Positions 1 to 64,000 are shown, numbered from the stretch's first letter. The stretch: 64,000 bases of DNA from Trichodelitschia bisporula (GCA_010356995.1 ML996691.1:936174-1000173); one strand, 5' to 3'. Program-made: numbers and translations. The notes: generated by a model from the sequence alone, not told the origin.

Positions 1-356
1 CTTCTGTGTCAGAATCCCGTGTGCTAACCAACTACACTATAAGACCTTCGAATTGATGAGGGCGATTCTATATCCTCTGGTACATGTAGAGCACCAAAAA
101 CGCTAAACATCAGAAAACAGGTGGGATGAGGACGAGATCGAGGCTCCATCCGCGATGATGTGGGGGATGCTGCCGCTGCGGTTACCCGACGGGAAGGCAA
201 TGCGCAACTCGGAGTAGGAGCAAACAGATGGTTTGACAGACCGGTCAGGCACATCGTATGCTATCCAGGTTACACGGTCGACGCAAGGTTCCGGGTCCCA
301 TTCCCTCAGCACTGGTATCTAGAACCACATCGCGCCATCCGAGCGGCCATAAGAAC

Positions 357-839
357 TCACGCCTTCACCTCTGCCGCCTCCTCCAGCGCCGCCCGCACAC
401 CTTCGACAACCTCATCCTCCGCTTTTCCCGGTGCGGCAGGCACAACGAGCGTCTTCTCGCGCGCCTTGTGGCCACGAGCGATAGTGACCGATGACGTTGG
501 GAGGCGGAGGACCTAACCCATCTCTCATTAGGTTCTACGCTTACACCACGACTTACGCTTTCATTCAGGGCCTGGTGCTCGATCTTGGTACCTCCATGGC
601 TTACGGTAAAGGTGGTGGAAGAAGCATACCTCGGCGATGAGCTCCCGCACCGCTTTATTCGCTTCACCGTCGCGCGCCGGCGCTGAGACACACAGCTCGA
701 TGGCCGAGGGCGCGAGGCTGAGGATGCGATCCCGCTGTTTGCGCGCGCTGGGCTTGACGTGCACGGTGAGATGGAGGCATGCTGGCGAGGGGGGTTTGGA
801 CGGGAGGAAGCGGATTGTGGGAAGCGGATTAGGAGGCAT
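357..839 (-). CDS. DUF167/UPF0235 (YggU-like) protein, 2 exons (839-630, 512-357)
   Basis: Motif LTVHVKPSA...IELCVSAPARDGEANKAVRELIAE. GT donor at 629 and TAG acceptor at 513. Exon 2 VLRLPTSSVTIARGHKAREK matches the family C-terminus. The frame is also open upstream to an ATG at 1139. Confidence 0.85.
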
Positions 840-1526
840 TATGACAGCGAAGTCAGGGCGTGGTATCCGGTAGGCATTTATGTCCGCGATCTCGATAACG
901 ACGTTAGATGGTGGTGAGGCTCTCAGCACATCCTCCGTCACCGGACCCGGCCACCGCCAGCTCGGCTTGGATCGGAAGCTTGGCTCGGAGGGCGCTGCGG
1001 CGGTGATTGGGCAGAGATTGGCGGCTCGGGAGAACCTGTACTTAGGGGACGGGAGTGGGCGAGCGACACCACGGCTGTGGGGCTTTGTTCCCCTAAAAGC
1101 ATATCTACGCGCAACGAGCGGCGAGATGAATTTGGGCATGAGAAGGTTTACGTAAAGCGGTCAGCGGGATTGGGGAGTTATGGAGTACAAATAGAGGAGG
1201 GGAGGGGGATGAGCAGTGCATTCCACGCTTTCTTTGACTTACGAAGTTGGATCAGACGGACGGAAGCAGTAGAACTAGACGTTGTATGCACATTATCTTT
1301 CTTCACCGCATCGGGCTACTACACGTGTGTCTTCTCTAAGTCTGAGTTGCTACCTCTCCTCCTTGTTACCACTGTCGTCGGCCAATTTCGCCTCGAACTC
1401 CCGACTCCGACTCCAACTTGGACGGCAACGTCCCCTCTCGACATTACTCGATCATCGCAGCGACCCTCCTACCACAGCATCTTCCATCCCTCCAGCAATA
1501 ACACTCACACTCTCCCAACCGCAACC

Positions 1527-2595
1527 ATGACCTCCGCCCCAACCCTCCAACCCCGCTTCCTCCCCTCCCGAACCGAACTCGGCCTCGTCGCCGTCGGCTT
1601 CTCCGGCGGGCAGGTACATTCCCCCCCCTCCTTCCCCACCAACCAACCCCTAACACCCCGCAGTGCAAAGACGGCGTCGACGCCGCCCCCATGGCCCTCA
1701 TCGAAGCCGGCCTCATCACGCAACTAACCTCCGAACTCGACTTCAACGTGCACTACGACGGACAAGTACACTCGTACGCCGACCTACGCCCTGAACACGA
1801 CCCCCCGCACCGCGGGATGAAGAACCCGCGCGCTGTGTCCGCGGCCACGCAGGCGCTGAGCGCGCAGGTGTACGCCCATGCGAAGGAAGGACGGTTTGTG
1901 CTCACGCTGGGCGGGGATCATAGTATCGCCATTGGCAGCGTGAGTGGTGTGCAGAAGGCGGTTAGGGAGCGGTGCGGACGGGATGTGGCGCTGGTGTGGG
2001 TGGATGCGCATGCGGATATCAACACGCCTGAGAGTTCCGGGAGTGGAAATATACATGGCATGCCAGTGGCGTTTTTGACGGGATTGGCGAGGGAGGAGGA
2101 TAAGAGTATGTTTGGGTGGTTGGAGGAGGAGGGGAAGGTGAATTTGAGGAAGATTGTGTATATTGGACTCAGGGATGTGGATCGCGGGGAGAAGAAGATT
2201 TTGAGGGAACATGGGATAAGGGCGTTTTCGATGCATGACATTGATCGGTATGTTTTATGTTTCTTTTGAAGGCAATGGCTGACGGTGATAGTCATGGCAT
2301 CGGCAAGGTCATGGATATGGCTCTCGGCTGGATCGGCAGCGACACACCCATCCACCTCTCCTTCGACGTCGATGCCCTCGACCCCATGTGGGCACCGAGC
2401 ACAGGTACACCCGTACGAGGCGGGTTGACGTTGCGCGAGGGAGATTTCATCGCCGAGTGTGTGCACGAGACTGGGAATCTGGTGGCCCTGGACCTCGTCG
2501 AGGTGAACCCCAGCCTCGAGATCACGGGCGCGCAGGAGACGGTACGGGCAGGGAACTCAATTATTCGGTGTGCTCTGGGTGACACCTTGCTCTGA
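1527..2595 (+). CDS. agaA: Arginase (3 exons)
   Basis: GFSGGQ, LGGDHSIAIG, WVDAHADINTP, GNIHGMP, SFDVDALDP and GGLTLREG ureohydrolase motifs. Introns at about 1614-1663 and 2248-2291. Confidence 0.97.
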
Positions 2596-3013
2596 AGCTC
2601 TCGCCATTGTGCTAGAAGTTTTTACCGCCAGTAGGGTGGGGTGGTTCGTGGGCAAGATGGGTTGGCGTTGTGCGGTGGCTTTGGGTTAGATTTGGCTTCA
2701 GCCTTGTGGAAGACTTGTATGACCAGCATACGTTCTATCGCTAGTGAGGCTCTGCGGGTGGAGTTAACTTCGTGGATTAGTTTCCTATGAGATTAGAATG
2801 ATGCATCATTTACTTGATTATCTTCGTCCGCTTATCCTACGTTTGAAGGTGCTGACAAGCCTCGTGCAGCTGTGATGTCATGCCCCGCCCCTGTGGTGGT
2901 GGGGCACTTATCGCAACGAGCTCTACAGCAACAAACATGATCCCGAGCGATTGACGCTCCTTTATCTCCTTAACCTTTCAACTTTCCATCGTAGACACAC
3001 CTCTCCGTCTTCA

Positions 3014-4839
3014 ATGGCATCCCTCGTCCGCTCACGCCTCCGCGCGTCGTTACCGGCGTCTCCCGCCCTATCGCGCTGTATCTTCGCGCCCGTCCAACGC
3101 CGCAGCATAACCATAGAAGGCCTCGACAGCACCAAAAGGGGTATTCATCATCCCAACCCGCGTTCTCTACAAGCCAACTGACCCTTCCGCAGGTCGCGAA
3201 CGCGTCCTAATCCTCGGTTCAGGCTGGTCCGGCTTCACCCTCGCACAGCGCCTCGACGCCTCCAAATACCAACCCGTCGTCGTCTCTCCACGCTCCTACT
3301 TCGTCTTCACACCTTTACTCGCGAGCACAAGCGTTGGCACGCTCGAATTCCGCACAGCCCTCGAGCCCGTACGGCGGAAGCGGAGAGGCAAGGGAAGCGA
3401 GGTGGAATATGTGCAAGGCTGGGCGGACCGGGTGGATTTTGCGCAGCGGACGGTGGAGGTCGAAGAGGCGGTTGAGGATCCGAGGATTGGCCTGGCGATG
3501 ACGGGGGAGGGGAAGAGGACGGAGGAGGAGGTGAAGGATGAGAAACGGAAGGGAAAGGTTTTTAAGCTTGAGTGGGATAAGCTCGTGGTGAGCGTCGGGT
3601 GCTATGTGGAGACGTTTGGCACGCCAGGGGTTAGGGAGCATGCGCTGTTCTTGAAGGATGTGGGCGATGCGAGGAAAATTCGCAATCGGTTGCTGGCTTG
3701 TAGGTTTCACACCTGGGGGAGAGGAAACGGGCTGACGAGCCAGGCTTCGAGATGGCGGCCCTGCCGACCACGACGGATGAAATGCGCAAGGAGCTGCTCA
3801 ACTTCGCCATCGTTGGCGGTGGCCGTACGTCCCTCCCCCGTTTCCCCTCTCCATTCTTCTAACCCTCTCAGCTACCGGTATCGAGTTCTCGGCCGAGCTA
3901 CACGACATCATAAGCGAAGACCTGTCCCGCGTCTACCCCGAGTTAGTCCCCTTCACCAACATCACCGTATACGATGTCGCACCACAGGTACTCTCCATGT
4001 TCGACGCCGAGCTAGGCAAATACGCTATGAAGACGTTTCGGCGTGAGGGGATCAATATCCGGACGGAGCACCATGTGGAGTGTCTACGACGCGGCCCGCC
4101 GAGCGGGAGCGAGGATGTGAGGAATGGGGACGGGGTGTATACGCTTAAGGTCAAGGAGGTGGGCGAAATTGGCGTCGGCATGGTGGTCTGGTCGACGGGG
4201 CTGATGATGAATCCGTTCGTAAAGCGGGCACTGACCGAGGTGCAGCCGCTGCCGAAGGAGGGGGTTGAGGTCAGGAACGTGGAGGCGAAGGATACGCAAG
4301 ACATCACCTGGCGGGTGAAGAAGCATCCCAAGATTGGGTCTGTGATTACAGATGAACATATGCGGGTGATGCTCGAAGGCGAAAGAAAGGCCAAGGGCGC
4401 GGGCGAGGGAGAGGGAGGAACGAGCGATGAGCCGCCGCGCGCCATCCTCAATGACGTCTTCGCCCTCGGCGACTGCGCCTCCATCGAGGGCACCATGTAC
4501 CCGGCCACAGCGCAGGTGGCTTCTCAAAAGGCGGAGTGGCTCGCGAAGAGGCTTAACAAGGGTGATATTGGGCAGACGGCGTTCCACTGGCGGAATATGG
4601 GGGTTATGGCGTATCTGGGAAACTGGAATGCTATTCTGCAGGGCGCTGGGAGGGGTATATCTGGGCGTACGGCGTTCTTGATCTGGAGAGGGGCATATCT
4701 GACGAAGAGTGTCAGCTGGAGGAATAAGGTGAGTTTGCTCCCTCTCTATGGGTCGTGGGTATACTGATGCGGACAGATTCTGATCCCGACTTACTGGTTT
4801 ATCAACTGGGTCTTTGGACGGGACATGTCAAGATTCTAA
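3014..4839 (+). CDS. Type II (alternative) mitochondrial NADH:ubiquinone oxidoreductase, multi-exon
   Basis: Arg/Ser-rich presequence, ILGSGWSG FAD motif, FVFTPLLASTSVGTLEFR, IVGGGP-TGIEFSAELHD, ALGDC, ATAQVASQKA, C-terminal WFINWVFGRDMSRF*. Confidence 0.93.
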
Positions 4840-5070
4840 TGACGGGTTGTCAGGTGGGAAGATCAGTTGACAGTGAACGGAGCGCATTGCGGAAACGCCA
4901 ATTGAGTAATTGAATCCTCCATGCCTCCCAGTCCGTACCCAGCGGTCTGCCCAGAGTGATCCACCTAATAAATCCAAAGACCAGATAACCTCCATTGCAT
5001 ATCCCTCCCATCCTGCAGTAACCCAGCATGCAAAATCCAACGCCCGCAAACTCCCAATCCCAGCATCAAG

Positions 5071-6960
5071 CTAGTTCGTATGTCGATGCACCGGCGCCAC
5101 CTTGGAAGGGGCATTAACACTCGACCCACTCCGCCTCGCGTCTCCACTCCCCATAACAGCCGTCGTAACACTCCTCCTCAGCTCATCCCCACTCGCCCTC
5201 ATTCCATCAAACCCCGCCACACTCTCCCCGCTCCCCGTACTCACAACATCCTCCGGCACCCCATCAATCCTAACCTTGCATATGATAGCCGGCTTCCCCT
5301 CCGCCTCCCTTCCACTCCCGGACGGATGCCACTTCAACTCCACATCCACATCCAGGCGCAAAACGCGGGTCGTGTCCGTCCGCTCCACCCCTTCCCACAA
5401 ACTTTGCATCCCATGCAGACTTCCCGGCGCCTCAAGGACATTACACCATATCTGCCTCCGAACGTGCCCAACCACCAGCACGAAACTCCTCCCGCCATGT
5501 TCCCGCGCCTTAAACAGCAGCGCAACATGCGCCGCAGTCAACGCCAGCAACCTCTGACTCCCCTCATACAACCCATCCGGAAACGAAATAACCCCCCCAG
5601 CCTCACTCCAACTCCGCGGCGGATACGCCCCACCAACGTGATACCGGGGCCGACTCGCCCTATCCAGCCGCAACCCAATCCGAAGCCCCAGATTCACCCC
5701 GCTGAGCACAAACTCCTTGACAAAAATCACCGTATTGGTCAGTGACTTGAAAATCGGAAACCGATACGCGCTCACGGGCCGTGGCCTCGAGGACCCCAGC
5801 CGCGCGAACCGCGTCTGCTGCGCCGGCATCCGCACGAGCAGGATACACAGCTCGTCGGTCGGCGGCGCAGGCGCCGGGCTGCCCGACCCCGACCCCGGGG
5901 TCGACTTCGGCCCAGCCCCGTCCTCCTCGCTCCGCTCAACGCGGCACGAGAGCAGTGCGACGTACGGCCCGCGGAGCCCGAGCTCGGCGAGCTGGTACTT
6001 GTCCTGCTGATCGGCGATCGGGCCACCGAGGCGCAGCTCGATGCGCAAGCCGCGGTTCGTGAGGGCATATGGATTGGAGGACAGAAGCCCGGGACTGGGG
6101 ACTATGTCACCAGATTCCGCGAATTCAGCCGGAGAGCGGGCGAAGAGGCCGCGCAGGCGGAGTGCGCCAGACCAGGGCTGCCTGGAGCCCCAGGCGAAGA
6201 TGGATTGGTCCTCGGAGTCTTTGATTATTTCTTCCTGCAGGCGGAGGAAGGCCTTGTTGCCCTCGCCGTAGAGGAGGGGCATGTTGACGTTGAAGATTCC
6301 GAGGAGGCAGTATGCCGTGTCTTCGAGGCGTGTGGTTGTGCGTTGTGACGCCCAGGACATTTTCTTAGCCACCGAAGCGTGCCGTAGGTCCTTCCCGTCG
6401 AGATACGCGACGTCGATTCCAGTGATGCGCGCGATGGTATGCCGCATCTTGCTCCGCGTGCCGATGAACGTCCAGTCCTTGCTATAAAAGCGCACGTCCG
6501 GCGGCGCAAGCAACTCCTGCAGCGTCCAGCCACGCTGGAACCAGCGCGCGGCATACAAATGCCTAAGCCATTTCTCGCTAGGCGTTTTGGGAGGCACGTC
6601 AGCGAGGAAGGCGTAGCACACGCGCGCGCCTTGGTACCAGCGGAACATGCTGTTGATGGCCTCGCTCAGGTCCGTCAGGCTGTTTTTGTTGATGCAGCAC
6701 GTGTCTACCCACACGTAGTCGATTTCGTCGGCGAGGGCTTGCCGGCAACTGGATTCGATCTTGAAGAAGCCGGTTTTTTTGGCGGTCTCGATGTGGGGTT
6801 TCTCGTCGCCGGCGCTGGCGCGCTCGGCGGCTTCGAGCATGTCGGCGAAGGTTACTTCCTCTGTGATGGAGCCCCATGTGTGGGATAGGATGGCGTAGCG
6901 CGGGATTTCGTTGTCGGCGAATTCGCGCAGCTGGATGGTTTTGGCGTCGAGGAGCCACAT
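5071..6960 (-). CDS. HET-domain (heterokaryon incompatibility, TIR-like) protein, intronless, 629 aa
   Basis: YAILSHTW, WVDTCCINK, SEAINSMFRWY, WFQRGWTLQELLAP, RTTTRLEDTAYCLLGIF, LLYGEG.KAF.RLQEEI, DQSIFAW. Confidence 0.95.
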   Translation of the reverse strand: MWLLDAKTIQLREFADNEIPRYAILSHTWGSITEEVTFADMLEAAERASAGDEKPHIETAKKTGFFKIESSCRQALADEIDYVWVDTCCINKNSLTDLSEAINSMFRWYQGARVCYAFLADVPPKTPSEKWLRHLYAARWFQRGWTLQELLAPPDVRFYSKDWTFIGTRSKMRHTIARITGIDVAYLDGKDLRHASVAKKMSWASQRTTTRLEDTAYCLLGIFNVNMPLLYGEGNKAFLRLQEEIIKDSEDQSIFAWGSRQPWSGALRLRGLFARSPAEFAESGDIVPSPGLLSSNPYALTNRGLRIELRLGGPIADQQDKYQLAELGLRGPYVALLSCRVERSEEDGAGPKSTPGSGSGSPAPAPPTDELCILLVRMPAQQTRFARLGSSRPRPVSAYRFPIFKSLTNTVIFVKEFVLSGVNLGLRIGLRLDRASRPRYHVGGAYPPRSWSEAGGVISFPDGLYEGSQRLLALTAAHVALLFKAREHGGRSFVLVVGHVRRQIWCNVLEAPGSLHGMQSLWEGVERTDTTRVLRLDVDVELKWHPSGSGREAEGKPAIICKVRIDGVPEDVVSTGSGESVAGFDGMRASGDELRRSVTTAVMGSGDARRSGSSVNAPSKVAPVHRHTN

Positions 6961-7928
6961 GGTGGTTGTCGGATGTGGAGACGGATGATGGGTTGAGTAC
7001 GAACAAGGCTGTACAGCTCAGGCCTTGCAGATAGCGATGTCCTATATGGTAAAGTGGTGTCCCTCGTGCTTCCGGAAGAGCCGCTAGCGGGTACGGTTTA
7101 CTAGTCCTCGAAATCCAGTTGAAACATAGTGATTGCGCGCGGGCTTGCGCAGGCGTGCGTGGCCGACGCGATGCCACGACGTCGGTTGGTGCCCGCACTG
7201 CACGGTGCATGCTGCATGAGCTGGGATATAACCCCACTGACCATTGATATTTCATTCTGGTCGAGATGGCGCTATGTTCCGCTTGGTCTCATTCGCACCC
7301 GAAGTTTTCTCCGCAGGTCTCGTTGGGCACTGCTCGGGCGACTACGTTGACTTGTTGTTCGGAGCCGCATGATGGCGAACGCAAGTACTCGTCCGAGGAA
7401 TCCGTGAGGCGAGGTACCTTGCGAGGTCAGCATGACTTTTTTTCTGATGCGTTGTCATATGAATGTCCTCCGAAAATACTGATTGATCGCGCAGAGCCTC
7501 AATCACTGCCAATCGAAAGGTTAGACGCAGGGTTGATCTCCGGTGTAACCCACGCTAGCATCTCGCTGATAGAGTCTTGAATGAACGTCACGCGAGTACT
7601 GCAATGTCAACAGTCACCCTCCATCCACAGCTCAATTGGCTCCCAAAAACCTGCAGTTAGATACCTCACTAAGCCCTAGTAGAAGTCTCGAAGGCCACTC
7701 ACAAGCAGCCCGAATGCCCGAGACACATGGCCATACGAATCGGCTGCTGGAAGTCAAAGAGACATGAAGAAAAGCTCGGTCAGCCCGACAGAAGGACCCC
7801 GGCACCATAACGCCATAACACGCTTCCAGCCGCCCTTGAAAATCTGTTAACACAAGCAGCGAAGAATCATTCCGGTCACAAAACTTCAAACACTCTCCTC
7901 CCTCTGTCACATATTCCATCACCCCTGC

Positions 7929-8504
<576 letters not shown>

Positions 8505-9604
8505 TTAAGCGTCAGCGCAAGTGGCTTCTTGTAGGAAGTGAGGAGAGTCGCCCGGAGTTATGCGCGGGATGAAAGGATGCGGGATGCGGGGAGATGTGCG
8601 TTCGAGGATCTGACACGCGGAGGGGCGGCTAAATGTCGCGGTCGATTCGTAGGCGTCTGTTACACAGCCACAATTTCTGGCAGCACGCGGCATCGCCCCT
8701 TCAGGGCGGCCATTGTCACGTGGTTCGGCGCCTTGAAGCTTACCCGTTGTCCTCGGCAGCCTCGGCAGCTTCGGCATATTCCAATCGACGGTCATCGAGA
8801 TAAGCCTCAAGCACCGTAAGAAGCTTAAGTCTGCTAATGCACCGGGAGAGGGAAAATTAGTTCGTTCGGGATGGCTGGGGATGAGTGTTTTATTATTCCG
8901 ATCCCGATCCCGAGAGCATGGGTAACATGTCGTCACTCTCTCGTAAGTCGTCCTTTCCTTCTCCACACTCCAGGGCAAGAATGAATTGGAAAGAGACCCT
9001 TCCCAAAAGAGTAAAAGACCGGCACAGCCAAGCAAAGCTAAATTCCTTGTAGAGGAAAGTTCAACCAACTTTTTGGTGGGGGCCGCTTGCCGAATCCCGC
9101 TCCTTCATCGGCCATCGTGCCTGCCACCCTTCCCGCCCCGCGCACAAGGCCCAGCCTCCCGGGGCCGGTATTGATTTGCGTCAAGGCCTGCTTCCCAGTT
9201 GTCTCACAAGAGCTCCCACCTCCCACTGAGGCTCGTCTCGCTTCTTTCCCATCCTCCATCTCATCTCAAAATATCGACTTTCGCACATTTCCATCTCACC
9301 CAAACTGCCTTCTTTTTGCCTCGCATCTCCATCTGTCGTTCACATAACCTCACCCCCCGTCAAGTGTCTAACGAACGCGCTGTCGCATCCCGAGAGCGAC
9401 CCTTGCTGATCTTTCGGAGGGTCAAAGCTTGTAGCCGCGACAACCAAGTTGTCGGAGTACACACCGGATCGTCATTACAACAACACGATACTCTCAACCC
9501 CCACCACCTGCACCCTCCCTTCCCGTCTCGCGCGCATCCGCATCTCATCCCATCGCGCACCTACCCGCGACCCCTCCCTCCCCTGATTTTGGGACGCGCA
9601 CCCA

Positions 9605-10266
9605 ATGGCTCCAATCTTCGGCGCGTCAGCGCCGCTCAACACACCCGCGACGCCGCTCCCACGGGCAGCCGACGTCGCCGCATACCTCTCTTCGGCCGCG
9701 CGCTCTCTCGCATCGCATGTCGCATCGCGCCGCTCCATCCTCCCACTCAACCGCCGCCAAACCACCACCGCCGACCAAACCGTCGGCATCATCCCAGCGG
9801 GCTACGCCAAGCTCAACGACGGCCCGGCTCCAGGCACGGTAGTGGGCATAGTGCTTGGATCCGTAGCCGGCTTCCTTTTGCTTATCTACCTGATAAGCAT
9901 GGCAACTGGCAATAATAATTTTTCTCAGCCGGTTGAAGAAGAGATTGTGCGCGTGGAGCGGCCTGCGCAGCGGCGGCGCTCGCATCGAAATAGCGGCTCG
10001 ATACGCGGCTCTGTGGCGCGCAGCCGGTCGCCGCGTCGCATCATTGTCGAGGAGCGGAGGGAAATGTCGGGTGGCCGGCCGAGCATAATAGTCGACGAGC
10101 GGCGCGGCAGCAGGCCTCCGAGCAGACACCATGAGGTTGTTGAGGTCTTTGAGGAGGGAAGCTCCATTGATATGCCCCCCCGGCGGCACCGGAGGAGAAG
10201 CAGTGGTGGTTACAGGTTAGTTCCCACGTCCTTTTGATTATAGCTGTTGCTAACCGTCAGATAGCA
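9605..10266 (+). CDS. Uncharacterised single-pass membrane protein with Arg/Ser-rich cytoplasmic tail; 3' end approximate (intron near 10216)
   Basis: 210-aa ORF with TM segment GTVVGIVLGSVAGFLLLIYLISM. GTTAGT...GCTAAC...CAG intron signals at the end. Confidence 0.7.
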
Positions 10267-13200
10267 GCAGATATTAGACTCTCACCCCGGATTAGATGGC
10301 GGAGTGTTTGGCGGTAATCTTCTGGTACAAAACTTTGGCTTACCTTCTGGAATTTCTCCCGGACGGATCATCGGCAAAAGACTTTTGGTCTCGGCTCGGT
10401 TGGAACCAGATTGATCTCACTATTGGAAACTATGCTTCCATTGTTTTAGAAGGTAGTTGATCGTGCTTTTCCTGTGGCTGTGTTTTTGCATTTTCGGCGA
10501 GTCGCCGGATGGCAGAGTAAATACCCGGTTGGGCTGCATGTGGGGAGGGAGGGGTCCTGCGTTTGGATGAGCTGGTGTTTGATATTGGACCGGGAGTGGC
10601 ATGGCCGGTAACGGATAAGGAAGGGACATGAGTTATGGAAGAGATGGAGTTGAGAGGGAATGAGTACATGATATATGGTATGGATGATGCCATGCTGCCG
10701 CAAAACTTCTTGATATCTTTGGGTCGCCGTACCGCATTCGGTTCGTCCAGCGACGAACCTTGCTTGCTGTTGCGCATCTACAGCCTTGTGTTTCTAGTTA
10801 GGACGTAATGCTAGTTTGTGGCTGCCTAGGTGCCTGTGTGCCTTTGTGCTAGCCTTTGTGAGCTTTGTTCTGATTGTTCAGACATCGGGATGACGACCGA
10901 TGAAGTCCGTCCTTGTGCTTCTTTGACAACCCTTTCCTTGTGCGGAATGATAGCTGCAGTCTGGTAAGAGTGGCATGTGAGAGATTTGTTCTCGATTTTT
11001 GGTACATTTGAATTCTCCACCGACAGTTCTGGTTTAATTTTAGGGTTGAGCTTGCACATGAACAAAAATCAGGGTAGAAAAAGGACCAGCTGCTTCTTGG
11101 ATGGATTCCCGGATGGATATCATTCAGGACAAGCTCCAAACTTCCAGGAAGAGGGAAACATATACATCCGTAACGAGAAGAAGAGGGATATGGTACATCG
11201 GCAATATTGGACCCAAGATGCTTTCCATTACGAGACATGGGGCTCGAGGTAGAATGACGGCATTCTTGGCATCTGATACTCAGCTTCAGTTCCACTAGAA
11301 GTGAAGAATCATAAATCCAGCGATGGTATCTGGACAAAGGATGGAGCGTTTAGACGACATATTGGTGAAGACTGGGGAACAAAGCCTATCTTCACCAACT
11401 GATCCCAACACAGCACGAGGCAAACAACGCTTCATAAGCACATGGCCGACCTCAGCCAGCCTCCATCGATTGCGACATTGAATCACAACTCACTGGCCCG
11501 TACAGTTAGCCCGCCGCCGTTTTGAGGAGTAGGACAGCACGCCATCCAGCTGGATGCAAGCCTCAACGGCAGCGCAGTGCCTCGCATGGCATGGCATCTC
11601 AGCCTCCGGGTTGCTCAGTGCTGGCACAGGCAGCGTTTCGTTCCCCCGCACCATCACGATCTTCTAAACATGCAACGCAGCGCCAGCGTAGGAAACGGCA
11701 TGAATGCGAGTGGTTTGATCTGCTGGTTATGCTTTTGGATGGGGTGGATCTGTTTGTGTCTGCTGCACTTGATGTTCAGCTGGCCGCCGGCATTCCCCAC
11801 GTGTTTGCAGACAACACCGTACGGTCTGGACTCAGCGATCTCGCCATGGTCAGCACTGCGGCGGCGGCCCTGCGGCGGGCATATTCAACGTTACACGGCA
11901 TGGCATTTTCTTCTGGAATGTTCAAGTGTAACGCAACGCAACGCTCCACAACACAACCCACGCCTCGCTGACGCGGTGGCGAAGAAAAAAAGGTCTTCAC
12001 CCAGAGTCACATACGAGGCAATAGCCCGAGTAAAACTCCATAGCGACTCGGCATTGGCTCTTCGTATTAGCAAGCGATCGGGTCAGAAGCTCGAGAAAAG
12101 TAGCACCGTCTGTGGTTCTTTAAGTCTGAGCATGGGGGTTTGGGGTGGGTGGAGCTGAATGGGCTATGAATAGGCAGCACAGCCACGCTGTGGGTCACTA
12201 GCGGGCCTTTAGACATAGATGGCGTGTACACCAGCCACGGCCCGCGGTCTGCGGTTTGAGGCCGACGGCGGCGCCGACGGCGATGGCGATAGTAAGACTG
12301 AGCGTGGCAGTCTCTGGATAGCAAAGCAGTTGCGCATATGCGTCGCTGCGTCGAGATGCTGGGCTCAACGACAGCGCGCGCGAGGAAGAGCGCTTAATCG
12401 AAAGCCATGGGTGATGTCACCACGATCGTCAGGTCGAGAGGGGGTTCATATTGATGGGTTATTGACAGGCCGCGGGGATTATGCGCCGAACAAGGAGCGC
12501 TCGGAGATATTCCCCAGCAGTCGCTCACTACGGATCGTACTATCGGCTCGGAGGGGCCCGTGGTGTCGAGGGGGCATACGCAAAGCGGTTTGCTGACAGG
12601 CGGCACGCGGCTTCAACTCTGCTGCGGCATCCATGGTGAGAGGGACCGGCAGAACCGGGGGGTGTTAAGGAAGGGAGACGGTGTGAGTGGTTCTTGCCGT
12701 GGCCACCCTGGCCAGAAAAATAGAGGGTAGCAGGGCGCAGCAGGCATTTCTACTCGCTGACATGGCTGTCAATAGTCGCTGGGGGTGGCCATGGGTGTAA
12801 CTGGTAACTGGGAGGGCATGTCGTAACACCATTGATGGTCGCCCAAGGAAGTCTTAATAATCGCCTTGCCTTCCTTCACCTCATAACTCTTTCTTAACTT
12901 CGTAGACAAAACACCACAACCATCGTCAGAGAAACAATAGTCGTGGCGACTCTCTGCTTAATTTGTATCTGCACCCACAAAGGCCCGACTCCTTTTCCCG
13001 TGCCTGACGCCAAGCTAGCGCGCGTCCTCTCTCCACTAGGCCTCGACCACCCCCCCCCCGGCCGTACCTTGAAACAGCCACTCCCTTTTCCGCTTCAGAT
13101 TCTCCACTCTCCTCTCCCTGTTCCTTCCCTTCATCCTCTCTCCCCCAGGCGAAGCGACCCCGTTTCCTCTCGTCTTCAAACCTCCACACCACTACTCTCT

Positions 13201-13636
13201 CTCTACCCGCCGGAACACTCTCTTTCCCTCAATCGTTGCGCGTTTCCATCTCTCGTTCGAATCACGCTTCACTCGTTCCCTCCTCTCCCTCTCTCGCCTT
13301 TTCCCTACTGTCTTTCAACCCATAGTTCGGCTCTCCATCTCCTTTTTTTTTTAACCAACTTTCACTCTCAGGACAACACGACCCTGGCGGATCCTGTTCA
13401 GTCTACTACGCCCGTTTAATCCACGACCGTTGATCAACTTGCACGTCACTTCCACCTACATCATCCATCATAGAATAGGAGCTCGCAAAGCGCAGACAGG
13501 GACCTCCAATAACCAAGGAACACACGCGTCGAGTCAAACCCGCATAGAAAGAAAGCTTCGACGTCAAGGGAACCCAAGTGCGCTTCCCGCCGCGCTCATC
13601 ATCATTTCACCCACACACATCCACACATCCTCCAAC

Positions 13637-15916
13637 ATGAAGGTCCGGTGGCGGCCCTCGAACCTCCTCGCCTCCCTCCTCATCCTAGGTGCTCTGCCGG
13701 TCGGAGTACTCAGCGGCGATGTGCTAGAGACTAGCGGCTTCAGCACCTGCGGCGGCGTCGCCGACATCACGGTGCAGCGTATGAACATTCAGTACAACCG
13801 CAACACCAACAAGATCGTCTTCGACGTGGCCGGCACGAGCTCCAGGCAACAGAAGGTCAAGGCCTCGCTCACCGTGACTGCCTACGGGAAGGAGGTCTAC
13901 TCAAACCACTTTGACCCGTGTCAGGAGGGAGCCAAGATTGACCAATTATGTCCAGGTTTGTGCTTTGCCGCTATCATAACTGACAGTAGCTAACCGTGTG
14001 CAGTACCCGAAGGCAACTTCGCCGCCAAGGGTGAGCAAGACATCCCCACAAAGTACGCGAACATGATCCCCGCCATCGCCTTCAACGTGCCCGACCTCGA
14101 CGGAATGGCCAAGCTGGAACTCACCCCTGCCGATGGCGGTGCTCCGGTCGCCTGTATCCAGTCCGTCGTCGGCAATGGCAAGACCATGTCAGTGGTGGCA
14201 GTACCCTACGTTGCCGCTGGCATCGCCGGCGCCGCCCTCGTTGTATCCGGGCTCTCTGCTCTTGCAGCAGGCGGTGCCACGGGTGCCGCGGCACCCAGCC
14301 CCAGCTTCTCCGAGGTCGTCGGCTGGTTCCAGTCCATGGCGCTGAACGGCATGCTTAGCGTACAGTACCCATCGGTTTATCGCAGCTTCGCGCAGAACTT
14401 TGCTTTCAGCGGCGGCCTAATCCAGTGGGAGTCGATGCAGCAGTCGATTGACAGCTTCCGCAACTCAACTGGTGGCAACTTGACGACGGACTCAGTCGCC
14501 TTTCTGAAGAAGGCGACGCTCGTTTATGGGACTGAGAACGGGACACTGGCGAAGCGCGATCTGGCGACGCGTGCGTTTAACCTCTTCGCGCGCGAGGTTG
14601 CCGTCTCCCAGAATACCAATAATCCCACGAATGCCACTGAGGACAGCAAGACGATGCACTTTGTCCACGGCATCCAGGGCTATGCCGAGAAGCTCATGAT
14701 CCCGCAGTCCAACACGTTTATGACGATTCTGCTTATCTTCGCTGTCATCATCGGCGCCATCGTCGTCGGTATCCTGCTCTTCAAGGTCATCCTCGAGACG
14801 TGGGCACTGTTCGGTTCGTTCCCGAAGCGCCTCACCAGCTTCCGTAAGCGCTACTGGTGGATCATGGCCAAGTCCATCACCAACTTAATCCTGCTCCTCT
14901 ACGGCGTGTGGACCCTGTATTGCGTCTACCAATTCACACGCGGCGACTCGTGGGCTGCGAAGCTGCTCGCCGGCGTGACGCTGGCACTCTTCACTTTGGT
15001 GCTCGCCTACTTTGCATGGAAGATTTGGTCCGCGGCGCGCAAGTTCAAGAAGGCAGAGGGCGACGCCTCGGGCTTGTTCGAGGACAAGGAGACGTGGCGC
15101 AAGTACAGCCTGTTCTACGAGAACTACAAGAAGGGTTACTGGTGGCTGTTCTTGCCCGCCATTATCTACATGTTTGCCAAGGGCGTGGTTATTGCGGCTG
15201 GTGACGGGCACGGCATGTTCCAGACTGCTGGCCAGCTGATCATCGAGAGCATCATGCTGGTTCTGCTGCTGTGGTCGCGGCCGTACACGCTCAAGTCCGG
15301 CAACTGGATCAACATCACGATTCAGGTCGTGCGTGTGCTGTCCGTCCTGTGTATCTTGGTGTTTGTCGAGCAACTGGGCATTTCGCAGACGCCGAAGACG
15401 ATCACTGGCGTTGTGCTCATCGTCATGCAGTCGGTGCTCACGGGCCTGCTGGCTATCTTGATCGCAGTCAACGCGCTCATTGTCTTCTGCAAGGCGAACC
15501 CGCATCGCAAAGCACGCAAGGAGGCTGGTACGTTCCCCTTTCTTTCGAGTATGTACAGTACTAACAGCATTGCAGAGAAGAAGAATCGTGACATGGACGC
15601 CTTGACGCCTCTCGATGCGCGCAACTCGCTCCTGCTCTCGCCGGAAGAATACAAATCGACTGGCCGCGGACAACCGCCAATTACCGACGTGCCGACTCTC
15701 GACCCGAAGCACTACAAGTCGAACAGCCAGGACAGCTACCAAATGGAGGAGACGTCGTACCGCGCATACCACCGGCCGGCGGAGAGCCGTGATAGGCTGC
15801 TGTCGACCAGTCATAGCAACGAACAGGTTATTGGCCGGGACGTGAGTCCGCAGCCGTCGATGCGGGCGCCATTGTTGCCGGAGGTGGATTTGGGGTATCG
15901 GAGAGGGGGTTACTAG
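13637..15916 (+). CDS. FLC/Pkd2-type TRP-like flavin carrier / Ca2+ channel (TRP_N ML-like domain + TRP domain), 3 exons
   Basis: Signal peptide, LETSGFSTC, AYGKEVYSNHFDPC, IPAIAFNVPDLDG, WFQSMALNGMLSVQYPSVYRSFAQNFAFSGGLI, multiple TM helices. Confidence 0.93.
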
Positions 15917-16648
15917 GTTGACTATAAATTTGTTGGAATTTTTTGAGGATGGGAAAATAGCGGACATGTGAACTGGGGAGGTGCAGATTATGATCGTGGA
16001 TTTAATTGTGCGAAATAGGCTTCAGGCCTGTGAGGATCGGCTTCAGGGCGCTGAGAGATGTTGAATACCCCGCTGACGACGGCTTTTCCTTGTGTTGTGT
16101 GGTGAAGTTGGTGATCGGGACTGAGGTTGAAAGAGGAGGTAACTTTGGTTGCCCACATGTGCACATCTACGGTGAGGAGCAGCGGAATCTTCTTATTCAT
16201 ATGCATTCCCTTTGCCCGTCTATCTGATTGACATCTGTTTCTTTACTCATTGTTAGCGCAGGTCGGGTCGGACGGCGTTTTGCAGGTTGAGGAATTTCGA
16301 GGGAATCATTCTGTGTGGCTCGTGTGTCGTCATTTGTCTTCAGCCTTGTTTGTGGATGATAAGACAGGGTAGGGTATATATGAGCGCTGTACTATGTACA
16401 TTACTACCTTCCGTACCTAGTTGCGGATCGGAGAATTCAATAGCGTGGTTGTCGATCTTATTGATGCCCTTGACGTGGCTCAGCCTCGTTGCACTTTATT
16501 CCGGTCCTAGCCCCGGGGGAGTCAGGGATGAGTCTTGCCCATCCTTGTCTGTAGGGAGGGCAAGACGGCACAACGTCATCTCATTTCGCGCCTCGGCCCT
16601 GCTGGCGGGGGAAGTCCACGATGTCTCGCGTAACATGGCTTTCATTAT

Positions 16649-17590
16649 CTACCCCATGGCCCATAATCCGATTAAAGCGACAAGACACCACCACCCCGCA
16701 AACGCTCCACCGCGGACCGCGTCGCCTTTCTCTGCGCCGGCCGCTTTGCTTTCGCCTAGATACCACCGCCCCACGCTGGAGAGACCGCCCTTTTTGTCGA
16801 GCAGAGCGGCGCTGGGACCGATGTTGCTGGCGTCGGAGCGGAAGGTGCCGAAGTAGGCGTGGCGGGAGACGTTTCTGCTCGTCCCATTAACGCACCATCC
16901 TTCCACAGCGGAAGAAGTGACTTACTTATGCCCCTCCAGAAATTCCACCGTCTGGTTGAAGAACGTTTCTGTTGTTTTGGCGTCCGCGCCGGGGAGACCC
17001 CACTCCGTAACCCAGATCTCTTTCGACGGGTACGTCGAACTGACGTTCGTGATGAAGGGCACGAGGCCCTCGAACGCGCCGTACCAGTGCACGGCCACGA
17101 AGGCCGCATCATCCTCGCACTTGCACGTCTTGAAGAAATCCGCAAGCCAGGCCAACCCCCGCGGTGACCCCGTAATGGCCGGCGCACCGACTTTATACCC
17201 CTCCTTGCGCAGCGGCGCGAGGTACTTCCCCCATAAATCAGCCGCGGTGCTGACGGACATGCTGCTCCCGCCGGTTTTGGTAGGTTCGTCGGGTTCGTTG
17301 AAGGAGAGGATGTATTCGGGTTTAGGGCTGAGGGAGTGGATTTGTCCTGGGAAGGCGGAGGGGATGTGGCTGGTGTCGGAGCCCCAGAGCATGGGGACGA
17401 AGGAGAGGCTGGAGGGGAGGCCCGGGGCGGGGAGGGGGGAGTAGTTGTAGTACCATATTAGCTCGGGGGAGCTGGTGTAGGTGGTGAGGTCGGTGGGGTG
17501 GGCGGGGTGGATGTACACGAGACCGCGTTTGGAGGAGGCGGCGAGGGTGAGGGGAGTGAGGAGAGTGAGGGTGAGGAGGAGGAGGTGCAT
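16649..17590 (-). CDS. GH128 (Glyco_hydro_cc / Asl1-like) beta-1,3-glucanase, secreted, probably GPI-anchored; 2 exons
   Basis: Signal peptide, SKRGLVY, WYYNY, FVPMLWG, FNEPD and IWVTEWG (catalytic Glu pair), hydrophobic C-terminus. Intron at about 16925-16875. Confidence 0.92.
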
Positions 17591-18078
17591 TTTACGGGGA
17601 GAGGTCCGGAGACCGGGGAACGGAGACCGGAGGGCTGGATTAAACGAGACTAACAAGTTACACGACAGTAAAGGCGACACAACATCACGGAACCACGCAG
17701 GAACAGCGAGGCTATATATTCAACGGGCGCAGATCGCATCAACGGGCAGATGACCGTTCCTACGCCCTCCACGCGGCGCAGAAAACAGGGTCTCGAAGGG
17801 GTTTACAATCACTGCAGATGTGTGGTGCAACGTTGACTGTGCCTGCATGGTATTTTTACCTGTCTATCCCCTCCCCAATTCAGGTCTTCCAGCCGCTGAT
17901 GTAGGCCAAGCCTGACCCCTGTCCATCCGACCGGTACCCTGGTAAGGCGCAAGGCTGAAGTCTCAACACAGCATTTGTGTACGAGCCATGCGTCCGGGAG
18001 CCCCGGTGGCGGAGTTGGCTTTTATCTGCATCACACGGTCGCTTTGATAATCTCCCACCCAGTCATCAGTCTGTTTAG

Positions 18079-18875
18079 ATGGACTCCAGCAGCGGGGAGG
18101 CAGCACGGCGGTCAGATTCGTCGGCGTGGTCTCGGGCTCGATGTTCATGATGAGAAACCGGGTGACCTTGGAACAGCGGATGCGGGTGCAATACGTTGCT
18201 GAACTAGGTGGCAGCTGGGGAACTCCAGTTGTCGGCGCCAATCCTGAGTATATACCAGTACGTCATGCCTTGATCGGTACAGCAGGTATATATGCCTCTC
18301 CTTCCTCTTATACTCGCATCCGACCGGTCACTCCTTATCACGATCCCGTTCCGAAAGTTGAACACAGAGGGTGGAGTGATTTCCAAGGCAAAGGCATCGG
18401 GCAGGCCTGCAGCCCGAACGGCCGCGAGGACGTCGGTAGGGTGAGGTTGACTCGGGCTCTTCGTCCTCATCGCTGTACTTCTCCATGGCGCTGGGTGTGG
18501 CAGTGGATCAAAGTCCCTGAAGTCCCCCTCCCTGCGGTAGTAGAAGTACCGCTGGTACTCGGCTTCGTCCAAGCGGTCTTAGAATGTGGACGGTTGGTCA
18601 AAGATCAAGTCGCTGGGCCGAACGTCCTCCGGAGTGCCGGGTATGGCGCCGCTATACTCGAAGTCCGCCCGGTATATATCCCCTCCACCTCCGTCCTACG
18701 ACGCGTCTCTCTTATACCCGTGGTGAGCTTTCCGCCGCTTTGAAAGTGCGAAAAGCTTCGTGAATGCCCGTCTCTCGCGCAGGATTTATATAGCGCCTCC
18801 TCCAGGACCGGCGAAATGGTCAACTTCAATGGGATCTGGAAGTAGTGGTGTTGGAGGTCGCATAAGGTTATACAT
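18079..18875 (-). pseudogene. Decayed gene of unknown family, interrupted by in-frame TAA/TAG stops
   Basis: ORFs 18786..19175 and 18204..18572 are in one frame. Stops: TAA (18786-88), TAG (18696-98), TAA (18579-81), TAG (18204-06). Protein-like sequence such as HPTDVLAAVRAAGLPDAFALEI. Confidence 0.55.
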
Positions 18876-19197
18876 AGTGGAGGAATTTCTCCGGCAGATT
18901 ATCAAGAGATCGTTGAAGTTATAGCGTATCCTCAACCTTGCGGCGGGGTTTCGGCAACAATACTGAATGACTAGCCTTGTCGAGCTGAGAAGTCCTCGCA
19001 AGGCTGACCGAGAGTTGAGGATTCGCTGACGAAGAGGGCCGCCTTGATGCAGAACGAAGCACCAAAGGGCTACTTCCATCATCCTAGCACACGCACATGG
19101 CCTCGGATTGAAACCAATCAAACTCGCTGGGAGCTTGATGTCGTGAGATGCCGGTATACATATACGCCCGCGCATGCGCTATACTTGTACGGCGGCT

Positions 19198-19805
19198 TCA
19201 TGCCAACCGGCCGGTCGAGACAGCCGGTATATATGAATCCTGCGTGGTGTCGGCACCGGGGCGGGATGGGGCGCGGGGCTTGCTCTTCACGATGCTGGCG
19301 GACTGCGCACGGGGTTGTGGATCCCCGGCGGATGAAGCTTCAGTCGTTTTTGCCTCGTCCTCGCCAGCGGGCTCTTCCGGCGCCGCAACTTGGAACTTCT
19401 TCGGAAGACCTGGCAGCAACGCCTTGAGCTGTGCCGCCATAGCGGCGTCCACCTTTTGGAATGGCTTCTTCTTATATAGCGCCTTGAAGCTTAGAAGCGT
19501 TGTCGCGGGAAGAAGTGTCGGGTCGAACAGCAATGATTCGTCCACGTCGATGGACTTGTTGCGCTGGTGCGCACGAGTGCTGGCCATCTTATATACTGTG
19601 CGAGGATTCCACGCGGTCTTGCGATTGCTGGTGCGTTAAAGAAGAAGGATTTGGAGATATAAGTGGTGAAGGATATATACGACGTGACGCCGGGCGCGAG
19701 ATTATACTTCGCTGGGCCAAGACCGGCTGGTCCGCTGGGAGGGTGCCGCATGATGATTGTAATGTCCGCATTGCCGGTGATGCTCCGCTGGACTGTGCAG
19801 TTCAT
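19198..19805 (-). pseudogene. Possible frameshifted orphan gene
   Basis: A CA-rich leader ends in CACCATG (ATG at 19805; MNCTVQRSITG...). Coding-like sequence continues in a different frame (ORF 19198..19587). Confidence 0.35.
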
Positions 19806-19914
19806 GGTGGATGTTGTTGATTTGGCATGTGATGTTGGTTTTGTTGGATAGGTGCGCCGCTTCAGAACGCGGGGAGATAGGCGTTGGAAGGGGATTGGCA
19901 AGAGGCCATCTTCG

Positions 19915-21760
19915 ATCCCTTATACTTAGTAACCGCCTCGTCCTTGAGTGCATCGACATCCGGGTCACCGAGTCTCGGCTTCCCAGCTCCGCAAGCTCTT
20001 GGTCTGAGGGACGCGACACAGTTCTTTAAGCTTTGAATGAGTGGACTTTTCAACCTTCTGAAGCTCTGAAAGCCGATATGTAATAATGGCTTTGAGGTCG
20101 TGGCCATGGCATGCCGCAGCGAAGGTCTGAAGATTGGCCTCGGAAGCCTCAAAAATATATAGGAAGAGGACTTCAGATGACTTCAGATGATGCTGAGTAT
20201 ATGGGGCTTTGAATATAAGACGCTTTCTTCGATGAAGGTGATGTCGAGGCATGCATTGGTGGGTGGTCAGAAACTTTTTGAGGTACTGTGGAATCGAGAA
20301 GCTAGGCATCTTTTCGTTTCAGAACCAAAGGCTCAACGAATCAATACCGAAACCACAGCTAACTCGAGTAGAAGTAGTAGGAGTGCGACAAGAAGTGGGA
20401 GAGTAGTTTCGAAGAGTTAAAGCTTAGGCTCGAAACATCGAAATCGGGATTCAAGGCCGAGAAGTCGATATAGGACAAGCCAGCAATAAGAGCGCCGATA
20501 TTGCCTGGAACTTTGATGAAGGACCTATACGCGGTAGTGCCCTTGGGTTTTAAGTCGTCTTTGCCTTTGACAAACTCGGTGATATCACAGAACAACAGGA
20601 GGCCTATGGGATTAGCGAGATACACTACCCGCGGTAGAAATGACAGCGGCACATACCAAATTTATAGTCCTCTAGGCCTATATGAAGGACCTGCCCGTGC
20701 AGTATGTCTGCTTCCAGGCCGGAGAAGTCGGCTGCGACGCCTGCAGGCCGAGATGATGCGTATCTCGGAAGACGCAGAAACCGCGGCACAGCCCTTGACC
20801 TGGCACTTAACATCGTCCGGTTTAGTGGCCTCACGCTCGGCGCACTTTAGGCGGCCCATGGCTTTATAGAACCGCAGGATGTTTGCCGCCCACACCTGGG
20901 CAGTTTTCAATGGTGTGCCTCTGTAACTGAAGCGGAATGAGAAAGGGAGCTTTTTGGTCCTCGATGCCGCGATATAGTGCTTAGGGTTGCTCGCACATCC
21001 GGAACAGGCGTTGTGATGCCCTATAATTTGTATATTCGTCCACATCGATGGTGTGAAGTGTAACCTAAGACCGGTTAGGGGAAAAACTTGCGGTGCGGGG
21101 GGACTTACGAAGCACCAGACGTTGACCTCTTTCTGCTGGCCAAATATATGGCAGCTGCAAACAGCTTGAAGCATGGTATCTTCGTATACGCGCTTGGAGC
21201 CGATGCCTTCCTCTGCTCCGAAACGCTGACGCACGCGGCGAGTGATTTGAGGAGTCGAATGCCGAAATTGGATGGGGCATCTCAGAACAACTCATGAACC
21301 CAAAAACAACCTGAACCATATAATCTTCTCGCGCTTACGCTTGCGAGCGTCGCCGCTTATATTCCGAGTCTTCATGCTGGTCCTTAGCGATATAGGGCGC
21401 TAAGAACACGACATGATTCGCATTCTGAAGGTTTCTGCTAAGGTTAGCTATGGTTCGCTCGAAGGCCTATTGAACTTACAGTCCAGATTATACCGGTTTG
21501 AAAGTATAGAAGAAGGAGACCGTGTGGCAACCAACTTCTCATGAGTGAGGCGGCGGAAGGTGACAATAACAGCATGTTGCTCGGAGCTTCCAGAGGATGT
21601 TATTGAAAGTTGAAAAATGTGACAGTGAGCATCGGAGGTGGTCCCGAAGGATTTGACTCTCTGTTGAAAGATCGATATCGTTTGAAATCGAGTCGTCAGT
21701 GTCTTCGAAACTAGGAACTTTCTTCGATGAAGATGGTGTCAAAGTAAGTGAAAGGGATGA
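19915..21760 (-). pseudogene. Scrambled, mutated relic of a DNMT5 paralog plus copies of its upstream region
   Basis: Direct by-eye matches to the intact gene, e.g. SEANLQTFAAACHGHDLKAII, LLFCDITEFVKGKDDLKPKGTTAY, ILRFYKAMGRLKCAEREATKPDDVKCQ, HNACSGCASNPKH, TMLQAVCSCHIFGQQKEVNVW, NLQNANHVVFLAPY. Confidence 0.9.
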
Positions 21761-22463
21761 GGTGTAGGCAAAGGTTTACAGTTCTCACTGGGTGAATGTT
21801 GTAGGAAGAAAGCAGAGTGCGAGTGGAAGTGAGGACTTTGTTCACCTCGAGGGAAGGCGGGCACTCGCTTGGCCGCAGAGGCCGGAGATTCTTCCCCCGA
21901 GCTATCGAGCGGGCTTGTGCTTCAATTTAGCAAGTCCGGGGCTTTATTTACCTGAGCGGTGAGTTGGGGCACTGGCTCGAAGATTCAAGCCATCAAACAG
22001 TGGGCAGTTGAGGACACCATCAGGAGGCGGTGATGACTTGGCAAGGCTGGCGGGAGATCATTCTGCATGGGCCATCGAGCGGGCTATAACTTAATTCAAC
22101 GGATCTGGAGTAACGTTTACCCAGGCGGTGAAGTAGATTCACTGGCACGACTGGTTCGGAGATTCTAGTAATCGGACAATGGGCAGTTGATAGTTTGCGG
22201 AAGTTCAAACCAAAAGGAGGTTTAGAAAAGATCTTGTCAGCATAACGGCTTTTACAGTAGTGATCGTATGCCAATCAAATGTCCATGACACACTAGCACG
22301 CAACATTGCAAGAGATTCGGAAGAGCAGATGAGATTCTCGAGCTAGAAACCTCAATTATCTCCCCAGCCAACCAGACTATTACTCGTCCAAGGACTACGG
22401 TAGGGAGACCTGGGATAAGGTGAGATCTCAGCGATCATCCATCTCGGCATCGTCCAACTCGTC

Positions 22464-25400
22464 CTACAACTCGTCTCCCGATTCCTCCTCTGACTCGTCC
22501 TCCGATTCGTCCTCCGATTCGTCCATCGACTCGTCCTCCAGCTCCTCCGGCTCCTCCATGTCCTCGTTCGAGTCGTCGTCCGAGTCCGCCTTCTCTTCCA
22601 CGTCCACCGAAACAGCAAAAGAGTAGGGCAGAAGCGACCCAGAGGTAAATCCCTTCTTTACCTCTGAACCAAGTTTACGAACCACACTCTTCGGAACTAG
22701 AGCGTAGAGCCCGGTCGTCTCAAGCTCAATGAGCTCTGCGTCCTCGTTGCCTTCCACGTGCGTACCGAGCGAGAGCGTCTGTGGATGGGACCTCATGGAG
22801 CCGCGGTCAACCAGCGCGCGCTTAAGGCGGCGCTCGCTACGCTCAAGAATGTCCACGTCGATCGTGTGAAGGGCAACCTAGACCTGTCAATGGAGAAACT
22901 TGCGGTGCGGGGGGGAACTTACGAAGCGCCAGACGTTGACTTCTTTCTGCTGGCCAAACCTATGGCAGCGGCGAACCGCTTGAAGCATGGTAGCTTCGTA
23001 CTCCTGCTGGTCCCTAGCGAGGTAGGGTGCTAAGAATACGACATGGTTCGCTTTCTGGAGGTTCCTGTTGAGGGTTAGTGATGGGATTGGATAGAGGATT
23101 ATGAAACTCACAGGCCAGACTGCTGCCTACTGTCGAAATCAAGGATGAGCGCCCGGAGACTCTTTTCCGTCTTGAAAGACTTTATCGCTTTCTCGGTGGA
23201 GCCGATGACACAGGCGATATTATGAGTCTCCAAAGTGCGCTCCACGATTTTGCCGAGCTCTCCCGTCTGGACAAAGATGACAACTTTATCGTCATGCGGT
23301 AGCTCACGAAGAAGAGAGGCGATTTCGTCGATCTTCGAGCCTTCGGTCTTGTCACCATTGTCGTCCCCAAAAGCTGTGACGGGAAGGGCGTGGGTGGGAA
23401 GGAAACCAGCGTCGCAGCCGTCAACGCCACAGACAATGGGCAAGACTTCGTTGCCCAGACACTTCGTGCAGACACAATGCCCGCAGGCCGGAATGATATG
23501 CATCTCGGAAGACGCAGGAACCGCGGCACAGCCCTTGAACTGGCACTTAACATCGTCTGGTTTAGTGGCCTCACGATCGGCGCGCTTCAATCGGTCAATG
23601 GCTTCATAGAAGCGCAGGATGCGGTGCTGCAGAACAAGCTGCAGCTCCACACGCCGAATCTCCTCCAAGAACTTGCGAGGATCCACCACTGTTCCGGTCT
23701 TCTTCTGGGCTTTGTACTGGGCAAGAGCCTTTTCCTTGAATGCATCCGCATCCGGGTCGCCGAGGTCTTGGGCTTCCCAGTTCCGCAAACTCTTGGTCTC
23801 ACGGACGCGAGGCAATTCTTTAAACTTTGAATTAGCGGATTTTTTGATCTTCTGAAGCTCTAAAAGCCGATAGGCAATGATAGCTTTGAGGTCGTGGCCA
23901 TGGCATGCCGCAGCGACAGTCTGTAGATTGGCCTCGGAAGCCTCGGAGAAATCGGGTTCCGGCCCCACGCCAGGATAACGACGAGGCGCGCGAGGGTCCA
24001 CCTTCTCCGCCGGTGTTCCCAGAAACTGCTCCTTTTCCATGGCATACCGAGCATCCTCATAGAACGCTCGATGAACGCAACTCAGATTGACTGGCTTAAG
24101 GAACTCATGGCAAACAATACCGTGCAGCGGCGCTTCGTTTTTGCGAGCGAAGGTCCTCAAGAACTTTGCTGCCATGTCGTGGCGCGCCTTATGCCAACGA
24201 TGTGACTTCTGCTCCTGTAACGACCGAAACGATTCACCAACCGTCAATTCCGCGCGGAATTCTTTCAGCTTCTTCTGATTCAGGACGTCTTTTGACAGAA
24301 CCTCTGGTCCCAGATCAATTCCAATCAAGCTCGCCATGAGCTTGATATCCGAGAAGTCCGCCACTGGGGGTGTGCCCGAAAGCACCCACTTCTTCGACGC
24401 GCAAATGCTCGCTGCCGAGTCGAAGACAGGCGTGTATTTCTGATATGCGCCCTTTCCCGGACCCAGCTCCATCAAGTCGGCGTACTCGTCGATGATGACG
24501 CGGTTCCACTTGAACAGCTGCAAGACTGGCTGCAAAAGGTGATTCCAGGCATCACTGGCATCGGTGCTCTGCACTCCACCCTGTACCTTGCGACGAGTCT
24601 GAGGCTTGCTGACCTTAAGCTTAGCCTTTAGTTGAGCAGCGTTTTGAGCCCCCTTCATGCGCTTTGTCGGAGCAGTGGCGATAAGCTTCTCGTCGGACAA
24701 GAACTCGCCAATACGGTTGTCGAGGTATGTCGAAAGCTCGGAGACCGTATGGCCTTTCATAAATTCGACGTTTTGACGAAGGCGACCATCTGCCACCTTG
24801 TACCACTGTTGGAATTTACGACCGGACAAGTTCGGAGGTGGCATCCCGGCGAGCTGCGCCAGGTGAGACACATACGTATCGTAAGTCAACAAGCTGAAGG
24901 CGATAATGACGATCTTGGCGCGCTGAACTTGGGCCACTGTCAACTTCCTCCAGTCATTGATCGTGCGGATGACGATGACCATCTCTTCGCCGAACTCGGA
25001 ACTATCGAAGAACTTCTTGTGTTCATTAGCCCACTGGTCTCGCAGCAGATCCGGAGCGATGATCAGCGTCGCGGCCGTCGGAATGAAGCCGGAATCGGAT
25101 TTGAGCGGCTCCTCAATCTCATCGCGCTTCAAACGCATGAACTCTTCGTGGATCAATGCCAGAGACGTCAGAGTCTTCCCGAATGAAGGTGCATCTGCTA
25201 GGATCCCGCCCTTGACATTAACAATGGTTGAGGCACGGATCGCAGCGCGCAGTTGAATGCGATCAATCATCGCCTCTTCGATCGCCTCAAGCTTGAAGGG
25301 GCGTCCCTTCTCCTGAGAAATCATCCAGCCCAGCGAGCGAAGCTGCTCATCTCGAAGCTCGACCTTCATGGCTTCAGGCTGGTTACACATCGCATCATCG

Positions 25401-28400
25401 GCGTTGTTCAGAAGATTTTTCTCCAGGGAGGGAAATGCAACGACTGGCGGCACGAAATAGTCCGTCTCAATGACCCAGTGAAGGGCAATGACGTCGGCCT
25501 GGCCTTCTGTCAAGTTTGCCATCCGAGCAAGCTCCATGATTGCCCGATGCGACAATGACACCACGTTCAAGCCGATCTTGAGCGAGGCGCTGAGCCCAGC
25601 CACCTCTGTATCAACCACAAAAGGCTTAGGGCGCGACTTGATGGCATTTTCGAAGTCGGCTGCTTCAATGTGGTCTTCAACAGGGTCCGTCTGGTTAAGC
25701 CAGCGAAGGTGGGGTGGCATAGGGCTGCAACGGCACCGGAAGGCGGAGACGATAATATCCTCACGCATCTTGTGCCAGCGATTCGCAGTCCCGCGAGCCT
25801 TGAACGCATCTGGCCCCAGGTTTCGAGTGGTCCACGCCAAAGCATCCCAGAAGCGGGAATCGTTCGGGTCGTGCTGGGCCTTGGTAGGGGGGAATTTCTC
25901 CTGAAGGTGTGACGGTATTTCAGAGAATGGGAATGCAGCCTCGAAGAAATAACCGGCCGTGAGACAGATATTCTCGTCGTCGTTACCTTCTGATGCTCCG
26001 AAATGATGACGTAGGCCGCGGGTGATCAGAGGAGTCCCATCTTGAAATTGTATAGAGTTTCCTAGACTAACCCATGAGCCGGGAAGCAAAGCGTCGACGC
26101 GCCAAGGTCCATGTTGCTCCCGCAATTCCGAACGCCACGGATTGAACACCGGGACGTCAGGCTTGTTCCAAGGACGCCAGGAGGGCACAGACGCGATGAT
26201 GTCCCGCTTTTCACCACGGCCAAGGCGCTCGTGAGATTTGGCGAACACGAAAGGATCTTGATCCGCCTCTCCCATAGGATCGGGATCCAGAAACAGATTG
26301 ACCTCGGTGTTGCCCTCCTTCTGGTACAGCGTGGAACAGGCTGTGCCACAATTGGCTAAAAGGAGATATTTGCCTTGAAGTTTTTCAGCCGTCGTACCCA
26401 GCCCTTGTCCGGCCACAGATATCTCCAGGCGCTCGGGGACTGTCTCATCGAGATAACCCGGGATGTTCAGCTTCGCCCGGAAGGAAGGTAGCTTCTTTCC
26501 CTTCCCCCTGAGAAGAAGATTACAATGCTTGTCTTCTGGCAAGAAAACGACCCACTGCTCGGCGCTCAATTCAGAACCCGAAAGCCCAGAGCAATCGGCT
26601 TTGATGATGGGAGTCGCTAGCACCTTACGCAGCCAGGAATTGGCGGGCAAGTTATCCACCGGTTTGGCATAGACCTCCCAGTACATCATGCGGTCGGTGG
26701 GAATCTTCAGCTCCGCCCAGGCGTTGGGAGCGTCATAGATGACTGACCATTCGCGGCCGCGGTGGTAATTTTTCCAGACGAAGTCGGAGTTCAATGCGAC
26801 CGTGAGAGCCTGGCCGTACATCACGACATTGTTCGACAGCCCGGTGCTCTGGAAAACCGCATTCAGCCTCTTCTCACACGAGTCCATGGAAGTCTCCGCA
26901 ACGATCCTGAAAATACGCGGAAAGTGCTGGCCGGACTCCTTCCAGAAGGACTCCGGAGGCGCTCTATCTGCGCGAAGAACCTTCTTCGCCGTGAGATGAT
27001 GCTTCGGATAGCTCACGCATCCCGAACAGACGTTGTGTCCACAACTATCGCAGACCAGGATGTCGAACTTGGAGAGACCCTTCTGACCTTCGCAAGTGCA
27101 ACGACGAAGTGTCTTCTCCGCACAGCTACGGATGGTTTGAGTGACTGCTTCGGTGTTCTGGCTGGTCACGTTGATCAGGTCGGGTTCAAGAGCGTTCTTG
27201 CCCCAGGTGGACAGCTTCTTGACTTCAGTCCCTGGCGCGCGAGCTGGCTCGATCGACTTCGTATCGAGTTTCCCGTGGGCGACGATGAGCGCGGAAAGAA
27301 TTGCCGAGCCGACAACAGTCGTGCTCATGGCGTTACCGGCAAGATCCTTCAGCTGGCTGTCCGTCTCCGAGGTAAAGGTCACCTCATCAATGGGAATGCC
27401 TTGCAGGCTCAGCGTCTCCTGCCCAGTGAGGAGACCAATGCGATCAGTCAAGAAGCACATGCCTCGAGGCGTCAAGCATCCAGTGAGTCCCAACTGGGCG
27501 CGGTCGACGCGGTCGACGTTCTGGCTGATGTCGATGATGCGGGTCTTGTACGTGAAGTCAATGCCGTTGCGAGCATGCTTCCGGAACAAGATGTCGATCA
27601 GATCTGAATCACGCATTGGACGGTTCTTGAGCCAGGCCTTGTGCGCATGCTCGGGCATCTGCTGCAAGAATGGAGGTCCAGAATCGATGTTGAGGTCTTC
27701 GCGCGCGTTGGCATGGCGGTTGCGACAGGCTTCCCACGATAACTTCTTTGGCGCTGTGAACTGTTGAGCGTCCTTGATGTCAATTGCGCGAGGATCGTCA
27801 TCCTGAAGAAGGAAGTCCGAGACAGGAGCACTAGCCCGACGCTTGAACCCGTCCATGACGCTTTCCCACTTGCGGCTGTATTCGGTGGCTTCTTCGAGGG
27901 TGAAGTGGTCCCGGATGTCCAGGCAGATCATGTATCTACGCTCACGCGTGTGCGGAATGTAGTACTCCTTGGTATCCGTCTTGACATCTTTGGCTACGTA
28001 TCCCACGGACCAGAAATAGTCACGAAAGCTCTTCCAAGTCTCCGCTTTGGCCACTACATTTTCCAGAATAACGATGGCTGGGCGCGTGCGCTTGGAATAC
28101 TCCAGGATGGCCATGAACGTATTCGTAGACTCGCCATTGCGCTCCCTCGGCATTGTGATCATGTTGGTGTTCAACTTCGAGAAGTCGACACACGATGAGC
28201 CGGCAATGAGGACGTCGATGTCGCCAGGAACTTCGAGGAAGGACCCATACGCGGTGGTGCCCTTAGGCTTTTCATCCTCCTCGCCTTTGACAAACTCCGT
28301 GATATCCCGGAACAGCAGCGGAGGCTTGAAGTTGCGCTGAATGTACGCCTGCTTGAATGCGTCGATCTCCGCGCTGAAGACGTGCTCGACCTTGAAGGGT

Positions 28401-29332
28401 TCCTTCTCCTTTTTCTCCAGAGCTAATTGAAAATCAGCATATAAGTCAAAATTAAACCGCACATTGTAACTTACACTTCTGGACCAGAGTGAGAGCAAGC
28501 AATGGGCTCTCAGTCCCACTGCACATGGTGGCGACCCGAAGAGGCCTGCCATTGAGGTGCCTCAGAACATCTTTGAATCCAAGATCAATCGCCTTATCGG
28601 TGAGCGCATCAAATATCTCATTGATGTCCGAGATTGGCGGGAGCTCCATATCCAGCCCCTTGACGCGACGGCGCGGAGTCTTGCGAGTGCGGCCAGCGGC
28701 GACGTCCGATTCTTCCTCAGAATCTTCCGAACCAGGCTCTTCCTCAGCCTCTTCAGTCTCAGACGGAACTTCCTTATCATAATCCTCGACAGTACCCGAA
28801 AGACCAGGCGGCCCATCGTCGACGTCCATCTGGTTGGCGTCATCTTCGGCGTCGGTGGCTTGAGCCTCGTCCCGACGAGCCTCCAGAACTGGAAAAGCTG
28901 TATAAGGCTCATAAGCATCTTCACCATGCTTGGAACGATTGATGGACATACGCCCAACCGACGTAGTAAGCTCGTCGTCGTTGTTGCGCGCGAGAGCTGT
29001 CTGATGTTAGCAAGGCTGAAATTCTTGGGCACGTGACCGACTGAGAACCGAGATGGGACCAGCAACAGTCGGACAAAAACACCGCACAGAACATCGTGCA
29101 GCGAGAAACTTTGCGACAAGAAACCAACTGCTGGATACATGCTGGACGGGGTGCACCCCCCGCCCGAATGGAAGGGGGCAAGATCGAGTGGGATGTGGGC
29201 AGAATGCTGCGACTTACAGCGAGTGGGAGTCCGCGGCGGCTGCGCGGAGCGAGCACGCTTCTGGTCGCCTTCTGGGCTTACAGACGATTTGTCCGCTGTA
29301 AGCTTCGCCTCACGCTTACGCTTCGACTCCAT
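22464..29332 (-). CDS. DNMT5: DNMT5-type C5 cytosine methyltransferase fused to SNF2 ATPase and RING-like Cys cluster (over 2100 aa). 5' exon structure uncertain (minimal start ATG 28949; MESKRKRE at 29332).
   Basis: MTase motifs ATMCSGTESP (I), FSAEID (II), IAGSSCVDFS (IV), ILENV (VI), PHTRERRY (VIII), DLAGNAMS (X). SNF2 motifs GGILADAPSFGKT, IIDEY, LSGTPP, SGLNLQKANHVVF, QAVRRCHRFGQQK. RING-like CGHCVCTKC...CGVDGC. Introns at about 28474-28423, 23112-23066 and 22922-22878. Confidence 0.95.
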
Positions 29333-29399
29333 GATCGTGATGTTGCAACTTAATGTGTGGACTGAGACCGGAGTTAGCAATGATCGGAGACACTTTTCT

Positions 29400-30200
29400 A
29401 CTTAAGGAGCCTAATGCTGTTTGCTTCTTTCCGTTGATACCAACAGCTTTAACCCATTGAGCAAGAGGTAAAACAAACCATTGATGTATCGAACCCCAAA
29501 TGGGGAAACTTACCTTGTGGATGTTCCGTAAGGAACCGAGAGATTAACGTGGAATGGAGAAGGTAGGCTTATTTTCGTCTTAGAACCGAAGGTTCGACCA
29601 ATCAATGCCAAAACCACAGCTAGCTCGAGCAGAAGAATTAGGAGTGCGATAGGAAGTGGGGGGTAGTTCGAGAAGTTAAAACTTAAGGTCGAAAGATTTG
29701 AAATTAAGAGATCGATATCTTCGAAACGGAAAACTCTCTTCGATGAACGCGATGTCGAAGTAATCGTCGAAGTAAGCGTTGAAGCCCGAGGTCTAGGGGT
29801 TTTTTCATTCACTCTAGGTCGTCACGGGGCTCTACAATTGTCTACTTGACATCGGCGCCCGAAAGCCGACGACATCGATAAAAGCTTCGTTAACGGAGAA
29901 ACCCTTTAACCGCTTCGAAAATACTAGCCCGAGCAGTTTCTTAAGCATCTTTAAGGTAGAAGAGCTAGAGGTAACTGCTCTACGCATATCAGACTAGGGT
30001 AGACAGCTTACTCTATAGCGATGGGATGAAAAGGCTTCTAATCCTATAAGTTATACGAACTCGAACTTCTCTTCTTCTTCCTTATTCCCCCTTACTTCGC
30101 CTTCCGTCTCGCTTAAGTAGAGACAATTCCATGCAAAGGAAGCAAGGGGTAAGCCTTATAGGATAATTTGAAGAGTCTAAAAGCCCCTCTTAACCTTCTC
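29400..30200. other. AT-richer, TpA-rich tract with a RIP-like signature; 29520-29770 is repeated at about 20220-20450 and 21665-21750
   Basis: Many TA/TTAA/CTAG words and few CA/TG relative to flanking genes. Direct sequence match aatcaat.cc.aaaccacagcta.ctcgag in two places. Confidence 0.6.
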
Positions 30201-30785
30201 AGCATCGAACGCAGTCTTTGAATGATACCGTATTCCCAATCCGTAGCCAACATTCCGCATCGTATTCCGCTTGTCCTGCCCGAAATGCAAACGAAGAATC
30301 AAGTCCGCACATCTCCAACCGTTTCAAAAGCCCACTGCCAGCACCAATCCACCATATCTCTCGTATTGCGCTTGAATTGCACCAGTTCAGTCCGCGGTAG
30401 TCGCCGAGAGGAACCCCTAACCCACGCCCCGGGACGATCCGGTAAGCGAACCCTAGCCGAGCCCAAGGCAAGCGGCTCACGCCCCACTCCGCGCGGCGAG
30501 AAGATACGGAGAATATTTGACGGAAGCACGCATCGCATCGGTGCATTGAAGGCATTGGATACGGGCACTGCGTTCGACGGCATGGAGTAAGAGCGGTGAT
30601 GATGCGCTATCTGGCGGCAGGAGTTACTGTAGGATGAAGAAACGCTGAAGACGGAAGATTGCAGTTTCGTACGCCCGAGACGCCAGGACATTACATGAGA
30701 GACAAAGTTCAACGACCAATATGTTATCAAACCGGCCGGGCATTACGCATTGGGCAAAAGGCTGCTCCACGTCGTCTGGAACGGC

Positions 30786-30794
30786 AAAAAGAAA
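30786..30794 (-). terminator. Pol III oligo-T terminator of tRNA-Gly
   Basis: TTTCTTTTT about 15 nt downstream of the tRNA 3' end. Confidence 0.75.
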
Positions 30795-30808
30795 TATCAA
30801 CTGGATAT

Positions 30809-30901
30809 TGCGTCGGCCGGGAATCGAACCCGGGGCCCGTCGAATCGTCCCCGAATGACTTCGGATGGCAACGACGGATTTTACCACTAAACCACCAACG
30901 C
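30809..30901 (-). tRNA. tRNA-Gly(GCC) with a 22-nt intron (30865-30844)
   Basis: Acceptor stem GCGTTGG/CCGACGC-A, D arm TGGTTTAGTGGTAAAAT, anticodon arm CGTCG-TTGCCA[intron]T-CGACG, T arm CCGGGTTCGATTCCCGG. Confidence 0.97.
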
Positions 30902-31566
30902 GCTTTGATGCAAGCTGGACCTTAAACAAAAGTCTTCTAGCGGAAAGTACTAACTGCGGCGCTAAAGGGGTGTTCTGAGCCATGCTGAAGCCTAGTCCTA
31001 GATCCGGAGGGAAAAGGCAACAGAGGAATCGTAGAGAAGGAAGTAAAATGGGCTATCAGTGGGAGGACGTTTGCCAAACATGATCAAGAGTCAAAGAACA
31101 ACGGCGAAAGGGAGTTATATGAAAGTATATTCTCATGAGTCTAGGCACCCCTGTTACAATCCTAAGCAAACCGTCAAACGAGGCCCCAAAGACGATGGTC
31201 ATGGTATCACATTCTCAGACGTTGGCTAGCAAACCGGGTGGCCGTTTGGCATGTCGAATTTGTTCATCAAAGGGACCAGAATAGCGATACATCATAAGTG
31301 ATAATGGAACGTCCATTTCAGCTTTCAACAGGCCACTCAAATTGCTTCCTAGTGGAATCAGCAAAAAGACTTCCTTGATACCCGATATCTGCGACTGGCT
31401 GTACAATGGAGTACGCTCCAAAAACTGTGCCTCCCGAGGGTATATCGAAGGCGGTGACCGCCTACCTTAACAAAATCATCCAGAACGGGGGCGCTCCGCT
31501 GGAGTCGACTATGATGACTAGGGGTCACCATCGTCGTACTTAACTCCATTATTCAGAGGAAGACTC

Positions 31567-32894
31567 TTAGAACGGAGTTGATGTGACAGCCTGAAACCCA
31601 GCGGCCAGGTCAACAAGGCCTTCACGAGGCTGCGCAAAGTTAGTGTTGTGACACGGAAGCAGTAACGCGAAGACATGGTCATAACTACCGGAGAGAACTG
31701 CCTCAGCTTAACCCCAGCTTCTTGAAAGATAGCAGCAGCCTGGAGGTGTTAGTCAGGCCGATAATTACACTCGTCCAAGCTTACCGCCGAGTCCACATTG
31801 TAGCCGACGCTGTACACCACCTCGCTGATGCCGACTTGAGCGATCTTGACGCTGCAAGTCAGACAAGGACAGCTAAAATAGTCAGCCCAGTCCCTCTGGC
31901 AGAGGAAACGATCCTCACGTGTCGCAATAGAGAATCGACCCATCCCGAATACGATCCCGACCCGCCTCAAGGAGCGCATTCTCCTCCGCATGTAGGCAGA
32001 GACATGTATCCAAGCCGACACCTACACCGCTGGCGTCGTTGCACCTAGGGCCTGAGTTATCAGCAAACACTCAACAAGGCCCGCGCGAAACCCACATCCG
32101 CCATCGTTGCAGTTCCTCATCCCGCGCGGTGTCCCATTGTAGCCTGTACTTATGACCCGCTTTTCGCGCACCAGTACACAGCCCACCCGCCGCTTCATGC
32201 AGTTGCTCCGCTGAGCTGCCAGATGCGCAAGCTGCATAAAGTATTGGTCCCAGCTGGGGCGCAAGCGGCTTTCATTGGGGAGATCCAGCTTTGCGAGCGC
32301 CTCGTGTAGTTGGGAAAGGGAGCTGGTGGAGTTCAAGAGGCGCAGCTGGGCGCGGCCGAGGAGCGGTGCGAGGCCAGAGACGGGGGTGTAGTGCTCGTTG
32401 TCGTTATAGAGGAGGAATGAGTCTAGCATGGGCATTGGACAACGGCGAGCGCTGCAGCTGCGGGGGTTAGTGATGTTGAGCATCCATGTGGTTTCTGATA
32501 CCGTGCTAGCAACCGATTCCATCGAACACTACCGGGAGCATCGACGCTTATGAACAGGAAAAAGGGCCTTTTTAGAAGTATATCAAGCACAGACTCGTCC
32601 CAGACTGAGGATGTCACCCAGCGGCCCCGCCAGTTCTCGGTTACAAAGTCTAGCAAGGACTGCGCATCGCGGAAACGGAAGGTCGCATCCGGCGGGGTGT
32701 CTCTAGACTCCAAGAGCTCTGCAAGTCGCGGCGGATAATCGGAAGGGAGCTCAATCGAGAGGAGCTGGAAGCCGTGCTCTTTGACCAGGTACTCGACGAC
32801 CGATGTTTTGCCAGCGCAGATACCTGACACAGCATGAGCACATAGCCTTGGTAATCGGAGGGAGAGAAGTACTGCCGCAAACGCCGATCAGCAT
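31567..32894 (-). CDS. DCD1: dCMP deaminase with N-terminal P-loop-like domain, multi-exon
   Basis: RPSWDQYFMQLAHLAAQRSNCMKRRVGCVLV, STGYNGTPRG, CLCLHAEENALLEAG, PCLTCSVKI zinc ligands. N-terminal GSICAGKT after splicing. Confidence 0.95.
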
Positions 32895-33226
32895 CTTGTG
32901 AGAGATATGGTACCCGTCAGCAGTATGAGATAACGCTCCGTTTCCCCGTCTGCTGGTGGGGGGATGATGGCTTCGCGCGCGTTACGCCCCTGGCGGATGA
33001 CGAACGGCGCGCGGGACGCAGATCGGCCAGGTGCTTGGCGTCCCACCAACCCCGCCTGATCGTTGACTGGGGTGGGGGAACGTCACCAGGCAGCTGAGGG
33101 AGGTTGGGAAGTAGAGCTTTAACTCATCCCACTTGCGACAAATACCCGTCATCACAACCTTCGGCGTATCAGTACTGTATAGGCTCATCGAAAAAGCCAT
33201 ATCCATCTTCTTCCAGAGTTCCGACT

Positions 33227-35466
33227 ATGGCGAGCCTCCAGTTCGCGCCCTGGTCCTCGGACATTGAGCTCGCTTTCTACGCCGCTCTCGCCTCGCTCAA
33301 GATCAACCATGATAAGCTCGACGATTCGGCACGAAAGGTGCTCGGGCTGTACGAAGTGCGTCCTGGCGAGCGGGCGGAGCGCTCCGGGCGCATGCAGATT
33401 ACGGGGAATGCGCTGACGACGGATGAGTGAGTGGTGTCTAGAGAGGAGATGGGATGGCAGGCTGACGGTCGCAGAATCCCCAGCGGCTTCTATCGTGCAG
33501 AGGGCTGGATAAAGAACTTCAATACGATCGAGGAGTACAAGAACGCGTCTCGGCCACAGATTATTGAGCTGGCGAGCCGGACGGTATCTATTACTTCTCC
33601 ATTTGTCTGAGTCCCCGCTGACAGAGCAGGTCTGGGACGCCGTCAACGACGAGACGATATACTCGTGCCCTTCACTCCTGTGCTCCTTCTATGTCATATC
33701 CTTCGCAAATCTTAAAAAATACAGGTTCTCTTACCACTTCGCCTTTCCAGCCTTGCATTCGGATCCGCCGTGGAAGCTGGCAGGAGCGTCAGAGCGCTTC
33801 AGCTCACCGGAGACGGTACAACTTGTTGAATCGGTCCAAACATGGAGGTACAGCGTCGATGGCCGGCAGCACGGCTTCTTCCTCGCAAAGCGCGTTTACC
33901 CGAGCAAGCCCGCAGAGGGCGAGACCTCCACGCCGCAAACACCGCAAACACCGCAGCCCGAAGACGGCCTCGGCTTCAAGTGGGCCATCGGCTCGCTGTC
34001 TGCCTTTAAGACAGGCTTCTTCAACGACGTAGCGCCCAAGGACCGGTACGTCGCCTTTGCTGATCCCTCAAACTATCCCACGAACCCTGGTTGGATGTTG
34101 CGCAACCTCCTGGTACTAGTCCGGCAGCTGTGGAAGCTTCACGACGTGCAGATCCTTTGTTACCGCGACACGCACCAGCGCCGCGATCAGCCCAACAGCC
34201 TCGTGCTGCACCTTCAATCACCCCCAATCGACCCGCTGCCCGAAATGCCCAAAGTGACGGGCTGGGAGCGCAATGAGGTGGGCAAGCTGGCCACCACGAC
34301 CGTCGACCTCGCCGAGTACATGGATCCGACACGGCTAGCAGACCAGGCCGTCGACTTGAATCTCAAGCTCATCAAGTGGCGCTTAGTGCCAGACATCGAC
34401 CTCGACGTGATAAAGAACACAAAGTGCCTACTCCTCGGCGCAGGCACGCTGGGCAGCTACGTAGCACGCAATCTGATGGGGTGGGGCGTGCGCAAGATCT
34501 CCTTCGTCGACAACGGGACCGTATCATTCAGCAACCCAGTGCGCCAGCCGCTCTTCGACTTCAAGGATTGCCTCGGCGGCGGCGTGCAAAAGGCCCACCG
34601 CGCAGCCGACATGCTGCAGGAGATCTACCCTGGTGTCGACTCGGCCGGGTACGTGATGTCGGTCCCGATGGCTGGACACCCTATCACCGACGAGCCCAAG
34701 GTTAAGGGCGAATTTGAGCTCCTCAAGCAGCTGATCGATGAACACGACGTGGTCTTCCTGCTGCTCGACACGCGCGAGAGCCGCTGGCTGCCTACCGTCA
34801 TGGCCAAGGCGGCGGGAAAGCTGGTCATGAACGCCGCGCTCGGCTTTGATACTTATGTCGTCATGCGACAGGGACTGAAGCCTGAGAAGGAGGGGGATGT
34901 GGAGATGGGGTGCTACTTCTGCAACGACGTGGTCGCGCCTGCCGATGTGAGTTGCCCCCATGTTTCGTAATGCCGATATCGGCGCTGACGTATGCGTGCA
35001 GTCCCTCACCGACGCCACCCTCGACCAGCAGTGCACAGTCACCCGCCCGGGCGCCGCACCCATCGCCTCTGCCCTGCTCGTCGAGCTCCTCGTCAGCGTG
35101 CTGCAGCACCCGAAGAAGGGACGCGCACCAGCGACAACGAGCGCCCCGCGCGGCGACCGCGGCCCAGGCGAGCCTGGCATGTTCAAACACCCGCTCGGCG
35201 CCGTGCCGCACACGATCCGCGGCTACCTGGGCGAGTTCAACAACATGTGCGTCACGGGACAGCCGTACGACTGCTGCAGCGCGTGCAGCGATACTATCGT
35301 GGGCCGGTACCAGGCTGAGGGGTGGGAGTTTGTTAAAAGGGCGATCAACGAGAAGGGCTGGGTGGAGGATATTAGTGGGTTGGCGGAGGTGCAACGAAGG
35401 GCGGAGGAGGTGGATGGGGAGGTCGATTGGGAGGAGGAGGAGGAGGGTGATGGCGAGTTGCTTTAG
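33227..35466 (+). CDS. ATG7: Autophagy E1-like activating enzyme, 4 exons
   Basis: [61 protein letters not shown] (catalytic Cys). Confidence 0.97.
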
Positions 35467-35560
35467 TGGGTGGGAGGGGGAGGGGTGCTTTGGGGGTTTT
35501 TGGGGAGGCAAGAGCTTTACGCTCCACGGCACGTGCAGAAGGTTGAACATCATTCTCTTA

Positions 35561-36386
35561 TCAGCGAGCCTCGACGCGCACCAGCACAGCGGGCCGAGTG
35601 TGCGTCTCGAATAAGCCGAACTCGGATACACTCCGTACGATCACTTCATCCGACACAACGCTCACCTCGATTGCACGCTTCTTCGGCTGCTTCCGCCCTG
35701 CGAACGGGTCGTCATCTTGCAAGAGTGTGGTCGCCCGGTTTGAGAGCGAGCTGAAGAGACCGCGCTTGGCCTTGGGGCGCGGAGGCAGGGTCGTCGGAGC
35801 GGTGGGAGCGGGGGTGTGTGCGGTGCCGGAGGAACCGTAGGCGTTTTCAAGAACGGCGCGCAGATCCGAGGCGAGACTGTCGATTGCGCTGGGTTGCTGC
35901 CAGTATTCGGCGTTGTTGATGGAGCCGGAGAGGCCGATGTGGATTGCTTCTGTTGGGTCGGCGGGGGTGGGTGGGGAGGCTGGGAATGTTAGGCGTTTTG
36001 GTTTCTTGTGCTTTTGGAGTATTGGGATGGAGAAGGGAGAAGGGAGGGTAGGGTAGAATGGAGTTGGTATTTGCTTGCCGTGCTTGTGCTTTTGATGTGA
36101 GGTTACTGTACGTACCTTGGAAGTTATCAGCACTATCGTCATACTGGCTATACGTCGCCCGTGCCACCTGCTCCACCGGAATCGGGCCTGAGGGGATGAG
36201 TGCCAACACCGTGGTGTCGAGTCCTGCGGCTAGACGCGCCGCGACGACGGGGTAGATGTGCGTGTCGATGATGGTGAGGCTGTTCGCTGCGCGGGCTTGG
36301 TGGAGTTGGGCCTGGAGGGGGAGAAGGCTGGTGGGGGAGGAGGTGTAGGCGGGGGGAGCGTTGGGGTCCTGACCCATGGTGGGCAT
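35561..36386 (-). CDS. Uncharacterised fungal protein (at least 2 exons)
   Basis: N-terminal PPAY, TTVLALIPS; GTACGT donor near 36116; C-terminal part EYWQQPSAI...DEVIVRSVSEFGLFETHTRPAVLVRV. Confidence 0.72.
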
Positions 36387-38076
36387 TAGGTATGAGGTGC
36401 GAGGATGGGTGGAAGATGGGCTGGTGGTGATGGTTTGTGATAGTGAGCGTTGACGATGGTGGGAGACGGGTTAATGATGATGGAGATAGATGTCGGGGAT
36501 GTCGGGCCTTGGTGGCGTCAGTGACAACTGTGCAAGGCTAGCGGTATCAGGTTCAGAGAAGTGGACGACGGGGTTGGTAATGATGGGAAACGGAATTCTG
36601 GCGAGCCGGATGTCGGGCGTTAGTACGGTGATGGCGGAGAGAAAATGCCCCGCGGAAATAAGTCAGAAGCAAGATGGAACGCGCCCACGTACTCAAGGCT
36701 GTCCCTGGAAGTCGATGATAAACGTCACGCGCGCTCCCGGTCGCCGATACGGGCCTTGCCCCGCTCTGCCTCGTAATCCGGCCTGGGCAACGGCGCTACG
36801 GATGCTGGGCAGAGTCGGCTGAGTCGGCTGAGAGCGTATGTGAGGGATCGGTAGGCTGTTTCCCGTGCCGAGCGTGCCGTAGCGTCGTGGTGAGGCTCTG
36901 CTTCGCTTGTGGGTTGTGGGTGCTAAAGGTGGTGGCGCGGGGAGAGAGGGTATTTTTGGGCTAATCGGGCCGTTTGAGTGCTGGGCGGAATGGTGCCGCG
37001 GGGAGAGTCCGCGGAGACGTGCTGCGAGAGGGTCGGTTAGGGGTTTAGTTGATATGCGAGTTCACCGAGGGAGCGAATGGTGCTTGGGGAGGTGCGTTTG
37101 TGATGTCGGTCTAGTGGGTTGGCAGGAGATGATAGGTTTTGGTTCACGAGGAGGAGTCTGGTTCGGCAGCGGCGGTGCAGACCAGAACCGGGGATGGCTC
37201 CTGAGGGAGGGAGTGACAGATCGGTGACAGTCGCGGGGGCGGAAATGGGGGTTAATATAGATGGGGGGGGATCGTTGGCTGTGTCGCTTCCTTTTGAGCT
37301 GGTTTGATGGGTGAATGAAGCGCAATCTAGAACTACGACGGGGTTTTTGATGATGAGGGTTGTGATGTGAGGCGCGGGGCTGCCTCCAGATTCGGCCTCG
37401 TAATCGTCGTCATGGACCATAGACTCCGTCCCCGGTGGAGTATGTCATCGCTTTATCCCTGAAGCGGCTTGACTCCACCCAAGAACTAGAACCACTACCA
37501 AACCTAACCCTTGCCGTCGCTCTTTCAACCTCGCCGAGTGAAGCTGCAGCGCTCTCTCCGTCTCTACTCTATCTCAGCACGCATTTCGAGCTGAACTCCC
37601 ATCACGGCCTCTACCGTAATCCAACTGGCTCTCTCCAGCTCTGTTTCTCCAGCTAACGCGTCTCCTCCACTTTCTCCCCCAATAACCACACCCCCCACTT
37701 CATCAACAACCCCCAATCCCAAACCCCCTCCCAACTCCATCAGGGTAGCCGCGCCCAGTCACCGGTCCCCGCCAAGCCCCCCGCCAAGCCCGCATCCCGC
37801 ATGCCAAAATTCAGCCCCTCGTCAGCCTTGCCGAGCATCCGCGCGACGCGCAGCGCAGCTTCTACAAACCTAACGAGTCACAACCAGCAGGCGTGCTGTC
37901 CGACCAAAACTGGGACCCAATCACGGCCCGTGGGGTCCGTACTACGTATCGCCTTCCCGGCTTTGGGAATGCAGCTGCTTTCTGGAAGGGAGGGAGCGGC
38001 TGGGCGAGGCTTGTGGTGCGGAATGTGATGGCAAGGGAGGAGCATGTGGTTCGTCGGTGCCCGGGATGGGGAGGGG

Positions 38077-38085
38077 TATATATAT
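38077..38085 (+). promoter_or_regulatory. Probable TATA box of the flotillin gene
   Basis: TATATATAT in a GC-rich context about 180 bp upstream of the ATG. Confidence 0.45.
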
Positions 38086-38264
38086 TTGGCGGTGCCCCGC
38101 ACGAGGGATACATCGTTCACTGTTTGACAACCAACAGCTTTGGACATTTGTTGGAGGATACATCTCGGCTTCATCTCTTACCGTCTCTACCACTACTCCT
38201 TTGACATCACCATCACTACCTCAACACCACCACTCACCCACCACCAACCCCCTCACCCGCCAAA

Positions 38265-39686
38265 ATGTGGTACCACGTTGCCGAGCCATCGGCCTACCTG
38301 GCCATCACCGGGCTGGGCATCAGCAACGTCACCATCCGCAAGAAGAGCGTCCTCTTCCCCTTCCAAAAGGTCTCCAAATTCACAATCACCCCCTTCGACT
38401 TCTCCATGTCGCTGCAAGCCATGACCGTCGAAAAACTCAACTTCTCCCTCCCAGCTGTCTTCACCATCGGCCCCGACGACGAACCCGCCGCCCTGCTCAA
38501 ATACGCCGTCCTGCTCACCGGCGGGGCGTCCGGGCGTGATGGCACCGCCTCCAAGAGCACCGTCACCGTCGGCGAGGGCCGCAAACACGTGCAGGACATC
38601 GTCAAGGGCATCATCGAAGGCGAAACGCGCAGCATCGTTAGCACCATGACCATGGAAGAGCTCTTCAAGGAGCGGCGCGTCTTCCGCGACAAGATCATCA
38701 AGAACATCCAGTCCGAACTCGACCAATTCGGCCTCAAAATCTACAACGCCAACGTCAAGGAACTCCAAGACACCCCGGGGTCCGAGTACTTCGCCTACCT
38801 CTCCCGCAAAGCGCACGAAGGCGCGCTCAACCAAGCCAAAGTCGACGTCGCGGACGCGCGGATGCGCGGCGACGTCGGCGAAGCAGAGAAGCAAGGCAAG
38901 ACGAAGCAAGAAGTGGCCAAAATCCACGCAGCCACCGCGGTCCTCGAAACCGAGCGCAAGGCCGAGAAAGCGGCCGCCGACGCCGCGCTCGCCGACAAAG
39001 AGATCCACATCGCCAAGAACCTGAATCTTAGCAAGATTGCCGCGAGCCGTGCAGCCGAGACGCGCGATGCCGAGCTGGCGAAAGTGGTAGAGCAGCGGCG
39101 CGGCGAGATGCAGCTTGAGAAGCTGAGGGCGGATACGGTGACGAAGGCGGTGATTGCGCGCGAGAGCGAGGCGCAGGCGGCGATGGCGACGTTGTATGCC
39201 ACGGAGCAGGCGGCGGCGGGTACGAAGGCGACGGCGCAGGCCGACGCCGACGCTGCGTACTATCGGACTACGCGCGCTGCCGACGCCGCCCTCTACGCAG
39301 CCCAGCAGGAAGCAGCGGGCGTGGCGGAGATGGCGCGCGGATACGCCGCTCTGGCCGACGTGATGGGCGGCCCGGCCGGTCTCCTACAATACCTGATGAT
39401 GCGCGAAGGGACGTTTGAGCGGCTGGCCGACGCCAATGCGCGGGCGGTCCAGGGCCTGCAGCCGAAGATCAGCGTGTGGAACACGGGATCGGGAGCCGGG
39501 GAGGCAGATGCGGGAGCGCCGTTGCGGAATCTGTATCAGAGTCTGCCGCCTCTGCTGGAGACGGTGCGGGAGCAGACGGGGATTACGCCGCCGACGTGGC
39601 TGGTGGGGATGCCGCCGGTTGAGGGCGGGCAGCAGGGCGGGAAGACGGAGACGAAGGCGCTGAGTGGGCCGAATGGGACGAAGTGA
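38265..39686 (+). CDS. floA: Flotillin (SPFH/Band 7) protein, intronless, 473 aa
   Basis: YLAITGLGI, LQAMTVEKLNFSLPAVFTIGP, GIIEGETR, FGLKIYNANVKELQD, Ala/Glu coiled coil, ANARAVQGLQPKISVWNTG. Confidence 0.93.
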   Translation: MWYHVAEPSAYLAITGLGISNVTIRKKSVLFPFQKVSKFTITPFDFSMSLQAMTVEKLNFSLPAVFTIGPDDEPAALLKYAVLLTGGASGRDGTASKSTVTVGEGRKHVQDIVKGIIEGETRSIVSTMTMEELFKERRVFRDKIIKNIQSELDQFGLKIYNANVKELQDTPGSEYFAYLSRKAHEGALNQAKVDVADARMRGDVGEAEKQGKTKQEVAKIHAATAVLETERKAEKAAADAALADKEIHIAKNLNLSKIAASRAAETRDAELAKVVEQRRGEMQLEKLRADTVTKAVIARESEAQAAMATLYATEQAAAGTKATAQADADAAYYRTTRAADAALYAAQQEAAGVAEMARGYAALADVMGGPAGLLQYLMMREGTFERLADANARAVQGLQPKISVWNTGSGAGEADAGAPLRNLYQSLPPLLETVREQTGITPPTWLVGMPPVEGGQQGGKTETKALSGPNGTK

Positions 39687-40431
39687 GTCATGAGATTGCG
39701 TCGTGGGGAATGAAGGTAATGCTTTGGGTCCTTAGTTACGGTTCCGGTTGTATACGCTTTCCTTTGTTCTGAGTCTGGACTGCGACATGGTCGAGTGCTC
39801 GGCTTCGGCGTTGGGTCCATTTCCATCTGACAATCGCACATTGCATTTCCTTTTGTCCTTCATGTACTGTATCTCTAGGCAGGCTGGCAGGTTAGCTACA
39901 CAATCAAGTGTTAAAGCAGTCCTTGACCTACCGCGAGACGCTTCACAAAGTTGAGCATCCCGAGCGGCATCCGGCGCGGCATCGTCGTATCGCGTAGGCA
40001 TCCTGGGCAGCATCGTCATATCCCGAATCACATGATGCAGCAGTAGGGTAGTCAGATTAGTCTTCATTCATGCCACCCGGCATTCCCACAGCCATCTATA
40101 TCATGCAAATCGTACATCTCTCAAGAGCCACTATCATGTCAGGTAAACGAAAAGAAAGTGCAGTGAACCAGGCCGTAGCGCCTGCCGAAATGTCCGCCTC
40201 AACGCCCGCTCCACCGGATGGTATAAACACAGTTTTGTAACATACGCAGTGAAGTGAACTCCCTCATAAGCTGTCCCGCCCGAAATTGCCACATAAAAGT
40301 TCGTGAACGAAGAAAGAGCCATAGGGTCGTGGTGCTTCGTAATTTTAGGTCTCGCGAGAGACATCCATCTTCCAATGCAGCCTGATGATGCATCCAAGAT
40401 GTGAGACAAGAAAAAGAAAAGAAAAGACGAA

Positions 40432-41823
40432 TCACACTGCCATCCGCTGCTCAACCTGAGCGCGATGTCGGCGCATCGTGTCGGGGTTAAACGGCTCGGC
40501 GGCCGAGGTGTGAAAGCTGCTGACGCTTCCGTTCCCATGCCGCAGATCACCCAGCGCGCCCAGACTCTTCATCTTGCGGAGCATGCCAGCCCGCTTTGGT
40601 GACGATGTCGGCGTCGTCGCACGGCTGACGACGGGGGTGGGTTCCTCAGCCGGCGGCGTGCGCGACACATCGGCATCCGACTTGGCCTTCGGCCGCATGC
40701 GGCGGAACTCCCGGGCGATACGGCCCAGGCGCGATGGCGTCTTTTGCGATGGCGAGTGCGGCTCATACGACGATGCTGAAGTGTTGCTTCCAGTGGATGG
40801 TCGCTTGCAGTGCTTGGAGTCAAAGATACCCGAGTCAACCTTAGCGCGGCGCACGGGTTTGGGTTCGTAGTTGACAAGGTTTATTTCATGGCATTCGTTG
40901 ATGATATTGTTGGCGAGGGTGAGGTACGCTGAAAGGTGGTGCCTGATGCTGGCCCAGCCGTTGACATCGCCGGAGGCACGGCCTTGGTTCATCATGCGTT
41001 CGAGGCATGATGTGCCGCTCTTCTCGACCTTTTTGATGCAGTTGAAGAAGGCCGCGTGCTGACGAGCGAGCTGCTCGTCAGTGATTTGGGCTGGCCTGGA
41101 CCGCGAGTCCAGCGAGGTGATACCAGGGGGGTAGAGGGTGTTGAGCATGGCAATGCAGTTGTGGCGGTTGAATGGCGTGAGAGACATCTCATTAATGAGG
41201 ATCTGAAGGGGTTAGCTTTATCGGCATACCGAAGGCACCAAACATACCCAGCGTCTCAAGCCAATGTACAGGTGGGCGTAGTGTTCCTCCACTTTCCGCT
41301 CCTTATCCTCGAGACTGCGCACCCACTCCGCCACCGTTTGGTCACGACCTTCAAGCTCGCTGTCGCGAGCATCCCGATCCAGCCCAAGACGCCGCAGCGT
41401 ATCATCCACCTCCTTCTGCCGCCGTTTCTCCAGGTCCTTGAGGTAGTCCAAGCCGGTCAGCGCCTGGGGGAAGTCGACGAGATGTAGTTCTCCGGCGAAG
41501 CACTTGTTGAGGAAGGAAGTGACAAAGGAAGGTGGCAGCGAGGACGGCTGCTTGAGCCGGGATATTTGCGAGACGAGTGCCGACGTGAACTGGGCGGTGG
41601 CGAGTTGCTGGTCAAACGTCGCAGACGTCGGTGTACCTGTTGGGCTGTTGGCGCGACTGTGCTGGGGTTGAGCGCGTGGTACGCAGTTGAGTGTATACAT
41701 TGTGCGGAGGGGGATCTCGTAAGTGCCGGGGTAGGAGAGGACATCATCGAGGAAGTCCTGATATGAGGCGCCAGACGACGCGGACTCTTGCGAGCTGTTA
41801 CGGGAATGCGCGAAGGCCGACAT
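40432..41823 (-). CDS. Uncharacterised fungal protein, 2 exons (intron about 41247-41203)
   Basis: Spliced ORFs 41218..41823 and 40432..41187. Globular motifs YPGTYEIPLRTMYTLN, VDFPQALTGLDYLKDLE, YIGLRRW-ILINE, CIAMLNTLYPP. Confidence 0.85.
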
Positions 41824-44800
41824 TGTGAGAGGACGGCACGCCTCCAGAGAGGTGAACTAGCACAGTTGGTGGGGGGTGGTTGAGATCCGTGAAGCCTCGC
41901 GAGAGAAGAGGCGGTTTATATCTCTGGATAGAGACGAGACGAGAGCGGCAGCGTGTCCAGGACCGAAATGGTGAACGAGTGAAGACGGGGAAGATCGTAG
42001 AGCAATGGCCGTGATGAGAGTAAGAGCGGAGAGTCAATGCGGTATGCGGTTTGTACGGAGTAGTATCGACGTGATGACGGTGTGTTTGGTGAATTTGGTG
42101 GTAAGAGAGTGTGGTGTGGGAGAGGCGTCACTATTCAAGGGTGGAGTGGGAGGTGGTGTCTCTTCTTTCAACTTCTCTGTGAGCTCGCCCCTCATCAGCA
42201 GTCGTCCCTTCCCTTTCCCTTTTCCAGCCCATCCCACCCTTCGCTCCTTCCTTCGCATGTTGCTAGCAGCTCCCAAGGCCCTTTCCCTTTCCCCTCCCGC
42301 CGCTTGATCCCTGATCCATGCAGTCGGCGCTTTTGGACCCCATGCAGGCTGCATGGGCCTTGGCGGGGGAGCAGCACCAAGCGCAGGGGTTTTGGGAGAG
42401 ACTCGCACAGCAAAATCACAAAGCGTGATCGACACTCTTGTGCTTTCTGCTTGTGAATTGTGCACAGCAATGTTTCTGATATGCAAAAGAGTACGGATCA
42501 TATTGGGACCAAGATGATGGTTGTGATGGTGGTGGCGATGCTTGACTTGCCTGATATCTGACTGATGACATCTGCCTCTCTCGCCCTGAGGAATTGTTGA
42601 AGTCATTGACCCCTATACTTGTTTCGTCTCTTGATCCTCCTTCTCCTTTCTTGCTCACCATCGCCCTACGAACAGTACTATCATGATACCACTGCTACGT
42701 AGTACTACCGTATCCACTACTCCTTTCTACCGTACTGGTATGCCAGCTAACATCCCCAAAAGCATGGCAATTAGCAGAGCTAACAGCAACTGCCCCCGCC
42801 ATGACCTTCAAGGCATCAACCCACCAGGCCCGACTCGGCTCCTCAAGCTGCACCAAGACCCTTTAAAGAGCCGACGCTCATCCGCATGTGCCATCTGTCA
42901 GTGGGGGTCGCACAGCATCAGATACCAAATAGCGTGACAGCAACGGCATCGCCTTCAACATGAACAACATCGGGCTTTGGCGGAAGCAAGAAAAGAGACG
43001 AATAAACAAGCATCGCCATCAACTCTTTGCTGTACATCCGTAGTGCTGATTCCAATGCATCATTGTTTCTATCAATTCACTATCCCTCTCATGCAGTCTC
43101 GCCGCTGGTCTTCGATTGCCCCCACCACGCCCACATCCTCGGGTTATCGCGCCGCCCTGCCCGCCCCCCCTCCCCTCCCAATCAGGCCGGGAGCTCACAT
43201 GGCCGCCTCGAGACAATTCTTCCATTCGTCAGTCACGACAATGCTATCACAATCACGCACTCTGACGACTGCATACGCCCGTAATACTTTTCGTCGTCTC
43301 AACTCCTGTCTGAGCATCAATTCCGAACTTTCTCCCAATTCACATGTTCACGAAAATCTCTGAATCCCTCGGCCTCATCCTCCGCCTAGCCCCTCCAAAT
43401 ATGCCCGCCCAAAAAAGCCCCCCTTCTCGTGCCCTTTCGAAGAACCATCGAACCCACCATTTTCTAGCCTCAGCGCCCGTGCACAACCCACCACCCCCGC
43501 CCAGTTGTGGCGCAAACCCGCCTCGCGCCACCGCCGGGCCTCACAGCCGGAGCGTGCTCGCGGCACGGGGGTCCTTGGCGCGCGCAAACCACTGACTCCG
43601 GGTCAGAGCAAGACTCCAAAAGAGGCCACAGAGCGCGCTGCACTACGCTGCTGCGTCGTGGGCAGCAGGGGCGGGCCAGTCCACCGTCTGAGAGAGAGCG
43701 CCTGCGAGTGCGGGAAGCAGCGAAAACGAGGGGGAGACGCGCGACGCACTTCATGCCTTGCCCCGTAACAAAACTGTGCCTTGCTTGATTGCTTGGAATG
43801 TCTCCACTGTTCACCCGCGCCCATCTGAGCCGCGAGACTCGGGCCCGGGACCTGTATCCTGCTCCCTATCGGCCCTTTGCTTGTGGTGTCTTCCCCACTC
43901 CGTTCCCCGTTCACGCGTTTGCTGAGTTGCACGCCGTGCGACGGTACCTCCCGATCCTGCGATCGAGGGCTCGAGTCGGAGTGTGGAGAAGGGACGAGGG
44001 GGCCCCCCTCCCTTACAAGGTGGACTACGATACTGCACATTGCGAATCCATGATCATAACAACACCATAATCCCTCTCCCCAACGCCCTCACGCGGAGCT
44101 GGTCGCTCCACCACCGGCCGGGCAAACGGCCACCAGGCTCAGTATCGACAAGGACCAGCCCTAAAGACATCCCGGGCCTTACCCTAAAACCGGAGCTCCC
44201 CACCCCTCCCCCTACCAACGGCGCAGCCCGGCCGCAAAATCCCTTTTTTTTCCCTCGGTCTTGATAGGTGCGTCGGGGAGCGCTGCCGCGGATGCGATGA
44301 CGGAACGGCTTGTGCTGCCTCAGGCGCAGATATCACAGGGAGCATGCTTTGCTGCACACATACAAGCTGGCTGCATATATACAAGGTTGCTCGCGCTGCT
44401 TCGGTCTAAGTGCGAGTCGCGCGGTTGGAATGGTATTAGTGCTGTCCGTTGCTTCGTCCAGGCGGGGCAGACGCGTGGGACGCGGACAAGGTTGTTGTTG
44501 TTAGTGGTGCCTTTTCAAGGCCTCACTAGGAGAGGTAGTCGAAACCGGGTGCCCGGGTGCTGGGGCCGGCGGGGATCGTCGGTTCATTACGTAGCTGCGT
44601 CGGTGGAGAGAAACTTCGAACTAACCAACACTAACTGGACTGACCGGGACATAGCCAGCAAAACTCGTGAGATGCAAGACCTCGAACAACCCGCTCTTGA
44701 GCAAGACGATGCCGGCTGAGGATCCAGCTTAACTGCAGGACGACGGCATGTGGTGATGTTCTTGCGATTGGTATGGTGAACACTGCGGCTGAGTGTGCCC

Positions 44801-46439
44801 GCTGACTGCATCGGCAGCAACTGTGTCGGCTGCGCGGCGAAGAGATTGCGATGCGCGATGCGCGTTCACGATGAGACCGGTTCCCGACTGAGGCTGGTGG
44901 TTACGCAGGCGGCGGGGGCAGCATCCCGCCTTCGCAGCAACGGTCATGAACACACTGTCGTAATCATGTCTCTATCAACCGTCCATTATGCGAGGCAGAA
45001 GCAGCAATCGGGGAGGCAAAGGTGTCAGCTCAGCTGCTGCGAACCTCAGACTACGGCGACGGACTCCACTGTAAGCAGCAGGCAGAGCTCTCAGCGCTGG
45101 AATCGCACTCAGTATAGCACTCTGACATCCGAAGAGAGCCGTCAACGCTCAGCACTCAGCCGTTGGAACGGCGAAGCGCTCTCTCACTGTGCTGGCACTG
45201 CACATTCGCGTAGATATCATGAACCCACAGCGCGCGCTCTGCGTCCGCAACCTCCGCGCCCAACTGAGCACGAGTTGCATAACTATCCAAACTCCCCACA
45301 TGTACATCTCCAAACTCTCCATTGAACAACCCTGTCCTTCCGCGCGCTCGGATCCACGCACAGCGGCCGAGTCGGCACACACACCGGCTCCATAAATCCG
45401 ACGAGCTGATTGGCCTCTAAGTAGAAAATTCGGTGGCCGGTAGATAATTACGAAAAAGCGGTCCATGCAATTGGATGCGCTATCAACGAAAGATTTTCGG
45501 TCGACAGCACGGATGGACTGGCTCGACGGCACAGTGAACGCCTTATCAGATGCGCGGTGTCACTACGAAGGTGAGGCTGAAGGAGGTTTTGCCCGTAGTG
45601 CGCTGCGGCGTGGTGGAGCGATCGCTGGAGATGGAAAACACCGTCAAGGCGACGAGTTCGGCTTCGGTGTTGGCCTCGCCGCAAGGGAATCCTTTCTCTG
45701 ACCTCACCTCCGCCCTTAGAATGGGAAGCCCTGCGCAGGACCAGACGCAGGTACCAACGTAAACAGAATCCCACATCCTCCATCCTCCAAGATCCCAATC
45801 CTCAATCCGCCTCGATCAAATCTCCCCCTATGCATCGCACCCATCCTCCCGCGCCGTCGATCCTCCAAGATAGCCCGGGTATCCCGGCTCGGCACATCCC
45901 ATTCCCATCCTCGAGATCTGGCGGGGGAGCTGCTCGGCCCGTAGCCGGCCGATCATTGCCCGTATCGACTTTGTCAACTACTGCGTCGGTGAGTTTGGGC
46001 GTGACGGCAGGACAACGTGATTGCTGCAGGCTGGAGAAATCGTCCTATCGTCCTAGGGCGCCTAATGCCGCGTGCCTATTCCCCGTCCTCCGAGATAGCC
46101 TTACGGTGTGAACTGTCGATCGCGGGTTGACGCGGTCGGTGTGCGATGTCTTATCCTCGAGGGGACATCATAGGCCGATTGCGGAGGAGGACATGCAAAC
46201 TGCAAAGTACGTACCGACATGCGCGCGGGTAAGGCTAGAGCAGCAACGGCAGAGCGGCACCGGCTAATTGCATCAAGGAATTAGTTGATTTGCTGACGTC
46301 GGCTTCCACGGGCTTCGGAACCGCAACTGCATGAGTTTTCGAGCGTTGCAGCAACCTGCGTTGCAATGGTCGGTCCGCAGTCCCTAGGTCGAGGTTGCTA
46401 CTCGCTCTCCGTTCTGCGCTGCGCTGCGGTGTACGAGGG

Positions 46440-46481
46440 AGCGTGCGCGGGGTGCAGCGTGCGCGGGGTGCAGCGTGCGCG
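46440..46481. repeat. 16-bp tandem repeat (GCGTGCGCGGGGTGCA) x ~2.6
   Basis: Perfect copies at 46441-46456 and 46457-46472 plus a partial third. Confidence 0.9.
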
Positions 46482-47689
46482 ATGGACCAGGCATCCTTCA
46501 CTTACTCGAGAGAAAAGTGTGGGGATGCAATCGCGAGTCAATGGTCGCGAAGCCGGCGGCCGTCGATCGACACGTCAGTCAGTTTCGCTCCTTCTTCCTC
46601 CCTCCCTCCAACCTCCCTTCACCTCAACACCGCGCGAACCACGCCGAACCACCCCACGAAACCCTCCGCTCCGTCGTCCACCCCCACATCTCCAGCCCCA
46701 CGACGCCGAATGTCAGCTCTCCGCCGTGGTTCAGCCTACAGCCTCCGCCGCGGCTATCGCCCTCCACGCGGGGGGGGCGGTGACAGCGCGCGCCCAGATG
46801 CACTCGCGCAGATATAACTAACTTAGTGTGGAGGGTCAACTGTGGCCGTCGTATGTTCTCGCTCCCCGATATGGCCGACTGCGGCGCCCGAGGCGCGGGG
46901 CGTGCAGCTAAGCGCAGCCGCCATCGCGCGAACCCCCTTTGACCGGCGTCGCGCTAGAATGTTCGCGAGCTGGATCTGGAAGGAGGAAAGACACCAGCGT
47001 ACGTCCGTATTTGGTTGGGCTTGATTGGGATGAGAGCGTTGGGGTTGGAGGCTTGAAGAGAGAGGGTTTGAAATGGTTGAGGTTGTGCGGAGGAGACATG
47101 ACTTTGCGGGTGTAATGGTGCTGAGGTGGGGTGGGTAGGTGCACGTGATATGTAGTGACGACGAGGTCTTCGGAGAACAGTTGATGGCTGAGAAATTGAA
47201 GTGAGTATATGGCCCATGGGCGATTGAAGAGCAAGAACTGACTTATAAGGTCAAGATGCTCGAAGTTCAGAGGTTGGAAACGCCAGAGTTAAAGTCACGA
47301 TATTTCCATGCTCAGCAATCATCCCAACCATCACCAGTCACATCCCAACTGTAGCACCCAAATCAAAGACTTCAGACGGCATGCCTACAGAGCTATCAAC
47401 GTCTCGTCTATCCAAAGCCAATTAAAGCCTCTCTATCCAATCCCAATCCCCGCATGCACAACCGCGCCGCTCACATGACCAACAATCCGATGCAGCCTTC
47501 CATCTCAGCCTCGCGATCTTAAAGCACGGCCCATATATCCCGCCAAGAGGGAGACACACCGTGCCGCCCTCGATATTAACTGCCATGCAAACCACTTCCT
47601 CCATATTGCACTACTTACACGCGCGTCTGTCTTCTCACGATCGCTGAATTCCCCACATCACACCACCATTCTTTTCAGCTTCCCCTATC

Positions 47690-48518
47690 ATGCAGTTCCT
47701 CGTTCTCCTGACTGTCGCTTTCGCGAGCCTCGTCTTCGCTCAGCACAACCACAGCACTGCTATTACCGGTTACGTGTACGGTCCTGTCTTGCTCCCGGCA
47801 AACATCCAGGATGCGAGCCGCAAGACTGGCTTTAATGGCACTGCGCCGGCGAACACGATGCCGTCGCTGACGTACAGTCCCGCCCACCGTTGCCTAAAGG
47901 CTTATACTAACCTTGCGGCAGCGATAACTGGAACTTCATCAACTACTGCACGGGCAAAGTCCACACCAACGGCGCGCAGAACCGCAACGGGTCCTGCAAT
48001 GGGATCGGTAAGCGCACTTCCCCTCCCCCACTCTAACCCACTGACCACGCCTAGTCATGGGCGACCTCCCCGCTGCCTCTCAGATGGTCTCTACGATCAT
48101 CACCTCGCCTCTCCCGGGTGAGAATCTTCCAGTCAACACGTCACTCGCAATCCGCCTCCGCGTCGCTAACCTCGCGCCCGGCCACTTCGCCGCGCCAGGG
48201 TCGACGTACTTCAGCGCGCCGCAGCAGCTGGATTCCGCCGGGTGTGTGCGCGGCCACGTGCACGTCACATTGCAGGACCTTGGTGGTAGCTTCACACCCT
48301 CAGCCCCGTTGGATGCACAGAAGGTTGTGTTCTTTCAGGGCGTGAATGATGCTGGCGATGGGTCGGGGGGCTTGGTGGCACCACTGCCGAAGGGCTTGCC
48401 TCGTGGTTTCTATCGGGTGTGTACAATGGTGGCGGCGGGGAATCATCAGCCCGTCGTTATGCCGGTCGCGCAGCGGGGAGCGCAGGATGATTGTACGAAG
48501 TTCTCGGTGGGAGTTTAG
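47690..48518 (+). CDS. Secreted Cys/His-containing fungal protein of unknown function, 3 exons
   Basis: Signal peptide MQFLVLLTVAFASLVFA. Spliced product ...NFINYCTGKVHTNGAQNRNGSCNGIVMGDLP...GHVHVTLQ...YRVCTMVAAGNHQPVVMPVAQRGAQDDC. Confidence 0.85.
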
Positions 48519-50345
48519 GGAGGACCTGTGGGATATGTTTCCGGTGTCGGGTTTTGATTCGGGTCCGATGATGCATCAAAGTGGAAAAGACAATGACATT
48601 TGAGCGACACTTTGCGACTTGAGAAGCATCAGAGCCCGGCGGGGAGTGACGAGAATGCGAGGTGACTCCGACTAAAAAGCAAGGGGAAAACAAAGGTAGG
48701 GCATTTAGCTGCCCGAAAAGTTCAACGCAAGGCGAAGGTGAGAAAAAGAAGTGCAGCTCGCCCGCAGCTTGGAGATATTTACTGTGATGGTCCGCATTGT
48801 CGGCATTTCCTTTGCTGCCCTGAAACCCTCGGGCGAAGTTGGGTATGAATTTTCGTCGACTGCCAACACTATGAGCGAGTTCTCGACCCGCCCGACCGGC
48901 TAATTCCGTCAGCATGTGAGAATCAAAGAGTGATTACCCTAGGAATATTGCTTGTGCTGCTGCCGAGCAAGCTTGCTTCAATCAATAGCAGCGGGACAGG
49001 CTTCCGGAGATCGAGATGCATGGCGAAATCTGCGTGGGCCGGCCAGTTTGGCCCCGAAGCAATGGAGAGGGGACAGGGGCACACGAGGCACCGGGTTGAA
49101 AAGGTGACGAGGCCCGAGGATTGATTGCCGTAGGACTCAAATCCGGGTCTGTGAGCCCTTCGAGAAGGCTTCCACCAAAAGGCTTCTATGAGACGAGGCC
49201 CTAGGCCCGAATGGTTGGCTGGCTGCTGGCGGGAAATGTCGGCCGCGGCAAGAAGCCAGCATCCACTGCTGTGAATCGAAATATGGGCTAAACCGAGAGC
49301 GGGGAGCGGAAAGTGGTTGTTAATCTAGAGACGGTCCGTGATGCTTGGGAGATGTGGTGTGTTCTTATATGGAAAGGGCATTCGGCTGATCTTCCGTCAG
49401 ATGGCTTGGCAGCATCGGACGTTACCGCTGGATCTCATCTCAACCACGTATTCCATTCCACCCACTATGAACACCGGACAGAACCGAGTGGGGACGTAGA
49501 AGATCTGAGATCCGAGGCGGGCTCAATATCGCTATCCGCAAGTTTTGCCAAAATCTACGTACCTGACATTGTCCCCGTTCTAGACATTAATGAAGGCCAA
49601 AATTTAGCCCTAATCCTGATCGTCCGAATATGTCGGCCATCCCATCCGATGTATCAGGTTCACGTCGCCGGCCGATGCCAGCGAGGCGGCTCTCCACGAG
49701 CAAACGCCCTGATGGAGCGGGGTAACCGTCGTCATCCGCCGAGGGAAGGTACCATCCACCAATGTCGAGGCCAGCTGTAGAACGTTCAGCTGTAGGAACC
49801 CGTTAATTTCAGCGCCTGTATCATCCTTATCTTCCCCCAGAACCGAATGTCCCGAGTACCATCAATAGGCATATAGCCCTCACCAGAGAGCGACTCATTC
49901 GACCCCCACTGTAACGCAGATCTTTAAGCCCCAGGCCCCACATCCAACCCAGCATTCAGTAATCAGTAAAATGTTGAAATGAGCAAGCGTCATTTTGCCC
50001 GCTAGTATCGCTTGCCCAACTTTGCCTACCGCCGTGACCCTGGGATCTCGCTTATGGCCGCCGAGCGAGCTTTCAGCCTCGTGTGTCCGCCCACCACCAG
50101 ATTAGCACCACCCGCTTGAACCCACCCGTCAATGTCCCAACCCGACCGAGCTCCATCTATACCGTTAAATAGACGACCTCGGCTCGAAAGGGTACCTCGT
50201 ACCGGGTCACCGCACGAAATGTGACAGCGGGAAGACCAGGGAAGGGTGACCAGACCAGACCAGGCAGATTGAGACTTATAAGTAATCCAGCCTGCGTCGG
50301 TTTGAGCCGTTTGAGTAAGCAACCGCCTCAATCCCACTCGCTACA

Positions 50346-51610
50346 ATGAAGTCCGCCATCATCCTTTCAGTCCTTACCGCCCTGGCTGGCTCGGCCGCTG
50401 CCATCCCCCACTTGCGCGCCCGGCAAGGTAACCACCCCGCCATCCCGATCCGAGACTAAGCTAACGGCCCCCAGCCGGCGACGGTGGCGGCAAAGTTGCC
50501 GATCCCGCAGGCGTCCCGCCCAGCCGGCAAGAACTGCCCTCCCGCCAGCCCTTCGTGCCCGGCAGCAAGACACTCAAAATCCGCTACGGCGCATACCAGG
50601 TCAATGGGATGATGCAGCGGAACAGCCACGGGCAGCCGGGGATGCTGCATAACTACGCCGACCGGTTTGTGGAGAAGCCGTGCGAGTCTTGCATGGTTAT
50701 TGGAATTAGCGTGGGTTATGAGTATCCGGATGGCCGGGAGGCAAATACCGATACTAATATGTGGTTGCATCATGTGAGTTGGATGAATGGTTGTTGATTA
50801 TGCAGATGCTGATTGCCCCAGATGGTCATGTACAACGAAGGCCAGGACGCCGCCGACGCCACCGCCGTGACCGTCGCGCCGGAGACCTGCGATTCGCACA
50901 CAACCATCGGCTCCACTGCTTCCAAATCCGAACGTTGGTACGCCTCGGGCAACGAGCGCTCGCACAGCGCCTTCAACATGAACCTGCCCAACAACACAAT
51001 CTGGAACGGATACCCGCTGTATCCCTCGGACAATTTCCACTTCAAAATCGAGCTCATGAACATGAACCACGAGGCGCAGATCGGATACGTAACCGTCACG
51101 TACGACATCGTCGAGGGTCATCCGGAGAACTTCCGCGAGATCAAGCCCGTGTGGTTGGATGCGGCGCTGTGCACGGGCACAGGGAGCGAGATCACGGCCC
51201 CGCAGCAAAGTGGCAAGTTTAGCGTTGTTGCTGAGCCGTGGGTTGCGACGTTCGACGGCGCGATTCTGGGGATTGCGGGGCATGTGCATGATGGCGGGGT
51301 AGGGGTACGGTTCGAAGTCGATGGGCAGCATGTGTGCGACTCCGTTGCCACGTATGGCAGCACCTCCGGGAGCATTTCGCCAAAGCCAATGATGGGCGGT
51401 GGGGCTACAGTGCATGTCTCGGCGATGAGCACGTGTATTGGCCCGCTGCTGCCGGTGAAGGAGCTCAAGAAGGGGCAGAAGTGGACGCTGATTGCGGACT
51501 ATGACTACGATAAGCATCTTGGCATTTTGGAGGAGGATGGGAAGCAGAGCGATATCATGGGTATCGCGCTGCTGTTCGCTCTTCGCAGTGATAAGAGGCA
51601 GGCGTCGTAG
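50346..51610 (+). CDS. Secreted SURNod19-like protein (putative PHM/PNGase-F-fold copper protein), 3 exons
   Basis: Signal peptide. Motifs KIRYG, MWLHH, ASGNER, ELMN, GHVHDGG, VCDSVATYG, VSAMSTC, DIMGIA. Introns at about 50428-50474 and 50774-50821. Confidence 0.8.
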
Positions 51611-52341
51611 ATGGGTGTGAGATAGCGCTTGGCATTTAGATATAGAAAAGGGGTACTGGGCGGAGGCTTTAGATACAGCATTTAATCAGTTCAATTCTCA
51701 GGGAGTTCTCTCCTTACCACGCAGGTCCATCCTCCGTACAATCAGCCAAGCGCTCATGGCAGTCCAAGTCAGCGCCCTGAGGGTGACATCCGCTCGATTT
51801 AATTCAAGAAGCGGACGTGCCACCCTGCCAGACCGTAGGGTGTTAAGTAGTTCGTCCGAACTGGAGGTGGCCGACTCCGGGTGATGAGGAAAATAGTTGG
51901 AGAGAATGCTCGGCGCCCTAAAAGAACTTGTTTCCTGCTGTGAGCTGTAACGCGTGTAGGCCGCCTGCTGCCCAAGTTAAGTATTCCTTACGGCCTTCTG
52001 GCCCCCCATGAACGGCAGCTTTCAGAATCCAGATGAGATGCGGAGTGAACCGTTGCGTAGAATCATCGCCGGTGCCTTGAAGTGCTTCCCAGCCCTCCAA
52101 ATTCAAATGGACCAAAGGCAAACTCCACAGTCGATGAAAAAGCACCAGCGTCACAAAGCACAGAACCATGAAAACGGAGAAGGATAGCGAGACACTGCGA
52201 GTGTCCTCGGCAAATGTTCCGAATGGCGTTCTTGATTAACCTGATATCGTTACCCTTGTCGTCAATTGTAGCTCCAGCACCGAGACACCGAAGCTGTGGT
52301 CGCTAAGTCGTAAACTTAGATCGTGGAATTAATCGTCATGA

Positions 52342-52959
52342 TCATGGCTCCCCCTTGTCGTTCCGAGCATCGATTCCCAGGTTGGAAAGCTGCCGCAGAA
52401 GCTCGTTCATGCGAATGACTTTTTCGAATTGCTCTGGCAGCAAATCGGCTCCCTGATCCTTTTTCTCCTTGAGCTCACGCGCTTGCCTTAGCTTCTTCAT
52501 CAACTTCTTGACTTCCTTCTCTTTATCTTTCTCCGGATCTGCTACTTCTGTCGAAGGCTCCGCTGCGGCGGTTGAACCGGCCGCACCGGCTTGCTCGGAG
52601 TTGGCCTTGGTCTTGTCCTCTTTCCCTTCTCCTCCGGGGAATTCGGGCGCCGACGTAGCCGCCTTTTTGCGAGCTTGTTTACGTTTGCGGTTTTTGCTCG
52701 AAGCAGCAGATTCCTTTGCCGGGTCGCTAGCTAACTCTGCGCCGGGAACGCCGGGCTTGCCACTATTCTTCCAGGCTTGAGCGGTCGGGTTCCGGTAGAC
52801 TTCGACGTCCTCCGGAGGACGGTAACCGGGACGTATGCGGATCTCTTTTCTGACAGAGCCATCGGGACGCACTGAAGAGGGTATTGTGCGCGTTCCGTCC
52901 TCGGAGACTGTGATACCCGCCTTGGAGGGGGTTGATGTGGGAGAGCCCCCAGGGGCCAT
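52342..52959 (-). CDS. PYM1: Partner of Y14 and Mago (WIBG/PYM, exon-junction-complex disassembly factor)
   Basis: Mago-binding motif IPSSVRPDGSVRKEIRIRPGYRPPEDVEVY; C-terminal KKLRQARELKEK...LLPEQFEKV. Confidence 0.9.
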   Translation of the reverse strand: MAPGGSPTSTPSKAGITVSEDGTRTIPSSVRPDGSVRKEIRIRPGYRPPEDVEVYRNPTAQAWKNSGKPGVPGAELASDPAKESAASSKNRKRKQARKKAATSAPEFPGGEGKEDKTKANSEQAGAAGSTAAAEPSTEVADPEKDKEKEVKKLMKKLRQARELKEKKDQGADLLPEQFEKVIRMNELLRQLSNLGIDARNDKGEP

Positions 52960-53467
52960 GGCGATGGTGGGATTGAGGGAGCCGAGTGTGGTGCTCCGAG
53001 TACGTACGAGGACCTCTCTGCCAGTCGCGTGGTTTGGCTGGCAGAGCGACGAGGGCTGCTGCGCAAGCGAGTGTGATAGGCAAACACCGTTCGGGACAAG
53101 CTAAGGTGAGGGGTTAGAGATGTCAAACATGGGAAAACATAAGATAGATGCCTGACAAATGAAGCTTGGGATGAGCACTTACGCTTGCTAAAAGCTGGCG
53201 AAATGTCTATGAGCGGTAGAAAATGGTGAACGTGTTCGATGCAGGTGGTTTGTTTCGTCGCAGGACTTCGATCGGCAACAAAGGCCAAGGGCAAGTGGTC
53301 GTCGCGAGCCCGCAGGACCCCAAGAAAGAACCCGGGACCTCCCGCCCAATCAGATGCTGTCCAAAGGCGCAACTTTGAACTCTCGGCGCTCTTCTTCACC
53401 TTGAATCTCTCCGCACAACACCCGTCTACTCCACCGAAAGGCACATTGCCACTGCACAAGCGCAACA

Positions 53468-53879
53468 ATGTCCGGCGTACGTCTTGCTTCCCACTCTCCT
53501 AACCTGTAGGCTTTGCTAATTGATCCTTTGCAGGCCACTTCAGCCATCTACAAGTGCGCCCGTCCCCTTCGCTCAACCGCTCGGCAGTACTGACACCCAC
53601 CCGCAGCTCCATCTTCCGCAGCAATGCGACTATGCTAGGGGCCGTGTTCGTGTCGGCATTCGGCATTCAAATGTGCGCACCACAGCTTACGACCGCCTCG
53701 AACTACATTGACTGTTGATAGGGCCTTTGATACCGGGTCAAGCAAGGTCTGGGATACCGTGAACCGAGGTGTACGTGGATTCTTCGGAAACAGCATTCAA
53801 TTACTGACCACTGCAGCGGCAATGGAAGGATATCAAGCAGAAGTACATCACGAAGCCCGAGGAGGATGAGGAAGAATAG
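53468..53879 (+). CDS. QCR9: Cytochrome b-c1 complex subunit 9, 5 short exons (missed by the ORF track)
   Basis: Spliced product MSG-ATSAIYN-SIFRSNATMLGAVFVSAFGIQM-AFDTGSSKVWDTVNRG-RQWKDIKQKYITKPEEDEEE* with four GT-AG introns. Confidence 0.92.
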
Positions 53880-54792
53880 GGTGCCGGCCGATAGCCAAGA
53901 CGCCCCTCTGGGTGCAAAGCTAGACACTTAGATCTCACGGGAGTGTAACATAGGTGTGGCGTCTGCGAATACCACTTTGGTTCTGCCCAAGAATCTTGTT
54001 TCGCTCCGGTACCAGCATGCTAGTAATGCGCGATGATGGCTAATCGGGATGGAATTCTACACTATGCCTACAAGACGGGTATGCATTCATTACCCTACAT
54101 GTCACGTTGTAGATGCGGAGGCACTCTTGGGCTCTAGTCTTAGAAATCCAGGGCCCAAGCTAGACTTGATGAGCTCGGATATGGTCGGATGGCATGATTT
54201 CCGCAACTGTATAGTTGCCGAAAAGAGGTACTGTATTGCCCCTAGCAGTGGATGTTAGGATAGGATGAAAGTGTTGTTTAACTCGCAGGAGTGACCGGAA
54301 TCTCGAGTGACCAGTAAAAATGGGACAAAGGTTAGCGACCAGTTTGATCTCGTTGCGGTTGTGCCATGAGATCTTATGCTATTGCAAGCGGTGCTTCCCC
54401 ATTGCGATGACACAGCTGCGGCAGGTCCCCGGCGCTAGAACTAGTGGTCACCTCGAATTCCGCTGGAAGGCGGCAAACTCCCCCAAGCAACGCCCCCTCA
54501 CCTCAGTTGCCTGCGCTCACCACGCTCCATCATCCCTCAATAAATTTCGTAACTCCCGATTCTGCCTAGATGCAGCTGTGTTCTACTCCTTCACTACATC
54601 CGTACATCACACAAAGCTCCCGTGAAATCTTTGCTGCATTCACCCACAGAGTCGCCGCCCTCCGGGCTCAAACCCCCACCAACGCCACATTTCCCACGCG
54701 CCTGCGAACACGTCCCTAACTCCGTGTCGTCAGCCCCTCAGTTACATTTTACCGTGCTTTCATAGCATGTGCTGCAGATACCTGCAGGCACT

Positions 54793-57700
54793 ATGAATTT
54801 GACATACGAAGACCTGCTCTGCCAACATCTCCAGTCATTGCCGGCAGAGTTCGGCAACCGCTACTCCACCGAAGCTACGAATCGTCTCATCCAGCTCCTC
54901 TTCTCTTCGCTTTTCGCCCACTCGAAAGATTACGTCCACCTCTTCTTCCCGAACGGTCCCCCATCGGCGGAGAGCGGTCGTAGATGGAGCCTTCGCGAAG
55001 CGCAAGGCGCCATCGAGGGCGCTGAATACTCCGAGGCGGCGCGCGGCCATCCCTGCGGGCATATCTTCAAGTACGGCGAAGCCACCTACAGATGCCGGAC
55101 GTGTACGGCAGATGACACTTGCGTCTTGTGCGCTAGATGTTTCGAGGCCTCCGACCACGAAGGCCACAATGTCTTCGTTAACCTTTCCCCGGGCAACGCG
55201 GGCTGCTGCGACTGCGGAGATACGGAGGCATGGCTGCGGCCTGTGAACTGCTCGATACACACGGCACAACTGGGAACAGAGTCGAAGGCGGCAGGAAAGG
55301 CTAAAGAGGGCTCATCGCTGCCGCCGGATCTTGTCAACGCCATCCAGATGACTATCGCGCGTGCCCTCGACTACCTCTGCGATGTTTTCTCGTGCTCACC
55401 CGAGCAGCTTCGTCTTCCGAAGACTGAGAGCTCGGTCTTTGACGACGAGCGACAGTCACGCCTCCCCCGTCAGACCTACGGTGGACCGTACACTACGCCA
55501 GAGGCCGACACCGAGTTCGCCTTGATACTTTGGAATGATGAGAAGCACACAGTGAACGACGTCCGCGACCAGGTCGCCCGTGCCTGCAGAATGGCACTGA
55601 GCAAGGGACTGGAGAAGGCCCACGAGGTCAATGATATTGGCCGAAGCGTTGTCATCTTCTCCAAGGACCTGCCTGGTCTGTTGCAGATGGCTAAGATCAT
55701 CGAACAGCCCAAACTTACGGTGACGGTGCGGTCTGCTAGGGACACTTTTCGGGAGCAAATGTGCGCCACCATCGTCGAGTGGATTTCGGACATAGCCGGC
55801 TGCAGTGTTGGGCAGGATCCCAATATTCTTCGGGACACTATTTGTGAGGAGCTGCTTAAGGGATGGAGGATAGGCAGCGAGGCGCACCACAAAAGCATCG
55901 GCAAGGACGGAATCGATGACCATGAAGTTGAGGATATTTCAGAGGAATTTCTGCGCATTCATGGCCGCTATCCGCCGAATGGCGCCCGCGTGCGTCGTAT
56001 ATGGCGGCTTGGGGCAGGCGGTGGGGACGTTGAAGATTCGGACGGCGACCCGGACGAAGATGAGCCTGCAGACGATGACGAGGAAATGGATGTTGACGAG
56101 GTGGAAGGTGGCGACCAGGAACTGGAGATGGTTGACGATATTGACGATGCGCTCGAGACGTCGGAGGCCACGTTCGCAGGTTATCCGCCACCACCTCCCC
56201 CACCGCCAAACCCAGCGCGACGCAACACCGGTTCGGGGTCTGTGGCCGCTGACGACGCCGATCAAAATCCTGCTCTTATGAGTGTCCCCAAGACGCCGAA
56301 GATAAACCAGAGATCGTTGCGGAACCCCAGGCCGCCGCGCTACTGGCTCGAGAAGCCAGAAGGCTACAGCCGTCGTGCGGGAATCGGTCTCGCCGAAGAC
56401 TTGTGGAAGCGCGTGAGGCTTGACTACCTCATCCTATTTGATCTCCGCATGTGGAAGAAGCTGCGGACAGATCTACGCGATGTGTTCATCAGTACTGTTG
56501 TGACGTTGCCGTTCTTCAAGCGACTTCTTGGACTCAGATTCGCGGGCGTGTACACGGTTCTAGCGGAGCTATATCTCATTGCTGACCGCGAGCCGGAGCA
56601 TTCCATCATCAGCCTTTCTCTTCAGATGCTTACGACTCCTTCCATCACCGTCGAGATCGTGGAGCGGGGCAATTTTCTCACCAACCTGATGGCCATCCTG
56701 TACACCTTCCTCACCACCAGACAGGTTGGCTATCCATCTGACGTCAACCTTTCCAGTACCTTGGCCTTTGAAGCGGGTGCCGTGACAAACCGCCGCATCT
56801 ACCACTTCTACATGGATATGAAGTACCTCCTCGCCTCCGAGCTGGTGCAAGAACGCATTAAGACGGAAGAGCGGTACCTCATGCAGTTTCTTGACCTGGC
56901 CAAACTTCATCAAGGAATTTGCCCAAATTTCCGCGCTGTTGGTGACCACGTCGAGTACGAAGCGGATACTTGGATTAGCGCGAACCTCATCATCCAAGAA
57001 ATCATCAAGCTCTGTAAGTCACTGTCGGAGTCCTTCGTGGTCCGCTCACAAGAGGACCTCCCCCATCTTTGTCGGGCGATCCGGTACACTGCAAAGACCA
57101 CCACCATCAACTCTCTGGGCTACGAGCGTACGCGCTATGACCAGTCCGAGATCAAGGAAGAGACCCGTTTCAAGACTGTACTGCCTTACGAGTTTGAAGA
57201 AGATCCTGCACCACTCCGCCGCATCGTTGACTATGTGGTCGAGCGAGAACCGATGAGTTTCCATCATGCTCTGCATTACACTCTGTCCTGGCTTATCGAC
57301 CGTGGCAAGAGCATGTCTTCCGGCCATCTTGTAAGGCTGCTTACCTTTTCCGATGTCAATCTTCACCAACCATCGATCCATGCCAATCTTCTGGGTGCCT
57401 CCCAGCCGGAGGAGCGTCTCCTGGCGCTTTTCGACTTCCCGCTCCGGGTTCTCGCGTGGTTGGCTCAGATGAGGGCGGGAATGTGGGTGAGGAATGGAAT
57501 CACACTGCGCCACCAAAGTTCCGCCCATCGTACAGTCCAGCGGGCTCCGCTCTCACACCATCGTGATATCTTCATGGTGCAGGTGGCCCTTGTTGTTTGC
57601 CGTCCGGCGACTGTCCTAGCTTCGATTGTTGATCGGTTCAATGTGACTTCATGGATCACGGGGGATTACCAACAAATCGCTGGACAAGAAGAACAACAGA

Positions 57701-60700
57701 GGATGGATGTAGCGGAGGACTTTGTGCATCTCCTCATCGTACTGCTGAGCGACCGGACCAACCTCATCCCTCTTGAAGACGATCCTCATCCGCAGGTGTC
57801 AACCGCTCGTCGGGATATCATTCATGCGCTCTGCTTCAAGCCCCTCCTCTATTCCGAATTGACGAGTAAAATGGCCGACAAGCTCTCTGAGTCGGAAGAG
57901 TTTGACAAATTACTTGACGAGCTAGCGGTATACAAGCCGCCGGAAGGTCTGTCGGATTACGGCACTTTTGCGCTCAAGCCGCAGTTCCTGGAGGAACTGG
58001 ACCCGTACCTGACTCAATTCAGCCGCAACCAGCGCGACGAGGCCGAAAACATTTACCGAAAGTACCTGGCTGAGAAGACCGGAACCCCACAGTCTGAAGT
58101 CGTCTATGAGCCACGACTCCGACCTATCAAGTCCGGACTGTTCAAGAATCTCTCCGGCGTTACTAGGCAACCCCTTTTCGCTCAGATCATATTTTATCTG
58201 CTGCAATACGCCATGGTCGCGGATCGGTTCGAGACTAATAACATCCCCGCAACCAAAGTTGAGCAGTTCTTGCAGTTTGTTTTGCATCTGACTCTCATTG
58301 CGGTTCTTGAAGATGATGAGGCCGATGAGTCTATGCAGGAACATGCTGGAACGAATTCTTTCTGCCATATCGCCTTAACAAAGCATGCCAAGATTACCGT
58401 CTCCGGTGAGACAACTATCGCCGGTCTACTGCGTCGTATCTCGGAGACCGACACGCTTAAATTCTGCGAGGCGAAGGCGCGTCGTGTGCTCCGCCATCTG
58501 CGACACAGGCGGCCTGTTGAGTACCAAACGTGGATGAACAGGATGAACCTGCCTGTAGAGCGGTCCACTGAGCCGTCGCCCGCACCGTCATCTGAGAACA
58601 AGGAGTTGAAGAAAAAGCAGGCACTTGAGCGACAAGCTCGCGTCATGGCACAGTTCAAGCAGCAGCAAAACAGCTTCTTGCAGAACCAATCGATGGACTG
58701 GGTAGATGATTACACCAGCGAGGATGACGATTTTGCCACGCCTCCGGAGGAGGAAGAGGAAGAGCAATGGAAATACCCCACCGGATCTTGCATTCTTTGT
58801 CAAGAGGATGTGACCGACGAGAAGCTCTACGGCACGTTCGCGCTCATGAATGAAAGCCGCATTTTCCGCCAGACTGACGTCACCGACGATGACTGGGTTC
58901 GGGAAGTTATGATGTCGCCGCTCAGCTTGGATCGCGATGCCGAACCTGTGCGTCCTTTTGGCGTTGCTGGCCAGAATCGCTACAAGTTGCACAAGGTCAC
59001 TTCAGATGGCAAGGTCGTCGAACTCGAGAGACAGGGACTGGCCAAAGGCTTCCCTTGCACGCACACAAAGCGTGGTCCGGTTGCTACCGGCTGTGGGCAC
59101 ATCATGCACTTCACCTGCTTCGACATCTATATTCAGGCCGTGCTCCGCAGGCACTCCACTCAAATTGCTCGGAATCAGCCCGAACGGGTAGACCTCAAGG
59201 AGTTTCTCTGTCCTCTGTGCAAAGCACTCGGTAACGCCTTTCTGCCGATCATTTGGAAGGGCAAAGCCATTCAGTATCCCGGCGTCCTTCGACCAGATGC
59301 ATCCTTTGACAACTTCCTCTCCAACCAGATCGGTATCCAGATCTCAAAGTTAGGGAAGGGACCGGAGCGAGCCGGACCGGAGCGAGCTGACATGCGAACT
59401 GTCATGGGGGAGTCGGTTCCGCTTCAACGCTTGGAGCAGTTGTTCCTGGATTATGGCAACAAAGAGATGATCCCCACCCTTGCCTCCAAGTTGCCTGAGC
59501 TGGTGCAATCATTTGCCTCCAATCAGACTGCCCCGACATCATCGGCGCGGCCGACGGGAATCAACCAAGGCACCCCGTTCTTCAATATCCTAACAAACAC
59601 TGGGGATTTCCTCAACGTCGGTCCTCCGCCACCTGAACCGGCCAACACGGGGCTGACGCCGCCCATGCTGGAGCTGGTTAAAACCTACCACCGCCTTCGC
59701 GAGACGATGAGAGTCAACGGGCTTGGCTCGCAGTTCATGTATCCGCTGAACAACGTCCAGGACGACCTTACATTTACCGATACGCTTGCAAAATCGCTGG
59801 GCTACTCGATCGCCGCGGCAGAGATTGCACAGCGGGGTGTCGAATCGGAGCATGATGTCACATTCCTGGACAAGATATCGTCGCAAACTCTTACTCACCT
59901 CCGAATCTTGTCCGAGACTGTTACATCTTTCACCGCCATCGGCGGCCTTCGGCATGGGGGAGCAAACCTTACAAACCGCGAGTTCTTTGAGAGCCAGCTG
60001 AGACAGATGCGGCAGTTGTTCGTCGGACATCCTGACGTTTGCGATATTTCGCGGTTGAAAAGCGATGAGTCTGGTCAAATGCAGAATACGGCCTCATTAA
60101 TGACTCTGGACCCGTTCATATTCCTGTCTGAGTGTGCGGCCTGCCTCGTGCCGGCACTGCACCTCGATATCCACCACGTCATGCGCCTTTGCTACATTGC
60201 TGAACTCGTTCGTGTTGTCCTTGCATTCCGAAACTACAACGTCCAAATGGCAGATCGCGACATTGTCAGTCGACTGGAAAGGGATGCGGGTGATATACCG
60301 GACACATTCAATCGCTTCGTCCAGGGCATCGTTCAAGGATGGGAGGAGGTGCAGACCACCAACAGGGCACCTCAAAAGCTTGATTTGAATGCCCAACCCG
60401 TACTTCAAGTACCGGCCGTGCTCTACAAGTTCGCGCAGACCTACGCTCTCAGTTTTGTCCGCAAGTGCGCCATCCTCATGCAGGTCCGCTACGGCGTTGA
60501 GTTCCCACGCAACAGTGCACACCCCGATGACACAGAGTTAACGCGTCTATCGCGCGCACTTCGACTGCCGCAGTTCGATGATATGATCTCGGAGGTCATT
60601 GCGTCGGAATCCACAAAGTACATCATATTTGGCTGGATGTGGCACTACGCCCTGGTGCGTGAGGGGCGGCCATCGTCACGCCTCGCCCTGTCGCTGGGCC

Positions 60701-61222
60701 ACCCGTGCATCTTCGAGCTCGTAGGCTTGCCGAAGAATTTTGATACGCTGCAGGACGAAGCAATGAGACGGCGCTGCCCGAAGACCGGGAAGGAGCAGAC
60801 GGATCCGGTGGTGTGCTTGTTCTGCGGGGAGATCTTCTGCAGCCAAGCGATTTGCTGCGCGACCGACAATGGGGCGCTTGGTGGTTGCTACAATCACCGG
60901 TCTAAGTAGGTTTCCTTTTGCTTTTGTGACTTTGGACTTTTACTGACGGGACAGGTGTGGCGGCACGATTGGCATGTTCATCAACATCCGCAAGTGCATG
61001 GTGATTTGCTTGAACAACAAGAACGGTAGCTGGACCATCGCACCGTATCTGGACAAGCACGGTGAGGCAGACCCGACGCTGCGGCGGCATCACCAGCTGT
61101 TCTTAAACCAGCGCCGGTATGACGTACTGCTCCGGACGATGTGGTTGCAGCACCTGGTGCAGAGTACGATTGCACGGAAGCTGGAGGGTGATACGAATAA
61201 CGGAGGCTGGGAGACGTTGTAG
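54793..61222 (+). CDS. UBR1: N-end rule E3 ubiquitin ligase (UBR box, ClpS-like domain, RING-H2), 2 exons
   Basis: UBR box CGHIFKYGEATYRCRTC...CCDCGD.EAW, LWNDEKH, GMWVRNG, RING CILCQE...CGHIMHFTC...CPLCK, APYLDKHGE. Intron at about 60906-60954. Confidence 0.97.
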
Positions 61223-61703
61223 GTTCCTGATGTGCATAGCCGGGAGGCGTTCTGTAATTCGGGATTGGGCCCGGTTTCGGCAATGAAGTGCTTCGAGTGA
61301 TGTCTCCGATGATAGAGTTCCATACCCTTACGATTGCCTTTTGTACCACGCCTTTTCGGCGAGGAATGGTGGTTGATGGTTGCCTGAGAGGGGACTTCAG
61401 ATGTCCATACGCAATGCGAATGATCAGATTTGAAATGGATCGATAGCCGTACTCTATTGCTAGACTTTCAGGCAGAGCAAAGAGAAGAGCAATATGTTGG
61501 CCTGAAATTTTTGTTGTACTGCGCAGTGGAAAGCATCTATCAGTCCTTCGGCTGATTTGGATGGTGAGACCGTGACCACACGACGCGCCCCAGACCCCTG
61601 CCACACGCGTCTTCAATTATCGCCTCAGCGTACGTCCTCTTCCAACCACAACCATCAACCTCCTTCTTCCAATTAACGACTTACACTTCCACAAGAGCTC
61701 ACC

Positions 61704-64000
61704 ATGTCTCGTCCGGAGCTCAAAGTCGACGATGAAGTCGGCTTCATCAGGTTCTTCCGCAACCTGCCCGAAACCGGAGACGACACGGTACGGATCTTCG
61801 ACCGCGGCGATTACTACACCGCGCACGACCAGAATGCCGTTTTCATTGCCAGAACCGTACAGTAATCTCTCTGCTTTCGTGGTGCTTTTTTTTTTTGACA
61901 CGCACAGGTTTACCGCTCCACCTCCGTAATCCGCTCCCTTGGCCGCGATCCCGGCCTCGACTCCGTCACCATGTCCCCAACCGTCTTCCGCAACTTCCTC
62001 CGCGAAGCTCTCATGCGTCTTGGCAAGCGTGTCGAGATCTGGCAGTCCTCGGGCAAGATGGCCTGGAAGGTGGTCAAGCAGGCCTCACCGGGCAATCTGC
62101 AGGATGTGGAGGAAGAGCTGGGGGGGCAGATGGATAGCGCGCCTATCATCCTTGCGGTTAAGATTCAGGCTCGTGCGGCGGAGACGAGGTCCGTTGGTGT
62201 CGCGTTTGCGGATGCGAGTGTCCGTGAGCTTGGTGTGGCGGAGTTTGTGGATAATGAGTTGTACTCGAATTTCGAGGCGCTTGTTATCCAGCTCGGGGTG
62301 CGCGAGATCTTGGTCGTGGCGGATGCGGCGAGGAAGGATATTGAGCTGGCTAAGCTACGGAATATCGGGGATGCGTGTGGGTGCGCGGTGTCGGAGCGTG
62401 CGGGTGGAGATTTTACCACCAAGGACATCGAGCAGGATCTTAGCCGGTTGCTTCGCGAGGAGGGGCGTGCGGGACAGTTGCCACAGGCGGATCTGAGACT
62501 TGCTATGGGGTCGGCGGCGGCGCTGATCAAGTATCTGGGCGTCATGTCGGATGCGTCTAACTTTGGCCAGTATCAGCTGTACCAGCACGACTTGACGCAG
62601 TACATGAAGCTCGATGCTTCCGCGCTCAAGGCGCTGAATCTAATGCCTGGACTGCGGGATGGCGCAAAGAACATGAGCCTTTACGGGCTGCTGAATCACT
62701 GCAAAACGCCGGTTGGGAGCAGATTACTGGCGCAGTGGCTCAAGCAGCCGCTCATGGATGTCAAGGAGATTGAGCGGAGGCAGCAGCTGGTCGAGGCGTT
62801 TGTCGTGGATACAGAGCTGCGGCAGACGATACAGGAGGAGCACATGCGTTCCATTCCGGATTTGTACCGGCTGGCTAAGAAGTTCCAGCGCAAGAAGGCG
62901 AATCTCGAGGACGTGGTTCGCGCGTACCAGGTCGCTATCCGGCTTCCCGGATTTGTGGGCACGCTTGAGGGTGTCATGGACGAGCAATACAAGGACCCGC
63001 TGGACACAGAGTACACGAGGAAGCTGCAGGAATGCTCGGAGGCCCTAGCCAAATTGCAAGAGATGGTCGAGACTTCGGTTGATCTTGAGGCTCTGGATAA
63101 CCACGAGTTCATCATCAAGCCCGAATTCGACGATGGTCTGCGCGTCATCAAGAAGCAACTTGACAACACAAAAGTCGAAATTGAGCAAGAGCACAAGCGC
63201 GTCGGTCGCGATCTCCACCAGGACACGGAGAAGAAGCTCATGCTGGAACATCACCGTGTACACGGCTGGTGCTTCCGCCTCACGCGCGCCGAGTCCGGGT
63301 GCATCCGCAACAATCGCGAATACCAGGAGATCTCAACGCAGAAGAACGGTGTGTACTTCACCACCCACACGCTGAGCACCCTGCGGCGCACACACGACGA
63401 CCTAGCCAACAAATACAACCGCACGCAAAGCGGGCTCGTCGCCGAGGTGGTGGGCGTAGCTGCATCCTACTGCCCCGTCTTCGAGAAACTCGCCGGCATC
63501 CTCGCGCATCTCGACGTCATCGTCAGCTTCGCCCACGTCTCCGTCCACGCCCCAACATCCTACGTGCGGCCCAAGATCCACCCGCGCGGCACCGGCAACA
63601 CGATTCTCAAGGAAGCGCGCCACCCGTGCATGGAGGCGCAGGACGATATCCAATTCATTACCAACGACGTCGCGCTCGAGCGGGGCAAATCCGAGTTCCT
63701 AATCATCACCGGGCCGAATATGGGCGGTAAATCGACGTACATCCGGCAAATCGGCGTCATCGCACTGATGGCGCAAACGGGCTGCTTCGTCCCCTGCACG
63801 GAAGCCGAACTCACCATCTACGACTGCATTCTCGCGCGCGTCGGCGCCAGCGACTCACAACTCAAAGGCGTGTCCACCTTCATGGCCGAAATGCTCGAGA
63901 CAGCCAACATCCTCAAGTCCGCGACCAAGGAGTCACTCATCATCATCGACGAGCTTGGCCGCGGTACAAGCACGTATGACGGCTTCGGGCTCGCGTGGGC
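61704..64000 (+). CDS. MSH2: DNA mismatch repair protein MSH2 (5' part; runs off the window)
   Basis: MSRPELKVDDEVGFIRFF, FDRGDYYTAH, ASPGNLQDVEEEL, Walker A IITGPNMGGKSTYIRQ, GVSTFMAEMLET, IIDELGRGTSTYDGFGLAW. Confidence 0.97.

Follow-up and report, generated by a model that had tools for sequence, protein, structure and literature searches.

Patchwork loci of same-direction gene snippets in Trichodelitschia bisporula, one of them beside the DNMT5 gene

The gene-fragment Helitrons of maize, bats and Pleurotus and the Pack-MULEs are, like the loci described here, composed of several short fragments of unlinked genes per locus, gathered by sequential capture. The accessible portions of the published accounts give a mean fragment length of about 280 nt for such Helitrons and Pack-MULEs (10.1101/777037; PMC4224331; PMC4289320), and for maize Helitrons 78.6% sense orientation, with two or more fragments in 68% (10.1101/777037). 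The patchwork loci differ from both in having no termini, inverted repeats or multi-copy loci, in being about 99% sense, in drawing on 10-35 donors per locus and in the nested insertion of pieces into older ones. Templated insertions in yeast dna2, rad27 and RPA mutants, as the available part of their description has it, show medians of 88-187 bp and 0-4 nt of microhomology, and their donors often lie at R-loops (PMC11724301). Like the patchworks they are copied and pasted from distant loci, with several fragments at a site; they arose, however, in mutants at an induced break, and the complex events were often inverted (PMC11724301), whereas the patchworks are fixed in a natural genome, have accumulated over a long time and contain no inversions inside a locus. 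In the accessible account of Magnaporthe, template jumping by a LINE yields chimeras of two or three transcript parts in the same direction, usually with the LINE 3' end and with flanking direct repeats (PMC2104539). The patchworks share with these the common direction of the parts and an apparently active LINE in the genome, but consist of dozens of intron-bearing parts and carry no LINE end. RIP-inactivated dim2 in Zymoseptoria resembles the tract described below as a case of decayed DNA-methyltransferase copies in a Dothideomycete; as far as that source goes, these are whole amplified genes altered by C>T (PMC8016269), whereas the tract consists of shuffled snippets with a balanced substitution spectrum and an intact donor.

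The window, by which we mean the whole 64,000-nucleotide stretch that was analysed, is C5:936174-1000173 of a 25.8-Mb, 44-contig Dothideomycete genome. It contains an intact DNMT5 gene (22464..29332, minus strand), the donor of the tract, with an open frame of 1817 aa in which Pfam recognizes a C5 methyltransferase domain (PF00145) followed by a SNF2 domain (PF00176) in a single protein, the combination given as the DNMT5 architecture in the accessible part of the literature (PMC7862722). A Cys-rich stretch is visible by eye at about 23400-23550, with no Pfam match to a RING finger. Two introns (about 22876-22920 and 23064-23110) are seen in RNA-like contigs, and two others (28424-28475 and one above 29004) are predicted. 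The closest homologues, Venturia proteins among them, are 40-44% identical; Venturia inaequalis has two DNMT5-like proteins (P0003 and P0052), to the first of which the DNMT5 studied here is closer. A genome search recovered one full-length DNMT5, so that a colinear paralogue elsewhere is absent.

Beside this gene, at 19904-21747 on the minus strand, lie nine short pieces of it, recovered by self-BLAST and iterative local alignment, and the preliminary description of a shuffled mosaic of short same-strand DNMT5 fragments is confirmed. The pieces are 50-250 bp long and 72-87% identical to their sources, share one strand and keep their introns; their order is unrelated to that of the gene (Spearman -0.14, 11 pieces), and they score 56-312, whereas 180 random pieces drawn from other parts of the window reached 34-38 at most. 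From left to right they correspond to the region after the SNF2 domain (19904..20150 = 23696-23944, 86% over the BLAST core), an upstream region that is probably 5' UTR (20288..20444 = 29549-29704, 82%), the methyltransferase core (20450..20603 = 28170-28325, 78%), the lead-in to the Cys-rich RING-like stretch (20739..20881 = 23479-23621, 87%), the CSGC motif (20966..21015 = 26988-27037, local alignment), the region of the last intron (21038..21186 = 22851-23000, 87%), a stretch missed in the earlier map (21201..21309 = 25981-26089, 72%), the region of the second-last intron (21372..21487 = 23002-23119, 77%) and a second upstream stretch near the 5' end of the locus (21668..21747 = 29685-29763, local alignment). 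Both introns are retained with intact splice signals, and the missed piece lies within a 185-bp insert that splits the source-contiguous stretch 22851-23119. Eight of the nine pieces mapped earlier hold; the KRKRE segment at 21330-21345 has an 11-nt core only and does not rise above chance. The piece placed at 20220-20450 does come from upstream of DNMT5, but is really two permuted parts, of which 20223..20247 (= 29734-29758) is borderline, its score of 38 equalling the null maximum. Altogether the DNMT5 pieces account for 1230 of the 1857 bp of the relic, and for the other 627 bp no donor was found up to E 1 (three candidates).

In the methyltransferase piece the catalytic SC indeed reads SY, AGSSCVDFS of DNMT5 corresponding to AGLSYIDFS in the relic. 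Both 3' introns kept in the relic are spliced in RNA-like contigs of the gene, which agrees with the origin at the DNA level (or from unspliced RNA) proposed earlier, and the order of the pieces rules out, as had been argued, deletion from a tandem duplicate and requires repeated switching or fragment capture. No sign of misassembly was seen: the DNA contigs over the relic have single-copy depth and 0 differences from it, and a contig of 3820 bp bridges 20093-23912 (short reads; same sample, possibly the source of the assembly).

The tract had been taken for the outcome of an event in one gene, and this does not stand: it runs on leftward with pieces of other genes, and DNMT5 pieces occur in patchworks on three other contigs. 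It is the 5' half of a locus, here called W (17800..22000, minus strand, about 4.2 kb, with approximate edges drawn from TATA density and flanking genes), the rest of which carries pieces of at least five other genes. All scored W pieces face the minus strand, and the locus counts 10.9 TATA per kb, where the remaining window has about 1 per kb. The leftward pieces derive from genes without a Pfam family at C9:487772 (L030; 18010..18145, 92%), C4:282015 (L031; 18386..18681, 75%, the same stretch being present in patchwork L064) and C19:283-284 kb (L153; 19367..19473, also in L027, L066 and L069), from a PHD-finger gene at C5:625933 (L029; 19486..19658, 86%) and from the 5' end of a gene at C8:313483 (L006; 19729..19819, 77%), all of them on the minus strand, as is a segment common to W and patchwork L065 (19234..19287, 85%). 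The contig of the L030 donor also aligns at 18010-18145, with loose ends. Within 1-19700, five of 18 matches came from 18010-19658 and the others looked like paralogues or short repeats; the flank at 30601-50600 matched a tRNA family only (12 of 13 candidates scored) and that at 51000-64000 gave one paralogue-like stretch (one of two candidates scored). A multi-copy tRNA-like gene lies at 30805-30910, with 12 matches elsewhere, and is called tRNA by size, copy number and read depth. RNA-like runs, from one sample, give almost no cover over 19.4-21.9 kb and one contig on 18046-19278, which we count neither for nor against expression of the relic. W is best explained as having decayed to a pseudogene-like state with no demonstrated function today.

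By genome BLAST the DNMT5 region (8.25 kb) has 17 non-self matches, five in the tract and 12 on contigs C1, C6 and C2, where local alignment places 8, 4 and 1 DNMT5 pieces, respectively. These sites are also patchworks, one of them a 10-kb locus with 48 matches from 35 scored places, and four further patchworks, reached through shared pieces other than DNMT5, give the same picture. In all, 21 loci form one network of shared segments and 19 of them are rich in TATA, with dozens of unlinked genes as their donors; the count of 19 is a minimum, the network having been followed outward from a single locus, and for 11 of the 19 the view was limited to stretches of 3-5 kb. Each patchwork examined is single-copy and consists of 40-350-bp copies of unlinked genes whose originals are intact. 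The longest segment common to two of the 21 loci is 280 bp, and the longest match in whole-locus searches 413 bp. Where copies in different loci overlap they are mostly independent and not homogenised, the exception being two tandem copies in L026; descent of the island copies from one another was rejected on this ground. A literature search of incomplete coverage returned no description of such loci in fungi, and no loci of relatives were found in metagenomes.

Sixteen donors could be named by Pfam: DNMT5, PHD, Ada3, Iec3, Clr2, TPR, an AAA ATPase (which we take to be Yta7-like), VIT1, an RRM protein, Vps62, PLD, a TBC protein, a kinesin, a 3'-5' exonuclease, a mitochondrial carrier and a kinase with a His-tRNA-synthetase-like domain. 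Numerous others lack a Pfam family. Seven of the 16 (DNMT5, PHD, Ada3, Iec3, Clr2, TPR and the AAA ATPase) are chromatin or nuclear proteins, a post hoc count with no background. DNMT5 is a frequent donor, not a demonstrated target, and its link to the patchworks looks minor. Four of the patchwork loci were chosen for holding DNMT5 pieces. A gene at C10:657 kb (L168/L172/L174), presumably a zinc-finger and RNase-H-like gene by its motifs although without a Pfam match, donated four pieces to L066. At L099:1224-1395 (C16:670-671 kb) a piece matching the Gypsy-like locus L133 lies in L099's own direction. Eleven places (L140-L151), most of them in patchworks, share an intron of 44-46 nt together with its flanks, and its splice sites look better kept than the flanks. 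We considered this intron as an element end or introner (its pattern has 12 matches against 0 in a reversed control) and rejected both, since homology enters the flanks; it is therefore read as a much-copied donor piece.

The patchworks are also regular in direction. Among 80 pieces in five loci, all 56 coding pieces face the same way as their donor, with one polarity per locus (24 unscored); in three more loci, 28 pieces gave 25 that could be scored and 24 of these are sense, 22 by automatic assignment and two, one a sugar-transporter-like exon and the other a piece with an intron, after the wrong ORF picked for them was corrected by eye. The total is thus 80 of 81 scorable snippets. The sole opposite piece, on the outer margin of L065, may mark the beginning of another locus. 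A single polarity assignment accommodates 96 of 97 shared segments, the remaining one being a palindrome, and all 36 internal repeats within loci are direct.

Pieces measure 41-318 bp, with a median of 107 (65 pieces). Of 20 joints between closely adjoining pieces, half are seamless, with microhomology of 0-4 nt, and the remainder hold short filler; the microhomology is weak (mean 1.4 against 0.68, p about 0.02), and a second measure is null. Nesting of the A|B|A type, in which an insert splits a source-contiguous piece with a loss of 0-12 bp, is frequent, with split points at 23000|23002 in the DNMT5 tract and at 27438|27441, 26324|26324 and 23242|23245 in other loci. In three cases the insert is the younger (PLD of 86% in pieces of 79-81%, Vps62 of 91% in DNMT5 of 79-83%, and PLD of 92% in 74-78%), whereas the insert in W, at 72%, has diverged further than its host pieces, at 77-87%. 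All three DNMT5 introns spanned by pieces are retained with intact splice signals, two of them being spliced in RNA-like contigs of the gene, and no exon-exon joint left by splicing occurs among 26 printed joints.

The preliminary description had remarked that many differences are C>T or G>A, and this is not a prevalence: in the seven BLAST pieces 58 of 171 differences are of these kinds, against 50 reverse transitions. Over the larger set of substitutions C>T plus G>A amount to 407, the reverse to 367 and transversions to 580, and C>T by context (CpA 0.095, CpC 0.086, CpG 0.12, CpT 0.068) does not favour CpA. RIP was rejected as the cause on account of the balanced spectrum, the missing excess of CpA>TpA and young LINE copies that are 95-99% alike. 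The CpG rate, 0.12 in the pieces against 0.07-0.10 elsewhere, is only a hint that DNMT5 may act in CG maintenance. For the DNMT5 pieces in the tract, changes at 74 of 462 0-fold sites and 34 of 116 4-fold sites are as expected of a neutral copy beside a conserved gene, and three exact matches of at least 20 nt between tract and gene remain. Across all donors, the donor frame has acquired nine stops where 21 would be expected (P = 0.002; the expectation is perhaps somewhat high, part of the change having occurred in the donors), while the other five frames are at expectation; the DNMT5 pieces alone, with four stops against 5.5, show no depletion. In-frame joints number 14 of 28 (10 of 20, four of seven and one out of frame) against 9.3 expected, some joint frames having been set by the longest ORF, and 10 of 40 indels have a length that is a multiple of three. 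Neither joint of a PLD insert of 92% in L064 keeps the frame. The youngest chain, L069:3216-3703, has four pieces of four genes at 91-96% in one frame with a single stop; the chain comprises pieces of genes of sugar-transporter-like, coiled-coil and reductase-like (presumably Erg27-like) type, of a mitochondrial carrier and of an AAA ATPase, the last four sharing the frame.

A second puzzle beside the patchworks themselves is their gain of TATA, to which every kind of base change contributes, often two at a time. TATA density in the 19 loci runs from 4.7 to 10.9 per kb, whereas controls have about 1, and in a ranking of 136 four-mers by gain TATA comes first, at 0.217 where the median is 0.056. 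The rates of C>T, G>T and A>T each rise 3.5-5-fold where the change creates a TATA, with no such gain in the donors, and TATA was gained through two changes 19 times against 3.1 expected and through one change 16 times against 7.7. Selection keeping TATA was rejected, donor TATA having been kept in five of 12 cases, as for neutral sequence. The gain looks more like the overwriting of short patches than like selection or RIP.

Helitron-like traits are present in the patchworks, namely multi-gene fragments, retained introns and sense bias. A strict hairpin-CTRR pattern found no ends in nine of nine scanned loci (and none in the control), no shared termini were found between patchwork loci, and a search of the genome for Helitron Rep/helicase gave one weak Helitron_like_N match (51 positions, 28.6 bits). 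The window has no minus-strand self match, and terminal inverted repeats of the Pack-MULE/Pack-TIR kind are absent. LINE coding or 3' parts found no match in the patchworks compared, and no A-tail stands at the printed locus ends. In size and joints the patchworks fit the pattern of break-repair templated insertions, for which copied-and-pasted pieces of about 50-500 bp and microhomology of 0-4 nt are expected. They behave like fragment-capturing elements or repair insertions, yet do not pass as Helitrons, Pack-MULEs, LINE chimeras or RIP relics. The resident elements comprise a young LINE family (L129-L131, L136), several Gypsy-like elements (L126-L128, L132-L134) and one Copia-like element (L138), all without RIP-like skew; the LINE copies are 95-99% alike, and one has an open frame of 1188 aa with an intact endonuclease-RT. 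Multi-copy repeats of 200-270 bp lie inside L066:6485-6687, L065:2929-3196 and L064:5463-5693, with at least 15-30 copies each, mostly 86-97% identical, and that in L066 is a solo LTR with a 5-bp target duplication. A methyltransferase gene at C10:91 kb, RID-like on our reading of its motifs, looks intact. A BAH and methylase gene (L184, C5:1273020-1276331), which we take to be DIM-2-like, looks broken, with motif I in another frame and two stops in the main frame, one of them a TAG where Trp is usual.

Two RNA-like runs, both from one sample and neither recorded as RNA, show spliced antisense RNA over most of DNMT5 (24018..29500, plus strand, right end approximate), with GT..AG joints at 24536-24623 and 28965-29015 on that strand in both runs. 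The sense intron 28424-28475 is left unspliced in an antisense-spliced contig, and sense-spliced contigs are confined to about 22316-23900. This distribution of sense- and antisense-spliced contigs suggests a two-way internal promoter inside DNMT5 near 23.9-24.0 kb.

The reading that we favour, with about even confidence, is serial insertion of snippets at breaks in transcribed loci, with their direction filtered by the transcript of the locus; its break, its enzymes and its filter we infer from the pattern of the pieces. Short DNA pieces would be copied from transcribed genes and inserted one after another at breaks within a transcribed, lineage-specific locus; end joining, over 0-4 nt of microhomology or with short filler, would seal them in, as in yeast templated insertions. 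A filter on the locus's own transcript, acting through frame and splicing, would then set the direction: sense, spliceable and often in-frame inserts would leave a translatable chimeric message and be kept, and antisense inserts, bringing stops or pairing with donor mRNA, would be lost. W would have drawn most of its 5' pieces from the adjoining DNMT5 before it decayed. Retained introns and nesting argue against mature RNA as the template, single copies without ends argue against a moving element, and sizes, joints and copy-paste origin match yeast templated insertions, in the available part of their description (PMC11724301). Since end joining by itself favours no direction, the filter would have to work almost without fail, and to do so for non-coding UTR pieces as well, whose sense direction a filter for open frames leaves unaccounted for. 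Direction would be built in if a reverse transcriptase, for example that of the resident LINE, jumped between unspliced nascent RNAs and the chimeric cDNA were inserted or converted the locus. This rather unlikely alternative accounts for 80 of 81 sense pieces and for the genic donors without selection, has a young LINE with an intact endonuclease-RT frame to call on, and is preceded by the same-direction LINE chimeras of Magnaporthe, although the available part of that account gives these two or three parts and flanking direct repeats (PMC2104539). The copies keep introns that are spliced in RNA, the patchwork loci compared hold no LINE coding or 3' match, and nested pieces of differing age would need the same direction at every later event.

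Rolling-circle capture by a non-autonomous Helitron-type element, the loci being old elements with eroded ends, is unlikely. Sense-biased multi-gene fragments are the Helitron pattern in the accessible part of the maize account (10.1101/777037) and the genome has its one weak Helitron_like_N trace, but the nine scanned loci have no hairpin-CTRR end under a strict pattern that also gave none in the control, and neither shared termini nor a multi-copy locus appears even though pieces of 91-96% mark recent activity. Scrambling in place of a tandem DNMT5 duplicate, by shattering or local template switching, with the other patchworks arising separately, is quite improbable. It would explain why a stretch of 1.9 kb contains nine or ten pieces from all over the adjoining gene, in the direction of the gene and headed by an upstream/UTR copy, and proximity may have raised the donor rate; at least five other genes, however, have also left pieces in W, alike in polarity and in TATA mark, C1 has eight DNMT5 pieces far from the gene, and shattering predicts inverted pieces, of which there are none. 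The suggestion made earlier that the tract is a silencing or small-RNA source against DNMT5 we regard as very improbable, as we do a role of the tract as a decoy for the antisense RNA. Spliced antisense RNA over DNMT5 could in principle pair with sense patchwork RNA, and chromatin or nuclear proteins make up seven of the 16 Pfam-named donors (again post hoc, with no background), but the pieces face the sense direction and have decayed neutrally, three exact matches of at least 20 nt are left, and copies in different loci are independent rather than homogenised. As for an assembly artefact, which the short reads and a DNA sample that may be the assembly's own source could raise, its probability is negligible: the pieces differ from the gene by 13-28%, and separately assembled contigs, one of them spanning 20093-23912, agree with 0 differences at single-copy depth.

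The origin of orphan genes is an open question, and shuffling of short coding snippets is usually seen only in transposons or repair mutants. In the present case at least 19 patchwork loci are fixed in one compact genome; they differ in age, and each offers tens of insertions that can be dated and whose donors are known. We tentatively propose, as a possible if somewhat doubtful interpretation, a dedicated and directional process of gene building, in which fixed transcribed loci would take up sense and preferably in-frame snippets of 15-100 codons, chimeric proteins would be assembled, tested and discarded, and TATA patches would be the footprint of the process. If this is true, the DNMT5 tract would be the remains of one patchwork gene, some of the long genes without a Pfam family that are frequent donors could be earlier products, and such a dedicated process would be categorically new. 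The loci permit direct tests of whether direction is built in or selected, whether chimeric frames are translated and which repair or RT enzymes act, and patchwork loci may be a route for assembling new chimeric genes.
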